From Armatimonadota bacterium (GTDB lineage: Bacteria; Armatimonadota; SYMT01): a stretch of DNA of 64,000 nt. Positions 1 through 64,000 of the stretch are shown here, one piece after another. The DNA is taken from the NCBI GenBank assembly GCA_041690135.1, contig JAWLHY010000009.1, positions 224,001-288,000 of the forward strand, written 5' to 3'. Positions within the stretch are counted from its first letter, which is position 1. Every line of letters begins with the position of its first letter. The notes under the pieces are model-generated. The model saw only the letters and a program-made list of their open reading frames with translations. It was not told the origin of the DNA and did no database searches. The translations under genes were made by a program, and so were the position numbers.

Positions 1-31
1 AGGGGCGAGTGACGTGTACCTGGAGGCATCT

Positions 32-1327
32 ATGTCTCAAGTAAAGCGAATCTTACACGTTTTCTTGCCCTGTGGCGTCGCCGGTACCGAGACGATGATC
101 CGGGTGTTGATCCAGCGGCTGGCCACGCGCGGCGTGGAATCGGAGGCGTACTTCAGCCGCGATATTGGCGGCAGTGCCCTGTTCCGCGCCACCTGCGTCA
201 CCCACTCCGATGAGGAGCGGTCGCTCGTTTCGGTCATCCGGGAAGGACGCTTCGACGCGATCCACGCAACAGCATCCTCGATCACCCTGGAAGTGCCTGC
301 TGCGGTTGAGCGGGCCGGGTTTACCGGCCCCGTGATCGTCTCTTGCCACGGTGATTACGTGGTCGGCTGGAACCGCAGAAATGCGAGTACGATCACCAGC
401 CAGACGGAGTGGTGGAAGGATAAGATCCAGCCGTACACGGACGTGCCGCTCGCGATACTACGGAACCCCGTGGTCCTCGACCATTTTCCGGCAGTGACGC
501 GGGAACGGGGGCGAGAACGGCCGATACTCGGGTGGGTCGGCCATACCACGGACGCCCGCAAAGGTCCCGACCTGTTGAAGGCGCTGATGGCCGCGCTGCC
601 GCGAGAGGCCTACGACTTCTATATCGCCGACACGGACGACGCGGGCGATCCGCGGAAGGTATTCGGCGACCTGGCGGACCGGGTGGTGCGTTACGGCTAC
701 GTTCCGCACCGGGAAATGCCCGGCTTCTTCCAGGACATCGCCCGATCGGGCGGAGCCGTGTTCAGTACTTCGAACTCGGAAACGTTTCCGCTTTGCCTGA
801 TGGAAGCCATGTCCACGGGCTGCCCCGTGGTGGTGCCGGACGCGTGGGGCGCCCGGGAAATGATGGACAACGATCGCGCTGGCCTGATCTACGATCCAGT
901 CACGGCTCCCGGCAGCATTCTTACTTGCCTGGAGCAGCTGCGAGACCCGGAGGCATGGACGCGTTGCGCGGAGATGGGTCGCCAGGTCGTCCGGCAGTAC
1001 GACGCGGACGGGGTGGCGGAGCGGTTTCTCCAGATCTGCGAGGAGGCCGCTACCCGGCGGCGGTCCGCGGGGTGGCTCGCGGGAGCGAAGTGGGCTTTCC
1101 GTTCAGCGGCGCATTACTCCCGGCCCTTGCCGGAGCAGATGTTTCTCTACCGGCCCCGTTTTGCCGCGGAAGCCCTGGAGAAGGCCCTGCGCGCCCACGA
1201 AGCGGGCCAGGGAGGGCAAACGCGGCGAGCCCTACTGGATGCTCTGCGCGTATTCCCAGTGGTCTACCTGAAGCCGTGGCGAGCGAAATTCCTCCTGCGC
1301 ACGCTTCTCTTCCCGAGCCACCAGTGA
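32..1327 (+). CDS. Glycosyltransferase, GT4/GT-B family
   Basis: ETFPLCLMEAMSTGCPVV (E-x7-E) GT4 motif; ATG at 32 follows GGAGG. Confidence 0.85.
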   Translation: MSQVKRILHVFLPCGVAGTETMIRVLIQRLATRGVESEAYFSRDIGGSALFRATCVTHSDEERSLVSVIREGRFDAIHATASSITLEVPAAVERAGFTGPVIVSCHGDYVVGWNRRNASTITSQTEWWKDKIQPYTDVPLAILRNPVVLDHFPAVTRERGRERPILGWVGHTTDARKGPDLLKALMAALPREAYDFYIADTDDAGDPRKVFGDLADRVVRYGYVPHREMPGFFQDIARSGGAVFSTSNSETFPLCLMEAMSTGCPVVVPDAWGAREMMDNDRAGLIYDPVTAPGSILTCLEQLRDPEAWTRCAEMGRQVVRQYDADGVAERFLQICEEAATRRRSAGWLAGAKWAFRSAAHYSRPLPEQMFLYRPRFAAEALEKALRAHEAGQGGQTRRALLDALRVFPVVYLKPWRAKFLLRTLLFPSHQ

Positions 1328-1341
1328 GCCAGTCTGTGTTA

Positions 1342-2256
1342 ATGCCGCCCCGGGTCTCCATTGTCATACCGGTCTATAACCAGGTGGAGCTACTGGCCCG
1401 CTGCCTCGAATCGTTGCGGGGGCAAACGGAGCCGGGGCTGCAGGTGATCGTCGTCGACGATCGCTCGCCCGAAGATCCCACACCCGTGCTGCGCGATCAC
1501 GAATGGGTGGAGGTGATCCGCCTGGAAATGAATTCGGGGTATGCGGCGGCGAACAACGCGGGTTTTGCCCGGGCGACGGGACGCTTCTACATGTGGTTGA
1601 ACTCCGACACGGAGTTGCCGCCGGATGCGGTGCAGCGCTTGGCCGACTACCTGGAGGCGCACCCGGGAGCCGGAGGCGTCGCGCCACTCCATCGCGACAC
1701 GCAGGGAGAGATCCAGCGGACCTGCTACGGGTTCCCCGACCTGCCCACCGGTGCGTTGTGGGATTCCGTCGTTCACCTCCTCCGGCCCGGCCATCCGGTC
1801 TTGCGGAAGTACCAACTGGCCGACTGGGACCACCAGTCCGAGCGGTGGGTGGAGCACGCACAGACGAGTTGCCTCCTGGTGCGGCGCGAAGCTTACGAAG
1901 CCGCGGGAGGGATGGACCCCCGTCTTTTCCTTTTCTACAACGATACGGACGTCTGCTTTCAGATGGCTCGGAAGGGCTACCCGATCCGGTTCATCCCGGA
2001 CGTGGAGATCCACCACCACGGCGGCGCGAGCGTGAAGACCTTCGACCGTGCTGAAGCGCAGGTTTTGGGGGACCGATATCGATACTACCGCAAGTGGTAC
2101 GGCTGGCGCGGTGGGGCCGCGGTTCGGCTGGCCCTGTGGTCACGTATCGGTTACGAAGCGCTGGTAGAATTCGCCCACCTGAACTGGCGTTTTGCATGGT
2201 CGAAGGTGCGCCGAGGCCTCCGTATGAACCAGGCTTTCACAATGACACGTTCTTGA
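1342..2256 (+). CDS. Glycosyltransferase family 2 (rhamnosyltransferase-like)
   Basis: VSIVIPVYN, VVDDRS, GYAAANNAG, WLNSD, FLFYNDTD. Start at ATG 1342 or GTG 1324; the ORF-track start at 532 overlaps the previous gene. Confidence 0.9.
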   Translation: MPPRVSIVIPVYNQVELLARCLESLRGQTEPGLQVIVVDDRSPEDPTPVLRDHEWVEVIRLEMNSGYAAANNAGFARATGRFYMWLNSDTELPPDAVQRLADYLEAHPGAGGVAPLHRDTQGEIQRTCYGFPDLPTGALWDSVVHLLRPGHPVLRKYQLADWDHQSERWVEHAQTSCLLVRREAYEAAGGMDPRLFLFYNDTDVCFQMARKGYPIRFIPDVEIHHHGGASVKTFDRAEAQVLGDRYRYYRKWYGWRGGAAVRLALWSRIGYEALVEFAHLNWRFAWSKVRRGLRMNQAFTMTRS

Positions 2257-2283
2257 GAGAACGCTCGGAGCACGGTCGGCAAG

Positions 2284-3177
2284 ATGTCTTTGATGGCTAA
2301 GATTGGGACGGCGGCGGGCTGGCGGAGCCGCCATCTACTGGGAAAACTCGCGGGCCGTCGGACCATGGTCCCCTGGCCGGTCCTCTGGGGGGAGATTTCG
2401 ACCCGGAGAGAACTGGCCTTCGACGCACCGGAGTTTCAGACCGTGGCGACGGACCTCGCCGCCGGGATGGTTCAGGTGCGCGGCGGCGAAGTGGACCTGT
2501 GGCTTCCCGACGGCATCTACTTCGGCGCGCTGCCGCACATCTTCAAGGAAGTCTATAATCCGGGGAACCCCCACTACTACGAGCATGGTGAATGCCGGCT
2601 GCGACCGGGAGATGTGGTGGTGGACGGAGGCGCGTGTGAGGGCATCTTCACCCGGTTCGCCCTGGATCGCGGCGCGAAAGTCATCGTGGTCGAACCGTGG
2701 TCCCGCATGGCGGACGCCCTGCGTAAGACGTTCGCGCGCGAGATCGAGGAAGGCCGGGTGGTGGTGGAACGCGCCCTGATCGATTGCCGGGAGGGGGAGT
2801 CGACTCTCACCCTGAACCCCCGGTTCCCCTTCGAGGCTTGCGAGGGCCAGGCGACGAGCGCGGATACAATCAGCGAACCCGTACCCGTGCGGACACTGGA
2901 CACCATTATCCAGCGGTCTCCCTGGGGCCGTTGTGACTTTCTGAAGATGGACATCGAAGGCCACGAGCGTCCCGCGCTGGCCAGCGCGTCGGCCACGCTG
3001 AAGCGGGACCGTCCCCGGATCGCCATCGCCGTCTACCACCATGCGCAGGGTTACCGGGAGATTGCCGCGGACCTCCGCGACCTGGGACTCGGTTACCACG
3101 TTGCCGGAAAAGGATTGGCGCTGGGAGACAAAACGGTGTGGCGTCCGATGCTCCTCCACGCCTGGACCACCTCCTGA
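2284..3177 (+). CDS. FkbM family methyltransferase
   Basis: VVDGGACEG SAM motif, DFLKMDIEGHE, IAVYH. Confidence 0.9.
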   Translation: MSLMAKIGTAAGWRSRHLLGKLAGRRTMVPWPVLWGEISTRRELAFDAPEFQTVATDLAAGMVQVRGGEVDLWLPDGIYFGALPHIFKEVYNPGNPHYYEHGECRLRPGDVVVDGGACEGIFTRFALDRGAKVIVVEPWSRMADALRKTFAREIEEGRVVVERALIDCREGESTLTLNPRFPFEACEGQATSADTISEPVPVRTLDTIIQRSPWGRCDFLKMDIEGHERPALASASATLKRDRPRIAIAVYHHAQGYREIAADLRDLGLGYHVAGKGLALGDKTVWRPMLLHAWTTS

Positions 3178-3178
3178 C

Positions 3179-4456
3179 GTGACGACAATCGCTCCAACAC
3201 AACACGGGAAGTCCCTGGATTGGCCGAAAATCGGTGTCATCCAGCCGCGATTGGATGGCCACGGCGGGGTGGAGAAGTACGGAGCTTTTTTAATTGAGGC
3301 CCTGGCGCGAAGGGGGCCGGTGGATGTCATTTCGGAACATACGGTCGATCCCGAGGCGGTCGCGCGCGCCTTTAACCTGCGGCTGGAGGGTCCGCGATTT
3401 CTAAAGGACCCGCGCTGCAATCCTCCGGGGTCCTTTGCGGCCCGGGGACGTCTCCACGCCGCCTACCTACGGCACCAGGTGCGCGCGGGCTATGAGGCGG
3501 TCAGCCGGCCCTACGATCTCCTGATTGCCACCGTGGGCACGCTGCCCTGGCGGAGCGCGGCGCGCCGGAGCGTGCTCATCTGTCACTTTCCCGTCGTGCG
3601 AGGTCAGCGAGTCAACCCGTCCATTTCCCACTCGGGGCTGGCCACCCTGACCAGTTCCGCCGCGCGCGAACAGCGGGACATTCGCTCCCGCCTGGATAGT
3701 TGGAACCGGATTATTGCCAACAGCGAGTTCAGCCGCTACTGGATGGGCCAGTACTGGCAGCGAGACGCCGAAGTCATTCATCCGCCCATCGAAAAGACGG
3801 CCACGCCCGACCTGGCCAACAAGAGGAACTGGATCATTGCCGCGGGAGCATTCTCCCGCCCCGCGGGGCATGCGGGGGACCCGTGGAGTTACAAGCGCCA
3901 GGAAGTGATGATCGACGCCTTCAAGCAGCTTTGTGATAGCGGCCTGCGCGGTTGGGAACTCCACTTGGCGGGCCATGTGCTGCCGCCGAGCCCGGATATG
4001 TTTGCCTGGGTGGATGAACTGCGCGACCGGGCGCAGGGCTATCCGGTCGTACTCCACCCCTCTTGCCCCTACTCGGAACTCGAGGAACTGTACCGGCTCG
4101 GGTCGATTTTCTGGCACGCCACGGGATACGGGATCGATCCGGAGGTGTATCCCGAGAAGACCGAACACTTCGGCATGGTGACGGTGGAAGCGATGGGTTG
4201 GGGCTGCGTGCCGGTAGTCGTCAACCTGGGAGGACAGCCGGAGATCGTCGAGCATGGTCGCTCCGGGTTCCTGTGGGACACCCGCGAGCAACTGCAGGCC
4301 CATACGCGCGCCCTGGCTGAGTCCTCCGATCAGCGGAAGGCCCTGGCGATGGGGGCCGTCGCGCGTTCCTCCCACTTCGGGTTGGACCGTTTCAACCAGC
4401 AGGTCAACCGACTCCTGGATGAGGAGTTGGCTCTTCTCCACGCGGACAGGCGCTGA
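3179..4456 (+). CDS. Glycosyltransferase family 4
   Basis: GGVEK N-terminal loop, IANSEFS, EHFGMVTVEAMGWGCVPV; GTG just after upstream stop. Confidence 0.9.
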   Translation: MTTIAPTQHGKSLDWPKIGVIQPRLDGHGGVEKYGAFLIEALARRGPVDVISEHTVDPEAVARAFNLRLEGPRFLKDPRCNPPGSFAARGRLHAAYLRHQVRAGYEAVSRPYDLLIATVGTLPWRSAARRSVLICHFPVVRGQRVNPSISHSGLATLTSSAAREQRDIRSRLDSWNRIIANSEFSRYWMGQYWQRDAEVIHPPIEKTATPDLANKRNWIIAAGAFSRPAGHAGDPWSYKRQEVMIDAFKQLCDSGLRGWELHLAGHVLPPSPDMFAWVDELRDRAQGYPVVLHPSCPYSELEELYRLGSIFWHATGYGIDPEVYPEKTEHFGMVTVEAMGWGCVPVVVNLGGQPEIVEHGRSGFLWDTREQLQAHTRALAESSDQRKALAMGAVARSSHFGLDRFNQQVNRLLDEELALLHADRR

Positions 4457-4469
4457 AAGGCACCCGGCG

Positions 4470-5402
4470 ATGTCACGATTTGCTTTTGCCTTTTACGCCA
4501 CCCAGTGGCGCCCGGATCTCACCGATCCGCTGCGCGCCTGCCTTTATTCGCTCGACACTCGCGGCGGCGCGGCGGCGAACTATCCTCGCTACCTGGTCTA
4601 CGCCGAAGAAATCACCGCGGACATCCGCGCCTTCTGTGACCGGTACCGGATGATTCCGGTACACCAGCCGCGGTTCACCTACCGGCTTTCATACCCCAAC
4701 AAAGCCACCATGCTCCTGATACCGGAGCATGAGGCGGTCTGCCTGACTGACCTCGATCTGATCTTCCTCTCGGACCCCACGCCGATGTTCGAGGAAGTGG
4801 CCCGCTCGGGGAAGGTGCACACCCGATACGATCTCATTGTGCCGCTGTGGCCCTGGCCGAAGCTGCCGAAGGCATGGGCCGAGCATCTGCGCTGGAAGGT
4901 AGCTCCCTCGGTGTGGCGCGCGCAGTACCAGCGGTTTGCTCGACCGGGCACGCCTCCCGTCACCGAGATGCCCTGGCGGGAGTGCGGAAGCCTTCCGGCC
5001 TATTTCAATGACGGAGTCGCCTTTGTTCCCGGCAAATCGATGCGCCCACTGCACGACGTATGGCGCGAGGTCGCGCTGACCTGGTTGCAGGATGTGGCGC
5101 TGCGCCGCCCTTACACCTGGCTGTTCACGAACCATTTCACCAGCCAGATCAGTTACTCATTGGCGTTACATCGCGGGCAGATCCCTTGGGCCGTGCTCCC
5201 TTCCACGCATAACCTGATTCCCGCCGAGGCGATGAACGAGGCGGACCGGGCTTTGATCGGCACGGATCGGGTGGTGATGGCGCACATGGTCTCCGGAGTG
5301 CGCCACTGGCTGCAGCCAGGGGCGGCCCCGGCCTGCCCGGACTGGATGCTTCCCCTCTATCATCAGGTGCAAGAAGTGGTGAAAGGGGTTCCCGCCCCGT
5401 GA
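4470..5402 (+). CDS. Hypothetical protein, probable GT-A fold (GT8-like) glycosyltransferase
   Basis: YPNK...LTDLDLIFL (DxD), YFNDGV and 'LPSTHN' resemble GT8-like motifs; operon context. Confidence 0.55.
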   Translation: MSRFAFAFYATQWRPDLTDPLRACLYSLDTRGGAAANYPRYLVYAEEITADIRAFCDRYRMIPVHQPRFTYRLSYPNKATMLLIPEHEAVCLTDLDLIFLSDPTPMFEEVARSGKVHTRYDLIVPLWPWPKLPKAWAEHLRWKVAPSVWRAQYQRFARPGTPPVTEMPWRECGSLPAYFNDGVAFVPGKSMRPLHDVWREVALTWLQDVALRRPYTWLFTNHFTSQISYSLALHRGQIPWAVLPSTHNLIPAEAMNEADRALIGTDRVVMAHMVSGVRHWLQPGAAPACPDWMLPLYHQVQEVVKGVPAP

Positions 5403-5571
5403 GGCGGCGCGGACCGGGATGCGAACCGGCACTCCGAAGCGGACGTCCCTCTGGTTTGAAGGCGCCGCGCGTTCGACCGACAATTGCCCTGGCAGCATGC
5501 GGTTGCCCAGCCCCGGCTCCCCGGACCCAAGGCGTGTGCCGAAGCCGGCAGTGTGGTTGTGAGAGGGATCG

Positions 5572-6519
5572 ATGCAAGTCTTAATACCGGCCGGCGGCCG
5601 CGGCGTTCGCCTCCGTCCGCTGACCAATGACACTCCCAAACCGCTGCTTCCGTTGGGCGATCGCCCCATCCTCACGCGGATCGTCGAGGACCTTCCTACG
5701 GAATTCCCGGCCAACGTGCTGGTCACTCCCGAGTTGGAGACCCAGTTCGCCGGTTGGCGTACGAGTTTGTGCGGAGTTCGCCCGGTGCGGCTGTACGTGG
5801 AGCGCCCCCGCGTGGCAGGCCCGCCCGGACCCGTGGTGGCGCTTTCCGACTGTCTGAGTGACTTTCGGATCGAGGATGACCTCCTCATCATGATGGGGGA
5901 CAGCATCCATCCCTTCGCCATGGCGGATTTCCTCGCGACGGGATCGCCGGATGAACTTCGGATTGCCGCGTACCAGCTCCCGGACATTCGCCAGGCCGGG
6001 CGGTTCGGGGTTCTCGAACTCGGGCCGGGGGACCGGCTGGCCTCCTTTGAGGAGAAGCCGGAGCAGCCGCGCTCGCCCTGGATCTTCACGGGCTGCATGT
6101 ATGTGCCGCGGCGAGCCGTTCCCCTGCTTCACGAGATCGCGGCCCAGGGCTTACCGCAGATGGGCCATTTGGTGGCACGCTACCTGGAGTTCGGTGAGAC
6201 CGTCCGCGTCTTCCGCGCCACGGGCGAATGGCACGACATCGGTACGTTCCAATCTTACCTGGCGGCCCACCAGCGCTTGCTCTCCTCGGAATGCCAGCAA
6301 AACCTGCTCTCCACGGGCAACTCGTTGGACGGGGTGGTTTACGTGCACCCGGCGGCTCGCGTCTCCGGTTCGCGTTTGCGGGACTGCATCGTCTCCGCCG
6401 GGGCGGACATCGCGGACGCCGATCTCACCAGTTGCGTCGTCCAGGCGGCCGTATCGATCCGAGGCCGTGAAATCAACGGAAAACTCATCGGGGCAGAAGC
6501 CGAGCTTCCGCTCTTCTAG
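5572..6519 (+). CDS. Sugar-phosphate nucleotidyltransferase
   Basis: PAGGRGVRLRPLT..PKPLLP, FEEKP, WHDIGT, C-terminal hexapeptide-like repeats. Confidence 0.92.
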   Translation: MQVLIPAGGRGVRLRPLTNDTPKPLLPLGDRPILTRIVEDLPTEFPANVLVTPELETQFAGWRTSLCGVRPVRLYVERPRVAGPPGPVVALSDCLSDFRIEDDLLIMMGDSIHPFAMADFLATGSPDELRIAAYQLPDIRQAGRFGVLELGPGDRLASFEEKPEQPRSPWIFTGCMYVPRRAVPLLHEIAAQGLPQMGHLVARYLEFGETVRVFRATGEWHDIGTFQSYLAAHQRLLSSECQQNLLSTGNSLDGVVYVHPAARVSGSRLRDCIVSAGADIADADLTSCVVQAAVSIRGREINGKLIGAEAELPLF

Positions 6520-6546
6520 CTAAGTCTTCTAGTCAGGATCCAGTCA

Positions 6547-7482
6547 GTGAGCCAAAGAGTCTTGATTACCGGTGGGGCCGGTTTCATCGGGTGCAACCTG
6601 GCCCGTCGCCTCGCCCGCAACAACTATCGCGTGCAGGCGGTAGATAATCTCTTCCTCGGCCGAGCGTCCAACCTCCCCACGGAGGTTCCGCTCGTCGTCG
6701 GCGACATCGCCGAGGAGCCGGTGTGGGGTGAGCTCGAACCGGCGGACGGCATCGTGCACCTCGCGGGTGCGTCCTCGGCCCCGATGTTTCCGGACAACCT
6801 GGTGGAGTGCTACCGGAACAACATCCTCGGCTTCATTCGCGTCCTCGACTTTGCCCGGGTCTGCGGGGCGCGCCGGGTGATCTACGCCAGCACCTCTTCG
6901 GTCTACGGCAACGTGACGCCGCCGCTGCGCGAGGACGGCGATCTGGATCTTCCCAATTTCTATGCTGTTTCCAAATACTGCATGGAAGAGATCGCCCGCA
7001 TGTACACGCTGCAGTACCCGCAGGTGGAGACCATCGGCCTGCGCTTCATGAGCGTGTACGGTCCGCGGGAAGACCACAAGGGGATCTACGCCAATCTCGT
7101 TTCGCAGTTCATCTGGGATGTGGAAGCCGGCCGGGCGCCGGTGATCTATGGGGACGGTACGCAGTCCCGCGACTTCACGAACGTGGGAGATATCGCCCAG
7201 GCGATCCAGCGGGTGCTCGAGCATCCGGAGCCGCTGGGGTACACCATCTTCAACGTCGGTACGTCGCATGACACGAACCTGAACGACCTGGTCCAACTCC
7301 TTTCGGGGTTGATGGATGTTCCGGTGACGCCGGAGTACATTCCCAATCCGGTCAAGAAGGGTTACGTCCGCCAGCAGCTCGCCAACCTGGATCGGATCAG
7401 TAGCACTCTGGGATACCAGCCGACCATTTCTCTCCGCGAGGGGATCCAGGAGATACTGGAAACCCGCCGCGCCGCCAGGTAG
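6547..7482 (+). CDS. NAD-dependent epimerase/dehydratase
   Basis: TGGAGFIG, YAVSK (YxxxK), VYGP, GDGTQSRDF. Confidence 0.93.
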   Translation: MSQRVLITGGAGFIGCNLARRLARNNYRVQAVDNLFLGRASNLPTEVPLVVGDIAEEPVWGELEPADGIVHLAGASSAPMFPDNLVECYRNNILGFIRVLDFARVCGARRVIYASTSSVYGNVTPPLREDGDLDLPNFYAVSKYCMEEIARMYTLQYPQVETIGLRFMSVYGPREDHKGIYANLVSQFIWDVEAGRAPVIYGDGTQSRDFTNVGDIAQAIQRVLEHPEPLGYTIFNVGTSHDTNLNDLVQLLSGLMDVPVTPEYIPNPVKKGYVRQQLANLDRISSTLGYQPTISLREGIQEILETRRAAR

Positions 7483-7489
7483 AACGCCA

Positions 7490-8281
7490 ATGACCGACAA
7501 CGCCTCCCGTGTGGCTGCTCCGCCCGCCGTTCCGACCGCCGACGTCTGGGACCGGGTGTGGGAAAGCTACGACAAGCTCGCGGAACCCACCACTCCACGC
7601 CTGGTGGATACGATCGCGGCCCTGGGCCCGGCCGGCAAACGGATCTGTGAGGTCGGCTGTGGCACCGGAAAAGACAGCTTCAAGCTGGCGGCCATGGGGG
7701 CGAAGGTCACCAGTGTGGACTTTTCGCTGCGCGCCCTGGAGCTGGTGCAGCGGAAAGCCGGCGTAATCGACGGCCCCGCTCCCGCGCTGGTGGCCGGCGA
7801 TACCTTGAAGCTGCCGTTCCGGGACGCGACGTTCGATATCCTCTTCCACCAGGGCCTGCTGGAGCACTTCCTGGATCCGGTGGCCGTGCTCCGCGAGCAG
7901 TCGCGGGTGGTCAAGCCGGGAGGCTATCTCCTGGTGGACGTGCCCCAGACCTTCAACTGGTATGCCGTAAAGAAGCGGCGCGCGATGAAGGAAGGCACGT
8001 GGTTCGCCGGCTGGGAGACCGACTTCCACCTCCTGGAGCTGCAGAACTGCCTGCGGAAGGCGGGGCTGCGGCCGGTGAAGACCTACGCATACGGCTACTT
8101 CCCGGCGCCGCTCTACATGGTGCGCCACCTGCACGAAGTGGGTGAGACCCGCTTCGGCCGCCCCTTGATGCCGCGCCCGCTGGGGAAGGTTTATGAGCGG
8201 GCCTGCCAGTGGTGGGAAGGCACCTGGATGGCTGCCTATTCGCTCGTGTGCGTCGGCGTACTCGCCCAGAAGCCGGAATAG
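7490..8281 (+). CDS. Class I SAM-dependent methyltransferase
   Basis: EVGCGTG, LPFRDATFD, LEHF, RVVKPGG. Confidence 0.9.
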   Translation: MTDNASRVAAPPAVPTADVWDRVWESYDKLAEPTTPRLVDTIAALGPAGKRICEVGCGTGKDSFKLAAMGAKVTSVDFSLRALELVQRKAGVIDGPAPALVAGDTLKLPFRDATFDILFHQGLLEHFLDPVAVLREQSRVVKPGGYLLVDVPQTFNWYAVKKRRAMKEGTWFAGWETDFHLLELQNCLRKAGLRPVKTYAYGYFPAPLYMVRHLHEVGETRFGRPLMPRPLGKVYERACQWWEGTWMAAYSLVCVGVLAQKPE

Positions 8282-8295
8282 GAAGTCACCTCAGA

Positions 8296-9333
8296 GTGAA
8301 GACACTCGTCATTTCAACCTATCCGCCGGAGCGGTGCGGGGTGGCCCTGTTCACCGCCCAGGCGGTGCAACTCCTGCGCGAGGCCGGGGAAGAAGTGCGC
8401 ATCCTCACCTGGGGGAAGGGGCAGGGCGATATTCACCTGGGTCCCGTGGCGCCCCGGGGGAAACGGGCCCTGGAACTGCTGCGGCATTGTCGCGAGGCGG
8501 ATCGCGTGGTGCTGCACTACATGCCGGACTTCTTTATCGACGATCGGTCGCGCTGGACGCAGATCGAATCGCGCCTGGCACTTACCCGCATCCTGCGCTC
8601 CGTTCGTCCCCTGGAAGTGATGGTCCACGAGCAGCCCTGGTATCCCCCCGTGGAGCAAATGGGGCCGGCCGGGAAGCTGCTGTGGTACCTGGAGCGTCGC
8701 CAGTTCGCCGCGGCGCCCGACCTCCGGTTCCACAACACACCGGCGATCGAAGTGTTCATGCAGCGGTTCCGCCTTCCCGGAACGAACGCGCAGGTGCTGC
8801 CCCACGGGTGTCACTTTCGCGCCAACTACTCGGGAAGCCGGGACGAGGCGCGCGCCGAGCTGGGACTGGACCCGACTCGCCTCATCTTCGTCTCGGTCGG
8901 CTTCATCTCGCCGCGCAAGGGATACGAGCTGGCGCTGGAGGCGCTCTCGCGCATTCCCGAAGTGGATTGTGAGTACTACATCGTCGGGACCGCGCATCCG
9001 GGGAACGGCGCGGACGACGAGCAGTACATCCAGCGCTTGCAAGAATTGAGCGCGGGGGATGCACGCATCCGGTACCTGCTGGATTTTGTAGATGATGTGG
9101 CGTTCGATCGCTGGACCCGCGCCGCGGATGTGGTCCTGATTCCGTCGAAGGCGGCCAGCTCCTCCAGCGTCCTGGCGCGGTGCCGGCTCCTCGGCACTCC
9201 CGCCATTACCACCGCTCAACCCGGGCTGGTGGCGGAGCTAGGCCCCGGTGACCAGGCGATCGCGAGTGCGGAAGAACTGGCGGCCGCGATCCGACGCTGC
9301 CGCCGCGCCGATACCCTCACCGCCGTCGGGTGA
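8296..9333 (+). CDS. Glycosyltransferase family 4
   Basis: STYPPERCGVA, GFISPRKG; degenerate C-terminal motif. Confidence 0.8.
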   Translation: MKTLVISTYPPERCGVALFTAQAVQLLREAGEEVRILTWGKGQGDIHLGPVAPRGKRALELLRHCREADRVVLHYMPDFFIDDRSRWTQIESRLALTRILRSVRPLEVMVHEQPWYPPVEQMGPAGKLLWYLERRQFAAAPDLRFHNTPAIEVFMQRFRLPGTNAQVLPHGCHFRANYSGSRDEARAELGLDPTRLIFVSVGFISPRKGYELALEALSRIPEVDCEYYIVGTAHPGNGADDEQYIQRLQELSAGDARIRYLLDFVDDVAFDRWTRAADVVLIPSKAASSSSVLARCRLLGTPAITTAQPGLVAELGPGDQAIASAEELAAAIRRCRRADTLTAVG

Positions 9334-9349
9334 TCTTTGTCCCGCTGGC

Positions 9350-9387
9350 GGCGAAGGGTAACGCCTTCAGAACGCCGATAATCTCAC
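9350..9387 (+). promoter_or_regulatory. Putative alternative-sigma promoter, copy 1 (GGCGAAGGG-N15-GCCGATAATCTCAC)
   Basis: Intergenic; near-identical motif at 23701 and 62850; GCCGATAA equals the sigma28 -10 consensus. Confidence 0.6.
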
Positions 9388-9449
9388 AGGTCGCCCGTAG
9401 CAGATAGGCGACGACCGCCCGAGAGCGGTAGGCCCCCGGAGGGAGACTC

Positions 9450-10457
9450 TTGAAGCGAGCACTAATTACCGGCATTACCGGCCAGGATGGACCGTACCTG
9501 GCGGCCCACCTGATTTCCCTGGGCTACCAGGTATTCGGGCTGGTGCGTGGGCACGACAACCCGAAACTCCGCGGCGTCCGGGAGATCGTGCCCGACATCG
9601 AGTTTGTCGGGGGCGATCTCCTCGACCACGTGTCCTTGATCCGGGCGGTGGAGCAGGCCGCGCCGGATGAGCTTTACAATCTGGCCGCCATCTCCGCGGT
9701 TCCCATCTCGTGGCAGCAGTCCGAGTTGGTGAGCCAGATCAACGGCCTGGGAGTGTGGCGGCTGCTGGAAGCCCTGCGCATCACCGGCCGCACCCGGACC
9801 CGTTTCTTCCAGGCTTCGAGCGCCGAAGTGTTCGGAGACGTGGACCGCTGCCCGCAGGACGAGTCCACTCCCATCCGGCCGCGGAACCCGTATGGGATCG
9901 CCAAACTGTACGCCCACGAGGTGGTCAGGAACTACCGCGATCACTTCGGGATGTTTGCGGTCAATGGCATTCTCTACCCGCACGAGAGCCTGCGGCGGAG
10001 CGAAGAGTTCGTGACCCGCAAGATCACGCGGGCCGCGGCGCGGATCAAGCTGGGGATGCAGAAGGAGTTGGGCATCGGGAACCTGCAGGCCCAGCGAGAC
10101 TGGGGCTATGCGCCGGATTACGTCCGCGCTTACCACCTGATGCTCCAGCACGACATGCCGGAAGACTTCGTCATCGGCTCGGGCGTGATGCACACCATTG
10201 AGGACGTGCTGCGGATCGCCTTCAGCCGGGTGGGCCTGGACTGGTGCGAGTACGTCAAGGTCGACCCTCGGTTCTACCGGAAGCCGGAGCAGTTCCCCAT
10301 GCGCAGCGACGCCGGCAAGGCGCGAGAGAAGCTGGGCTGGGAGCCCCGGGTGACGGTGGAGCAGATGATCCAGATGATGGTGGACTACGATTTGAACGAT
10401 CTGGCCGGCGAGGGAAGCGCTCCCGTTCCCGGCGGTCTGGTGGAGAGCATTGCATGA
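9450..10457 (+). CDS. gmd: GDP-mannose 4,6-dehydratase
   Basis: ALITGITGQDG, YNLAA, QASSAEVFG, PYGIAK, HES.RR.EEFVTRKIT, RDWGYA. Confidence 0.93.
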   Translation: MKRALITGITGQDGPYLAAHLISLGYQVFGLVRGHDNPKLRGVREIVPDIEFVGGDLLDHVSLIRAVEQAAPDELYNLAAISAVPISWQQSELVSQINGLGVWRLLEALRITGRTRTRFFQASSAEVFGDVDRCPQDESTPIRPRNPYGIAKLYAHEVVRNYRDHFGMFAVNGILYPHESLRRSEEFVTRKITRAAARIKLGMQKELGIGNLQAQRDWGYAPDYVRAYHLMLQHDMPEDFVIGSGVMHTIEDVLRIAFSRVGLDWCEYVKVDPRFYRKPEQFPMRSDAGKAREKLGWEPRVTVEQMIQMMVDYDLNDLAGEGSAPVPGGLVESIA

Positions 10458-11692
10458 ACGGCCTCTGTCGCCTGAACGGCGATCCTCTCATTGAGGTGAT
10501 CGACCTCGGAGAGCTGTATGTTTCCGATTTCGTTGAGGATCCCGCGCAGGGGACGCGCTGCCCGCTGAAGCTGGGGATCGGGCCGACTTCCGGGCTGGTG
10601 CAGCTCTTCGATACCTTTCCGCAGGAAGAGATCTACCGCCACTACTGGTACCGCTCCGGCATCAACGAAGCGATGCGCAACGAGTTGGCGGATATCGTCC
10701 GCTCCGCCAAACGCTTCGTCCGCCTTCAGGCGGGGGATGTCGTTCTGGATATCGGCAGCAATGACGGCACGCTGCTGAGCTTCTGGGACAAGGAACTCTT
10801 CCGCATCGGGATCGACCCGTCGCGCAACCTGGCGGAGCATTCGCGCCACCATGCGAGCGAGATCGTGGTCGACTTTTTCTCCCGCGATGCGTTCGCGGGG
10901 GTGACTTCGAAGCGCGCCAAGGTCATCACGTCTATTGCGATGTTCTACGACCTGGAAGACCCACATTCGTTCGTGGAGGACGTGCGGAACTGCCTGGACG
11001 AGCATGGCGTGTGGATCGCGCAGTTGAGCTATACGCCGCTGATGCTGGAGCAGAACGCGTTCGACAACATCCTGGCCGAGCACCTGGAATACTACACGCT
11101 CACGGTGGTGAAGAACCTGCTGGCGGAGCACGGCCTGCGCATTGTGGACGTGGAGTTGAACGATACCAACTCGGGCAGCTTCCGCCTCTACATCACGCAC
11201 GACGGCAATCGGTCGCTGAACCTGCCCGTGTTCACCGAAATGATCGGAGAGTACCGGGTCCAATCTCTTCTGACCCATGAGGCCGCACTGGACTTGAGTT
11301 CACCGGCGCCATGGCTCGCCTTCATGGACCGGGTGCGGACCAACCGGGACGCGACGGTGGACCTGCTGCGGAAGCTGGCGGACGAGGGGAAGAAGGTCGT
11401 CGGCTACGGGGCCAGCACCAAAGGGAACACCACGCTCCAGTACTACGGCATCACGCCGGAAATCCTGCCGTGCATTGCGGAGCGAAGCCAGGAGAAGGTC
11501 GGGAAGCGGACCGTCGGCACCGGCATTCCGATCATCAGCGAAGAAGAGATGCGAGCGATGCGCCCCGACTACCTCTTCGTGCTGCCCTGGCACTTCATCA
11601 AGGCGTTCGAGGAGCGGGAGAGCGAGCTTCTGGCGGCAGGCACTAAGCTGATCGTCCCGCTGCCGAGCCTCACCGTTATCGGTAGGGATTGA
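10454..11692 (+). CDS. NDP-sugar C-methyltransferase (class I SAM; C-methyltransferase C-terminal domain)
   Basis: LDIGSNDGTLL, EHLEYY, GYGASTKGNT, PDYLFVLPWHF; ATGA overlap with gmd. Confidence 0.88.
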   Translation: MNGLCRLNGDPLIEVIDLGELYVSDFVEDPAQGTRCPLKLGIGPTSGLVQLFDTFPQEEIYRHYWYRSGINEAMRNELADIVRSAKRFVRLQAGDVVLDIGSNDGTLLSFWDKELFRIGIDPSRNLAEHSRHHASEIVVDFFSRDAFAGVTSKRAKVITSIAMFYDLEDPHSFVEDVRNCLDEHGVWIAQLSYTPLMLEQNAFDNILAEHLEYYTLTVVKNLLAEHGLRIVDVELNDTNSGSFRLYITHDGNRSLNLPVFTEMIGEYRVQSLLTHEAALDLSSPAPWLAFMDRVRTNRDATVDLLRKLADEGKKVVGYGASTKGNTTLQYYGITPEILPCIAERSQEKVGKRTVGTGIPIISEEEMRAMRPDYLFVLPWHFIKAFEERESELLAAGTKLIVPLPSLTVIGRD

Positions 11693-11708
11693 GCGGATAA
11701 CCGAGAGG

Positions 11709-12172
11709 ACGTGCAGACTGGGGGCATCCGCAAGCGTGGTGCAGTTTCACGTGCGCCTACTGCTGCCAACACGAATGTGGTCCGGACTCTATATCCACAG
11801 TGAGCGACCCGGACGGTAGGGAATGCGACGTACACCCGGCGGAGCTTGGGCCGTTCCATTCCGTAGTCCGTGAAGTTGATCCCGTTGCGCCAATCCAGAC
11901 CGGTCCGGCACCCGTGCCGTTACGATTTGGCGCAGCGGGATCAACTCCAAGCTGGCGGAACACTACGGCGAGACGTTCCCTACAGGTGCTGGTACCGAAG
12001 GCTTGTCGCACGCGAGCCGACACAGGCCGTCAGAGATTTCCCGCCCGCATGAGAATCTGCTCGCCATTTGCGGGGAGTACCTTCTAACAGGAGCAGGTCC
12101 GTGTCGCGTCCATCCGGATATCGTCTCCACCCTGGTGCGGTAGTCCGGGCGTAGTTTCGCGGCGAAACCGCG
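11709..12172 (+). ncRNA. Putative large structured non-coding RNA of unknown family
   Basis: Many nested helices, including a 20-bp stem (11874-11893/11927-11946). Most non-Watson-Crick pairs read as G-U on the + strand; two pseudoknots are possible; no credible ORF. Confidence 0.6.
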
Positions 12173-12262
12173 TATCTCTTACCGCCGGTGCCCCACTGCC
12201 CCATGTTTCGGGGTGATTGCTCCGAAATCCCGCGGAGCCAGTGGCCCGCCCGAGGGTTGCGA

Positions 12263-14083
12263 GTGAGGATTCTAGGTCTCTCCGCTTATTACCACGACAG
12301 CGCCGCGGCCCTGATCGAGGACGGCGAGATCCTGGCTGCCGCACAGGAAGAACGCTTCACCCGGATCAAGCAGGACTCGGCCTACCCGCGGCGTGCGATC
12401 GGGTTCTGCCTGGAACGCGCCGGGATCGGCCTGAAGGAACTCGACGCGGTGGTCTTCTATGAGAAGCCGCTCGTCAAGGCCGAACGGCTGCTGGAAACGT
12501 ACCTCGCGGTAGCCCCCTCCGGCCTCGGGGCCTTCCTTGCCGGGATTCCCACCTGGCTACGCGGCAAGGCGAATATCGCCGCCACTCTCCGGAAAGAATT
12601 GGGTCGCCGCTACGCCGGCCCCATCCTCTTCACGGAGCACCACGAGTCGCACGCGGCGAGCGCTTTCTTCCCTTCCCCGTATGAGGACGCGGCGATTCTG
12701 ACCGTGGACGGGGTGGGGGAGTGGGCGACCACCACGCTCGGCGTGGGCGAAGGCAACCGGATCCGCATCCTGAAGGAGATCCGGTTCCCGCACTCCCTCG
12801 GACTGCTCTACAGCGCGTTCACCTATTACACCGGGTTCAAGGTCAACTCCGGCGAGTACAAGGTGATGGGCCTGGCCCCCTACGGGGAAGCGAAATACGT
12901 CGAGCGCATCTACGAGCACCTGATCCGCGTGGAGGACGACGGCAGCTTCTGGCTCAACCAGGAGTATTTCCACTACTGCCGCGGTCTCACGATGACCAAC
13001 GACCGTTTCCACGCCCTGTTCGGCGGACCGCCGCGTGCGCCGGAATCTCTGCTCACGCAGAAGGAAATGGACCTCGCGGCCAGCGTGCAGGTGGTTACCG
13101 AGGAGCTCATGCTCAAGCTGGCCCGCCACGCTCAAGAGGTGACGGGGAAGTCAAAGCTGTGCATGGCGGGCGGGGTGGCGTTGAACTGCGTGGCGAACGG
13201 GCGAATTCTGCGGGAAGGCCCGTTTGAGGAGATGTTCATCCAGCCGGCAGCGGGCGATGCGGGCGGGGCCCTGGGTGCGGCCCTACACGTGTGGCACCAG
13301 GTGCTCGGGCGGGAACGACGACCAAAAGTGCAGGATAGCATGCGGGGCGCGTACCTGGGGCCGGAGTATTCCGACGCGGAGATCCGGGCCTGTCTGGAGC
13401 AGGCCGGCGCCGTTTCGGAGTATCTGGATGATGCCGAACTGGCCGATCGGGTGGCGCGGCTTCTGGCTGAAGAGAAGGTGGTCGGCTGGTTCCGAGGCCG
13501 GATGGAGTTTGGCCCGCGCGCGCTGGGCGCTCGCAGTATTCTGGGGGACCCCCGGAGCCCCCGCATGCAGGCGCAGATGAACTTGAAGATCAAGTTTCGG
13601 GAGAGCTTCCGGCCGTTCGCCCCCTCGGTGCTCCGCGAGCACGCGGCGGAGTATTTCGACCTGGAGGCGGAGAGCCCCTACATGCTTCAGGTCGCCCAGG
13701 TGGCCCAGGAGAAGCAACTGCCGCCGCCGCCCGGCGCGGATGAGTTGTGGGGCATCGAGAAGCTCAACGTCCCGCGGAGCACCATCCCGGCGGTGACCCA
13801 CGTGGACTACAGCGCCCGCGTGCAGACGGTAGACGCGGAGCGGCACGGGCTGTACCACACGCTGATTCAGCGTTTCTATGAATTGACCGGGTGCCCGGTG
13901 GTGGTGAACACCAGCTTCAACGTGCGCGGTGAGCCGATCGTCTGTACGCCGGAGGATGCCTACCGCTGTTTCATGTTCACCCACATCGACGTTCTCGTTC
14001 TGGGTAACCACCTGCTCCTGAAGGAGCGACAGCCTCCGATGCCGGGTGCGGAAGAACACCTGTCCCGCTTTGAGCTCGATTGA
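12263..14083 (+). CDS. Carbamoyltransferase (NodU/CmcH/SxtI-like)
   Basis: ILGLSAYYHDSAA, EERFTRIK, EHHESHAASAF, GGVALNC, EFGPRALG, FRESFRPFAP, NTSFN. Confidence 0.95.
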   Translation: MRILGLSAYYHDSAAALIEDGEILAAAQEERFTRIKQDSAYPRRAIGFCLERAGIGLKELDAVVFYEKPLVKAERLLETYLAVAPSGLGAFLAGIPTWLRGKANIAATLRKELGRRYAGPILFTEHHESHAASAFFPSPYEDAAILTVDGVGEWATTTLGVGEGNRIRILKEIRFPHSLGLLYSAFTYYTGFKVNSGEYKVMGLAPYGEAKYVERIYEHLIRVEDDGSFWLNQEYFHYCRGLTMTNDRFHALFGGPPRAPESLLTQKEMDLAASVQVVTEELMLKLARHAQEVTGKSKLCMAGGVALNCVANGRILREGPFEEMFIQPAAGDAGGALGAALHVWHQVLGRERRPKVQDSMRGAYLGPEYSDAEIRACLEQAGAVSEYLDDAELADRVARLLAEEKVVGWFRGRMEFGPRALGARSILGDPRSPRMQAQMNLKIKFRESFRPFAPSVLREHAAEYFDLEAESPYMLQVAQVAQEKQLPPPPGADELWGIEKLNVPRSTIPAVTHVDYSARVQTVDAERHGLYHTLIQRFYELTGCPVVVNTSFNVRGEPIVCTPEDAYRCFMFTHIDVLVLGNHLLLKERQPPMPGAEEHLSRFELD

Positions 14084-14089
14084 ACCCCC

Positions 14090-14530
14090 ATGTCTGTCCA
14101 GCAAATCAAACAGCTTCCCTGCTTCAGCCATCTGGAGTGGAACCCCTCCCGCAAGTTGCTGCGCGAGTTCGCAGTGGCGATGGTGGTCGGGTTTCTCTTG
14201 ATTGGCGCCCTGGTCGCCTGGCGGCACCGCGGCCTGGGAACGGCCACCTACGTACTCTGGTCCGTGGGGTTGCTGCTGGCGGTGGGATCCCAGGTGCCCG
14301 GGCTGGGACGGTTCGTCTACCTGGCCGTGAACGTACCCACCGGTATCCTGGGGCATTTCGTCAGCCGCATTATCCTGGTCGTGCTGTTTTTGGTGGTTTT
14401 CACGCCGATCGGGCTGTTGCTGCGGCTGATGGGGAAGGACCTGCTGCACCTCCGGAGGCCCGAGGGCGGCTCCTTGTGGGGAGATCGTGCCGGGTCACCG
14501 TCACAGGATAGTTACTACCGGCAGTTCTAA
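14090..14530 (+). CDS. SxtJ family membrane protein
   Basis: LREFA...three TM segments, FTPIGLLLRLMGKDLL, C-terminal YRQF; position after the carbamoyltransferase. Confidence 0.85.
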   Translation: MSVQQIKQLPCFSHLEWNPSRKLLREFAVAMVVGFLLIGALVAWRHRGLGTATYVLWSVGLLLAVGSQVPGLGRFVYLAVNVPTGILGHFVSRIILVVLFLVVFTPIGLLLRLMGKDLLHLRRPEGGSLWGDRAGSPSQDSYYRQF

Positions 14531-14734
14531 ATGCTGCCAAAGACCAGGGACATCAAGATGGAGCCCCCAAACGATTTGAAGAAGAACCGGAGCTTTGCTG
14601 CCGACGTGTTCGCATTCCTCATGCAGAACAAGAAGTGGTGGTTAATTCCGGTGGTCGTCGTCCTCACGCTGGTCGGTTTGTTGATCGCTCTGGGCGGCAC
14701 GGCGGCCGCTCCCTTCATTTACTCGCTCTTCTAG
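14531..14734 (+). CDS. DUF5989 / SxtK-like small membrane protein
   Basis: FLMQNKKWWLIP...AAPFIYSLF signature (alternative start at 14558). Confidence 0.88.
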   Translation: MLPKTRDIKMEPPNDLKKNRSFAADVFAFLMQNKKWWLIPVVVVLTLVGLLIALGGTAAAPFIYSLF

Positions 14735-14784
14735 AGCCTTCGACCGCAGGCTGGTACGCATTGGGCGCAGAGGTTAGAAGCAAG

Positions 14785-15858
14785 ATGCGAGCCCGCATGG
14801 TGCTCGGAGGCCGCCGTCACGGGTTGGGAGGGGCGCAGCGGATCGTCGAGGGGCTGGAGTATCGTCTCGAACGCGAGGGCTGGGAGGTGGAGTGGTTCAC
14901 GCCGCATGACCTGCCGGCGCTTCCCCAGTCACGGCGCTTTCCCGCGGTGAACGAGGCGCTGCGCGCCCTGGCCCTCGGCAAGGCGATACGTGGCTTGCCG
15001 CGCGTGGACCTGACGATCTCGCACGGGATTTTCGGGCTGTGGACGCCGGGCCGGCGGGTCCATGCCTACCACGGAACGTCCGCCGGTATGGCGCGCGCCT
15101 GCCGGGCGGGAATCCATCCACTCGATTACCAGGTCATCCGCTGGATGTATGGCACGTGCGAGCAGGGGAGCGGAGTGGGCGCCTACCGCGTTGCCGTTTC
15201 GCAGCCCGTAGCTCGGGAAGTCGGCCGCTACTATCGCCTGCGAACCCAGCGCATCCTCCATAACGGGGTCGATATCCGCCATTTCACCCCGCGTGCCAAT
15301 GCGACCGAGTTGCGCCGGCGCTGGTCTCTGCCGGAAGACGACTTTCTGCTGCTCGTGGTCGGCCGGATGGACTACGGCAAAGGGCGGGAGGTACTGAAGG
15401 AGATGGCGCCACTACTTCCACCCGAGGTGAAGTTCGTGGTAGCGGCGCCCGAGGCGTCGAAGATGGAGACGTTCCCCGCGGAGCGATTGATCCTTCTTCC
15501 GGGCATAGCTTACCGGGATTTGCCGCTTCTCTACGCGGCCTGCGACGTGCTGCTCTGCGCCTCACTGTACGAAGGGTTCGGGTTGACCCTGATCGAGGCG
15601 TGGGCGTGCGGGCTCCCCGTGGTGACCGGACGCCTGGGCATCATCGAAGAGCTATCCGGCACGGAGCCCGCCCTGGATGCGTGTGTGGCGGGGGTAGGGG
15701 ACGCTCCGGGCCTGGCGGCATCCGTCTGTCGACTGGTGGAAGACCGGGAACTGGGTCGCCGGCAGGGGGAGTGGGGACGTCATCTGGTGGAAGAGCGCTT
15801 CTCCGCCGACCGGTTCACGTCCGAGTGGTGGCAGGTCATCCGGGAAGTAAGCTCATGA
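14785..15858 (+). CDS. Glycosyltransferase family 4
   Basis: HNGVD, VGRMDYGKG, YEGFGLTLIEAWACGLPVV. Confidence 0.9.
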   Translation: MRARMVLGGRRHGLGGAQRIVEGLEYRLEREGWEVEWFTPHDLPALPQSRRFPAVNEALRALALGKAIRGLPRVDLTISHGIFGLWTPGRRVHAYHGTSAGMARACRAGIHPLDYQVIRWMYGTCEQGSGVGAYRVAVSQPVAREVGRYYRLRTQRILHNGVDIRHFTPRANATELRRRWSLPEDDFLLLVVGRMDYGKGREVLKEMAPLLPPEVKFVVAAPEASKMETFPAERLILLPGIAYRDLPLLYAACDVLLCASLYEGFGLTLIEAWACGLPVVTGRLGIIEELSGTEPALDACVAGVGDAPGLAASVCRLVEDRELGRRQGEWGRHLVEERFSADRFTSEWWQVIREVSS

Positions 15859-17000
15859 ATCCGGGAGCTTCGGTGACCGGCAGACGGCTGCGCGTTGGTC
15901 TGGACGGCAGCCTGGCTTCCAGTAAGCGACCGACCGGAGTGGAGCATTTCGCCCGCTCGCTCCTGGGCGAGTTGCTCCGACTGCATGCTGCGGACGTGGA
16001 GTGGTTCCTGTACCTGCCCCCGTACGCCGATATCGGCTGCGAAGTGCCCCCGGAGGTCCACGCCCGCTACCGGCCGGACGTCAACACCCTGATCAAGAAA
16101 CCCTGGCTGATCGGCAACACCTGGCGCGATCGCCTGGACGTGATCTACGCTTTCGGGCACCTGCTTCCGGGCGGCTGCCGGGGACGGTACGTGTTGACGG
16201 TCCACGATCTCGCCTTCGACTCCTATCCGGACTGCTATCCGCCCGGAGCCCCGGAAGGCGCCCGCTTGCAGGTAGCGCATGCGTGCCGCCAGGCCAACCG
16301 GTTTGTTGTCCCCTCGGAGGCCACTCGAGACGATCTGGTTGCCGGATATCGCTTCCCGGAGAAGCGGGTTCACGTGATTTACGAGGGCAGTCGTGGGATC
16401 TTCACGCCCGGCGACCCCGGCCCCTTACCGGAAAAGGTGGTGTCCGCGGGAATCGCCGCTCCGTACTTCCTCAGCGTGGGCCGCCTGGACCGCCGGAAGA
16501 ACGTGGAGCGCGTTATCGAAGCCTATCGTTCACTGCTGCGAGACGGAGTGTCCTGCGGAGGCCTGGTGATCGTTGGTCCCGACGACTCCGGTTCGGAAGC
16601 GGTGAAGGCACGTGTCGCGGCCGGCCAGGTGCCGGGAGAGCAGATCGTGATGACCGGCTACCTGGACGAAGCGGACCTCGTGCGGCTTTTCCGAGGCGCG
16701 TCCGCGGTCGTCTATCCGTCTCTGGCGGAGGGATTTGGCTTACCCGTGCTTGAGGCCATGGCCTGTGGCATCCCGACAATCACCTCGTGTGTCTCCTCCA
16801 TGCGCGAGGTAGGGGCGGGCGCCGCTCTCCTCGTGGAACCCACCGATCCGGCGGCGATCGCCGCGGCGATGCGGCGGGTGCTGACCGAGCCCGATTTGCG
16901 CGAGCAACTGGCGGCTGCCGGACTACGTCGTGCGGAGGAGTTAACGTGGCGGAAAAGCGCCGAGCGTCTCCTCGAGGTATTCCGGCTGGCGGCCAGGTGA
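15855..17000 (+). CDS. Glycosyltransferase family 4 (MtfB-like)
   Basis: PTGVE, LTVHDL, VGRLDRRKN, EGFGLPVLEAMACG. Confidence 0.92.
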   Translation: MNPGASVTGRRLRVGLDGSLASSKRPTGVEHFARSLLGELLRLHAADVEWFLYLPPYADIGCEVPPEVHARYRPDVNTLIKKPWLIGNTWRDRLDVIYAFGHLLPGGCRGRYVLTVHDLAFDSYPDCYPPGAPEGARLQVAHACRQANRFVVPSEATRDDLVAGYRFPEKRVHVIYEGSRGIFTPGDPGPLPEKVVSAGIAAPYFLSVGRLDRRKNVERVIEAYRSLLRDGVSCGGLVIVGPDDSGSEAVKARVAAGQVPGEQIVMTGYLDEADLVRLFRGASAVVYPSLAEGFGLPVLEAMACGIPTITSCVSSMREVGAGAALLVEPTDPAAIAAAMRRVLTEPDLREQLAAAGLRRAEELTWRKSAERLLEVFRLAAR

Positions 17001-17004
17001 AAGT

Positions 17005-18198
17005 TTGGGCAATTCGAACGGAAAATGTCTGGTCCTGGCTCCCGGCAACCCGTACCCTCCCCGGGATGCGGTGGCTATCCGGGTCCTGGAGTTCCTCCGG
17101 CTCCTTGAACGGCCGGTGGATCTGCTGGTATTCGGGGATGAGGACCGGCAACAGGCTCTCGCGGCGCCCGCGACCGGCCGGCTGATCCAGGTTCAGCGTC
17201 CGCCCCGCCAGGCACGCTCCCCGCTCAGCCAGTCGCTCTTCGGAGATCCCACCACGCTGGTCTCCTTCCGCTCCGAGCGCTACGCGGACCGGATGCGAGA
17301 GTGCCTTGCGGAAGGCCCGGCGCTGGTATTGGCCGTAGGGCTGCAGATGGGGCAGTACCTGGATGCGGTGCCCGCCACGATTCCGACGATCCTGGATGAT
17401 TACAACGTCGAGTGGAAAATCCTGGATCGGCTGGCCGGGTTGAAGGGCGGCCTGAAGCGCCACTACTGGCGGCACGAGGCGCGGAAGCTCCGGAATTGGG
17501 AAAGCCGCCTGCTGCAAAAACCCCGTACTGTGCTGGCGATCTCCGAAGTGGATCGTTCGGGGCTGCGAGAACTGGCCCCACGGCAGGACATCCGGGTGGT
17601 GGGGCCCTGTATTCCCGCCGAAGCGGACGCGGCGGACGAAGCCGCTCCCGTGGAGCCGGTGCTGGTTTTCACCGGAGCATTCAACTGGCACGTCAACGTT
17701 CAGGCGGCGGAGTGGTTTTGCCGCTCCGTGCTTCCACAGGTGCAGGCGCGCGTCCCAGAGGCCCGAGTGGAATTGGTGGGGAAAGACCCGGCCCCAGAGG
17801 TGCGGGCGCTTGCTCAGCTTCCGGGAGTCGCTATCACCGGCACCGTGCCGGACGTGCTTCCGTACTTGCGGAAAGCCTCGGCTGCCATTGTGCCGCTCAA
17901 GTATGGAAGTGGCGTGCGTTACAAGATCCTGGAGGCGTTCAGCGCCGGGGCGCCCGTAGTCACCACCTCTGTCGGATGCGAGGGGCTGGATGTCCGTCAC
18001 GGGCGGGAGTTGTTGATCGCCGATGATGCGGCGGCGTTCGCCGCGGCTTGCTGTGAACTCCTGGAAAGCGCCGACGCTCGCAAGTCGCTCGCCCGCCAGG
18101 GGACGCAGTGGCTGCAGGAGATCAACCGCGCTACGGCCGCGTCTTTCCGTGGCGTGGTCCGCGAGTGCCTGAATTCGGACGCTGTTCTGACTGTGTGA
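17005..18198 (+). CDS. Glycosyltransferase family 4
   Basis: PYPPRD, YNVEW, FTGAFNWHVN, GSGVRYKILEAF. Confidence 0.88.
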   Translation: MGNSNGKCLVLAPGNPYPPRDAVAIRVLEFLRLLERPVDLLVFGDEDRQQALAAPATGRLIQVQRPPRQARSPLSQSLFGDPTTLVSFRSERYADRMRECLAEGPALVLAVGLQMGQYLDAVPATIPTILDDYNVEWKILDRLAGLKGGLKRHYWRHEARKLRNWESRLLQKPRTVLAISEVDRSGLRELAPRQDIRVVGPCIPAEADAADEAAPVEPVLVFTGAFNWHVNVQAAEWFCRSVLPQVQARVPEARVELVGKDPAPEVRALAQLPGVAITGTVPDVLPYLRKASAAIVPLKYGSGVRYKILEAFSAGAPVVTTSVGCEGLDVRHGRELLIADDAAAFAAACCELLESADARKSLARQGTQWLQEINRATAASFRGVVRECLNSDAVLTV

Positions 18199-18206
18199 GG
18201 AATACT

Positions 18207-19118
18207 GTGCCAGCGAGTCGAGTCGTCGTCGTCATTCTCACCATGAACCAGCGGGAGTTGACCCGCGCGTGCCTGGAGTCGCTGCGGGACTGCCGGGAAG
18301 AACTGGCCGGCGTCGTGATGCTGGACAATGCCTCCACGGACGGCACCTATGAGTTGGTGACCGCCGAGTTTCCGGAAGTGAACGCGATTCGCTCCGAGAC
18401 GAACCTGGGGATGGCCGCCGGGCGGAACCTGGGGCTGCGGACGGCGTTGGAGATGGGCGCCGACTACGTCTGGTCGATCGACAACGATACGGTGGTCCCC
18501 AAGGGCACCATCCCGAAACTCAACGAGTTCATGGATGCCAATCCCGACGTGGGCATCGCCGCCGCCACCGTTTGCTGGGGGCACGAGCGGGATAAGGTCT
18601 GGTCGACCACCGGGTTCATTGACTGGGAACTGGGTGAGCCGAAACATCCCGAGCGGAACCGGCCGTATGCCGAACTCGAGCAAGAGGTGAATGAGGCGGC
18701 CTTCATCTGCGGCTGCAACATGTTCTTCCGCGCCGAGGTGGTCCGGAAGACCGGCGGCTACGACGAGCGATTCTTCTGCTACTACGAGGATGTGGATTGC
18801 AGCATCCGCGCCCGGAAGCTGGGCTATCGCCTGGTGTCGCTTCGCACTCCCGTCATCTACCACTATCACCGGAGCGCGCTGGGGCGCGCCAGCCCCCGGA
18901 TGACCTATTTCGTGATGCGGAATCGGTTCCTCTTTGTGGAGCAAAACTGCACGCCGGAGCAGCGGCGGAAGTTCATGACCAGGTGGTATCTCCAGTACCT
19001 CTTCCGCTTTCTTCCCAAGCGCTTGCTGGAAGGGGATTTTGCCGCCATCCGGGCCACCCGGTTGGCGCTTCGCGACTACTGGCGGCGAGACTGGAAGACC
19101 CAGCCGGAACTCGGATAG
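18207..19118 (+). CDS. Glycosyltransferase family 2
   Basis: LDNASTDGT, NLGMAAGRN, IDND, FFCYYEDVD. Confidence 0.9.
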   Translation: MPASRVVVVILTMNQRELTRACLESLRDCREELAGVVMLDNASTDGTYELVTAEFPEVNAIRSETNLGMAAGRNLGLRTALEMGADYVWSIDNDTVVPKGTIPKLNEFMDANPDVGIAAATVCWGHERDKVWSTTGFIDWELGEPKHPERNRPYAELEQEVNEAAFICGCNMFFRAEVVRKTGGYDERFFCYYEDVDCSIRARKLGYRLVSLRTPVIYHYHRSALGRASPRMTYFVMRNRFLFVEQNCTPEQRRKFMTRWYLQYLFRFLPKRLLEGDFAAIRATRLALRDYWRRDWKTQPELG

Positions 19119-19162
19119 GAGTCCTTCCCTACGGCCACCTGCGGCCGTGGGCGACCAGAACT

Positions 19163-20305
19163 ATGGGCATTCCGCAGTCCTCTAGAATTTTGATCACGGG
19201 GGGAGCCGGCTTCGTCGGCTGCCATCTCGCGCGTGCCCTCGTTGAACGGGGGCACGGCGTGCGGGTGCTCGATGCCCTGGTGGAGCAGGTGCATCCCACC
19301 GGTATGCGTCCGGCCGCGCTGCCCGCGGAAGTGGAGCTGATCCGGGGCGATGTCTGCGACCCGGCTGTTGTACGGGAAGCCTTGAGGGACGTCGATGCCG
19401 TCTACCACCTCGCATCGGAGGTGGGTGTCGGGCAGTCGATGTACGCCATCGGCCGGTTTGTCCGTGCCAACGCCCTGGGAACGGCAGTGCTCCTGGAGGA
19501 GATCGTACGGAACCACCGGGGATTGCGGAAGCTGGTGGTGGCCTCTTCCATGACGCTCTACGGAGAAGGCTGCGGCTACTGCGAGCGCCACGGGCGCGTG
19601 GAGCCGGGGCTCCGGTCTCCCGAGGCGCTGATCCGGCGTCAGTGGGAGCCGACGTGTCCGCAGTGTGAAGCACCGCTGCAACCGGCGCCGACACCGGAGA
19701 CGAAGCTGCCTGTGCCTACCTCCGTGTACGCCGTATCCAAGCGGGATCAGGAAGAGCTCTGCCTGGCGGTCGGCCGGGCTTACGAGATTCCCACGGTGGC
19801 CCTCCGGTACTTCAACATTTACGGCCCCGGTCAGGCGCTTACCAACCCCTACACCGGCGTGATCTCCATCTTCTGTCGCCGCCTCATGGAAGGCCAGCCG
19901 ATTACGATCTACGAAGACGGCGCGCAGAGCCGGGACTTCGTCCACGTGAACGACATCGTCCAGGCGAACCTGCTGGCGCTGGAGGCTTCCGAGGCGGACT
20001 ACCAGACGATCAACGTCAGCTCGGGCGAGCTCTGGTCGGTCGGTGAGGTGGCACGGTTGGTCCTTGCCGCCATGGGCGGAGACGGAGCGATTGAGATCGC
20101 CGAGAAGTTCCGGGCGGGCGACATCCGTCATTGCCACGCCGATCTGACGCGCGCCCGCCGTCTCCTCGGATTCCAGCCGCGTATCGGCTTGAGAGAAGGT
20201 CTGCCGCGGACGATCGACTGGGCCCGTTCCCAGGCAATCGCCGGACTCCAGCCCCGTGAAGATGCCGCCGCTCGCGAACTGGAAGCGCACGGCCTGCTGC
20301 GATAA
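19163..20305 (+). CDS. NAD-dependent epimerase/dehydratase with Cys-rich insert
   Basis: TGGAGFVG, YAVSK, NPYTGV, EDGAQSRDF; insert C.YC..H...CPQC. Confidence 0.9.
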   Translation: MGIPQSSRILITGGAGFVGCHLARALVERGHGVRVLDALVEQVHPTGMRPAALPAEVELIRGDVCDPAVVREALRDVDAVYHLASEVGVGQSMYAIGRFVRANALGTAVLLEEIVRNHRGLRKLVVASSMTLYGEGCGYCERHGRVEPGLRSPEALIRRQWEPTCPQCEAPLQPAPTPETKLPVPTSVYAVSKRDQEELCLAVGRAYEIPTVALRYFNIYGPGQALTNPYTGVISIFCRRLMEGQPITIYEDGAQSRDFVHVNDIVQANLLALEASEADYQTINVSSGELWSVGEVARLVLAAMGGDGAIEIAEKFRAGDIRHCHADLTRARRLLGFQPRIGLREGLPRTIDWARSQAIAGLQPREDAAARELEAHGLLR

Positions 20306-20310
20306 TCCCC

Positions 20311-21462
20311 ATGCGTATCCTGTTCCTTACCGACAAGTTCACCCCGGAGCGCGGCGGCAGCCAGATCATTTTCAACCACGTCTACGACCATCTCCCGGCG
20401 CATGAGGTAACGGTGCTGACGCGGAGTTGGCCGGGAGACCGCGAAGCTGACGCGAGCTACCGCCATCCGGTCGTGCGGGTGCCCTATTCCAACATTCCCA
20501 AGCTGCGGACGCCCCTGCTGTGGCTGTCCCTGTTGCGCGAAGGAAGGCGACTGATCCGCCGGCAGGGGTTCGACCTGATCGTTTCCGGCCAACCGGTGGA
20601 AACGGCTCCCTTCGGCGCCCGGTTGGCGCGGGAGTTTCACCTTCCCAGCCTGGTCCACACCTTTGCGGAGGACGTCACCTCGTTCCTTACCCACCCGATC
20701 CTGGGGCGGATGATGCGCGGGGCGCTCACCCAGGCGGGCGCGGTCACCACGATCAGCCACTTCACCCGCGATCATCTTCTGCGCCTGGGCGTCTCACCGG
20801 AACGCATCGTCTTGCTCTATCCGGGTGTCGTGCCGGAACGATGGCAGGACACGGGCCGTGCCGCGGAGATTCGCCGGCGGTACGAGCTGGAAGGCAAGCG
20901 GGTCGTTATCACCGTGAGTCGCCTTATCCCGCGCAAAGGTCACGACGTCGTGCTCCAGGCCCTTCCTCAAGTGTTGAAGAAGGTGCCGAATGCCGTCTAT
21001 CTCATCGTGGGGGATGGACCGCAGGAAGCCCACCTGCGCAGCCTCGCCGATTCGCTGGGGTTGCAGAACAGTGTGCGGTTCGCCGGCAGCATTCCCAACG
21101 CCGAGACGGTCGACTACTACCACGCCAGCGACGTCTTCGTGATGCCGAACCGGCGGATGTCCAATGGGGATATCGAGGGCTTTGGCCTCGTGTTCCTGGA
21201 AGCGAACGTGTGTGGCCTGCCGGTGATCGGGGGGCGTTCCGGCGGCGCCGTCGATGCCATCGAGCACGGACGGACCGGATTCCTGGTGGAGCCCACCTCG
21301 GTGGAAGAAGTGGCGGACCGCCTGATCGAACTCCTGACCCAGGAAGACCGCGCCCGGGAGATGGGGACCGTGGGACGCCAGCGGGTGCTGGACAACTTTA
21401 CCTGGAGCCGGAGCGGCACTGTTCTCGACCGGGCGGTCACGCTCGCCGCGGGACGGGCCTGA
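20311..21462 (+). CDS. Glycosyltransferase family 4 (PimB-like)
   Basis: PERGGSQ, SRLIPRKG, IEGFGLVFLEA. Confidence 0.92.
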   Translation: MRILFLTDKFTPERGGSQIIFNHVYDHLPAHEVTVLTRSWPGDREADASYRHPVVRVPYSNIPKLRTPLLWLSLLREGRRLIRRQGFDLIVSGQPVETAPFGARLAREFHLPSLVHTFAEDVTSFLTHPILGRMMRGALTQAGAVTTISHFTRDHLLRLGVSPERIVLLYPGVVPERWQDTGRAAEIRRRYELEGKRVVITVSRLIPRKGHDVVLQALPQVLKKVPNAVYLIVGDGPQEAHLRSLADSLGLQNSVRFAGSIPNAETVDYYHASDVFVMPNRRMSNGDIEGFGLVFLEANVCGLPVIGGRSGGAVDAIEHGRTGFLVEPTSVEEVADRLIELLTQEDRAREMGTVGRQRVLDNFTWSRSGTVLDRAVTLAAGRA

Positions 21463-21469
21463 AACTACG

Positions 21470-22399
21470 ATGAGCGCTGCGCGAAAGACACGAGCCGAAT
21501 ACGTCAAGCATCGGAACGGCGACTCGCCGGCCCGCGTGACCGTAACGGAGGGGCGCGCGGTAAGCCCCGACGGGCCGCGCGTGAGCATCATCATCCCCAC
21601 CGCGGATGGCCAGCGCCATGGATACCTGGACGTGCTTCTGGAACAGATCGGCGAGCAGACGTTTCAGGACCTGGAGGTCATCCTGGTGACGGGCGACACC
21701 CGGCAGGGTCGCGCCATCAATCTTGGCGCCGAGCTGGCACGGGGAGAGTACCTGCTGACTTTCGATGACGATTCCCAACTCGGCATTGCTACCGTGATCC
21801 AGTGCCTGGTGGACGCGATGGACGCCGACGCCTCGATCGGCATGGCCGGGGTGGAGAACCGGGTGCCGAAAGACGCCCCCTGGCTGGTCCGCCGGCTGAT
21901 GCTGGAAGTGCCGCGGCGCTGTTCGCCCCCCGTAACTACGGTGACCGACAGCGATATGGCGGAGCATCCGTGCCTGATGATGCGAAAGTCGGTCTTTTAC
22001 CGGATCGGCGGCGAGCACGAGATCGTGCCGCGGGGACTGGACCCGTACCTTCGGCGAGAGTTCCGGGCCGCCGGCACCCGAGTCGTGGTGGTTCCCGGCG
22101 TCTGGATCCACCATCTTCCCCCGCCGAACCTCCGGGCGATCCTGCGCCAGTTCTACCGGAACGGGAAGATGTCCGCCCTGGTAAGCCGGCAGTTTCCCGA
22201 CCTGGCGCTCGACAACGCGCTGCAGCACGGGGAAGCGCAGATCCAGGCGCAGCCCCGCTGGTTCCGAGCCCTGAGGCATGCCGGCCGGATGGCGGGAGCA
22301 CTCTTCAGCATGAAGTGGATTTACCTGGCGACCACCGTCGCTTACGGGCTCGGCGTGCTGGCCGGCGGGCGCCAGGAAACGGGCAAGGCCACCAAATGA
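21470..22399 (+). CDS. Glycosyltransferase family 2
   Basis: VSIIIPT, AINLGA, LTFDDD. Confidence 0.82.
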   Translation: MSAARKTRAEYVKHRNGDSPARVTVTEGRAVSPDGPRVSIIIPTADGQRHGYLDVLLEQIGEQTFQDLEVILVTGDTRQGRAINLGAELARGEYLLTFDDDSQLGIATVIQCLVDAMDADASIGMAGVENRVPKDAPWLVRRLMLEVPRRCSPPVTTVTDSDMAEHPCLMMRKSVFYRIGGEHEIVPRGLDPYLRREFRAAGTRVVVVPGVWIHHLPPPNLRAILRQFYRNGKMSALVSRQFPDLALDNALQHGEAQIQAQPRWFRALRHAGRMAGALFSMKWIYLATTVAYGLGVLAGGRQETGKATK

Positions 22400-23085
22400 G
22401 ACAAGGATCTCCGGTGGCGCCCCGCGTGGTCGCCGTGCTTCCCGCCTTCAACGAGGCGGGGCATGTCGGTAAAGTGGTCCGCGCCGTGCGCCCCTACGTG
22501 GATGCGGTGGTAGTGGTGGACGACGGTTCCCGGGACACTACTTCGCAAGAGGCGCGCGAGGCGGGCGCCGTCGTGCTGCGTCACCTGGTGAACCGGGGCG
22601 CCGGCGGCAGTACGATGACGGGCCTGAAGGCGGCGGCCCGGCTCGGGGCCGAGATCGTCGTGACCCTGGATGCGGACGGCCAGCATTTGCCGGAGGAGAT
22701 TTCGCGGGTGATCGCGCCGATCGAGCGCGGTGAGGCGGATTTCGTCATCGGCTCGCGACTGCTGCAGCCGAAGGGGATGCCCCGCAGCCGCCTGCTGGCG
22801 AACCGGGTGGCGGACCTTTGCCTGCGCATCCTCTTCGGAGTCCAGGTCTGCGACAGTCAATCCGGATTCCGCGCGCAGAGCCGGCTGGTGATCGAGAACA
22901 TCGACGTGCGGACCAGCCGTTTTGAAACGATCAGCGAGATCGTGGTCGAGGTCGCGCGCCGGAAGTTCCGAGTGGCGCACGTTCCGATCACCGTTATCTA
23001 TACCGAATACTCCATGTCCAAGGGTCAGAACTTCTGGGTGGGGCTCCAGACCCTGGCGCGCCTGGTGATGCGGAAAGTCGGATGA
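22396..23085 (+). CDS. Polyprenol-phosphate glycosyltransferase (DPM1-like GT2)
   Basis: PAFNE, VDDGSRD, TLDADGQH, DSQSGFRA; paired with DUF2304. Confidence 0.9.
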   Translation: MRQGSPVAPRVVAVLPAFNEAGHVGKVVRAVRPYVDAVVVVDDGSRDTTSQEAREAGAVVLRHLVNRGAGGSTMTGLKAAARLGAEIVVTLDADGQHLPEEISRVIAPIERGEADFVIGSRLLQPKGMPRSRLLANRVADLCLRILFGVQVCDSQSGFRAQSRLVIENIDVRTSRFETISEIVVEVARRKFRVAHVPITVIYTEYSMSKGQNFWVGLQTLARLVMRKVG

Positions 23086-23459
23086 ACCCGATCCAGATCG
23101 CTCTTACGCTCTTTCTCGGAATTGCGATCACGCGCGTGGTTTCCGCCATTCGTGTGAACCAGATCAGCTGGCGGCGCGGTGTCCTCTGGATCGCGCTCTG
23201 GCTGACGGGCATTTTCGTGGTCTGGTTTCCGGACACCACCCTCGTCGTCGCGCAGATCGCTGGAGTGAAGCGCGGCGTCGATGCCGTGCTCTACGTCTCC
23301 GTGGCCCTGATGACCTACCTGATCTTCCGGCTTTATGCCGCCATCGAGAAGCAGGACCAGGTGATCACGCGCCTGGTGTCCGAACTGGCGCTCCGGGAAC
23401 TATCCGCCCCGACCAACCGGGGTGACGGTTCCGCCCCCTCCGCCCAGGGCGGCCGGTAG
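23082..23459 (+). CDS. DUF2304 family membrane protein
   Basis: WIALW, GVKRGVD, ITRLVSELAL; typical partner of DPM1-like GT2. Confidence 0.85.
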   Translation: MNPIQIALTLFLGIAITRVVSAIRVNQISWRRGVLWIALWLTGIFVVWFPDTTLVVAQIAGVKRGVDAVLYVSVALMTYLIFRLYAAIEKQDQVITRLVSELALRELSAPTNRGDGSAPSAQGGR

Positions 23460-23639
23460 TATTACAACGACGGCTTTAGGTTAGGCGGTTCAAACCGCAC
23501 GCTGAAACGGCACGAAGTCGCCACCACACCCACAAGTGGGTACCCGGGTGCCCGGCGCGGACTCGCCGCGCAAGTAGCGAGCTCGGCCGCAACCCAGCGA
23601 TTTCACGCACGCGTGATGGAACTTCATCGTTGTAGTATT
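23458..23639 (+). ncRNA. Putative ~180-nt structured element (cis-RNA or MITE)
   Basis: 13-bp closing stem with two G-U pairs, several internal hairpins; GTAGTATT occurs at both ends. Confidence 0.45.
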
Positions 23640-23700
23640 GGCTTGCGTCGGTTCGCGAATCCCTCCGAATAACCCTCGTCTTTGCGCTCACACCTCTCGG

Positions 23701-23739
23701 GGCGAAGGGCACCTCGCCCGGAACCGCCGATAATCCCAC
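23701..23739 (+). promoter_or_regulatory. Putative alternative-sigma promoter, copy 2 (GGCGAAGGG-N16-GCCGATAATCCCAC)
   Basis: Matches copy 1; directly before the asnB ATG, which has no SD (near-leaderless). Confidence 0.6.
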
Positions 23740-23746
23740 CCTGTAT

Positions 23747-25762
23747 ATGTGCGGAATCGCCGGTTTCATCCATTCAACTCCACAGCCGCGGGCGCAAGCG
23801 CTCCTGCAGCGCATGAACGACTCTCTGGTGCATCGCGGCCCGGACGATGCCGGCTTTTTCCTCACGCCGGAAGGAGCCCGCGGTCCCCAGGTCGGCATCG
23901 CCATGCGCCGCCTGGCCATCATCGACCTCGCAGGCGGCCACCAGCCAATCCCTAACGAGGATGAGAGCTGCTGGATCGTTTTCAACGGGGAGATCTACAA
24001 CCACCAGAAACTGCGAAACGAACTCGAGCGGTTGGGCCATGTCTACCGCACGCAATCCGATACGGAAACGATTCTGCACGCCTACGAGGAGTACGGAACG
24101 GAGTGCGTTTCCCACCTGCGCGGAATGTTCGCCTTCGCCATCTGGGATAGTCGCCGGCAGCGGGTGCTCATCGCGCGCGACCACGTGGGGATCAAACCCC
24201 TCTACTGGACGGAAATCGGCGGCCGATTCCTGTTCGGCTCCGAGATCAAGGCGCTCTTGCGCGATCCGGAGGTCCCCCGGCGGGTCAACCCGGAAGGCCT
24301 GCACCACTACCTGACGTACCTCTACGCGCCCGCGCCCGGCACGATGTTCGAAGGCATCCACCAGTTGCCTCCGGGGCACCGCCTGATCTGGGAAGCGGGC
24401 CGTGTCACCGTGGAAGAGTACTGGAGCGGGCCGCGCGCGATGCTGGAAGGCCCCGAAGGGCCGGAAGTGTCGCTGGAAGAGGCGTGGGAGGTGCTGCGGG
24501 AGTCGGTGGATGCGCACATGCTCAGCGAAGTGCCGCTGGGCGCCTTCCTCAGCGGCGGCCTGGACTCCACGGTGATTGTCGCCCTGATGCGGGAACTGTC
24601 CCCGCACCGGGTGAAGACCTTCTCGATCGGCTTCCGGAACGCGGGTATCTACGACGAGCAGCGGTATGCCCGGATGGTTGCAGACCACCTGGGTACGGAG
24701 CATCACGCGTTCGAGGTGGATGCGGACGACGTGAGCGTGCTTCCCGAGATCATCCGGCACCTGGACGAACCGCTGGCGGACGCCTCGGTCATTCCGAATT
24801 ACCTGGTGGCGCGCATGGCGCGGGAGCACGTTACGGTGGCCCTCACCGGCATCGGCGGCGATGAGCTGTTCGGCGGATACCGGCGCTACTTCGGCGACGA
24901 CCTGGCGCGCAAGTGGGAGCGGGTACCGCGGTTCGCGCGCAAGAACCTGCTGCTGCCGGCGCTCCGCCTGGTGCCGGCCACCGGCGATACCCGCATCGGC
25001 AATATGAGCCGCCTGGTGCAGAAGTTCCTGGAGCCGCTCGACCTGGCGCCCGAGGAACGGTACATCGCGTGGAACGCCTTCTTCTCGGAAGAAGCGAAGC
25101 GAGAACTTTACGGGCGGCCGAATGGACACGTCGCCCGCTCTTCGGCGGAGCCGATGCTCCCGCATTTTTCGCACGTGGGCCACCGCCGGTTTGCCGACCG
25201 GGCGATGTACCTGGATCTGAAGAGCTATCTCCCGGGCGATCCGCTCTTTCTCTCGGACCGGATGACCATGGCGCATTCGTTGGAGGGCCGGGTACCGCTG
25301 GTGGACGTGGACGTGATGGAGTTCGCGGCTCGAGTTCCCTTGAGCCAGAAGCTCCAGGGCCAGACGACGAAACTCCTGCTGCGCCGCCTGCTGGAGGGGC
25401 GCGTCCCCGAGGAAGTCATCTACCGGCCCAAGCAGGGTTTCGGCACCCCGATCGACGTCTGGTTCCGGGGTCGGCTGGCGCCGCTGGTCGATCAGATCCT
25501 CTCTCCTGAGGTCCTGCGCAGCCGGGGCTACTTCGATCCGGGTTATGTGAACTGGCTGCGCGCTCAGCAGGCCGCCGGCAAGCGGGACTTCAGCCAGCAT
25601 CTGTGGGCGCTGATCGTGTTCGAACTATGGCACCGGGCCTACATCGATGCCGATCTGAGCGATCGAAAAGGCCTGACTTTCGAGGACCTGGGGCTCTCCA
25701 TGACCGGGACAAAGACTGTTCCATCCGGGGAAGGCCAGAGCCTGGCCGGGAGCCGGAGGTGA
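23747..25762 (+). CDS. asnB: Asparagine synthase (glutamine-hydrolysing); likely glycan amidotransferase
   Basis: MCGIAG, HRGPD, RLAIID, FNGEIYN, LSGGLDS, GGDELFGGY, PKQGF. Confidence 0.95.
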   Translation: MCGIAGFIHSTPQPRAQALLQRMNDSLVHRGPDDAGFFLTPEGARGPQVGIAMRRLAIIDLAGGHQPIPNEDESCWIVFNGEIYNHQKLRNELERLGHVYRTQSDTETILHAYEEYGTECVSHLRGMFAFAIWDSRRQRVLIARDHVGIKPLYWTEIGGRFLFGSEIKALLRDPEVPRRVNPEGLHHYLTYLYAPAPGTMFEGIHQLPPGHRLIWEAGRVTVEEYWSGPRAMLEGPEGPEVSLEEAWEVLRESVDAHMLSEVPLGAFLSGGLDSTVIVALMRELSPHRVKTFSIGFRNAGIYDEQRYARMVADHLGTEHHAFEVDADDVSVLPEIIRHLDEPLADASVIPNYLVARMAREHVTVALTGIGGDELFGGYRRYFGDDLARKWERVPRFARKNLLLPALRLVPATGDTRIGNMSRLVQKFLEPLDLAPEERYIAWNAFFSEEAKRELYGRPNGHVARSSAEPMLPHFSHVGHRRFADRAMYLDLKSYLPGDPLFLSDRMTMAHSLEGRVPLVDVDVMEFAARVPLSQKLQGQTTKLLLRRLLEGRVPEEVIYRPKQGFGTPIDVWFRGRLAPLVDQILSPEVLRSRGYFDPGYVNWLRAQQAAGKRDFSQHLWALIVFELWHRAYIDADLSDRKGLTFEDLGLSMTGTKTVPSGEGQSLAGSRR

Positions 25763-25764
25763 GT

Positions 25765-27813
25765 ATGGGCACGCTGCTTCTCTCCATCGCTTCCGGCCTG
25801 GGGATCGCGACCGTCGTCCTGGCGGTCACGCTGGCCTTGGGCCTGGCACTCTGGTGGCGGTTCACGGGGCGAAGCCCTTCTCCCGCGGAATTGCTCGGTC
25901 CCGGGTTTCTTCTCGGCTGCATCGCCCTCACGACGCTCTCGGTGCTGATCATCGTGGCCCTTCCGGCTCATCCGCTCGCCGCCTGGGGTGCGATAGGGGC
26001 TGCGTTGCTTCTTGCCGCGGCTAGCCTCGCCCCGGAACGGGCCGCGGTGCGCGAGGCGCTGACCGGGATGTGCCAATCCGTGTCCACCGGCTTCCGCGCG
26101 CAGCCCGTGTGGTGGCTGGCCATACTGGGGCTGGCTGCGCTGGAATTCTTCGTCTGCCTGGCACCCAACACGGCGTGGGATGCCTATACCCTCCATTACG
26201 GCATCATCGAGAAGTTCTGGCGGACCGGCAGCCTCGCCCCGGAAGGCCTGGCTCCCCGCGAGTACATGCACCTGAATTCCGAGGTACTGTGTTCGATCTG
26301 GATGCTGGCGGCAGGCGAGCGGGCGGCAAACCTGATGTCGCTGCTGCAGGTGATCAGTCTCGGAGCGACCGTCTACCTGGGAATCAGCCGCTACACGGAA
26401 AGCTTCTGGGCGCGGCTCGGGGCCACGGTGGTGCTGGGCCTGCCGGTATCCGTCCACCAGTCGTCCGGGGGATGGGTAGACACCCTCCTCGTGCAGAGCG
26501 TGTTGCTCTGCTATCTCTGTTACGAGGTGGCTCCCCGTGAGGCACGTCCGCTGGGATGGGCCGTTTTCGCCGGGCTGTGCGGCGGTTATGCCTGGGGGGT
26601 CAAGCAAAGCGTCCCGGCGCTACTGGTTCCGCTGGCGCTGATCGCCGCATTCGACCTGCTGCGTCATCGCGACCGTCGTCTCCCGGCCCTGGTCATGGGG
26701 GCGGTTCTCGTCCTGGTGGCGGCCCCCTGGCTCTACCGCACGTGGACCGCGACCGGCAACCCGCTCTATCCGGCGTTTCCTTCCCTCAACCGCCTCACGC
26801 ACCGGTGGGACCTGGCGCATGCGGTGGGTTACCGGACGCCGTTGCCGTGGGGCTTCCTGCAGATGTTCCAGGTCCACTCGGGATCGCCATCCAAGTGGCT
26901 GGACGATGCGGTGCCTCCCTGGGTGATGCTCTACTTCCTCCTGGGTTTTCTCGTGCTGCTCCGCATGCGGGACTGGAAGGCCGCGCCGGGGCGCCTGTGG
27001 ACCGGGGTGCTCCTGGCCCTGGGCCCAACGTACTACTTCTTTTTCGGCAACTCCCGCTATGCCGTGTTCGCCTACATCTTTGGGGCGATCACCGCCTCGA
27101 TTACCTGCGGGCGAGCGTTCGGAAAGGCGACCGGTTTCCGCTGGGCCTGTGCCGGAGTCGGCGTCCTCAGCCTGCTCCTGGGTTCGGCGATAGCCGCGGG
27201 GCGAGCCTGGAACCGCCGGGATGTCCTGGTCGGCCGGGTGACTCCCCAGGCGTACGTGGCCGGCACCTATCCCCATCTCGCGCTGCTGGACCCCGTGCGG
27301 AGTGAAATCCAGCCGGGCCAGAAGGTCGTGATGTTCGACGGTCTCATCTATCGGAATGGAATGCCGACCGTGGACGCGGATCCCCGCTTCCCCGGCGCGC
27401 GCGTGGTGAACTGGCAGACCGAGACGGCCGAACGGGTCCTGGACAACTGTCGCGAGTTGAATGTCCGGTGGATCGTGGTCCCCTATGGCTATGCCCGGTT
27501 CAGCATGGGAGTGGGCTACTGGGCTTCTCAGAAGTCCGGCGCGGGCGCCGGCGAGCAGGAGCGGCTGATGGCTACCGTGCGGGAGACTTTCCCTGAGTGG
27601 GTTTGGAAGGAAGGGTCGCCGCTCTGGGTGGACCCCACCGTCGACTACTTCGCGGCCGTGGTGGAGCGCCTCAGCGAAATTCGCCCCTGGCTGCGGACGC
27701 GCGGTGTGGTTCCCGGATGGGTGCTTTATGAGCTTCGGGATGCGCCTGTGGAAGTTGCTGATTTCGATGAGGACCGTACCGTACCGGCGGGCAAAGGACA
27801 GGCGCAGTTCTGA
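25765..27813 (+). CDS. Multi-pass membrane protein, probable GT-C (ArnT/PMT-like) glycosyltransferase
   Basis: >12 TM segments, PNTAWDAYTLH loop, TGNPLYP, soluble C-terminal domain. Confidence 0.6.
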   Translation: MGTLLLSIASGLGIATVVLAVTLALGLALWWRFTGRSPSPAELLGPGFLLGCIALTTLSVLIIVALPAHPLAAWGAIGAALLLAAASLAPERAAVREALTGMCQSVSTGFRAQPVWWLAILGLAALEFFVCLAPNTAWDAYTLHYGIIEKFWRTGSLAPEGLAPREYMHLNSEVLCSIWMLAAGERAANLMSLLQVISLGATVYLGISRYTESFWARLGATVVLGLPVSVHQSSGGWVDTLLVQSVLLCYLCYEVAPREARPLGWAVFAGLCGGYAWGVKQSVPALLVPLALIAAFDLLRHRDRRLPALVMGAVLVLVAAPWLYRTWTATGNPLYPAFPSLNRLTHRWDLAHAVGYRTPLPWGFLQMFQVHSGSPSKWLDDAVPPWVMLYFLLGFLVLLRMRDWKAAPGRLWTGVLLALGPTYYFFFGNSRYAVFAYIFGAITASITCGRAFGKATGFRWACAGVGVLSLLLGSAIAAGRAWNRRDVLVGRVTPQAYVAGTYPHLALLDPVRSEIQPGQKVVMFDGLIYRNGMPTVDADPRFPGARVVNWQTETAERVLDNCRELNVRWIVVPYGYARFSMGVGYWASQKSGAGAGEQERLMATVRETFPEWVWKEGSPLWVDPTVDYFAAVVERLSEIRPWLRTRGVVPGWVLYELRDAPVEVADFDEDRTVPAGKGQAQF

Positions 27814-29135
27814 TGCAGACGGCAGAAGTCACCCCGCAGGGTGAAGAGAGAATGTCGCCTCCTGCTTCCCCGGGGAGTCGGACTGGGCGCCCGCTTAGCA
27901 TTCTCATGGTCGCGGACGTGGACCCCGTGCACGTGATCGGCGGGGGCGAGCGGATGCTCCACGAGCATTCGACCCGTCTCGCCGCGCGGGGCCATCGGGT
28001 GGTCGTGCTGACGCGTCGTGAATTGTCCGAGTACCCGGCGGAAGAGGTCCATCGAGGAGTTCGCGTCTTCCGGCATCCGGTGACGGAGGGGGGCTCCCTC
28101 ACCTTTATGCGAACGGTACTGCGGGAGTGTGGTCGGGCCTTTACACGCCTGGTGGCGCAGGAGCGGTTCGATGTGGTCAACGTCCACCAGCCGCTCGCCG
28201 GGGCCGGGGTGGCGAAGCTCGCCCAGAGCCGCGGCTTGCCGATTCTTTACACCTACCTCTCGCCCTGGGGGGACGAGTATCGCGTGCGCGCGGAACGCCA
28301 GGCGGCCCGCGCGTCGGGCGGTGGCGGGGCGGCCCGCAATGCCTGGGTGGCGCTCAACACCCGGGCCCGCGAATGGATGGAGCGATCGGTGCTCGGCCGC
28401 ACCGCCGAGATCATGGTCCTCTCCGAGTTCACCTCCAGCCAATTGCGCGACATTCACGGAATCCCTACCTCCCGTCCCCAACTCATCCCCGGCGGGGTCG
28501 ATACGGAGCGATTCCGACCGCCGGCGGACCGAGTGGCCCTCCGTCGCGAATTAGGCCTGCCGGAGGGTTTTCTCTTCCTTACCGTAAGGAACCTGGTTCC
28601 GCGGATGGGCCTGGACGCGCTGATCGCCGCGATGGCCGAGGTGGTGCGCAATCGTCCGGACGCACACCTGGCAATCGGCGGTTCGGGCGCACTGCGGGAG
28701 GTCCTGGAACAGCAGGTGCGCGCGCTGGGGCTGGAGCGGAACGTGACCTTCCTCGGCTTTATCCCCGAGGCGCGGCTGCCGGACTACTATGGCGCGGCCG
28801 ATCTCTTCGTGCTCCCGACTCGCACACTGGAAGGCTTCGGCCTGGTGACCGTGGAGGCGCTGGCGTGCGGCACTCCCGCCCTGGGCACCCCCATTGGGGG
28901 CACGCTCGAGATCCTGCGACCCTTTGGAACCGAGTGGCTCTTCCGGGGGATCGAAGCCGGCGAACTGGCGGAAGGGATGTTATCGCGCATCTCGCAAGTG
29001 GAAGGAGAGGCCGGCTTGCGGGACCGGTGCCGCCAGTACGTTCTCGACCACTACGCATGGGAGGTGATCATTCCCCGCGTGGAGAGCCTCATGGCCGCGA
29101 TGGTGAACGCGGAGAACGCCGGCCGCCGCGCGTGA
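27813..29135 (+). CDS. Glycosyltransferase family 4
   Basis: GGGER, PGGVDT, RNLVPRMG, LEGFGLVTVEALACG. Confidence 0.92.
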   Translation: MQTAEVTPQGEERMSPPASPGSRTGRPLSILMVADVDPVHVIGGGERMLHEHSTRLAARGHRVVVLTRRELSEYPAEEVHRGVRVFRHPVTEGGSLTFMRTVLRECGRAFTRLVAQERFDVVNVHQPLAGAGVAKLAQSRGLPILYTYLSPWGDEYRVRAERQAARASGGGGAARNAWVALNTRAREWMERSVLGRTAEIMVLSEFTSSQLRDIHGIPTSRPQLIPGGVDTERFRPPADRVALRRELGLPEGFLFLTVRNLVPRMGLDALIAAMAEVVRNRPDAHLAIGGSGALREVLEQQVRALGLERNVTFLGFIPEARLPDYYGAADLFVLPTRTLEGFGLVTVEALACGTPALGTPIGGTLEILRPFGTEWLFRGIEAGELAEGMLSRISQVEGEAGLRDRCRQYVLDHYAWEVIIPRVESLMAAMVNAENAGRRA

Positions 29136-29245
29136 AGCGTGGAGTCTAGCAACCGTCGAGCAGTTATGCTATATGCTGTCTCGGTTGGCTACCAGCAGAG
29201 AGGATGCGCGCCGCGACCAATGCGCGCCGGGGAAGACAGGAGCGT

Positions 29246-30172
29246 ATGAGAATCGTAGTTACGGGCGGTGGAGGCTTCATCGGCTCTACACTTTCCAGAC
29301 GGCTCCTGGCATCCGGGCACACCGTTACCGTCTTCGACAACATGTCCTCGGGGGAACGGGGCGAGCGGAACATGGAGGAGTTGCTGCGGAACGGAGCACG
29401 GGCCGTGCGCGGTGACATCCGCTGCTCCGATGCATTGGCCCCGGCTCTGGTAGGCGCCGAGGCCGTGGTGCACCTCGCCGCGATGGCTTCCGTGGCCGTG
29501 AGTGTTGCAGACCCCAAGGCGTGCTGGGAGATCAACGCGCTGGGCACCCGGACCGTGCTGGAGGCAGCCCGCCGGGCCGGCGTTCGCCGGCTGGTCTTCG
29601 CTTCCACGGCGGCGGTCTACGGGATGGAGCCGCGGTTGCCCTCCCGTGAAGACGATCCACTCGCGCCGGCATCCCCTTATGCGGAAGCCAAGATCGCCGC
29701 GGAAGAGGCCTGCCACCTGGCGCATGAAAGCGGCGACCTCGAGGCGGTAGTGCTCCGGTTCTTCAATGTTTACGGGGCCGGGCAGGACCCGCTTTCATCC
29801 TACTCGGGTGTGATCACCCGCTGGATGGAAGCGTTGCGCCAGAAAGCCGCCATTCAGGTCTATGGGGACGGCAGCCAGACGCGCGATTTTGTGCACGTTG
29901 AGGATGTAGCCGGAGCTATTGAGCTGGCACTGCAGGCGCAGCCCGCGCATCCGGGCCCGATGAACATCGGCTCCGGCATCGCCACCAGCCTGCTCGAACT
30001 GCTGCAGCATCTCGGTTCCGCCTACGGAACGAAGCCGGAAGTGCAGTTCCAGCCGTTTCGAGCGGGTGATGTGCTGCACTCGCGGGCCGACATCAGCCGG
30101 GCGGCCGAGCATCTCGGCTTCCGGCCGACGGTCAACCTGTCGGAGGGTCTGCGTTCGCTTTTCCAGCGGTAG
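29246..30172 (+). CDS. NAD-dependent epimerase (UDP-Glc/GlcNAc 4-epimerase-like)
   Basis: TGGGGFIG, YAEAK, RFFNVYG, YSGVI, GDGSQTRDF; AGGAG SD. Confidence 0.9.
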   Translation: MRIVVTGGGGFIGSTLSRRLLASGHTVTVFDNMSSGERGERNMEELLRNGARAVRGDIRCSDALAPALVGAEAVVHLAAMASVAVSVADPKACWEINALGTRTVLEAARRAGVRRLVFASTAAVYGMEPRLPSREDDPLAPASPYAEAKIAAEEACHLAHESGDLEAVVLRFFNVYGAGQDPLSSYSGVITRWMEALRQKAAIQVYGDGSQTRDFVHVEDVAGAIELALQAQPAHPGPMNIGSGIATSLLELLQHLGSAYGTKPEVQFQPFRAGDVLHSRADISRAAEHLGFRPTVNLSEGLRSLFQR

Positions 30173-30208
30173 CCTTTGCCTATCCCCGCCGGAGTTTTCA
30201 ACGAGCCC

Positions 30209-31546
30209 ATGTCTCAACAGCCTCGACCGATTCGTGTCCTGCACATCATCACCCGGATGGTGCGGGGGGGAGCTCAAGAGAATACACTGGCCAACGTGGC
30301 CGGTCTCCACGGGCCGGAGTGGGAGAGTTGCCTGGTTACGGGTCCAGCTCTGGGGCCGGAGGGGAGCCTGGAAACCAAGTGCGAGGCGGCCGGGATCCGG
30401 ATGCTCCATGTGCCCTCGCTGGTCCGGGAGATTTCGCCCCGCCAGGACCGCATTGCGCTGGCGCACCTGGTCCGCATCCTCCGGCAGGAGCGTCCTCACC
30501 TCGTCCACACCCATACCTCGAAGGCGGGAATCCTGGGTCGGCTCGCAGCCCGGATTGCCCGCGTTCCGGTGGTGATCCACACCCCCCACGGTCACGTGTT
30601 CCACAGTTACGAAGGCAAGCTGAAGTCGAAGGTCTTCGTGGGCGTGGAACGTAGCTGCGCCTCCATGGCACAGCGACTGGTGGCGCTCACCGACCGCGAA
30701 ATGCAGGAGCACCTTGAACTGGGGGTAGGCCGTCCGGAGCAGTGGTCGATCATCCACAGCGGCGTCGACTTCCGGCCGTTCGAAGCGGCCCGGGGCGGCG
30801 GTGAGCGCGTGCGGGCGGAACTGGGAATCCCTCCCCAGGCGCCGGTGGTCGGCACGGTGGGGCGCCTGGTGGCCATCAAGGGGCAGGAATTCCTCCTGGA
30901 AGCGGCGGCATCCCTGGCCGGGGAGTTTCCGGACCTGCATCTGCTCATGGTGGGGGACGGTCCACTCCGCACCCAACTGTTGGAAATGGCGCGGGGGGCC
31001 GGCCTGAACACCGTCGAACATCCCGCGCCGGGTGTTGCAGGGGAAACGTTAAGAACGTCCGGAAGCGCGGCCCCGGCTCCGACCGTGCATTTTGTGGGTC
31101 TCCGGAAGGACGTGGGTCGGATGCTGTCGGCGATGGACGTGTTCGCTCTTCCATCGCTCAACGAGGGAATGGGGCGCGTGCTGGTGGAAGCGATGGCCAT
31201 GGAGCTTCCCTGCGTGGCTTCCCAGGTCAGTGGGATTCCGGACGTCGTGGAAGACGGGTCCACCGGATTGCTGGTCCCCGCGCGCGACGCCGCTTCCCTG
31301 AGTGGGGCTCTCCGTCGCCTACTCGCATCTCCGGACCTGGCCCGCGCCATGGGGCAGCGGGGTCGGGCTCGCGCGGTTCCCGGTTACAGCGTGGAGGAAA
31401 TGCTGGCGCAGTTGGAGAGGCTCTACCGACAAGCGCTCCGGGAGCGCGGGATAGTGCCCCCCGCGGCGACCGAAAATATCGACCCGGGGGACTGCAGACG
31501 TACTTTGCCCGTCGCTGATGGGGGAGAGGCTGTAAGCCGAAGATAA
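30209..31546 (+). CDS. Glycosyltransferase family 4
   Basis: GGAQENT, HTHTSKAG, HTPHG, NEGMGRVLVEAMA. Confidence 0.92.
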   Translation: MSQQPRPIRVLHIITRMVRGGAQENTLANVAGLHGPEWESCLVTGPALGPEGSLETKCEAAGIRMLHVPSLVREISPRQDRIALAHLVRILRQERPHLVHTHTSKAGILGRLAARIARVPVVIHTPHGHVFHSYEGKLKSKVFVGVERSCASMAQRLVALTDREMQEHLELGVGRPEQWSIIHSGVDFRPFEAARGGGERVRAELGIPPQAPVVGTVGRLVAIKGQEFLLEAAASLAGEFPDLHLLMVGDGPLRTQLLEMARGAGLNTVEHPAPGVAGETLRTSGSAAPAPTVHFVGLRKDVGRMLSAMDVFALPSLNEGMGRVLVEAMAMELPCVASQVSGIPDVVEDGSTGLLVPARDAASLSGALRRLLASPDLARAMGQRGRARAVPGYSVEEMLAQLERLYRQALRERGIVPPAATENIDPGDCRRTLPVADGGEAVSRR

Positions 31547-31616
31547 GGGTTGGACATCGGTGGGGGCTGCGGGAACGTCGCTGGCCGGAGCCGCAAAGAG
31601 CCAAGGAGTTAGGACG

Positions 31617-32618
31617 ATGAAAGTACTGGTCACCGGCGGAGCCGGTTACATCGGATCGAACCTGGTGGACACGCTGATGGCGCGTGGTGACGAGGTTTTC
31701 ATCATCGACAATCTGTCGACCGGACGGATCCAGAACATCCGCCATCACCTGGACAACCCGCGGTTCCACTTCGTCAATGACACGATCCTCTCGCTCGGCA
31801 CGCTCGAGCGCCTGGTGGATCAGGTAGACCTCATCTACCACCTGGCGGCGGCCGTCGGTGTCAAGTACATCGTGGACGATCCGATCGGGACGATCACCAC
31901 GAACGTGCGCGGCACCGAGAACGTGTTGGCGATGGCCTACCGGTACTGGAAGCGCGTGGTGGTGGCCTCCACCAGCGAAGTGTACGGCAAGTCGACGGGC
32001 GGCGCGCTCCGCGAGGACCAGGACCGCGTGCTGGGTCCGACCACGATCAACCGGTGGGCGTACAGCGCCTCCAAGGCGATCGACGAGCACATGGCCTACG
32101 CCTATTTCCGGGGCGGACTGCCGGTCTCCATCGTCCGGTATTTCAACTCCTACGGTCCGCGGGTGAATGAAGACGGCTACGGCAGCGTCATCGCGAACTT
32201 CATCCGCCAGGCGTTGACGGGGCAACCTCTCACTGTCCACGGCGACGGCAGCCAGACGCGCTGCTTCACCTTCGTAGAAGACACGGTGCGGGGTACGATG
32301 TATGCGGGCGAGAAACCCGAGGCCTTGGGGGAGGCGTTCAATGTCGGCGCCGAACACGAAGTGACCATTCTGGAACTTGCTCACCTGATCCGGGACATGA
32401 GCGAGTCGCAGAGCGAAGTCGTCTGCATGCCGTATCGCGATTACTACGGACATAGCTACGAAGACACTCCCCGGCGCCGCCCGGACATGGGCAAGTCGGA
32501 AAGACTGCTCGGTTTTACGGCACAGGTAGGACTGGAAGAGGGTTTGCGGCGCACACTGGCCTGGTGCCGGGACAACTACGAGCTGCGCCGCCCGCTGGGC
32601 GCGCCTGCTTCAAGATGA
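31617..32618 (+). CDS. NAD-dependent epimerase/dehydratase (UDP-glucuronate decarboxylase-like)
   Basis: TGGAGYIG, HLAAAVGV, STSEVYGK, YSASK, QTRCFTFV. Confidence 0.88.
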   Translation: MKVLVTGGAGYIGSNLVDTLMARGDEVFIIDNLSTGRIQNIRHHLDNPRFHFVNDTILSLGTLERLVDQVDLIYHLAAAVGVKYIVDDPIGTITTNVRGTENVLAMAYRYWKRVVVASTSEVYGKSTGGALREDQDRVLGPTTINRWAYSASKAIDEHMAYAYFRGGLPVSIVRYFNSYGPRVNEDGYGSVIANFIRQALTGQPLTVHGDGSQTRCFTFVEDTVRGTMYAGEKPEALGEAFNVGAEHEVTILELAHLIRDMSESQSEVVCMPYRDYYGHSYEDTPRRRPDMGKSERLLGFTAQVGLEEGLRRTLAWCRDNYELRRPLGAPASR

Positions 32619-32634
32619 AAATGGCTATTGGCTG

Positions 32635-33360
32635 ATGTTACCTGCTAGATTTGCCGACGCGCTTTTCAAGAACTCGCGGATCCTGGTGATCTCGCCTCAC
32701 GCCGATGATGAGACTTTCGGGTGTGGCGGCACCATGGCTCGGGCCAAAGCGCTCGGTGCCGAAGTGTACGTAATCGTCGCGTCCGTTGCCAACCTGGAAC
32801 ACTACAGTTCCGAGCACGCGCACGTTACCGGTCATACGCGTGGCGAGGAGTTCCGGAACGCGATGGCGGTTCTGGGGGTGGACGATACGGACATCCTTTA
32901 CACGGATGACCAGACCCATCTCCGTCTCGACGCGATTCCGCGCCGGGACCTGGTGGCCAAGCTCGAGCGGGACAGCCCCCTGGCGATCGACCGGATCAAG
33001 CCCGACGTGCTGCTCTTCCCGGCCGTGTCGTACAACCAGGACCACGAGGCGATTTATAAGGCTGTTTACGCCGCCTGCCGCCCGCATCTAGCGGAGGACA
33101 AGCCGTTCGTGCGTGCCGTGTTCTGCTACGATCAGCCTCAGTTGGGATGGAACCATACCAAGTTCCGGCCAAGTGTTTACGTAGATATCTCGGACTATCT
33201 GGGCAAGAAACTGGAAGCTTACCGCTGCCATGCTTCGCAGGTGAGACCGGAGCCGCATCACGCCTCCGTGGAGAATGTGGAACGCCTGGCGCGCCTGCGC
33301 GGCAGCGAAGTTTCCACCTACGCGGCAGAAGCGTTCGAATGCCATCGGCTGGTGATTTAA
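32635..33360 (+). CDS. PIG-L/LmbE family deacetylase
   Basis: SPHADDETFGCGG, NQDH, YVDIS, AEAF. Confidence 0.9.
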   Translation: MLPARFADALFKNSRILVISPHADDETFGCGGTMARAKALGAEVYVIVASVANLEHYSSEHAHVTGHTRGEEFRNAMAVLGVDDTDILYTDDQTHLRLDAIPRRDLVAKLERDSPLAIDRIKPDVLLFPAVSYNQDHEAIYKAVYAACRPHLAEDKPFVRAVFCYDQPQLGWNHTKFRPSVYVDISDYLGKKLEAYRCHASQVRPEPHHASVENVERLARLRGSEVSTYAAEAFECHRLVI

Positions 33361-33364
33361 CGCC

Positions 33365-34069
33365 ATGCGGGTCGGAATCCACCAACCGCATTACCTGCCC
33401 TGGTTGCGTTACTTCGAGAAGATTGCTCGGAGCGATGTCTTTATCGTGCTGGATGACGTGCAGTATGAAAAGAACGGCTTCCAGAACCGCAATAAGATCA
33501 AGACGGCGCAGGGGTGGACTTACCTCACCGTACCCGTGAAGCGTCCCACGCTGCGCCCCATCCACGAGATCGAGATCGAGTGCAGCAGTGGTTGGCGGGA
33601 GAAGCACGCCCGGGCGCTGGAGATGAACTACCGGAAGGCGCCGTACTTCGAACGCTATTGGCCCGAGTTAAACGACCTCTTCCAGCGGGAGTGGACCCAC
33701 CTGGCCGCGCTGAACGAGGCCATGATGCGGCTCTTCATGGGTCAACTCGGCATCGAGACCCGGTTAGTCAACAGCCGCGACATTCCCACCACCGGCACGT
33801 CGACGGACCGCCTGGTAGAGCTTTGTCGCTCCGTGGGGGGGACGGAGTACCTCTCCGGCGCCTACGCGGTGCAGGCGTACCTCGATCCGACCGCGATGGA
33901 AGCGGCCGGGATTCGCCTTGCCTTCCAGGAATGGACGGCCCCCACCTATCCGCAATTGTACCCGTCCGCCGGGTTCATCCCGGATCTCGGCGTCGTCGAT
34001 CTGCTGTTCAACGCAGGGCCCCGGGCGCTGGAGCTGCTCCTGGCCGCGGGGAGCGTAAGCTACCCGTGA
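33365..34069 (+). CDS. WbqC family protein
   Basis: IHQPHYLPW..YFEK, QNRNKI, YRKAPYF, YPQ, DLLFN.G. Confidence 0.92.
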   Translation: MRVGIHQPHYLPWLRYFEKIARSDVFIVLDDVQYEKNGFQNRNKIKTAQGWTYLTVPVKRPTLRPIHEIEIECSSGWREKHARALEMNYRKAPYFERYWPELNDLFQREWTHLAALNEAMMRLFMGQLGIETRLVNSRDIPTTGTSTDRLVELCRSVGGTEYLSGAYAVQAYLDPTAMEAAGIRLAFQEWTAPTYPQLYPSAGFIPDLGVVDLLFNAGPRALELLLAAGSVSYP

Positions 34070-35427
34070 GCCCCGTGGCTGCGGGCGGGAGAGTCGGGGA
34101 AGCGTGGGGGAGATCGCCCTTCCGTCGCCTGCTGTACGCAGCTTTCGGAGTGCTCCTCACCGCCCTGTTCTTTACCGTACCGACGCCCGACCGGGGCCTG
34201 TGGGACCGCGCCTACCTCGCTAACCTGCCGATGCCCACGCGAGCGGCATGGGAAGGCAGTCTTCACGGAGCCGACCATTTGCCCGGCCGGAAGTTTCCTC
34301 CGGTGACTCCGGAAGCGCCCGCCGGTGTCGGCGCCTACCTCGATACCGGCTGCGCCCGGCCCCACATTCCTCGCGCACTGGACGCACTGGAAGACCTGGG
34401 TCTCACGTGGGCCCGCACGGAGATCCCCTGGGCGGGGGTTGAACCAATGCCCGGACACTGGGAGTGGGAACGTTGGGACCGGGTGGTCGACGGGCTCCGC
34501 TCGCGCCGCTATCGCGTGCTCGGGATGCTCTGCTACTGGACTGGCGGCGTGGAGCCCTACTCAGATCGGGCCATCGAGCGCTTCGGCCGGTATGCGGAGG
34601 CAGTCGCACGCCGGTACCGCGGTCGCGTGGATCACTGGGAGGTCTGGAACGAGCCGAACTCGACCACCTTCTGGACGGCCAGCCCGGAGCAGTACGTGCG
34701 GCTGCTGAAATCCGCTTACCGGGGCGTCAAACGCGGCAATCCGGAGGCTACGGTCATCGGCGGGAGCCTCTCCGGCGTGGACCTGGTATTCCTGCGGAAG
34801 ATGCTCGATGCGGGTGCCGCGGAATGGATGGATGCCCTTGCGGTGCACCCGTATTTCTTTGGCTGGGCCCCCGAGAGCACCCGGCTTCTACAAGAACTCC
34901 GGGGTGCGGCCGCAATGATGCACGCAGCGGGAAAGTCTCCCGGCCTCTGGGTCACGGAGATCGGAACGACGACCTGGAACGACGCCAAGGCAGCCGATTG
35001 GCTGCAGCGGGCGGTGATCCTGACCTCCCAGTCGCGAGCCGTGGACGCCTGGTTCTGGTTCACGCTTTACCTGACCGAGCCGAGCGCCTATGCACTCTAC
35101 CGTTCGGACTGGAGCCCACGTCCATCAGCCCAGGCCTACCGCCATCTGATGCGGCGCCTTTCGGGAGCGCGACCTACTGGTTCCGGTTTGCCGGGAGATC
35201 TCACTCCGCCCTGGGGATCCGGTCACCCCGCCGCGTGGAGCCCTCCGCAGGCCTGGGCTTTCCGGAAGGGACGGGAGATGCTTCTTACCGCCTGGGCCGG
35301 AGAGGGGAGGGTCGAACTTTCGCCGGAGGTCACGGGATCGCAGACCCGGACCCAGCTCACAGCCACTCCCCAGTGGTTGGACCGCGAATTCGCAGGTTTC
35401 GCTGGCAGCAACCCTGATGGAGAGTAA
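34066..35427 (+). CDS. Membrane-anchored clan GH-A glycoside hydrolase (GH39/GH5-like)
   Basis: N-terminal TM, WEVWNEPN (acid/base), AVHPY, WVTEIG (nucleophile). Confidence 0.82.
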   Translation: MSPVAAGGRVGEAWGRSPFRRLLYAAFGVLLTALFFTVPTPDRGLWDRAYLANLPMPTRAAWEGSLHGADHLPGRKFPPVTPEAPAGVGAYLDTGCARPHIPRALDALEDLGLTWARTEIPWAGVEPMPGHWEWERWDRVVDGLRSRRYRVLGMLCYWTGGVEPYSDRAIERFGRYAEAVARRYRGRVDHWEVWNEPNSTTFWTASPEQYVRLLKSAYRGVKRGNPEATVIGGSLSGVDLVFLRKMLDAGAAEWMDALAVHPYFFGWAPESTRLLQELRGAAAMMHAAGKSPGLWVTEIGTTTWNDAKAADWLQRAVILTSQSRAVDAWFWFTLYLTEPSAYALYRSDWSPRPSAQAYRHLMRRLSGARPTGSGLPGDLTPPWGSGHPAAWSPPQAWAFRKGREMLLTAWAGEGRVELSPEVTGSQTRTQLTATPQWLDREFAGFAGSNPDGE

Positions 35428-36949
35428 GGAGCCGCGGACGAAACCTGGGCTCACGGCGGCGGCGTTGCTCACGTTGTTCGTCGGACGATGGCTGGCGCTG
35501 GGGGCCACGGTCTATTTCTCGTTCTTCCACTGGATGCGATCGGAGTACCTGGTCTTCAGCCACGTCTGGCAGTACGGCCTGCCTCTCCTCGACCCGCGTG
35601 TCACCGCCGCCCTGCTCTGGGCTCTCCAATTCTGGGTATTCCTCGTGCTGCTGGTCCTCCCTGCGGCACGCTGGCTCGCCGCCCGCCTCCCATTCCAAGG
35701 GACCGGATGGTGGCTCGCGGCCGCAGGCCTCTCGTTGGCACTCGGCACGCGCGGAGTGGTGGGGCCGTTAGTCACGCGCGCTGTGACGGCGCATCCGGTC
35801 CGCATCCTGCCCGGCGGAGGCGAGGACCTCCTTTCCCCTCTCACCGAGGTCCACCTGGCGCGCTGGATCGTGGCGCTCACGGAGGCCTGGTGGCTGGTCC
35901 CGCTGCTGGCGGTTGCCCTTCGTCAATTGGAGAACACCCCGGTTAGTTGGCTACGGCGGGGTTGGCCGCTGCTCGCCCTGCTCGGCCTGTATGCGCTTCT
36001 CCAGGCCCCGGACGCACCCTACTTGCTTACGGGAGGAGGGCCGCGGGGCGCAACTACCAACCTCCAGCTTCTCGCCTTCCAATTGGCTTTCGGCGCCCAG
36101 GAGTTCGGTTACGCCTCCGTCCTGACGACGCTACTCTGCTGTGTCGGTCTGCTCGGTGGTGGGGTCCTCCTCCGCGCGCTCCGCACGGTCCCGCCATCCG
36201 CAGAGCGGCCCGCACCAAGGTCTGTGTCACCCGGAATGGAGTGGTCGTGGGTGATGCTTCCGGCGGCAAGCCTGGTGGTGCTAGCTCTCGCCTGGAGCCG
36301 GAACCCCCCGGAAACATCCGCCGATCCCCAGTTCCCCATCCACGCACTGACCAGCTTTGCCGGCGCCATTGCGGCCGCCGGTTGGAGTGCGGTCCTGATT
36401 GCCGCTTTGTGGAACTGGATGCGGGCTGCGAGCTTCCGCCGGGTTCGGACCGCATGGGCGTTGCTGCCGGTGGTCTTCCCTCCGCTGGTCTGGGTCTTGC
36501 CGGCCGTGCGGGTACTGGGGGAGCAGCAGGGAGGCGTGGATGTGGTGGCGGGACCGGCCGGCCTGGTATTCGGCGTCCCCTACCTCTACCTGGGACTGGC
36601 GGTTCTGGCCATCGGTCGCTGCGCCGGACTCTCCGAAAGGCGGGCCATGCTTGCCGCCGGAGCGGCGGTGGCCTGGGGGACGTGGACGGATCTGACCCTC
36701 TCGCTGATGCTGACCCAACAGGCGCAGAACGTGGTCCACCTTCCGAGCGCGATGGTCTGGAATCTGTCCTTGCACCTCTGGCGTTCTCCGCTTTCCGTAC
36801 CCGGCTGGCCTATTGCCTGGCTCGGAGGCACGCTGTTTGCCCTGGCGACCCTCACTCTACTGCATGAGCGGCCCCCGCAACCGGCGGCCGCAGGAGTTGA
36901 CGATGAACTCGATGATCCCTCACAGCCGGCCTACCCTTCCCGCGCCTGA
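35417..36949 (+). CDS. Membrane protein resembling a degenerate fused carbohydrate ABC permease (MalF+MalG-like)
   Basis: YLLTGGGPRGAT..L...AF...AF...EFGYAS; second half WTDLTLSLML...LP. Confidence 0.5.
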   Translation: MESKEPRTKPGLTAAALLTLFVGRWLALGATVYFSFFHWMRSEYLVFSHVWQYGLPLLDPRVTAALLWALQFWVFLVLLVLPAARWLAARLPFQGTGWWLAAAGLSLALGTRGVVGPLVTRAVTAHPVRILPGGGEDLLSPLTEVHLARWIVALTEAWWLVPLLAVALRQLENTPVSWLRRGWPLLALLGLYALLQAPDAPYLLTGGGPRGATTNLQLLAFQLAFGAQEFGYASVLTTLLCCVGLLGGGVLLRALRTVPPSAERPAPRSVSPGMEWSWVMLPAASLVVLALAWSRNPPETSADPQFPIHALTSFAGAIAAAGWSAVLIAALWNWMRAASFRRVRTAWALLPVVFPPLVWVLPAVRVLGEQQGGVDVVAGPAGLVFGVPYLYLGLAVLAIGRCAGLSERRAMLAAGAAVAWGTWTDLTLSLMLTQQAQNVVHLPSAMVWNLSLHLWRSPLSVPGWPIAWLGGTLFALATLTLLHERPPQPAAAGVDDELDDPSQPAYPSRA

Positions 36950-38069
36950 CGAATGGGGAGGGGTGATGTCGGGACTGGCTCCCGGTTGGGTGGCCGATGG
37001 CCCATGCACCACTGCCTTTGAGAGCGCGGTGGCCGCCTATCTGGGGTGTGCGAGGGGTGTTGCAGTGAACTCCGGCACGAATGCCCTGCACCTGGCGCTG
37101 GCCGCGGCCGGGGTGAAGGCGGGCACGGAGGTGTTGATTCCCGCTTACTGTTGCGCTGCGGTTCTGAACGCCGTGCACCAGGCCGGCGCCCAGCCGGTAC
37201 TCGTCGATGCGGAGCCGGGTGGCTTCAACCTCTGCCCCCGCGATGCGCTACGGCGCCGGACCGCACAAACCCGTGCGGTGGTGGTGGCGCATCTGTTTGG
37301 AGAGCCGGCGCCCGTCGAGGCCTTCCGAGCCCTCGAGGTGCCTATCATCGAGGATTGCGCCCAGTCCCTGGGGGCCCGCCGGAAAGGTATCTACTCCGGC
37401 GGCCTGGGGGACTTTGCGATCACGTCCTTCTTCGCCACCAAGGTGATCACGACCGGACACGGGGGATTCGCGGGTGCGGCCTCCCCCGAGCGGGCGGCGG
37501 TGCTGCAGGATCTCGTGGACTACGACAACCGGGATACCTGGCAACCCCGGTTCAGCTACCGTATCAGCGAGATGCAGGCTGCCCTCGGATTGTCACAAAT
37601 TGATCAACTCCCCCGCTTCCTGCACTGCCGGCGGCAGGTCGCCGACTATTATGATGTGAGCCTGATCCAAAGGGGAGCGAGCCGGGAAGGGCTTCGCGGG
37701 CGAGGAGCGCCACTGCGGTTGACCGGGAGGGCAGAGGAGGCCGGACCGGGCGGTAGTGAACCCGCAGCGGCTGTGCATGCGGCGGCACCGGGCGAGGGAG
37801 AGACGGACCGCGAGCGCATCTTCTACCGGTACGTGCTGCGGTTACCCGACGCGGAGCGGATTATCACCGGCTTGCGAGAGCTGGGAGTAGACGCCAAACG
37901 CCCCGTTTATCGGCCGCTGCACCACTATCTGGGAGGGAGCTACCCCCACGCGGAGGCAGCGCATCGGGAGATCGTCAGTTTACCGATCTATCCCTCACTC
38001 GCTATGGCAGATGCCGAGCGGGTGGTTGCGGCGGTGCTGAAGGTCGCGGGAGAGGTTACCTCGTCCTGA
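36903..38069 (+). CDS. DegT/DnrJ/EryC1/StrS PLP-dependent sugar aminotransferase
   Basis: NSGTNALHLAL, IIEDCAQSLG, SFFATKVITTGHGG, SLPIYP. Confidence 0.92.
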   Translation: MNSMIPHSRPTLPAPDEWGGVMSGLAPGWVADGPCTTAFESAVAAYLGCARGVAVNSGTNALHLALAAAGVKAGTEVLIPAYCCAAVLNAVHQAGAQPVLVDAEPGGFNLCPRDALRRRTAQTRAVVVAHLFGEPAPVEAFRALEVPIIEDCAQSLGARRKGIYSGGLGDFAITSFFATKVITTGHGGFAGAASPERAAVLQDLVDYDNRDTWQPRFSYRISEMQAALGLSQIDQLPRFLHCRRQVADYYDVSLIQRGASREGLRGRGAPLRLTGRAEEAGPGGSEPAAAVHAAAPGEGETDRERIFYRYVLRLPDAERIITGLRELGVDAKRPVYRPLHHYLGGSYPHAEAAHREIVSLPIYPSLAMADAERVVAAVLKVAGEVTSS

Positions 38070-38498
38070 TGGTCGATTCCTTCGTGAGCGTTTGCACGGT
38101 CGGTGTCTCGGCTGTATATCGCTATGGGTTGTGGCAAGGAGACTATGCCCTGCCCTGAAATGGTCCCGGCGACCTTTTCAGCCAGCTTTAGGCATTCGGT
38201 CGGGACTTAGCATCCGGCTGCCTGCTATACTTCGGAGAAGCCGGTGACATAGCTTGCAGCCTGGGGAATGGATCGCTTTCCTCCGCTCATTCAGGGGGTG
38301 GGGTGCCCTGGGTAGGATGTTCCGAAGCCCGAAGAGCGACCGGAGCCTCGATCCCTCCTGCGTGAAGAAAGCCGGCGGATGCCGGAATGCCAGGAAGGAA
38401 AGCGGGCGTTTCGTCGCCAATCGGTATAGTGGTGGTTTCATTTCCGGAAACGGACTGGCAGAAGCTGGAATAGTCGGCCCCTAAACGTAACAAAATTT

Positions 38499-39593
38499 AT
38501 GTTCCATCTGCCTGAAGCGATAGCTACTCCCATACTGGCCTTCTGCATCGCCGCGCTCACGATGCCCGCTCTCAACCGGATTGCGGTGATGACCGGTTTC
38601 GTGGATATTCCGAACGCTCGGAAGATTCACAGCCACCCCATTCCGCTCCTGGGCGGGATTGGGGTGTATGTGGGAGTGATGCTGACGCTCTTGTTGCGGG
38701 GGGAACTCGATCCGCGCGTGATGCTGATGATGGGGGCGTCGTTCCTGGTGATGCTGTTGGGCCTCGCCGACGACCGGCTCGATCTCCATTCGCGGTATCG
38801 GCTCTTCCTCCAGGTGGCGGTGGCGTTTGCGCTCGCGCTGGCGGGGGTGCGGTTCGAGATCTTTCCGTGGGAACCGCTCAACTACGTTGTCACCGTCCTC
38901 TGGGTGGTCGGCGTTATCAACGCCATGAACTGCCTGGACTGTGCGGATGGAGCGGCAGGCGGGACATGCCTGGTCGGGTTCAGCCTGATGGCCATCCTCG
39001 CTGGACTGAACGGCCGCTTCTTCGTATGCCAGGCTTCGCTGGCGTGCGTGGGGGCGATCCTCGGTTTCCTGGTCTACAACGTGCCGCCGGCGCGGGTGTT
39101 CCTGGGAGACACCGGCAGCACCTTCCTTGGATTGATGCTCGCCGTAACCGCGGTGCTGGCGGAACCCGGACGACCCGGACGGGAATGGGAAGGACTTCTG
39201 GCTCCGTTTGCGTTGACGATCCCTGTTTTCGACATCATTTGGGTGCATTACCGCCGCTACCAGGCGGGCATCCGATCCATCCGTGACCTGCTCTCATCAA
39301 CAGGTAAAGATCACTTGCCTCATCGACTGATGGCCCGAGGGCTTTCGAAGCCTGCTTGTATGGCTGTAGTTACTTTTCTTTCCGTGTTGGCGGCTGCCAG
39401 TGTCTGGGCATTGCGGAGCGGACTGTTTCCGGTTGCTCTGATGGCCTTCGTGGCGCTGGTTGCTTTCCTGTGGCATCTGGAAGAGAACGCTCAGGTCGTG
39501 ATCCGCCCGGAAGACCGCGTTGCTGTATTTGGACTGCGGAATGAACCTGCCGCGCTCCAGACGTCTCTTCAACACGAGGAGGGTGTTGCGTGA
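38499..39593 (+). CDS. MraY/WecA/TagO-like undecaprenyl-phosphate HexNAc-1-P transferase
   Basis: D.PNARKIH..PIPLLGG, GLADD, NAMNCLD, FLGDTGS, HLPHRL. Confidence 0.92.
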   Translation: MFHLPEAIATPILAFCIAALTMPALNRIAVMTGFVDIPNARKIHSHPIPLLGGIGVYVGVMLTLLLRGELDPRVMLMMGASFLVMLLGLADDRLDLHSRYRLFLQVAVAFALALAGVRFEIFPWEPLNYVVTVLWVVGVINAMNCLDCADGAAGGTCLVGFSLMAILAGLNGRFFVCQASLACVGAILGFLVYNVPPARVFLGDTGSTFLGLMLAVTAVLAEPGRPGREWEGLLAPFALTIPVFDIIWVHYRRYQAGIRSIRDLLSSTGKDHLPHRLMARGLSKPACMAVVTFLSVLAAASVWALRSGLFPVALMAFVALVAFLWHLEENAQVVIRPEDRVAVFGLRNEPAALQTSLQHEEGVA

Positions 39594-41602
39594 AATCGTA
39601 CCGCTGGACTGGCCTCCTACAGAACCAGGTTGTCGCGATAGTGCTCGCGCTACTGGTAGTCGTGCCGATGTTGTTTGCGGCCTCTCCGGACGCACGCACG
39701 GATCAGATGACCGCATATGGTCTGCTGGGCCTGCTGCTCCTCGTGGTCTGGCTCTTCCGCACTCGGGACGAAATCAGCCTCGCAAAGGCTCGAGCATTCC
39801 TCTTTAGCGGCCCTAACCTGCCGATCGTTTTGTATTGTGCCTGGGGCATGATCTCCGTCCTGGGTAGTGCCGAACGGCTCTTCAGTCAGGTAGCCTTTAT
39901 CCAGTTGGCCTGCGGAGTGTTGCTCTATGCGATGGTGGTTTACCAGTTCCGCCATCGCGATCAGATCCGCGCCCTGCTCCACGGCTTGATCGTGGTGGGC
40001 GTTCTGATGGTGGTGACGGCGCTCTATCTGGCCCAGGATCGTCTCTTCCCGCTCGTCGGTACTTTCCACGATCGGCAGCTCTTCGGCGGCTTTCTCGCAT
40101 TGGTGCTGCCGGTCCTCATGGGCGTTGCCGCCGGAACTCGCAACGGGCGATGGAAGCTGGGCGCGCAGATATCCTGCATCCTGGTTGCCGGGGCTTTGAT
40201 CTGCACGCAGTGCCGCAGTGCCTGGATCGGACTGTCCGTAGCGGTCCTGGTCTTCATCGCTCTCGGCATGGGCTTCGTTTGGAAAGTCTCCGGCTTTCTG
40301 CGCAAGAAGCACGAGTTGCTGGTCACTCCCATTCTGGCCCTGATCGTGCTTGGGATCTTCATCGGGTTTACTCGAATGGGCGGTCCCACCATCCAGCGCC
40401 TCACGACCCTGAGTGCAATCCGCCAGGATGAAAGCGTTAAGGACCGTGTGGGACTGTGGCGAGTGGCCGTGGACGTGATCCGAGCCAACCCGTTTGTCGG
40501 GCATGGAATCGGCACCTATACGCTGGTTCAGGCGGACTACAATCCCGCCTCGCGATCGCGGGAAGTCATCCGGCAGATGGGGCCCACGCTGTCGGAGAGC
40601 CCGCACAACACCTATCTGCAGATCGCGGCCGAGTCCGGGCTGGTCGGGTTGTCGCTTTACCTGGCGATCCTGGTGCTCTTCTGCTACCGGGCCCTCATCG
40701 CTCTCCCGCGAATGGAGAAGGGACTGCGCCAGTACACGCTTATCGGCTGTATCTCGGCAGTGGTAGGGCAGAGCGTCGATGCGATCGCCAATCCCGCCTG
40801 GACCTATCCCGAGTGCACAGCGTTCTTCTGGCTGGTGCTTGGCGTGGGGATGGCGGCGGCCGGTCTGGCGCAAGAACTGCGCAGTGAGGTGCCTGCGCGC
40901 GTGGAAGCAACGGACGCTCCAGTGTTCGGGCTGCCCCGGTTCCTCTACCGTGGTGTGCGCACCGCAATGATCCTTTGCGGCGCCATCTGGCTCGGAGCGC
41001 ATCTCCTCAACCTGAACACGGCGGTGGCGGCCTCGGCTGGCGAAGTCTCCGCTAATCGCGCGCGGCCGACCTACCGACCGATTTACTGCGACCATATCAC
41101 CAAGCTGGGGCTGGACTTCCTGAACGACACGGTCAAGACCCCAACGGCGTGGAACGTGACGGCAGGCGCAACTTCCTACGACCGTCTCGCTACCTTCCAC
41201 GTGTATGCGCTCACCGACGATCCGCGCTTCTGGGCGAACGTGTCGGTGGAACGGCGGTACATCAAGTGGAAGCGCACCGGTCTGAAGGGCAAGTTCTATT
41301 ACGCCGAAACCAGTGGCGACCCCCGCTGGTTCTACAAGCCGCACATCAAAGATCGCGGCCGGACGGGAACCTTGCTGGTAACCTACAACTGCACGGCCCC
41401 CAAGGTGCGCTACCAGACCAAGTTCATCCTGACGGTTCTCCCCAACCGCGCGCCGATCGATACCTTCGGCCGCGGCGGGCAGACCCCGGGGACCTCGGGC
41501 GGCTTCGATCCGTTCAATCCGCTCATTCTGAACAACCTCAACCCGCTGATCGAAGTGCCCTCGGAATTCGAAGAGAGCACGGAGGAGGGTACCGCGGAGT
41601 AG
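39590..41602 (+). CDS. O-antigen ligase (Wzy_C) family protein with extra C-terminal soluble domain
   Basis: ~12 TM segments, TQCRSAW, RVGLW, PFVGHGIG, PHNTYLQIAAESGLVG. Confidence 0.85.
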   Translation: MKSYRWTGLLQNQVVAIVLALLVVVPMLFAASPDARTDQMTAYGLLGLLLLVVWLFRTRDEISLAKARAFLFSGPNLPIVLYCAWGMISVLGSAERLFSQVAFIQLACGVLLYAMVVYQFRHRDQIRALLHGLIVVGVLMVVTALYLAQDRLFPLVGTFHDRQLFGGFLALVLPVLMGVAAGTRNGRWKLGAQISCILVAGALICTQCRSAWIGLSVAVLVFIALGMGFVWKVSGFLRKKHELLVTPILALIVLGIFIGFTRMGGPTIQRLTTLSAIRQDESVKDRVGLWRVAVDVIRANPFVGHGIGTYTLVQADYNPASRSREVIRQMGPTLSESPHNTYLQIAAESGLVGLSLYLAILVLFCYRALIALPRMEKGLRQYTLIGCISAVVGQSVDAIANPAWTYPECTAFFWLVLGVGMAAAGLAQELRSEVPARVEATDAPVFGLPRFLYRGVRTAMILCGAIWLGAHLLNLNTAVAASAGEVSANRARPTYRPIYCDHITKLGLDFLNDTVKTPTAWNVTAGATSYDRLATFHVYALTDDPRFWANVSVERRYIKWKRTGLKGKFYYAETSGDPRWFYKPHIKDRGRTGTLLVTYNCTAPKVRYQTKFILTVLPNRAPIDTFGRGGQTPGTSGGFDPFNPLILNNLNPLIEVPSEFEESTEEGTAE

Positions 41603-41634
41603 TCTGCGGAACTTCTCTTCCATCAGGTGAATGC

Positions 41635-41663
41635 AAAGGCCGTCCCTCCCAGGGACGGCCTTT
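41635..41663 (+). terminator. Probable intrinsic terminator hairpin
   Basis: Perfect 13-bp stem AAAGGCCGTCCCT-ccc-AGGGACGGCCTTT after the ligase gene. Confidence 0.65.
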
Positions 41664-41733
41664 CTCCTGACCCGGTCCGGCTACGTCGCACTAATGGAGA
41701 CGTCACAGCTCCCTTCCCGTTACTGAGATTCTC

Positions 41734-42294
41734 ATGCAGCGTGTCGAAACCTCTCTCCCAGGCGTCTACGTCCTGGAGCCCCGAGTCTTCCAGGACGCCC
41801 GGGGTTTCTTTCTTGAGACTTACCACCGGCAGAAGTTCGCGGAACTGGGCATCAAGGCCGATTTCGTGCAGGACAACCATTCCCGTTCTCAGCGGGGGAC
41901 GCTGCGCGGACTTCACTACCAGCTCCATCACCCGCAGGCAAAGCTCTGCCGGGTGGTTCTCGGTTCCGTACTCGACGTGGCCGTGGACATCCGGCGCAAC
42001 TCTCCCACCTTCGGGCGTTGGGTCGCGGTCGAATTGACAGCGGAGAACAAGCGACAGATCTTCATTCCCGCCGGCTTTGCCCACGGATTCGTCGTCCTGT
42101 CGGAGGCCGCCGAATTCCTCTACAAGTGCGACGAGTTCTATCATCCCGAGGACGAGCGGGGGATTGCCTGGAACTGTCCCACCCTGGGAATCGACTGGGG
42201 GATCCAGGAGCCGCTCCTGTCCGTGAAAGACCAGCGCAACCCCACCCTGGGCGACGTGGACCCGGACCAACTCCCTACCTATTTCCCCATGTAG
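41734..42294 (+). CDS. rmlC: dTDP-4-dehydrorhamnose 3,5-epimerase
   Basis: DARGFF.E, VQDNHSRS..GTLRGLHYQ, DVAVDIR..SPTFG, GFAHGF. Confidence 0.96.
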   Translation: MQRVETSLPGVYVLEPRVFQDARGFFLETYHRQKFAELGIKADFVQDNHSRSQRGTLRGLHYQLHHPQAKLCRVVLGSVLDVAVDIRRNSPTFGRWVAVELTAENKRQIFIPAGFAHGFVVLSEAAEFLYKCDEFYHPEDERGIAWNCPTLGIDWGIQEPLLSVKDQRNPTLGDVDPDQLPTYFPM

Positions 42295-42364
42295 TTCCAA
42301 TTCTGGCGATGCCGACACAGGCTCTCTACGTAAGTAGTGATGAAGGTGGGAGGATCGTGCGACG

Positions 42365-43258
42365 ATGTTAGATTCGCTGGGACGGGAGCAAGAGGGCCGG
42401 ATCCGCTTCGGGATTGCCGCGGACCTGTACGTGCGCAACGTACTGGACCTGTGCGATGCCGCGCACGTCGCCGGCATGAGTCCCGAGGCCTTCGAGGAAC
42501 AACTGACCTCGAGCTTCCCGCGTACGACGGGAGTTTCGGCCGTGCTGGCGCCTCGCGACCCCGACACGCCCCTCCTGTCGGTCGTCATTCCCGTCTTCAA
42601 TGAGCGTCGCACCTTTCTGCAGTTGCTGGAAGCCGTTCGTGCCGTTCCGATTGCCAAAGAGATCATCATTGTCGATGACTGCTCGCTAGACGGCACGCGG
42701 GAAATGCTGCAGGAACAGGTGGACGGTAAGATCGCCGGCGTCCGCGTGGTTTACCAGAAGGTAAACCAGGGAAAGGGCGCGGCCCTTCGCCGCGGGTTTG
42801 CCGAAGCCCGGGGCGACATCGTCCTGGTTCAGGATGCGGACCTGGAATATGATCCGCGCGAGTACCCACAGCTCCTCGAGCCGATCCTGGAGGGGAAGGC
42901 GGATGTGGTTTACGGTTCTCGCTTTCAGGGTGGACCGCACCGGGTGCTCTACTTCTGGCACTCGGTGGGCAACCGCTTTCTTACCACCCTGTCGAATATG
43001 TTCACGGACCTGAACCTGACGGACATGGAAACCTGTTACAAGGTCTTCCGCCGGGAGGTCATCCAGCAGGTTCCCCTGCGCCAGAACCGCTTCGGCTTCG
43101 AGCCGGAGGTCACTGCCAAAGTCGCCCGGCGGGGCTGGCGCATCTACGAGGTGCCGATCAGCTACGCTGGCCGGAGCTACGCGGAAGGGAAGAAAATCGG
43201 CTGGAAGGATGGTTTCCAGGCGATCTGGTGCATTTTGCGGTACGCGCGCCTCGATTGA
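42365..43258 (+). CDS. DPM1-like GT2 with N-terminal UPF0175-like helical domain
   Basis: [43 protein letters not shown]; N-terminal AADLY...[14 protein letters not shown]. Confidence 0.88.
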
Positions 43259-43264
43259 TCCGTG

Positions 43265-43350
43265 TTCAGGCGATCAGGCATTCAGGCGATCAGCACTTAG
43301 GCAACCAGATGTTCGGGCACTCCTGTAGGGCGTAAATGTTCGGGCACATT
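43265..43350. repeat. Degenerate short tandem repeats between convergent genes
   Basis: TTCAGGCGATCAG x2 and ATGTTCGGGCAC x2. Confidence 0.6.
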
Positions 43351-43400
43351 CTCAGAGGTGCTCGGTTCGTGAACTCGTCACGCCGCACGCCAGGGCCAAT

Positions 43401-43601
43401 GTAGGGCAGTAGCTCCGTCGCCGCCGCGTCATGAACACGTTTACCGTCATGACAACCGGTGGTCGTGCCGGGTACGGAAGTCACGGAAGCATTTGATCTC
43501 ACGTGCCGGGTGCAGGGTGCTGTACCGCCATCCCTCTCGCGTGCCGGTCGTCCGGACGGGTACGGATGCAGAGGCCGGCGGGCACGGAGTCTCCGACCTA
43601 C
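43401..43601. repeat. Degenerate GTAG-type REP pair (REPIN-like)
   Basis: GTAGGGCAGTAGCTCCGTCGCCGCC, with an inverted copy reading GTAGGTCGGAGACTCCGTGCCCGCC on the minus strand. Confidence 0.45.
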
Positions 43602-43633
43602 TTCTACGGGTGCTGCGGCAAGGCGAATTGCAG

Positions 43634-45646
43634 TTAGCGCAGCCATCCGCTCATGATCTGGGCGATGCCTCCCGGTGTTACCGATGGGTGCACATGGAGG
43701 TCTTTCTCTTTATCCAGAGCACGGTACACCTGGCGGGGCCACGCGTACGCCTGTTCGATCTCGGCTGGTGTCGCCGGGGTGCCGTCGAGCCGGAAAGGGG
43801 CGGCCACGGCCACCGGTCGGGGGGCAGCCAGTGCGGCCAGATGGGGGAGATCGCCGGCTTCCATCAGCCGGGGGCTGAAGAGACCCATCCGTACACTATC
43901 GGGGACGTGGCCACCCGTGAACGAAAGTGCGGGCTCGATGCCGGCGGAGCCTTGCAGGCGCGGGTCCAGGGCCGCGGTAAGGTAGGCCGCCAGCGCTCCC
44001 TCTCGCCAGCCGAGCACGGCAAACCGTTCGATTCCCCGTGGCTCCAACGCAGTCATCAGTTGCCGGAGGTCCAGCACCCACTGACCGAGGAGCGGACGAC
44101 CGATCCAGAGCGACCATTCTACGAGGTTGTGGTCCGGAATGGCGTCGCCCAGCGCCTGGCCGGGGAGAGTAAGCGATCCACAGCCCCTTAGCTCCAGGGC
44201 GCGCGTATGGATTCCCGCCTCGCGCAACGCCGCGGCAACAGGAGAGTTCAACGCCGCTTCTAAACCCGCCGGATGCAGCAGGAGCACCGCGGCCCTACCT
44301 CGTGCTTCACCGGTACCGCGAAGCGCCGCCGTCGGAATCCGGACGCCCTCTTCCGGTTCGAGTTCATCGATCGTGTAAGGTTCAGCCGGCCGGCCCTCAT
44401 GCAGGCGCGCTTTGCCCGGGCTTGGAGGGAGGGCCAGCACGTCCCGTAGTGTTCGCAACCGGCCGTCCCGCAGCTTTCCCCAGCCGTTCCTGGTCACTGG
44501 TTGCGAGGCGGCCTCCGCCAGCTCCTGACTGCGATTTCGCACCCAAGCCGCGGTGGTCATTACCTTCCCGGACCGGAACGGCGGGCTGTAACAGCGGAGA
44601 GCTTCCGGGTCCTCGGTCAGGATCGCCGGCTCAGGTGTGGGGGAGCCGTCCCCTTCTCCTTTCAACCACCGCCTCATCCAGCCGTACATCGCCTCCCGCA
44701 TTTCCTGGTTGTAGGCGTGCCCCGATTCGACAATCACGTGCCGCACCTTCGCATCCGTACCATGCGCGTGGAAGTAGGGACGGGCGCGGTCGAGCGCCTG
44801 GGCGGCGATCGTGGGGCCGAAGTGCGGGACGTCGCGACTCGCGGTGATGACCATCAGGGCCCGCGGCGCCACCATCCCCAGGAGATCGCCCTCTTCGGCA
44901 AAGGTGAGACCCCCCAGCAGCACTTCATCCACGCAGCAGGCCGCGGTGAGGTAAGAGGTGAAGGTGCCGACGCTGCACACCGGGACCGCGCACTGGATGC
45001 GTTCGTCGAAGGCACTGAGATACGTGGTCTGGTTCCCCCCGCCGCTGGCGCCGGTGCAGCCCAGGCGCTGCCCATCCACGTCCCGCCGAGACTGGAGGTA
45101 GTCCAGGGCACGGATGTTGTCGTACAACTGCAGGCCGTGCAGAGGAGTGCCGATGGGCCAGAGGCTAGCCCCTAGTAGGCCGCCGTGGTACTCGTTCTGA
45201 CCGATCTCCGTCCCCCGCTCCCCGGCGCCCCAGGCGTCGAGGGTCAGCGCCACGAAACCGAGCTTGGCCAGCCCGACGCAGCGGCTCTGGACGACCGGGT
45301 CGCGCCGGGCACCCGGCCAGTGACCATGCACGCACAGCACTGCCGGAAAGGGGGCTTTGCCGCGAGTAGGAACGTAACAGCTCGCCGTCGCGTAGCAGCC
45401 CACTCGGGTCTGGAAGATCAGCTTTTCGATCCGGTACCCATCCCGTTCCAGGGTGCCTAACACCTCCGGTTGCAAAGGCGCCTTCTCCGCCGGCCAGGTG
45501 CCCTCTGCGACCAGGATGCGGGCGCGGATCTCGGCCCCCCGTCGCGAGGCCTCCTGGGTGGAACGAGGGGCAGGATCACTTTCGCGCAGGGCGCGGGCGG
45601 CGTCGAGGTACCAGTTCTTCAGGCGGTCAACAGCAGTGGCTTCCAT
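43634..45646 (-). CDS. Tandem alpha/beta hydrolase (acetyl-xylan-esterase-like)
   Basis: VHGHW, GASGGG nucleophile elbow, APRAL, HAYN; second, degenerate hydrolase domain (GWREGA). Confidence 0.8.
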   Translation of the reverse strand: MEATAVDRLKNWYLDAARALRESDPAPRSTQEASRRGAEIRARILVAEGTWPAEKAPLQPEVLGTLERDGYRIEKLIFQTRVGCYATASCYVPTRGKAPFPAVLCVHGHWPGARRDPVVQSRCVGLAKLGFVALTLDAWGAGERGTEIGQNEYHGGLLGASLWPIGTPLHGLQLYDNIRALDYLQSRRDVDGQRLGCTGASGGGNQTTYLSAFDERIQCAVPVCSVGTFTSYLTAACCVDEVLLGGLTFAEEGDLLGMVAPRALMVITASRDVPHFGPTIAAQALDRARPYFHAHGTDAKVRHVIVESGHAYNQEMREAMYGWMRRWLKGEGDGSPTPEPAILTEDPEALRCYSPPFRSGKVMTTAAWVRNRSQELAEAASQPVTRNGWGKLRDGRLRTLRDVLALPPSPGKARLHEGRPAEPYTIDELEPEEGVRIPTAALRGTGEARGRAAVLLLHPAGLEAALNSPVAAALREAGIHTRALELRGCGSLTLPGQALGDAIPDHNLVEWSLWIGRPLLGQWVLDLRQLMTALEPRGIERFAVLGWREGALAAYLTAALDPRLQGSAGIEPALSFTGGHVPDSVRMGLFSPRLMEAGDLPHLAALAAPRPVAVAAPFRLDGTPATPAEIEQAYAWPRQVYRALDKEKDLHVHPSVTPGGIAQIMSGWLR

Positions 45647-45757
45647 ATCGGTGACTCAAATGGGGTGAAGGCAGCGAGTCAGGGTTCGGCGGAGGGTGCC
45701 ATGCACGTACTTGCGCGCCGGTAGAGGGCGGAGAAAGCGGATTTGGGATCATCCAGA

Positions 45758-45772
45758 GGGACCGACGGTCCC
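45758..45772 (-). promoter_or_regulatory. Putative bacterial SECIS hairpin
   Basis: GGGACC-GUC-GGUCCC starting 11 nt after the in-frame UGA; loop begins with G. Confidence 0.6.
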
Positions 45773-45774
45773 AG

Positions 45775-46251
45775 CTATCGACATCAGCCACCCTTGAGCT
45801 TGATCGGCTTGGGAAACCGGTTCTCGACCCGGTATTCCTCGGCCGGGAACCCGAGGTTACGGCAGACGGTGAGGAACTGCGGCAGCTTCGCACGGCGCGG
45901 GTCGTAATCCACTACCGCCAGTCCGATGCGGGCATCGACCACGGCTGACTGAACCCCGGGGACCTGGCAGAGGGCGCTGGAAACCGACTGGGCGTTGGCA
46001 GTTGTCTCAAGGTCGGAGATTTCCAGCGCAACCTTCTCAACTCGCGTGGACTGAGGTTTTCCTGCCGATAGTTTTGTTGCCGGAGTACGGACCGTACGGG
46101 ATGCAGGTCTGTTCCTCTTTGCCGGCTTGCGTGTTGCCGCGCTCGCATCGGGCGTTCTTCCGGCGCCCAGGCTACCGGCAGTAATCACGAGAGCCAGGCA
46201 AACTTGATGGTACTGTACCCAAACGCGGCGGGTTCTTTTCACTTGCGCCAC
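45775..46251 (-). CDS. Exported HMA (heavy-metal-associated)-fold protein; candidate selenoprotein ending GG-U-C-R (ends at 45784 if UGA is a stop)
   Basis: Signal-like N-terminus; LEISDL...VSSAL.QVPGV.SAVVD...AVVDYDP HMA pattern without CxxC; GGT GGC TGA TGT CGA TAG. Confidence 0.7.
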
Positions 46252-46347
46252 ACTATCTCGCCTTTCCGCTCCTTCGGTAGGTGACACTCTCCCCACCAGC
46301 AAGTTTCGGGCGAATCCTCGCACCGCCCAGAGTGAGGCGAGGGCGTT

Positions 46348-47646
46348 CTACATCGCCGTGTGCGGCCCGCGTGCCAGCGCCTCGCGCAAAGCATTGCTCC
46401 GACGCGTGCAGTGGATTTGCCAGTCCGACGAAGATTTGCCGCCAGCCGGTTTGAGCTCGAAGAACTGGGGTCGCTTGAGGACTTCCGTCAGCCGGTGTTG
46501 GAGGGCGTAGTGTGCATAGAGGCCGAGGGTCACATCCGCCGGGGCCGACAGTTCGCGTTCGGTGAGAGCGCAGCCGATGGTTGCCAGGCAGATCGCTACC
46601 TGACCCTGATATTCGACGTTGAGCGCTCCTTCGATGCCCTGCCAGCCCAGGTGGCCGAACATGGCCCAGAAGCCGAGTTGTGACAGGGCCATTTGCTTTA
46701 CGGCGCTCAACAGCAGCCGGCCCTGGCTTTTTCGGAGCGACTGGGCGAGGGCGGTCCAGAGGTCTTTCCGCACCGCCTCGAACTCCGCGCGCGCGATCCG
46801 GTAGCCATCCGCCATCGCGGGGTCAGCGACCGGGGCGGTCCCGCTCCCGCCTTCCAGCCCCAGCAGTTGGCCCAACCGGAGCAGGCGCTGCTCGGCGGCG
46901 TCCGTGGCCAGGGCGCGGAACTGAAGCGCCTGCACCACCGGCTCGTCGGCGTAAACGGTGAGCCCATCGTAGCCAAGGGCACGGGTAATGGAAGTGAAGT
47001 GCCGGTAAGCGGGGTGAGAGGCGATCTTGTCCGCCGCCTCGCTGATCGGCGCCAGGCCCGGCACGTCGCGGAGGTGCTTCGCTTCGATCCGGATGTTGGA
47101 GGGGCTCCGTGGCCCGACCTGGACGCGGACTCCCGGTAGTTCGACAGTTACGCCGCGATCAGCAAGCCACTCCGCCTGTTTGGCGATAGGGTCCCAGGCG
47201 TTCGTATCCGGCCCCAGGTGTGGTCGCGTGGCCAGTTCCAGAAAGGCATCGCGGTAGAGGTCGCGCCGGCGGTTCCGATCTCGGAGGGTGAGGGGACGCG
47301 GACCGTAGAGCCGGAAAGCGTTCGCCGGGCGGTGGATGGCCGTCGGCACCCGGAGGGTAATGAACGCTCCGCGGTTGTCTTTGATCCGGATGCTGCCCAC
47401 TTCATCCCGGACACCGCTAAGGAGGCGGAGGCTTTCCGGGCTCGCCGTCAGAACGGACGCTTCCTTGGCCGGAGGCGCGGGGTCCCCAGGGCTGGAAGCC
47501 TTCTCCGACTCCTCGCTGCGGGCAGTGGTCTCGGCGGGTTGCGTCAGCGCCGGCGTGGTGGGTGAAGTGGGTTCAATTTGAGCCTGCGCGGCGGCCGGTC
47601 CGGCCACCGCGAGTGCGATCGCATAGATCCAGAAATAACGACTCAT
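46348..47646 (-). CDS. Hypothetical exported protein
   Basis: Signal peptide MSRYFWIYAIALAVAGPAAA, Pro/Thr-rich linker, GGGAGGG SD. Confidence 0.7.
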   Translation of the reverse strand: MSRYFWIYAIALAVAGPAAAQAQIEPTSPTTPALTQPAETTARSEESEKASSPGDPAPPAKEASVLTASPESLRLLSGVRDEVGSIRIKDNRGAFITLRVPTAIHRPANAFRLYGPRPLTLRDRNRRRDLYRDAFLELATRPHLGPDTNAWDPIAKQAEWLADRGVTVELPGVRVQVGPRSPSNIRIEAKHLRDVPGLAPISEAADKIASHPAYRHFTSITRALGYDGLTVYADEPVVQALQFRALATDAAEQRLLRLGQLLGLEGGSGTAPVADPAMADGYRIARAEFEAVRKDLWTALAQSLRKSQGRLLLSAVKQMALSQLGFWAMFGHLGWQGIEGALNVEYQGQVAICLATIGCALTERELSAPADVTLGLYAHYALQHRLTEVLKRPQFFELKPAGGKSSSDWQIHCTRRSNALREALARGPHTAM

Positions 47647-47945
47647 CGATTCCCTCCCGGCACGACGGCTTGCGTCTGCTGTTGCTCCCTGAATTCTACC
47701 CCGGTTGCCGTCTGGATTCCGACGCGGCGTCGGAGACCGCATCAACTACCTACCGGAGGACTGCACCCTGATGAAGGACGACGAACCCTAGTGGCGCGCT
47801 CGCTGCCCAATGCCAACTTGCCTCTCTTATGTACGAGTGAAGGACCTTCTGTTGAGGGCGGCCAACGAATCGGCAAAGGTCGGGAAGACCGTACCCAGGG
47901 CTAGCCATGCTGCGAAGTTGCCCAGGGGAAACCAATTGGAGGTCA

Positions 47946-48434
47946 ATGATGACCTATGTGAGCGTCGGAGCGAGCTCTCGCGTAGTCGGCTATGTCGTCG
48001 CCGTTGTTGTTGCTGGTCTTGTAATTGTTGGTGCTTGGAATCAGGAAAGCATCTCCTACTACTTGAAGATGCGGGCCTGGGATCCCAATGCTCCCGGTCG
48101 GACCGTGCTCGAGTTCTTGCGCGCCGGCAAGCGCGGCGATCAAGATGCCGCCACCAGGCTCCTGGGTACCCAGGAACTTAAACCCCTTATCACTCGGGGG
48201 AAATGGACGGGATACTCGCTGACCACCCTGGCGGGCACGCTGGAATACGTGATGAGCGATCTCACCCCCGCCTCCGAGCCGAAGAGCCCCAAAACGGAAT
48301 TCGTCTACCGGGGGGACGGGGCGGCCATCGTGACCGTGCCAGATCGATCCGGCACGGAAGTAACCTACCGATTGCTGATTGCTGGTGGTGGTTGGAAAAT
48401 TGCCGAGATCCGTGGCGGCCGGGTCGCACGCTAG
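47946..48434 (+). CDS. Hypothetical membrane-anchored protein, possibly NTF2-like fold
   Basis: N-terminal TM, P..TV..FL.A...GD...A and C-terminal GGWKI; GGAGG SD. Confidence 0.65.
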   Translation: MMTYVSVGASSRVVGYVVAVVVAGLVIVGAWNQESISYYLKMRAWDPNAPGRTVLEFLRAGKRGDQDAATRLLGTQELKPLITRGKWTGYSLTTLAGTLEYVMSDLTPASEPKSPKTEFVYRGDGAAIVTVPDRSGTEVTYRLLIAGGGWKIAEIRGGRVAR

Positions 48435-48444
48435 AGGGTAGCTT

Positions 48445-49692
48445 ATGCTGCGGTCCAACCACCGGTGGCTCTGGCCCCTCTTTGGGTCCCTGCTAGCAGT
48501 CCTGGTTGTGAGTACGCTTTTTCGGGTGGTAAAGGCCGGCGCCGAGGCACGCCTGCGTGCCTTGAGTGCAACGGAATTGGAAGCCCGCCTGCGCGCCACC
48601 CCGGAGAACTCCGCGCTCCGGTACGCTCTTGGCCAGGCATATGCGCGCGCAAACCGGCATAACGACGCCGCTCGCGAGTTCATCGCGGTTCTAAAGCGGG
48701 AACCCGCCCGCCCGGACGTCCTGAACGACCTCGGCGCAAGTTACCTCTTGCAGGAGCGCTTCTACGAGGCACTGGTAGCTCTTCAGGCTGCAGTGATTGC
48801 CCAGCCTGATTATGCTCTCGCTCACGCGAACCTGGGCCGTCTTCACCTGGCAACCGAAATGCCTTTCACGGCGGTCCAGGATCTCGAGCGGGCTCACAGG
48901 CAACAGCCGAGGAATATATCGATCTCGTACGATCTCGGTGAGGCGTATCAGCAGACACTCAACTTCCGTTCAGCGGAACGAGCCTACCTCCAGGCCTTGC
49001 GCCTGGACCCTACTTACACACCGGCAAGGGTGGGTTTGGGACGGGTCCTCTTCAGCCTGACCCGATACGACGAAGCGAGTCGGCAACTGGAACTCGCACT
49101 CCAGGCCGACCCACGAAACGCATCCGCCCTGCTGGCACTTGCACGTGTCCGGATGGAACAGAACAACACTCACGATGGTTGGGAAGACGCGCTCACGCTC
49201 CTGGTGAAGGCGGCGGAGGCTGACTCGCAGATGCCGGAAGTCCACTACGAACTCGGAAGAGTCTCACTGCGACGGGGCGATGCCGGAGCGGCCATAGAGT
49301 ACTTGAAGAAGGCGCTTCTCCTGTCGCCAGATCATCCCGGTGCCATGCAGCAGATGGGGCGGGCATTGCGATTGGCAGGGCGAACGGCGGATGCCCGCCG
49401 CCTGGAAGCACAGTTGCGGCACGAGGCGCTACGTAGTCGCGAAGAGGCTCGCCTGGAAGAACGCGTCCACCAGTTCCCAGAGGATTGGGAAGCCAAAGCC
49501 GAACTCTGTTCGCTCTATCTTGAGACCGGTAAGACAGGGTTGGCGGCGCTACTACTTCGCGAGCTGGAGCAAGGTGCTCCCGCACTCCGCCAGTTGCCAA
49601 GCCTTCAGACAAGCCTCCGGCAGCAGCTAGGCAGCCGGAAACGGTCACCGCTACCCACTCCGGCACAGGCGTCGAACGGAGGCCCCCATTGA
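48445..49692 (+). CDS. Tetratricopeptide repeat protein, N-terminal membrane anchor
   Basis: Repeated LG..Y....A...A...P TPR pattern. Confidence 0.9.
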   Translation: MLRSNHRWLWPLFGSLLAVLVVSTLFRVVKAGAEARLRALSATELEARLRATPENSALRYALGQAYARANRHNDAAREFIAVLKREPARPDVLNDLGASYLLQERFYEALVALQAAVIAQPDYALAHANLGRLHLATEMPFTAVQDLERAHRQQPRNISISYDLGEAYQQTLNFRSAERAYLQALRLDPTYTPARVGLGRVLFSLTRYDEASRQLELALQADPRNASALLALARVRMEQNNTHDGWEDALTLLVKAAEADSQMPEVHYELGRVSLRRGDAGAAIEYLKKALLLSPDHPGAMQQMGRALRLAGRTADARRLEAQLRHEALRSREEARLEERVHQFPEDWEAKAELCSLYLETGKTGLAALLLRELEQGAPALRQLPSLQTSLRQQLGSRKRSPLPTPAQASNGGPH

Positions 49693-51422
49693 TCCTGGCT
49701 TCTTACCGGGTTTGGGCCACGTCTTCTCGTGCGTGGTTGGCGATAGGTTCCCTGGTGTCGATCGGGTTGCACTCCGGGTGCGTACCGCCGCGCTCTACTC
49801 CCGCTTCCACGATCACTGCGTCGGCCAGGGGTCCCGCGCTGTTAGAGGAGGTCGCACCCGCAAGGGGCCTGGAGTTTCGCCACGAGGCTAGCGACCGCGC
49901 GCCACTCACCATTGTGGAGACAATGGGAAGTGGCTGCGCCTTCCTGGACTACAACAACGACGGTTGGCAAGACATCTTGCTAGTAAACGCTGGGCAGGAT
50001 TTCCGGCAATCGCGGCAAATGCCCAATACCCGCCTGTTCCGCAATGATCAGGGGACTTTCACGGACTTTACCTCGGAGGCGGGCCTCTCGATTGACTTTT
50101 ACGGAATGGGTTGCTGTGCGGGCGACTTCGACAACGATGGCTGGACAGATCTGTTCTTAACGGGTTTCGGGCGAAACGCACTGCTGCGGAATACGGGAAA
50201 GGGCAGCTTTCAGGATGTCACTTCGGCCTCTGGAATCTCGGCGGCTACGCACTCCTGGGGGACGGGTTGTGCATTCGTGGATATAGACCGCGATGGCTGG
50301 CTCGATCTCTACGTCGCGAATTACATTATTTATGATCCCGACCTGCCGCTGTGCCGTTCCGGGTCGGTGATGACCGGTTGCACGCCCAATCAGTATCGAA
50401 CACAGCGGAATCTTCTCTACCTCAACGAACGGGGATCGCGGTTCAGGGAATGCGCCGAGTCGCGGGGAGCGGATGATCCGTCCGGTGCGGGGCTGGGAGT
50501 TACTGTTGCCGACTTCGATGACGATGGTTGGCCGGATATCTTCGTGGCCAATGATGGAACCCCCAATGCACTCCTCCACAACCTTCGAGGCCGTTTTCGC
50601 AACGAAGGACAGTCCAGTGGGGTTGCATTTGCGGAGACGGGGGCCATGCGGGCCGGAATGGGTTGTGATGCAGCCGACTACGACGGGGATGGGCGAATTG
50701 ACCTCATCATCACCAACTTCCAGCACGAGCCTAACTCCCTTTACCGAAACCTGGGGAGGCTCTCCTTCGAGGAGACAACCGGCCCCGCCGGAATCACCAC
50801 CCCCAGCATCATGCGCCTAGGCTTCGGAGTTTCCTTTGCTGACCTGGATGGGGACGGCCGCGCTGATCTTTACGTTGGAAACGGGCATGTCTTCGACAAC
50901 GTCAAGGAGTTTGACGACACAGCCAGTTTCGAGCAGACGGATCAAGTATTTCTGAACGTCGCAGGCCAGCGTTATGCGGAGCAACTGCCACGCTCCGGCG
51001 CCATCCCGGCAGTCTCCTCTGTATCCCGCGGATTGGCCGTGGGTGATTACAACAACGACGGCGCACCGGATGTGCTGGTAAACTCGCTCGAACGGCACGT
51101 TCGCTTGCTGGAGAATCGGACGGGCAATACCGGAGGGTGGCTGGGGCTCAATCTCGTGGGGACTCGATCCAATCGCAGCGCCGTCGGAACGCGAGTCGAA
51201 CTGCACGGTGCAGGCGTGATGCAGGTTCGGGAAGTCCGGAGTGGCGGTAGTTACCTGTCTCAGTCGGATTTCCGACCGCTCTTCAGGTTCGAAAGCGCGA
51301 TCGAGCCGGCCCAGATCACTCTGAAGATTCGGTGGCCAACGGGTCGCTGGCAATCGGTAAAGCCTGAGGGAACAGGGCGCTATCTCACGATTAAGGAGCC
51401 AGAGTTCCGTGACGAGGAGTAG
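49689..51422 (+). CDS. CRTAC1 / FG-GAP (VCBS) repeat protein with ASPIC-UnbV C-terminal domain; probable lipoprotein
   Basis: ETMGSG, repeated D.D.DG..DL, GGSYLSQ, IRWP; LHSGC lipobox-like. Confidence 0.9.
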   Translation: MILASYRVWATSSRAWLAIGSLVSIGLHSGCVPPRSTPASTITASARGPALLEEVAPARGLEFRHEASDRAPLTIVETMGSGCAFLDYNNDGWQDILLVNAGQDFRQSRQMPNTRLFRNDQGTFTDFTSEAGLSIDFYGMGCCAGDFDNDGWTDLFLTGFGRNALLRNTGKGSFQDVTSASGISAATHSWGTGCAFVDIDRDGWLDLYVANYIIYDPDLPLCRSGSVMTGCTPNQYRTQRNLLYLNERGSRFRECAESRGADDPSGAGLGVTVADFDDDGWPDIFVANDGTPNALLHNLRGRFRNEGQSSGVAFAETGAMRAGMGCDAADYDGDGRIDLIITNFQHEPNSLYRNLGRLSFEETTGPAGITTPSIMRLGFGVSFADLDGDGRADLYVGNGHVFDNVKEFDDTASFEQTDQVFLNVAGQRYAEQLPRSGAIPAVSSVSRGLAVGDYNNDGAPDVLVNSLERHVRLLENRTGNTGGWLGLNLVGTRSNRSAVGTRVELHGAGVMQVREVRSGGSYLSQSDFRPLFRFESAIEPAQITLKIRWPTGRWQSVKPEGTGRYLTIKEPEFRDEE

Positions 51423-52806
51423 GAAACTGGTTTGCTTCATACTGACGGGCGTCGCCGCCGGTGGCGTTGCGTTCTGGGCCGCCGCCGCAGGGCCGCGCCC
51501 CGCACAGAAGGCAACAGATGGCCCTACGAAGTCGTCCATCCCAGGTGCCGAACCCAACCCGAGTCAGCGGTACGCACCCGATCCGGCGTTGGAATATGCC
51601 CGAGCCAGGGCCCAGGTCGAGCAAACAATTGCGGCTCAGCCCAAAGCCCTCTCGCTTCGCATGCAGGCTGCGGAGTTTTATATGCGGGCTGGAGATCATC
51701 CGGCGGCGCTACCCCACCTGCGGGTGGCAACGCGGTTATCCGAAGATCAATTCTTTCCCTGGCTCGCCTTAGGGGATGCGGCTACCCTGGCCGGGGAACC
51801 GCAACTGGCGGAGCGCGCCTATACTCGTGCAAAAAAGCTGGATGCGCGACACCCATTACTTTTCAGGGGCTACGGGCAGCTTCTGATTAGCCGGAAGAGA
51901 CTGGCTGAAGCGCAGAATGTACTGGAGCGTGGTCTTGCGCTACATCCAAAAGATGTAGAGATTCGTACCACACTTGGGAATTTGTTCCTCATCAGGAACA
52001 AGCCGGGAAGGGCCATCGAGGTCTTGGAGCCGGCCGTGAAGGCGGCACCGGCCAGGCCAGACTTGCACTATTTGATTGCCGAGTCCTATGAGCGCGATTT
52101 GAAACTCGAACGAGCCATCAGCCACCTTCGTGATGCCGTTCGTCTGGATCCGGCAATGGATAGTGCCTGGGGCCGGCTCGGACTTTACCTCGTCAATCTC
52201 ACAAGGTATGCGGAAGCGAGAGCACCGCTCCAGCGAGCGATTGAGTTAAGGCCGGATGAGCCGCATTACCACTGGGCGCTTGGAGACACTTATCTGTTAG
52301 ACAGCGGTCTCCAGAACGGCTTCGCGCTGGCAGCGGAAGCATACCGGAAGGCTCTCAAGCTGTCTCCACACAATGAAAAGGCACTCTATTCCTTCGCGAT
52401 GGCTCTTACCCGCCGCGGCAAAGAAGAGGACCTGAGAGAAGCAGCGGAGTTGCTCGAGCGCCTGGTGAGGCTTCAGCCCCAGGATATCAATGCTCATTAT
52501 AAACTTGCTGAGACTTACCGGCGGCTCAGCCGGCCCGAAGACGCAAACAAGCATCTCAAAGTCTTTCAGCGGCTCTCAGCGCAGCACCGGAGTAAGCTTC
52601 GAAACCTCTATCAAGGCGCTGCCTTTCGAGACACTTTTGAAGAGCACATGAAGCGTGGCCGGGAGTTCATGGCGCGTAAACGCCCGGATCTAGCCGTAAA
52701 GTCGTTCGAAGTGGCCGTTGCGCGAAATGGGAAGAGTACGGAAGCCCGGCAGGCGTTAGCCCGGGCTCGTCGGGCGACCGGACAGCAGACGGGAGGCATT
52801 CCTTGA
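51409..52806 (+). CDS. Tetratricopeptide repeat protein, exported
   Basis: Signal/TM followed by about 10 TPR-like repeats. Confidence 0.9.
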   Translation: MTRSRKLVCFILTGVAAGGVAFWAAAAGPRPAQKATDGPTKSSIPGAEPNPSQRYAPDPALEYARARAQVEQTIAAQPKALSLRMQAAEFYMRAGDHPAALPHLRVATRLSEDQFFPWLALGDAATLAGEPQLAERAYTRAKKLDARHPLLFRGYGQLLISRKRLAEAQNVLERGLALHPKDVEIRTTLGNLFLIRNKPGRAIEVLEPAVKAAPARPDLHYLIAESYERDLKLERAISHLRDAVRLDPAMDSAWGRLGLYLVNLTRYAEARAPLQRAIELRPDEPHYHWALGDTYLLDSGLQNGFALAAEAYRKALKLSPHNEKALYSFAMALTRRGKEEDLREAAELLERLVRLQPQDINAHYKLAETYRRLSRPEDANKHLKVFQRLSAQHRSKLRNLYQGAAFRDTFEEHMKRGREFMARKRPDLAVKSFEVAVARNGKSTEARQALARARRATGQQTGGIP

Positions 52807-54512
52807 AGCGCCACGGGATCGGATGCAATGTGTTGAGGCTGTTCTGGCTTGGATGTCTGGGCGTGTCGTTAGGATACGGCTGTTCCGGGCCGCGCCACCA
52901 GGCAGTAGACGCAGTTCCCACGGGCACTTCTACCAGGCAGTTTCGCAACGTGACGGCTGAAAGTGGGTTGGGGGCATTTCGCCATACGGATGGAGGCACG
53001 GGACGCCGGTTTTTCGTGGAGCAGATTGGCAGCGGACTGGCGATATTTGATTTCGACGGTGATGGCCTGCAGGACGTGTACTTCTGTACGGGTACCGCGC
53101 TTCCGGGATACACAGGGCCTGCGCCCCACAACCGGCTGTTCCGGAACCGGGGTGACGGTACATTTGAGGACCGCACTACCGCCGCGGGTGTCGCATGTAA
53201 CAGGTATTCGATTGGCGCCGCAGCCGGCGATTTCGACAACGATGGTGATATAGATCTATATGTATGTTGCTTTGACTCGAATGTGCTTTATAGGAATAAC
53301 GGCGACGGCACTTTCGCCGATGTGAGTAAAGTCTCGGGTGTGGACGATCCGCGGCTGAGCAGCAGTGCGGCCTGGGGTGACTACAACGGCGACGGCTACC
53401 TCGATCTTTTTGTTGCAAACTACGTGAAGTATCGCGTGGATGAAGATCTCTGGTGTAGCAAATACGAAGGTCAGAAAAGTTACTGTGGCCCAACGCTCTA
53501 TCAGCCGGAGCGCCACACACTCTATCGGAACAATGGGAACGGAACTTTTACGGATGTTTCCGGTCCCAGTGGAGTAGCGAGCAAGCTGGGGAATGGCCTT
53601 GGGGTGGTGTGGTTCGATTTTGACGATGATGGCCGGCAGGACATCTTCGTAGCAAATGATCAAACTCCGAACCACCTCTGGTGGAACCGTGGCAACGGCA
53701 AGTTCCAGGAAGTAGCTCTGGAAAGAGGGGTAGCCTACGGAGAAGAAGGGAATGCCCGCGCTGGGATGGGGGTAGATGCGGGCGACTTCGACAATGATGG
53801 TCGAGTGGATCTCGTTGTTACAAATTTTAGTGAAGAAAATAACGCAATCTACCGCAACGAAGGTGCTGCGTTCCGCGACGTTGCTTTTGACCGCGGGGTC
53901 GGCGCAGAAACCTTGATGCACCTCGGTTTCGGTACTGCGTTTCTTGACTACGACCGAGACGGCTGGTTGGATCTGTTCTTTGCCAACGGGCATGTTATGG
54001 ACGACATCGCGATGTACTCCGACTCCGTTACCTGGGAGCAGCCACTCCAGTTGTTCAAGAACACCGGCACCGGGCACTTCCGGGAAGTATCCGACGCCGC
54101 TGGGGTGGGCGAAGGGAAGTGGGTGGCCCGGGGTGCCGCACAGGGAGATCTGGATAACGACGGCCGGAAGGACGTGATCATCTCCGTGCTGCGAGGCCAG
54201 CCGCTCTATCTGCGGAATGAATGTGCCCCAGCGGCGCACTGGTTGGGAGTGGACCTCCATCCCGCGTCCGGCAATGCCCAGGCAATCGGCGCGACGGTTT
54301 GGCTCACGGCAAATGGCGTCACCCAGCGCCGAGATGTCTCAACCGCGGGAAGTTTTGCCTCCTCGAACGATCCACGACCGTTGTTCGGACTGGGTCCGGT
54401 GAATAAAGTGGATGAACTTAAGATCAGGTGGCCGAGCGGGCGGGTGACCTTGCAAAAAGGGCCGGCTCTCGACCGCTATCTGCGGATCGACGAACCGGCC
54501 CAGCCGCACTAG
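52803..54512 (+). CDS. CRTAC1 / FG-GAP repeat protein with ASPIC-UnbV domain (second paralogue); probable lipoprotein
   Basis: EQIGSG, D.D.DG..D repeats, YCGP, FGLG, IRWPSG; GYGC lipobox-like. Confidence 0.9.
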   Translation: MKRHGIGCNVLRLFWLGCLGVSLGYGCSGPRHQAVDAVPTGTSTRQFRNVTAESGLGAFRHTDGGTGRRFFVEQIGSGLAIFDFDGDGLQDVYFCTGTALPGYTGPAPHNRLFRNRGDGTFEDRTTAAGVACNRYSIGAAAGDFDNDGDIDLYVCCFDSNVLYRNNGDGTFADVSKVSGVDDPRLSSSAAWGDYNGDGYLDLFVANYVKYRVDEDLWCSKYEGQKSYCGPTLYQPERHTLYRNNGNGTFTDVSGPSGVASKLGNGLGVVWFDFDDDGRQDIFVANDQTPNHLWWNRGNGKFQEVALERGVAYGEEGNARAGMGVDAGDFDNDGRVDLVVTNFSEENNAIYRNEGAAFRDVAFDRGVGAETLMHLGFGTAFLDYDRDGWLDLFFANGHVMDDIAMYSDSVTWEQPLQLFKNTGTGHFREVSDAAGVGEGKWVARGAAQGDLDNDGRKDVIISVLRGQPLYLRNECAPAAHWLGVDLHPASGNAQAIGATVWLTANGVTQRRDVSTAGSFASSNDPRPLFGLGPVNKVDELKIRWPSGRVTLQKGPALDRYLRIDEPAQPH

Positions 54513-54601
54513 CAAGCCTCACGCGAGAGATGACACGTTCCTAAACAGGATTGGGCGCCATGTCTTGCCTGGCTTCGCGAAGTGTGCTTGCGTTGCCCAC
54601 C

Positions 54602-55321
54602 TCAGGGAGTATCGCGGTTACCTAGCAGAAGCCAGTTCATGTCGTGATTGGGATTCCACGCCGGGTCCTGATGGTTCAGACGGAACACCTTCACGTGCCC
54701 ATCAGCGAACGCCACGTTGATCTGCCGGGTTCGGGGCGGAACAACCGGTGTCCCGGCGGGGTGCACGCCACCGTAGAGCGGTAACTTTTCGGCGTGGAAG
54801 GCACCTGCCTCAAAGAACACGATGGAACTAGCCGGGAACTCAATCGATGACTCGGCCGTTCCCACGTTGATGCCAGCTCCTTGAGCGTTGTCGAAGCAAT
54901 GCCGGAAGTGGTAGGAACTGGGTCGCCCCCACCACGTGGCGGATTGCCAGGGCCATCCGACTGAACTTCTTCCCCAGTAGTTGTCGCCTGCGTCGCTGGG
55001 GCAAATGAAGACCTGCTGGTTCTTGATGTACGGCTGCATGAAGTAACTGGAGCCGCCGCCAAGCATCCGGACGATGTTTTGTCCGTCCGCTGCCGTAGCC
55101 GGAAACTGCGGCAACTGGCCGGAGGCGAACATCTTTCCGTCGTAATCTTGTTGGTACATTCCCAGCGCCAGTGCAATCTGCTTCAGATTGCTCGTACAGC
55201 TGGTTTTGCGTGCGGCTTCTCTTGCCTGCGCGAAGACAGGAAATAGTATGGCCGCTAGGATTGCGATAATCGCAATCACAACAAGTAGCTCTATCAGTGT
55301 GAATGCCGGTCTTTTCTTCAT
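54602..55321 (-). CDS. Prepilin-type N-terminal cleavage/methylation domain protein (DUF1559)
   Basis: [33 protein letters not shown]...[19 protein letters not shown]. Confidence 0.95.
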
Positions 55322-55401
55322 GTGTTGCTCCTTCGCGGAGTACCCCGATTGTATGTAGCTAACGGTACAATCGGGCAGGACTCGCCTGCGAGCCCTGTCG
55401 G

Positions 55402-55644
55402 TCAGCTTCCTCCTGACTGTGTTGGTGGTGCTGGGGACGTTCCTGTCGGCGGCATCATACCGGTCCCTGGTTTGGAATTCCCCACCGGCGCGCCGGGTGG
55501 CGGCGTATAGAGGGGCTGCCCCTGTTTCACTTTTTCCATGTACTCTTCACTGCCGGTAGTTTTGGGCTGGAACTTCTCCGGCCCACAGCCTACGAGACTG
55601 CCAAGGAGCACAGTGGCTGCTAATGCCTTGCCTAACTGATACAC
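55402..55644 (-). CDS. Small Pro-rich lipoprotein
   Basis: AGGAGG SD, GTG start, lipobox LVGC. Confidence 0.75.
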
Positions 55645-55675
55645 GTGCGTCACCTCCTTTCCTGGACTGCTAATT

Positions 55676-55704
55676 TGGAAACATTTCTAGTGGAAGAGTT
55701 TCCA
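55676..55704. promoter_or_regulatory. Tandem LacI/GalR-type operator-like palindromes
   Basis: TGGAAACATTTCTA and TGGAAGAGTTTCCA, each two mismatches from TGGAAACGTTTCCA, 1 bp apart. Confidence 0.6.
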
Positions 55705-55823
55705 TCTCGCAAGGGGCTTTTCGCAGGCCTCGCGAAAACATCCTGCGCAATTGTCGCATTTGCTCGAAGTGGCGCACTTCGGCGTACGGTAAATGGGGGA
55801 GAACAACCCGTGCTTACAAACGA

Positions 55824-56261
55824 TCAGGCGCCTGGTCCGGATGAGACGGACGGCAATGTGGAGAGGTCCGGCTCGAGGAACCGGTACTTCGCCTCGGGGT
55901 GCATGCGGCGCTGCGGGGAGTAGAACAGGCGGAGGATCTGCTTGCACAGGAGGTGCGGATGCGCGTCGCAAAACGCGTCGCTGTCCGGAGTGGGGATGGC
56001 GGCACCATAAGCGTGATGGGTGGCCGCCACGAGATGCATGAATGCGACCGTAGTCGTTTCGTTATAGCCGCGGTCCGGCCCTTCCGGGACGTGGTGTGCG
56101 GCGTTCAGGGCCTGGATTCCGCTCCGCATCCGGTCGAGTGCCTCGGTGAAGGAGTAGTCGCGGATGTAAAGGAAAGCGACCCGGACATGGGACCGGTGGG
56201 TCCATTCCGTCTGGGCCAGATCGTGACACTCAAAGCGCCGCAGGAGTTCAGCATCCGTCAT
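55824..56261 (-). CDS. Hypothetical protein (His-rich motif)
   Basis: MTDAELL..FE, WTHRSHVRVAF.Y, YNETTT, YS...EPDL pattern; protein-like composition. Confidence 0.75.
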   Translation of the reverse strand: MTDAELLRRFECHDLAQTEWTHRSHVRVAFLYIRDYSFTEALDRMRSGIQALNAAHHVPEGPDRGYNETTTVAFMHLVAATHHAYGAAIPTPDSDAFCDAHPHLLCKQILRLFYSPQRRMHPEAKYRFLEPDLSTLPSVSSGPGA

Positions 56262-56295
56262 TGTTTCACAGGGTAGTCTTAACGCCGGCGAAGTC

Positions 56296-56333
56296 GAAGC
56301 GGCCCTCCGCACTCGGGTGCGGAAGGCCGCTTC
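56296..56333 (-). terminator. 17-bp hairpin directly after the S8 gene (terminator or mRNA stabiliser)
   Basis: Minus strand GAAGCGGCCTTCCGCAC-CCGA-GTGCGGAGGGCCGCTTC; no strong U tract. Confidence 0.5.
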
Positions 56334-56339
56334 TGTGAG

Positions 56340-58343
56340 TTACTTGACGGCGTCGACGAGCTTGCGCACGGCATTCAGGTCGAGCTTGCCGTAGCCCCAG
56401 CGGGGGTTGGGCACGCTCCCGGTGAAGCGATCGCTGGTGGCGCTGCGTTCCAGCAGCTTCTTGATTTCTCCGCTCGTGAGGTCGCGCTTCTTCTCCATCA
56501 TCAGGGCAATGACTCCGGAAAGATACGGAGTGGCGGCACTGGTGCCGTTGAAGGGCTGGTAGAGGCCCGAAATGTGAAGCAGCTTGTCCCCGCCGGTTTG
56601 GGTCGGCGCGGGCGCGATATGGAATTGACCCGGCGCGGCGATCTCCGGCTTCAGCGTGCCGGTGCGGCTGGGTCCGGGGCAACTGTAGCTGGAAAGCCCC
56701 CCGATGACCAGCGGGGACGGCTTGCCGTCGGAAGTGGTCCGGATCACGTCACCCAGGATCAGCTTTCCGCGCTTGGATTCGAACTCGTTATTCCAGTCGT
56801 AGCTGCCGACTGTGATAGCGCTGGCGGTCGTGCCGGGAGTGCCGACCTGTTTGCCCAGGCTGACGCAGGGACCCGTGAACACCGCGCGACTTTTCGATCC
56901 GAAGGCGGAGATGTAGGCATCCGCCTTCCGGGATGCGCCGGTGGGGCTGAAGAGGCGGAGCTCACCGGCTCCAGGCTGAAGGTCGATCGACCAGACGAGC
57001 TGCTTGGTGAGCGGGTGAATGCGCCCCCGTCCCTTCCGCAGGTCGAGCTTCGACTCCAGGTTGGTGCGCAGGGACACCTGTTTATCATCGCTGTCGAAGT
57101 AGACGTCCAGCGTGGCCGCCACGGCGTCGGCGGGAACGCTCCAGGTGAAGATGCCAGGAGAACTCTCGCCGGCAAACGAGACCTCGCCGTGGATAGCGTC
57201 GGCGCCGTCGTTTCCGGCGGCGATGCAGAGCGCCCGGCCAGGACGGTCCGGCGCGTAACGGGCACTGAGTTGTCGCTCCAACACCCGCTGACCGTCCCTG
57301 CCGCCGAGCTGGCCGCCGAAGCTACAGGAGACCACAGTCGGACGGGGGCCGGTCACCGCATCGATCCAATTGGCGATGGCGCCCATCAGGTAGGAGTTCG
57401 GGAGCCCCGGTCCGGGGCCGATCCGCACCCCGATGATATCGGCATTCGGCGCCACTCCGGTGTAGCGGCGGTCCGGCAGGGCCTGCCCGTTGCCGGCCGC
57501 GATCCCGGCGCAACTCGTACCATGGCCGTTGGTGTCCAGCGGAGCGATGGTGGGTGAGGGTTCTCGCAGCGCCGCGGTCAGGTCTTCCTGGGTGTAGACT
57601 GTGCCCAGGCCCCGCCCGTTCTGGAAGGCGACCGGGCCCTGCCGCCCCGGCTTACCGGGTTCCCAGTCCGTCATCGTATCCCAATAGTGGGTGATGCGGG
57701 AGATGGGCTTGCCGGTGGCGTCCTTGGTGATGAAGTCCGGGTGGCGGAAGTCGATGCCCGAGTCGACAACCGCCACGACCACACCCCGGCCGGTGAGCCC
57801 GGAGAGGCCGCCGCGAACGATCGGCTCTGCGGGCGCTCGGCTAACGGCGGTGCGGGTTTCCGGCGGCGGGGGCACAGTGACCCGGCGGCCGAGTTCCACC
57901 CAGACCACGCCGGGCGCCGTGGTTACACTCTTGAGGGCGCTCGCCTCTTTCGTGTCGACAAACACGTCGGCCCACTTCTCGAAACGGTTGAAGACCCGGA
58001 CCCCGGGGGCGTTGAGCTTGCTGCAGGACTCCGCGGAATCGAATTCCGCATGGGCGACCAGATAGGTGCTGTTCTCCTGCTGCGTCGTGGCGCCGTCCGC
58101 GGCAGGTCCCGTGGGAGGGGCACCGGCCTGGAGCGCCTGGGCGACCCCGGCATCCGCAGGGGAAAGCTGACCGGGGGTATTTCCCATGGCTAGCGGGACC
58201 ACAGGTCCCAGGGTCCGTTTGAGCCCGGCGCCCCTGGACGTCTTCGTGCCGGCCGGAGGGGCGGCTTTGGGCGCGGCGCCGGCCACACCGGCAACAGCCA
58301 GGGCAGCACAGAGGATAGCAGGTTTGCAGGTTCGGTGCTTCAA
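56340..58343 (-). CDS. Secreted S8 (subtilisin-like) serine peptidase
   Basis: Signal peptide; catalytic VVDSG, HGTSCAG, AAGN, GTSAATP; inserted beta domain. Confidence 0.92.
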   Translation of the reverse strand: MKHRTCKPAILCAALAVAGVAGAAPKAAPPAGTKTSRGAGLKRTLGPVVPLAMGNTPGQLSPADAGVAQALQAGAPPTGPAADGATTQQENSTYLVAHAEFDSAESCSKLNAPGVRVFNRFEKWADVFVDTKEASALKSVTTAPGVVWVELGRRVTVPPPPETRTAVSRAPAEPIVRGGLSGLTGRGVVVAVVDSGIDFRHPDFITKDATGKPISRITHYWDTMTDWEPGKPGRQGPVAFQNGRGLGTVYTQEDLTAALREPSPTIAPLDTNGHGTSCAGIAAGNGQALPDRRYTGVAPNADIIGVRIGPGPGLPNSYLMGAIANWIDAVTGPRPTVVSCSFGGQLGGRDGQRVLERQLSARYAPDRPGRALCIAAGNDGADAIHGEVSFAGESSPGIFTWSVPADAVAATLDVYFDSDDKQVSLRTNLESKLDLRKGRGRIHPLTKQLVWSIDLQPGAGELRLFSPTGASRKADAYISAFGSKSRAVFTGPCVSLGKQVGTPGTTASAITVGSYDWNNEFESKRGKLILGDVIRTTSDGKPSPLVIGGLSSYSCPGPSRTGTLKPEIAAPGQFHIAPAPTQTGGDKLLHISGLYQPFNGTSAATPYLSGVIALMMEKKRDLTSGEIKKLLERSATSDRFTGSVPNPRWGYGKLDLNAVRKLVDAVK

Positions 58344-58692
58344 CGAGACTCTCCTGAAAGGGTACGGAAGGCCGGCCGACTCCTATCATCAGCCCAGCGC
58401 ACGGAGGCGTGCTGAATGGTGTTACTGATTATCGGATGCCATGCTCTTTTTATGAACGCCGGAGTGGCTCGATCCGGCGAGGGATCTCGATATCAACCGA
58501 CAAATCCAACCCACAAGTGTTCCCAAATCCGTGGTGTGTCAGTGGGTGGCGGAGGTTGGATGGGGGCAGTAATGTGGAAGTTACATCCTGCTTTCGGTGG
58601 ATTTGACCCCGGAGCATTGCAACCGTATACTTCCGTGCAGAGGAGGCGCCGGCCTCCCGGCTGGTAGCGCAAAGCAAAGGGTGGTCGTCGAG

Positions 58693-59241
58693 ATGATTGA
58701 GAGTTATATGTCCTGGGAAGGCGGGGTGGATCTGGTAGGCAGCACGGATCCGAACTCCGCACAACCCAATGTCATCATCCACGTGGCGCGCGTGGTTCAC
58801 ACTCCCGTCGGTTCCGCGCCATCCGGACTGGTTCTTTTCCAGCCGGACCCGGCGGCGCCACCCGCCGTGATAGGGTTTGTATCGGCCGATTCCACGGTGG
58901 GTGCCTATTTTGGACCGCACATCTTCGCAGGCACCCCGTTCGAGGCCGCGCCGGTACTGGAAGCGGAGATCCAGATCCAGGAAGACCTGCCAGGAACTGT
59001 CGGAGCGCGGGTCCGTGTGGGTAATTACCTCTTCGAGACACGCCTGTCGCAACTGGCTCCGCTGGAAGTCGTGCACCGGCCCGCGCAGCACTTGCCGTTC
59101 CTCCAGCAGGGGTTGGAAGCGGCCGCCGGCTCCGTGGAAGTCCGGGTGAACGGGAACGCGACTCAGGTGTTCGTTCCCCAAGTGGGGATGTCCGGCGGCC
59201 CAGGTGCTGTCTGGGCGCCGTGCGGCGTCTACGCCCGCTAG
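58693..59241 (+). CDS. Hypothetical protein
   Basis: 182-aa ORF with high-GC3 codon use and beta-rich pattern; convergent overlap with the CHAT gene. Confidence 0.65.
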   Translation: MIESYMSWEGGVDLVGSTDPNSAQPNVIIHVARVVHTPVGSAPSGLVLFQPDPAAPPAVIGFVSADSTVGAYFGPHIFAGTPFEAAPVLEAEIQIQEDLPGTVGARVRVGNYLFETRLSQLAPLEVVHRPAQHLPFLQQGLEAAAGSVEVRVNGNATQVFVPQVGMSGGPGAVWAPCGVYAR

Positions 59242-62200
59242 TTGCTCGCCGGTAGGCTCCGCCACTGCCCCAGGAGCGCGAAGGGGGCCCAGTAGTACGG
59301 GTGAGTGTATTTCTTGCCGCGCAGCAGTGAGAGTTGGGCCTGTCGCAGGGCTTCGGCACGCGACTGCGGCTGCCTCTCCCGCTCTTTAGCCAACTCACGG
59401 TAGAAGGCCGTCATCAGGGCGCCGGTGCTTTCGTCCGCTACCTGCCAGTGGCTGGCAACGGTGCCGGCCGCTCCACCGGCGAAAAGGGCCCAGGTCAGGC
59501 CCAGAATACCCTCGCCGCGCACCTTTTGACCGAGGGCCGTTTCGCAGGCGGACATCACGACGAGGTCGGCACTCAACTCCATCTCCGCCAGCTCCCGGGC
59601 CTGCAAGAAGCCGTCGTGGCGTCCGTCACCTGTCAAGACGAGAGAGGAGAACATGGGGGCGGAAGGGTCGAGCATGCCGTGCGTCGCAAAGTGTGCGAAG
59701 CGCGCGCGTCGCAGCAGTTCGTGTGCACGGCTTTCAAGGGCACGCTCTCCCGTCAAAACGACGGCCCCCGACCCGAAATGACGCGAGATGGCGTTCACCT
59801 CTCCTGCCGCCGCCGGAAGCTCGGGAAGACGAGTAGGAAACACCGGGCTTCCGAAGGCTACCAGCGGGAGGCGATCTCCGCGTGCCGGTCTCCGCTGGAG
59901 CATCTCTGTCATCCGGAGTAGGGCCGTGGCGGATGGCGCATAACTGATCGCGTACTTCGCAGCCAGCGGTGTCGCACCCGAGTCGAGCAGGGCGGCAAAA
60001 GCAAGCGTGCTCAACTCGGTATCCGGAACCACGATCAGATGCTCCTTCCCGGCCAGAGCCGGGGCGGCCGGAGCGATGAGCCGCTGGAAGAGCCAACGAC
60101 CCGCAGCTTCATAGTCGCCGCCCGGCGTCGAACACCCCTGCCAGTGCTCGTCAACTCGGTTCGCGAGTTGGGAGCGGGTGACGGACGACCGGTACAGCTC
60201 AATGCGCGGTTGCCCTCGCTTGTCGTGATGGAGCACGAAGAGCAGGGTCTCCCGGTCGAGCACCAGGTAGGAAAGCAGCGCGGACTTCGGCGAGGCCGCG
60301 AGTAGCTTCGTCAGGAGTTCCTGGGGGGCCGCGGGAGAAAACTCGGCGCGGCGCGTGCGGAGGTCCGGAAGCTGCAGGAACAGACGCTCCCGGAACGCCT
60401 GGAGATCGGAGCGGACCTGGTTGCGCTCCTCGGTCAGCTTCTCCAGGGCATCCGTCAGGACTGTCTTATCGATGGCGGTGGAGAGTGAAGCCAGACGACT
60501 CTCCAACGAGGCTTCTCTCCCCTTTTGCTCCGGAGTCATCGAGCGCGTGAGGCGGACGTTCCCGCTCCGAAGGACGTCGACCAGCGCGCGGGCCTTGAAT
60601 TGTTCGGAGACGGCGAAGGCCTGGGCCGTGTCTCCCACTTTCAAATAGCTATCCGCCAGTTTCAGATAGACGGATGCGTGGAGACGGAGAAAGCTGGTCT
60701 GGAGGGAGCCGACTTCGGCCTGCGTGCGGATCTGTTCGATCAACTCCACGGCCTGGCGGAGATGGATGGCTGCCTGGGGGTAGTTTTTCCAATCGCGGTA
60801 GAGATCCCCCTGGTGAATCCGGATCATCTGGAGGACCGCGGAAGCCCCAGCTTCCGCCGCCATCGCGGCTGCCGTCTCGAAATGCCGGGCGGCAGCCGCA
60901 CGGTAATCCGGCTGCCGGCGTTCGCGGAGATCCACGACCGCCAGGCCCATTGTGGCCATCGCTTCCATGCCCCGGTGGCGGTTGGCACGGGCCGCGTCCA
61001 ACATCTCCCGGTAGGCGTCGCGGGCCGCATTCCACGCTTCCATCCGCACGCCGACCTCGCCCAGGTTGCTCCAGATCTGTGGCAGGAACCGGTCGTTCTT
61101 CAGCTCGCTTGCCAGCTTCGCGCTGGCGAAGCCGCTTTCCATGGCCTCATCCAACTGGTTGCGCTCCAGAAGGTAGACGGTCAGGTTGTGCTGGGCAATC
61201 AACTCGTCTTCCTTGCGCCCCAACTTCCGGGCCAGTTGCACGGCTGCCCGGAGTGCTTCGTTGGCTTCCGCGAAGCGCCCGACCACCTGATAGAGATTGC
61301 CCAGGTTTGTGAGGATCGGCCCTTCCGCCGTGAAGTCGTCGATCTCCTGAAAGATGCGGCGGGCCTCTTCGTAGCCGCGCAGGGCTTCGGCGTACCGTTG
61401 GAGGTCCTGCTGCACCGCCGCGATGTTCCCGATGAGGATAGCCTGCGTGCGGCGGTTGCCGAGTTTGCGCTGGAGTTCGAGGGCAGTCTGGTAGGAGGTG
61501 AGGGCGTCGGTGGGTTTTCCGCTGTACTGCTGTGCTAGGCCGAGGTCCTGAAGCGCGGCAGCTTCCTCGGGTGCGTCTTTGATCTTCCGGAAGTGCTCGA
61601 TGGCCAGGTTATATGCCTTGAAGGCCTTATCGTAGTTCGCCGTCGTGCTGTAGATGTGCGCGCTGTTGCGCCAGATCTTCGCGAGACCTTCGTCATCCTG
61701 GAGCTTTTCAAAGAGCTGCCGGGCCTGTTCGTTGTCCCGGAGGGCGACGTTCCACTGCAATTGCTTTCTCCGGACGTAGCCGCGTATCAGGTAACAGTAG
61801 GCGCGCTCGAAGTCACTCTTCATCCACTCGGCGGCCTCAAACGAGAGTTCGACGAAGCGATCCGCCTCCTCTGGTTTACCGGCGTCGGCGAGCTTGTTCG
61901 CCTCTCCGCGCAAGGAATAGGGGAGCCAGCCCCCCGCGAGGTCGGAGTTGCGGTCCAGCAGCGCATGACGGTCCGCGGGGGAAGCGGCTTTCAAAAAGGA
62001 TTGATAGAAGTGCCGCTCCGCCATTCGGAAGCCGTGGAGCTTCCAGGCGCCGGCCTCGAACACGAAGCGGAGATCGAGGGTCTGGGCCCCCTCGACGGGA
62101 GCGCCGTTCTTGGGGTCTTTCGTCTTCCAGTCCAGGCGAATCCGGCCGAAAGCTACTTCTCCATCATCGGACTGGATACGGAACCGGGAGTGGCGGAGCT

Positions 62201-62462
62201 CCACGCCGCGGTCCGCCGCCAGTTCCTGGGTCAGGTAGGTCCAGAATTCCTGGTTGAGAGCCCGGTCCGCGATCATCCAGCGGAACGCCTCTGTCTGGTC
62301 TCGCCGCGCGAACGCTTCGAGGAACCGCTCAACGGCGGTGCGTTGAGCCATCTCCGCCGTCGTCTGGGCCGGCAGCGGTCCGACGAGCGTCAGGATGAGA
62401 AGAACGGCAAAAAGGCTAGCAAACATGCCGGAGTACCGGGGACCATCTGCCAAGCGGACCAT
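59238..62462 (-). CDS. Exported TPR-CHAT (caspase-like) protease
   Basis: Signal/TM, TPR array, HFATHG and MSACET catalytic dyad, HPYYWAPF. Confidence 0.93.
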   Translation of the reverse strand: MVRLADGPRYSGMFASLFAVLLILTLVGPLPAQTTAEMAQRTAVERFLEAFARRDQTEAFRWMIADRALNQEFWTYLTQELAADRGVELRHSRFRIQSDDGEVAFGRIRLDWKTKDPKNGAPVEGAQTLDLRFVFEAGAWKLHGFRMAERHFYQSFLKAASPADRHALLDRNSDLAGGWLPYSLRGEANKLADAGKPEEADRFVELSFEAAEWMKSDFERAYCYLIRGYVRRKQLQWNVALRDNEQARQLFEKLQDDEGLAKIWRNSAHIYSTTANYDKAFKAYNLAIEHFRKIKDAPEEAAALQDLGLAQQYSGKPTDALTSYQTALELQRKLGNRRTQAILIGNIAAVQQDLQRYAEALRGYEEARRIFQEIDDFTAEGPILTNLGNLYQVVGRFAEANEALRAAVQLARKLGRKEDELIAQHNLTVYLLERNQLDEAMESGFASAKLASELKNDRFLPQIWSNLGEVGVRMEAWNAARDAYREMLDAARANRHRGMEAMATMGLAVVDLRERRQPDYRAAAARHFETAAAMAAEAGASAVLQMIRIHQGDLYRDWKNYPQAAIHLRQAVELIEQIRTQAEVGSLQTSFLRLHASVYLKLADSYLKVGDTAQAFAVSEQFKARALVDVLRSGNVRLTRSMTPEQKGREASLESRLASLSTAIDKTVLTDALEKLTEERNQVRSDLQAFRERLFLQLPDLRTRRAEFSPAAPQELLTKLLAASPKSALLSYLVLDRETLLFVLHHDKRGQPRIELYRSSVTRSQLANRVDEHWQGCSTPGGDYEAAGRWLFQRLIAPAAPALAGKEHLIVVPDTELSTLAFAALLDSGATPLAAKYAISYAPSATALLRMTEMLQRRPARGDRLPLVAFGSPVFPTRLPELPAAAGEVNAISRHFGSGAVVLTGERALESRAHELLRRARFAHFATHGMLDPSAPMFSSLVLTGDGRHDGFLQARELAEMELSADLVVMSACETALGQKVRGEGILGLTWALFAGGAAGTVASHWQVADESTGALMTAFYRELAKERERQPQSRAEALRQAQLSLLRGKKYTHPYYWAPFALLGQWRSLPASN

Positions 62463-62849
62463 AAGCCGTTTCCTTCCTAACCCACCATCGGCCGGCACGA
62501 CCCCTCGCTCTGGCCACCGGAGTTTCCGGGGGCGCCATCCCGGTTCCTCAATCCCCAGGACTTCGCCAGGGCCATGCCCCGAGAATCTTTCGCTGCTCCC
62601 ACGCCGGATGGTTCCCACACCACTTACCAATATGGCTGCACCACGGGCGACCTATAGCTTGGGGAGTAACGACCCTACCGTTGCAACTTACAACTGCAGG
62701 GAGAGACGCTTCCTTCCTGAGAAGGGAAGCTCTTATCCACCGATGAACGGCTATCTGCAGGCTCCATTTGTGCTTAAGATTAAAGTATTTCGCATATTGA
62801 TTGACTATGCACCAATTCTATTGCGAGTAGGAATAGATCTGGTCCGTTA

Positions 62850-62881
62850 GAAGGGAAGGCTGATGTGACCGCCGACAATCC
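62850..62881 (+). promoter_or_regulatory. Putative alternative-sigma promoter, copy 3 (GAAGGG-N15-GCCGACAATCC)
   Basis: Same two boxes and spacing as copies 1 and 2. Confidence 0.5.
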
Positions 62882-62995
62882 GAGGGGGCTTTCGTGACGG
62901 AAGTCAAAGTTGTAATTCGATTTGCAATTATCGGGGCATTCTGAAAAGCCGGAAGGTCAATCCCTTTGCTACGGTGGGAGCCGGGCGAACGGCCT

Positions 62996-64000
62996 ATGAG
63001 CAGTATTGGTGCGATTTTGGATTGGTCCGGAGACGGGCTGCTGGCACGGGGTCTCTGCCGGATGGCGGAGAAACTGGACCGTCGGGGTCGCGATGGCGTG
63101 GACACCTGGTCGGAGGGGAAGGTGGGCCTGGTCCACGCTCATGCCTGGGTTCTTCCGGAAGAAGTGGGGGAGAGGCAGCCGATCACCTCCCCATGCGGTC
63201 GGCTGCGGATTTCGGCGAACGCCCGGATCGACAACCGGCCGGAATTGCTCGCGGAGCTGGTGGGTCTTGGGATCCAAGCGCAGTCCAGCGATGCACAGTA
63301 CATCCTGGCGGCCTATCAGCGATGGGGAGAGGACTGCGTTCAGTACCTGGTGGGGGACTTCGCATTTGCCCTGTGGGATGCGGATCGGGAGATACTCCTC
63401 TGCGCGCGCGATGCGTTGGGCGTGCGACCGCTGCACTACTCCCGGTCCGGCGGAAGCGTAATCGTTGCGAGTGAAACCGGAACCCTTCTGGCGGCTCTGC
63501 CGCAAACGCCCCACTTCAACCGTGCATTCCTCGAAGATCTGCTGGCCAATGCCTGGGACCGTTCGTTGCACGAGACGGCGTACCAGGGGGTCTACCGGGT
63601 TCCCCCAGGCTACCGGATCACTTTCCGCCGGAATGACGTGCGCCTGGTGCGCTACTGGGATCCGAAGGCGGTTGGGTCCTCGGTTGAATTCGGTGCGCCG
63701 GAGTGCTTCGAGCGTTTCCACGCCCTCCTCTCGCGGGCGGTTTCGGATCGACTCCGGGCCATCGATCCAGTGGGAGTTGCCGTGAGTGGTGGGATGGACT
63801 CCTCCTCCATCGCCTGCCTGGCACAAGAACTGCAACCCAAACAGGATGTCCAAGTGCCAGTTTGGTTGCTTACAACGATTTATGAATGCACTCCGGGCGC
63901 GGATGAGCGGGATTACTTCGAGGCGGTGGCCGCACGCTGCCCTGCCCTGCAAGCAGAGCGAATCCTTTCGGATGACTGCTGGTCGCTCCGGGAGTTTGGG
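62996..64000 (+). CDS. Asparagine-synthase-like protein lacking the N-terminal Cys (lasso peptide cyclase-like); truncated by window end
   Basis: Hand translation: MSSIGAILDW..RGRDG..ERQP..ARIDNRPEL..AAYQRWGEDC..GDFAFALWD..ARDALGVRPL..VSGGMDSSSI..DER; absent from the ORF track. Confidence 0.85.
   Translation, partial: MSSIGAILDWSGDGLLARGLCRMAEKLDRRGRDGVDTWSEGKVGLVHAHAWVLPEEVGERQPITSPCGRLRISANARIDNRPELLAELVGLGIQAQSSDAQYILAAYQRWGEDCVQYLVGDFAFALWDADREILLCARDALGVRPLHYSRSGGSVIVASETGTLLAALPQTPHFNRAFLEDLLANAWDRSLHETAYQGVYRVPPGYRITFRRNDVRLVRYWDPKAVGSSVEFGAPECFERFHALLSRAVSDRLRAIDPVGVAVSGGMDSSSIACLAQELQPKQDVQVPVWLLTTIYECTPGADERDYFEAVAARCPALQAERILSDDCWSLREFG

Follow-up and report, generated by a model that had tools for sequence, protein, structure and literature searches.

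Two described selenoprotein families, the 'UxxU metal-binding (seleno)protein' NF041115 and the 'MerT/CopZ fusion-like selenoprotein' NF045683, possess a ferredoxin-like HMA fold in which Sec occupies the CxxC position of loop 1 and is presumed to be a soft-metal ligand. MerP (PDB 1osd, 1afi; TIGR02052), the small periplasmic protein of mer operons, combines a signal peptide with one HMA domain and binds Hg(II) through GMTCxxC. Vicinal or near-vicinal chalcogen pairs are also known on flexible, Gly-containing C-terminal tails: the arm of animal thioredoxin reductase reads Gly-Cys-Sec-Gly, and MerA carries a C-terminal Cys-Cys pair. In selenoprotein S, a membrane-associated protein with a disordered region before Sec, the penultimate Sec takes part in a selenosulfide bond (PMC3628699). 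Such arms serve a flavin or dithiol site of the same enzyme, or belong to eukaryotic proteins with eukaryotic SECIS elements.

In a further group, comprising SaoC, KCU-star/DUF466 and 'UXX-star'/'GUXX-star', Sec is found at most three residues from the C-terminus, so that the SECIS has to be located in the 3' UTR, past the stop. SaoC ends in Cys-Sec-COOH and is described with a signal peptide and a 7-bp stem closed by a G-led triloop (bioRxiv 10.1101/2022.07.06.499078), and both SaoC and KCU-star have Cys-Cys homologues. The UXX-star families (NF041114, NF041211, NF041212; names as in the table of PMC13188914) are glutaredoxin-like.

Here we describe a minus-strand gene from a 64,000-nucleotide stretch of Armatimonadota DNA (the window), a little-studied lineage, for which an exported HMA-fold selenoprotein with C-terminal Sec had been predicted. 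The best NCBIfam match of its product is NF041115, with a score far below the cut-off (28.1 vs 95 bits; 17.6 vs 375 for NF045683); the UxxU/CxxC loop motif is absent and, unlike in these families, the putative Sec stands in the C-terminal tail. MerP is the best structural match, from which the window protein differs in the absence of GMTCxxC and of a mer operon nearby (TIGR02052 gives 23.8 bits, cut-off 92.55). The window family would share with SaoC the signal peptide, the vicinal Cys/Sec pair and the G-led triloop (bioRxiv 10.1101/2022.07.06.499078), whereas its order is U-C, not the C-U of SaoC and KCU-star, and it has no Cys-Cys homologues. With UXX-star it has only the U-x-x-stop layout in common, and none of the NCBIfam models of SaoC, KCU-star and UXX-star/GUXX-star matches the window protein even at E<=1. 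Another locus of the same genome (contig C5), a Grx-like one, is matched by NF041211. Compared with the arms of thioredoxin reductase, MerA and selenoprotein S, the family lacks a catalytic partner domain, has the order Sec-Cys and appears to be exported.

The locus and its relatives

Features of the locus are collected in Table 1. The minus strand does read ...AAG GGT GGC TGA TGT CGA TAG, as had been claimed, and translation of the TGA as Sec gives the C-terminus GG-U-C-R-stop. Re-measurement of the hairpin agreed exactly with the geometry given in the original prediction: a 6-bp stem with a GTC loop, 11 nt from the UGA to the stem and 17 nt to the loop. In its longest form the frame opens at GTG 46323, and translation could alternatively begin at GTG 46242. 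The pattern GGN-GGN-TGA-TGY-(R/K)-stop occurs only once in the 9.1-Mb genome.

Table 1. Coordinates of the features of the candidate selenoprotein locus in the window
Feature	Position	Strand	Details or basis
Coding sequence as in standard annotation	45787..46251	-	155 codons, GTG start 46251, end ...RFPKPIKLKGG
Signal-peptide-like N-terminus, residues 1-31	46159..46251	-	basic n-region KRTRR, then 15-residue uncharged run
Arg/Lys/Pro/Ala-rich linker, residues 32-70	46042..46158	-	low conservation in family alignment
HMA-fold domain without CxxC metal site, residues 71-140	45832..46041	-	Pfam HMA, AF2, Foldseek
Tail ...RVENRFPKPIKLKGG, residues 141-155	45787..45831	-	best-conserved stretch of the family (family alignment)
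Candidate selenocysteine codon UGA, residue 156	45784..45786	-	TGA in 8/8 loci
Cys and Arg codons, residues 157-158, translated only on UGA decoding	45778..45783	-	TGT 45783..45781, CGA 45780..45778; codon conservation in 8/8
True stop TAG	45775..45777	-	in-frame stop at same codon in 8/8 loci
SECIS-like hairpin GGGACC-GUC-GGUCCC	45758..45772	-	wholly past true stop, after CT; stem arms 45772..45767 and 45763..45758
670-aa alpha/beta-hydrolase (esterase-like), downstream	43634..45646	-	Pfam Abhydrolase_7, AXE1, Peptidase_S9

Eight distinct loci, with 42-50% protein identity to the window, were collected by DNA-pattern scans and protein searches of related genomes; the pattern covered only FPKP[IV]KLKGG and left the sequence past it unconstrained. 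All eight share the layout GGN-TGA-TGY-(Arg/Lys codon)-stop. The frame first meets TGA in each of them, never TAA or TAG; the next codon is TGT or TGC; the second one is CGA, CGC, CGT, AAG or AAA, that is, always Arg or Lys; and the third one is a stop, namely TAG (three loci), TGA (two) or TAA (three). With only two residues past the UGA, the protein-level continuation is short. The loci are akin and non-independent (the tails of two of them, L049 and L051, are identical), and a single taxonomic family comprises the window and the relatives in genomes G001 and G002. Two kinds of homologue had been anticipated: UGA-UGY followed by the hairpin was found in 8/8 loci, with both the downstream Cys codon and the hairpin kept and compensatory changes in the stem, while Cys aligned to the UGA (GGCC) did not occur in the libraries searched.

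Protein databases display the truncation that had been expected from standard annotation. Out of 55 relatives, 52 end exactly at ...K[LI][KT][GS]G, so that a likely active site would be hidden from annotation; and among family-level matches from 1.84 billion representatives 25 of 27 have their own final residue at profile position 163 of 166. Neither an extension past GG nor Cys in place of Sec (GG-C-C) is seen in any of these 55 relatives and 27 representatives, and thus the usual alignment of Sec with Cys is lacking. A Cys homologue aligned to Sec is a customary, not a strictly defining, mark of a selenoprotein. The few names given to relatives are 'copper chaperone CopZ' and 'HMA domain-containing protein'. 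No longer or fused forms were found, which is weak evidence, and the look-up of the table-11 ORF in the Atlas was uninformative, with scores of 0.82 or less.

The family is present in three of the 401 sampled genomes of the phylum, all within one taxonomic family. A search for related loci with the single protein gave no relative; a search with the family alignment and two DNA-pattern scans of genome contigs led only to contigs of G001 and G002. A weak match with an in-frame TGA in G004 turned out to be an ordinary CxxC HMA protein and was rejected as a member. No model of NCBIfam release 20.0 covers the family, the family table of a 2026 review has no entry for it, and our literature search returned no paper on an HMA-fold selenoprotein with C-terminal Sec. 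Term searches in the main texts of deep-Sep (PMC12013277) and BSepDB (PMC13326102) gave no HMA, heavy-metal or CopZ entry; supplementary family tables, or the primary paper on UXX-star (Haft & Tolstoy 2025, mSystems), might list the family.

The hairpin, the decoding machinery and the reading of the UGA

A hairpin follows the UGA in all eight loci, with a stem of 5-8 bp and a loop that starts 16-18 nt past the UGA; the loop is GUC in six cases, GGC in one and CGGGC in one, and only L049 and L051 have a bulged U. According to the published bacterial consensus, a SECIS has a loop of 3-9 nt, a stem of 4-16 bp, a spacing of 16-37 nt, G within the first two loop positions and MFE <= -7.5 (PMC13188914, section 5). 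Each of the eight hairpins agrees with the consensus as given in that section, the UGA-to-loop spacing being at the lower limit of the range. Double changes were found in six of seven stem pairs, and the observed covariation score was reached by none of 500 shuffles; 94.1% of the cells in the stem alignment are paired, versus 33-54% when the 3' partners are slid. A comparable hairpin (stem of at least 6 bp, G-led loop, same spacing) follows only 1.6% of the 189,979 TGA triplets of the genome, and 1.5% of the 22,986 that close frames open for at least 100 codons. Together with the single occurrence of the codon pattern in the genome, its conservation in 8/8 loci and the covariation of the stem, this shows that the arrangement exceeds what chance would give. 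The 81-nt region folded alone is unremarkable (z = -1.14), and the evidence for this putative SECIS is comparative, not thermodynamic. Like the minimal SECIS of E. coli fdhF, the element is a short upper stem-loop about 11 nt past the UGA, whose apical loop begins with G (then U); unlike it, the hairpin lies wholly outside the coding sequence, and its triloop is smaller than the fdhF loop.

Absence of the Sec machinery from the genome, homologues ending at GG with TAA or TAG, or a lack of conservation of the downstream Cys codon or hairpin had been named as findings that would speak against selenocysteine, and none of the three was observed. Besides the uniform TGA reported above, the genome encodes selA (481 bits), a SelB wing domain (82 bits) and selD (370 bits), the last of which itself contains an in-frame TGA and, after it, a hairpin of 8 bp with the loop GUG. 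The gene for tRNA-Sec adjoins selA and selD, and this tRNA is the only one with the anticodon UCA among 71 (aragorn). SelA is found in 8/8 genomes of the order, G001 and G002 included, and the names borne by its nearest relatives point to Armatimonadota as the probable lineage.

It would be logical to suggest that SelB with Sec-tRNA(Sec) binds the hairpin when the ribosome is at the UGA, and that the protein with Sec inserted would end in ...KLKGG-Sec-Cys-Arg-COOH. As the stop follows Sec-Cys-Arg at once, the SECIS would be located wholly in the 3' untranslated region. From comparison of these sequences we consider the window gene very likely to be a real selenoprotein gene, and it is likely, with good confidence, that it is at the same time the founding member of an undescribed family.

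Two other readings of the UGA have to be weighed against it. If the UGA were an ordinary stop, the protein would end at ...KLKGG, and the nine conserved nucleotides together with the hairpin would constitute an RNA element, acting for instance by stabilising the transcript, directing its processing, ending transcription or controlling the following gene. TGA is indeed common in this GC-rich genome as the end of long frames, the database entries end at GG without a Cys homologue, and both L047 and L048 have convergent genes on the two sides of the hairpin, where a terminator could be expected. An RNA element, however, would not be expected to preserve the frame: the first codon after the UGA is always TGY with T/C wobble, the second one uses five codons which all mean Arg or Lys, and the third one is a stop of three kinds. 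The sequence of the stem varies freely while its distance to the UGA is fixed; the hairpin region has no T-run and no terminator-like or promoter-like site; and Rfam offers no family for it, only two chance-level matches (E 1.6 and 5). The same hairpin is retained in L047 and L048, both without a downstream hydrolase of the window type, and in G001 and G002 the next gene begins about 30-40 nt past the stop with no T-run, which makes termination there unlikely; the element is thus neither tied to a particular neighbour nor a classical terminator. We regard this reading as improbable. Still less credit, and in fact hardly any, is given to the reading in which a near-cognate tRNA for Trp or Cys decodes the UGA, or the lineage has reassigned it, with no selenocysteine involved. 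Constraint on the downstream codons at the protein level is compatible with read-through of any sort, but the only UCA anticodon belongs to tRNA-Sec, long frames that end in TGA number in the tens of thousands in this genome, and leaky read-through needs no covarying hairpin of the SECIS consensus at a fixed distance. Variants with TGY or TGG at this position would be expected if Cys or Trp were tolerated, and none was found.

The predicted exported protein and possible functions of its tail

The predicted product combines a signal peptide, a basic Pro-rich linker, a MerP-like HMA fold without CxxC and a highly conserved basic tail, whose Gly-Gly hinge would carry the adjacent selenol and thiol. 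Both N-terminal features previously noticed in the window protein, the resemblance to a signal peptide and the basic linker, are seen family-wide: a charged n-region and an uncharged run (median 17 residues) are present in 30 of the 32 full-length members, and an AxA-like motif stands at the end of many such runs, as judged by eye from the sequences. AF2 block means are 53-76 for residues 31-70 and 97-98 for residues 71-140, and drop to 68 across the last 8 residues. The modelled secondary structure (E72-78, H84-95, E100-106, E111-116, H123-132, E137-139) follows the order beta-alpha-beta-beta-alpha-beta, a ferredoxin-like arrangement that is that of the HMA fold. MerP 1osd is the best Foldseek match (TM 0.94 normalised to the target, rmsd 1.0) among 48 PDB matches at E<=0.001, and all of the matches listed are HMA-type metal-binding domains or metallochaperones. 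Pfam HMA (PF00403) gives the window protein 22.1-22.5 bits, below the gathering cut-off of 24.8, and matches 41 of 45 family members at E<=0.01 (best E 2.8e-9).

The metal site of this fold has been lost, as was proposed. The GMxCxxC loop is replaced by D-L-E-T-T-A-N, alignment with a canonical HMA paralogue of this genome places the C-E-G-C of the latter on E-T-T-A, and the family consensus has no Cys at the canonical metal-site positions. In the tail R145, P147, P149 and G155 are invariant, and E143, F146, K148, K151, L152, K153 and G154 are at least 90% conserved. A Cys of helix 2, which might be a partner of the tail, is Ser in some members.

We propose that the periplasmic Sec-Cys pair would be the working site of the protein, and metal-binding or redox activity may have moved to the tail, a shift for which the gene context gives no support. 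Provided that Sec is inserted, the reading we hold to be the most plausible, at somewhat less than an even chance, is that the pair may capture or pass on soft metals or metalloids (Hg, Cu(I), Ag, Cd, As(III)), as MerA does with its C-terminal Cys-Cys and MerP with its CxxC. On the same condition, cycling as a selenenylsulfide redox arm is possible though rather doubtful, and some other role is a little less probable again.

The redox alternative deserves a closer description, even if Sec insertion and a redox role taken together seem to us somewhat unlikely. Sec and Cys would close an eight-membered selenenylsulfide ring, which a periplasmic thiol system might reduce and which might in turn reduce an oxidised substrate, in a manner comparable to the arm of thioredoxin reductase or to Cys174-Sec188 of selenoprotein S. 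Adjacent Sec and Cys on a Gly-Gly hinge at a flexible C-terminus are consistent with such a cycle, and so is the disappearance of the canonical metal site; most bacterial selenoproteins are described as redox proteins (PMC13188914), and the penultimate Sec of selenoprotein S offers a precedent (PMC3628699). On the other hand, no thioredoxin-fold, flavoprotein, DsbD-like or CcdA-like partner is encoded in the eight neighbourhoods, the protein is built on the fold of metal chaperones and is matched best in structure by the periplasmic MerP, and the order is U-C where thioredoxin reductase has C-U. It is very unlikely, in our opinion, that the C-terminal peptide is instead a substrate, cleaved or modified by the neighbouring alpha/beta-hydrolase with release or attachment of a Sec peptide. 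This idea can draw on the tail being the most conserved part of the protein and on a hydrolase with weak Peptidase_S9 and AXE1 matches directly downstream in 6/8 loci. Against it, the small protein has a signal peptide and the hydrolase has none; orthologues of the hydrolase in G003, G005 and G006 (56-62% identity) have no small HMA-fold gene upstream; L048 has no hydrolase nearby and L047 only an unrelated one; and the nearest solved relatives of the hydrolase are carbohydrate esterases.

Returning to Sec as the working residue of the tail, the absence of any Cys homologue suggests that it is chemically indispensable, a rare situation that helps to ask why selenium is used at all. We may even speculate, at a rather low probability, that this is a Sec-only exported family, of which no Cys form exists anywhere and in which the metal-chaperone fold is a mere carrier of a mobile periplasmic Gly-Gly-Sec-Cys arm with no flavin or thioredoxin-fold partner in the same protein. 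Such an arm would be the bacterial equivalent of the C-terminal Sec arms known from thioredoxin reductase and selenoproteins S and K. Its chemistry could not do without selenium, for instance in trapping Hg, Cu(I) or As(III) or in detoxifying an oxidant at the cell surface, and the SECIS would work entirely from the 3' UTR at the minimum possible spacing. If the main reading is true, a selenoprotein family would be added to those of NCBIfam release 20.0 and the 2026 review table, the hairpin would be a natural bacterial case of a SECIS that has no part in the coding sequence and acts in the 3' UTR, close to the smallest spacing, and the chemistry of a metal-chaperone fold would have shifted from the CxxC loop to a C-terminal Sec-Cys pair.

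As to the gene neighbourhood, no metal, redox or selenium genes were found nearby, and no mer genes among the neighbours scanned. In view of the orthologues in G003, G005 and G006 and of the missing signal peptide, an obligatory partnership with the hydrolase was rejected, although the two genes are often adjacent. The nearest solved sequence to the hydrolase is 6goc, and the neighbours of the family are polysaccharide-synthesis genes and esterases.

The UGA codon and the codons beyond it

The minus strand around the site reads ...AAG GGT GGC TGA TGT CGA TAG CT GGGACC GTC GGTCCC and thus contains the string TGA-TGT-CGA-TAG as the original prediction described it; with TGA taken as selenocysteine (Sec), the frame ends in ...FPKPIKLKGG-U-C-R-stop. 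The start that matches the predicted gene is GTG 46251, and the longest open frame begins at 46323. The predicted hairpin geometry was reproduced by a scripted measurement (a 6-bp stem set 11 nt from UGA, with its GTC loop 17 nt from UGA). The pattern GGN-GGN-TGA-TGY-(R/K)-stop has a single occurrence in the whole 9.1-Mb assembly containing the window.

Positions of the candidate Sec codon and of the elements that follow it
Feature	Position	Strand	Basis
TGA (candidate Sec codon)	45786..45784	-	sequence
Cys and Arg codons	45783..45778	-	sequence
TAG, true stop	45777..45775	-	sequence
Hairpin	45772..45758	-	sequence

Among 41 related genomes searched with the protein, G001 and G002, which belong to the window's taxonomic family and to different genera, each contain one true homologue. 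The two homologues align to the last residue with one internal TGA each, both read RFPKP[IV]KLKGG-TGA-TGY-CGN-TAG, and their hairpins have the GTC loop of the window on stems that differ yet remain complementary. Genome and metagenome collections were also scanned with a DNA pattern encoding FPKP[IV]KLKGG only, the downstream sequence being left unconstrained in order to avoid selection for the tested feature. Eight distinct loci were counted (the window, G001, G002, L047, L048, L049, L050 and L051), L045 and L046 being left out as duplicates of G002; protein identity of the other seven to the window is 42-50%.

The codon order in all eight is GGN, TGA, TGT/TGC, CGA/CGC/CGT/AAG/AAA, TAG/TGA/TAA. 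TGA is the first stop throughout, the codon after it specifies Cys in every locus with variation at the wobble position, the following one specifies a basic residue by any of five codons, and the true stop stands at the same in-frame codon position, with all three stop kinds in use. Because TGA is universal, the Cys and basic codons vary silently or conservatively and the second stop is kept in frame, the codons past TGA bear, by the comparison of loci, the signature of translated sequence and not of an RNA motif. Alignment of the loci fails beyond the hairpin. Homologues ending at GG with TAA or TAG, which had been named in advance as contrary evidence, were absent among the eight loci.

The hairpin and the selenocysteine machinery

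Conservation of the hairpin and of the downstream Cys codon, to which the original prediction had looked for support, extends to all eight loci. The stem has 5-8 bp and the loop starts 16, 17 or 18 nt past UGA; the loops are GUC in six loci, GGC in one and CGGGC in one, and in L049 and L051 there is a bulged U, beyond which the stem resumes. Standard pairs occupy 94.1% of alignment cells, a share that shifting the 3' partners by 1-3 columns lowers to 33-54%, two-sided changes are seen in 6 of 7 stem pairs and the covariation score was matched by none of 500 shuffles, figures that are if anything too low, as L047 is slightly misplaced in this alignment. The bacterial SECIS consensus given in a 2026 review includes a loop of 3-9 nt with G within its first two positions, a stem of 4-16 bp, a distance of 16-37 nt from UGA and MFE <= -7.5 kcal/mol (PMC13188914), and all eight loci fall within it, with energies of -10.9 to -17.1. 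As a background, only 1.6% of the genome's 189,979 TGA triplets, and 1.5% of the 22,986 TGAs closing frames open for at least 100 codons, are followed at this spacing by a G-led hairpin loop on a stem of 6 bp or more. Single-sequence folding is unremarkable by itself (z = -1.14), and the case for the hairpin therefore rests on comparison; no Rfam family matches it.

It would be natural to read such a stem as a classical terminator, which we rejected since no T-run or terminator-like site was found at the hairpin and the next gene in G001 and G002 begins ~30-40 nt past the stop. A tie of the hairpin to the neighbouring gene was likewise rejected, as it is kept in L047 and L048 despite a different neighbour.

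Absence of Sec machinery, also named in advance as contrary evidence, is not the case here: the window's genome contains selA (481 bits), a SelB-specific wing domain (82 bits), selD (370 bits, with its own in-frame TGA) and a tRNA-Sec, which adjoins selA and selD and is the sole anticodon-UCA tRNA among 71 tRNAs (aragorn). SelA is present in all eight genomes of the order. Downstream of the selD UGA stands an 8-bp stem capped by a GUG triloop, and a glutaredoxin-like gene with G-U-P-P-C has a stem of equal length capped by GUU, so that short GC-rich stems with G-U-N triloops seem to be the SECIS style of this organism.

As far as sequence comparison goes, then, codons of translated character and a covarying hairpin at fixed distance follow the UGA, in a genome with the full Sec machinery; the original observation is confirmed and the gene very probably encodes a selenoprotein. 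SelB with Sec-tRNA(Sec) would bind the hairpin and bring Sec to the UGA, two residues would be added after it, and termination would take place at the next stop, 2-5 nt ahead of the stem; in L047 and L048 this second stop is also UGA, presumably too near the loop for recoding. The SECIS would thus act wholly from outside the coding sequence, in the 3' UTR, and at a spacing close to the consensus minimum.

Elsewhere in this genome, outside the window, selA, selD and tRNA-Sec lie side by side (G000:C1:1149693-1152363; loci L001 and L005). This selD is itself a selenoprotein gene, with the in-frame TGA in K-C-G-G-U-A-S-K and its stem ~33 nt downstream. The small glutaredoxin-like ORF (locus L053, G000:C5 ~361700-362000; in-frame TGA in ...T-Q-P-G-U-P-P-C..., hairpin 23 nt after UGA) scores 32.6 bits against NF041211, below the cut-off of 100, and is probably a further selenoprotein.

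The protein, its truncation and possible function

When 5.8 billion proteins were searched with a profile, 55 matches came up, 52 of which end exactly at ...K[LI][KT][GS]G (KLKGG in 48 of those 52), the others being two fragments and one ordinary HMA protein; no extension past GG exists among them. HMMER, run exhaustively against 1.84 billion representatives, gave 27 matches at family level (E < 1e-19): 25 run to profile position 163 of 166, where the proteins themselves end, and two are fragments; ordinary multi-HMA proteins with CxxC come below. Since no database match runs past GG, annotation cuts off every family member found, as had been predicted, and no Cys homologue turned up in either search, so that the expected proteins with Cys aligned to the UGA (GGCC) did not appear. 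Sec/Cys pairs are the usual criterion for selenoproteins, and the missing Cys homologue is therefore the main formal weakness of the case, as well as what makes the family unusual. One HMMER-search protein, P0067 (249 aa), has three canonical CxxC HMA repeats and closes with two vicinal cysteines (...G-C-C-L); its tail is not homologous, and its build is analogous, an HMA body bearing a C-terminal chalcogen pair, here of sulfur only.

Pfam HMA matches 41 of 45 members at E<=0.01, and the window protein, at 22.1-22.5 bits, is just short of the cut-off of 24.8. AlphaFold2, run with a 45-sequence alignment, models beta-alpha-beta-beta-alpha-beta over residues 72-139 with block means of 97-98, confidence in the tail going down to 87 and then 68; the top Foldseek match is periplasmic MerP (1osd; TM 0.94 normalised to target, rmsd 1.0), and ATPase HMA domains and CopZ rank next. 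The predicted loss of the HMA metal site was borne out, as C-E-G-C of a normal paralogue from the same genome aligns onto E-T-T-A and the canonical-site loop has no Cys in the family consensus; a helix-2 Cys is common, being Ser in some members. Conservation peaks in the tail E-Y-R-V-E-x-R-F-P-K-P-I-K-L-K-G-G. The signal-peptide-like N-terminus was also recovered: a charged n-region and an uncharged run (median 17 residues) occur in 30 of 32 full-length members, many runs closing, as read by eye, with an AxA-like motif, features that point to a predicted cleavable Sec-type signal peptide. A basic, poorly conserved Pro/Ala-rich linker follows.

We suggest that the exported protein would display, by its HMA-like body and basic tail, the Sec-Cys pair on a Gly-Gly hinge. 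Provided that Sec is inserted, a role in binding soft metals or metalloids, or in passing them on, has close to an even chance, taking into account the MerP-like fold, Sec as a metal ligand in the known UxxU HMA selenoproteins and the C-terminal Cys-Cys of MerA. A selenenylsulfide redox arm, for which thioredoxin reductase is a precedent, appears rather unlikely; the analogy extends to SelS, described with a penultimate Sec bonded to Cys174 (PMC3628699). Some other function is, on the same condition, unlikely.

Known families, distribution and gene neighbourhood

NCBIfam release 20.0 has no model for the family: the best match of the window protein, NF041115 (UxxU metal-binding selenoprotein), gives 28 bits against a cut-off of 95, the MerP and MerT/CopZ-Se models are far under their cut-offs, and no C-terminal-Sec family matches at E<=1. 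The review's family table, as excerpted, lists HMA-type selenoproteins whose Sec occupies the canonical site, 2Fe-2S 'CopZ family' forms, SaoC (CU-COOH) and the KCU-star, UXX-star and GUXX-star families, and in that excerpt no HMA-fold protein with C-terminal U-C-(R/K) (PMC13188914). The nearest architectural precedent is SaoC, exported, ending Cys-Sec and with a 7-bp stem and GGU loop past the stop (Haft and Gwadz, bioRxiv 10.1101/2022.07.06.499078), which has no sequence kinship. No description was found in the searched literature; an earlier listing, for instance in supplementary family tables, may exist. This is probably a new family of a known kind of protein, a bacterial selenoprotein with HMA fold and UXX-stop-type tail, and three traits are uncommon: a SECIS placed fully in the 3' UTR, the absence of Cys homologues from the libraries searched, and predicted export. 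It occurs in 3 of 401 sampled genomes of the phylum, all of one taxonomic family; whole-collection DNA scans gave just the same two relatives, G001 and G002, and metagenomes contribute ~50 further protein clusters. The closest SelA relatives that have a name are labelled Armatimonadota, which makes this phylum probable.

A 670-aa alpha/beta-hydrolase without signal peptide (Pfam Abhydrolase_7, AXE1, Peptidase_S9; nearest solved sequence 6goc, an esterase-type, DUF3826 domain-containing protein) lies immediately downstream in six of eight loci. It was set aside as a functional partner and the pairing treated as inherited synteny, because the region upstream of its orthologues in G003, G005 and G006 (56-62% identity) contains other genes or none that is recognisable, L048 is without it and the only hydrolase at L047 is an unrelated, exported one encoded on the opposite strand. 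The hydrolase gene (43634-45646, minus strand) belongs to an expanded paralogue family, with 6 matches in the window's genome and 8 in G002 (E<=1e-30). Other neighbours are polysaccharide-synthesis enzymes, TPR proteins, a subtilase and a CHAT protein; the neighbourhood has no metal, redox or selenium genes, and the context is therefore uninformative on function.

Directly upstream of the selenoprotein gene, a 465-aa ORF (46348-47745, minus strand) with a signal-peptide-like start has no Pfam/NCBIfam match and no counterpart in the other seven loci. Cell-envelope polysaccharide genes occupy 36813-43255 (plus strand), among them a DegT-type aminotransferase, a Wzy_C O-antigen-ligase-like membrane protein and a family-2 glycosyltransferase, with a carbamoyltransferase (12188-14080) and an asparagine synthase (23747-25759) further upstream in the window. 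At 56343-62630 (minus strand) the subtilase (Peptidase_S8, 667 aa) adjoins a 1130-aa TPR-CHAT protein.
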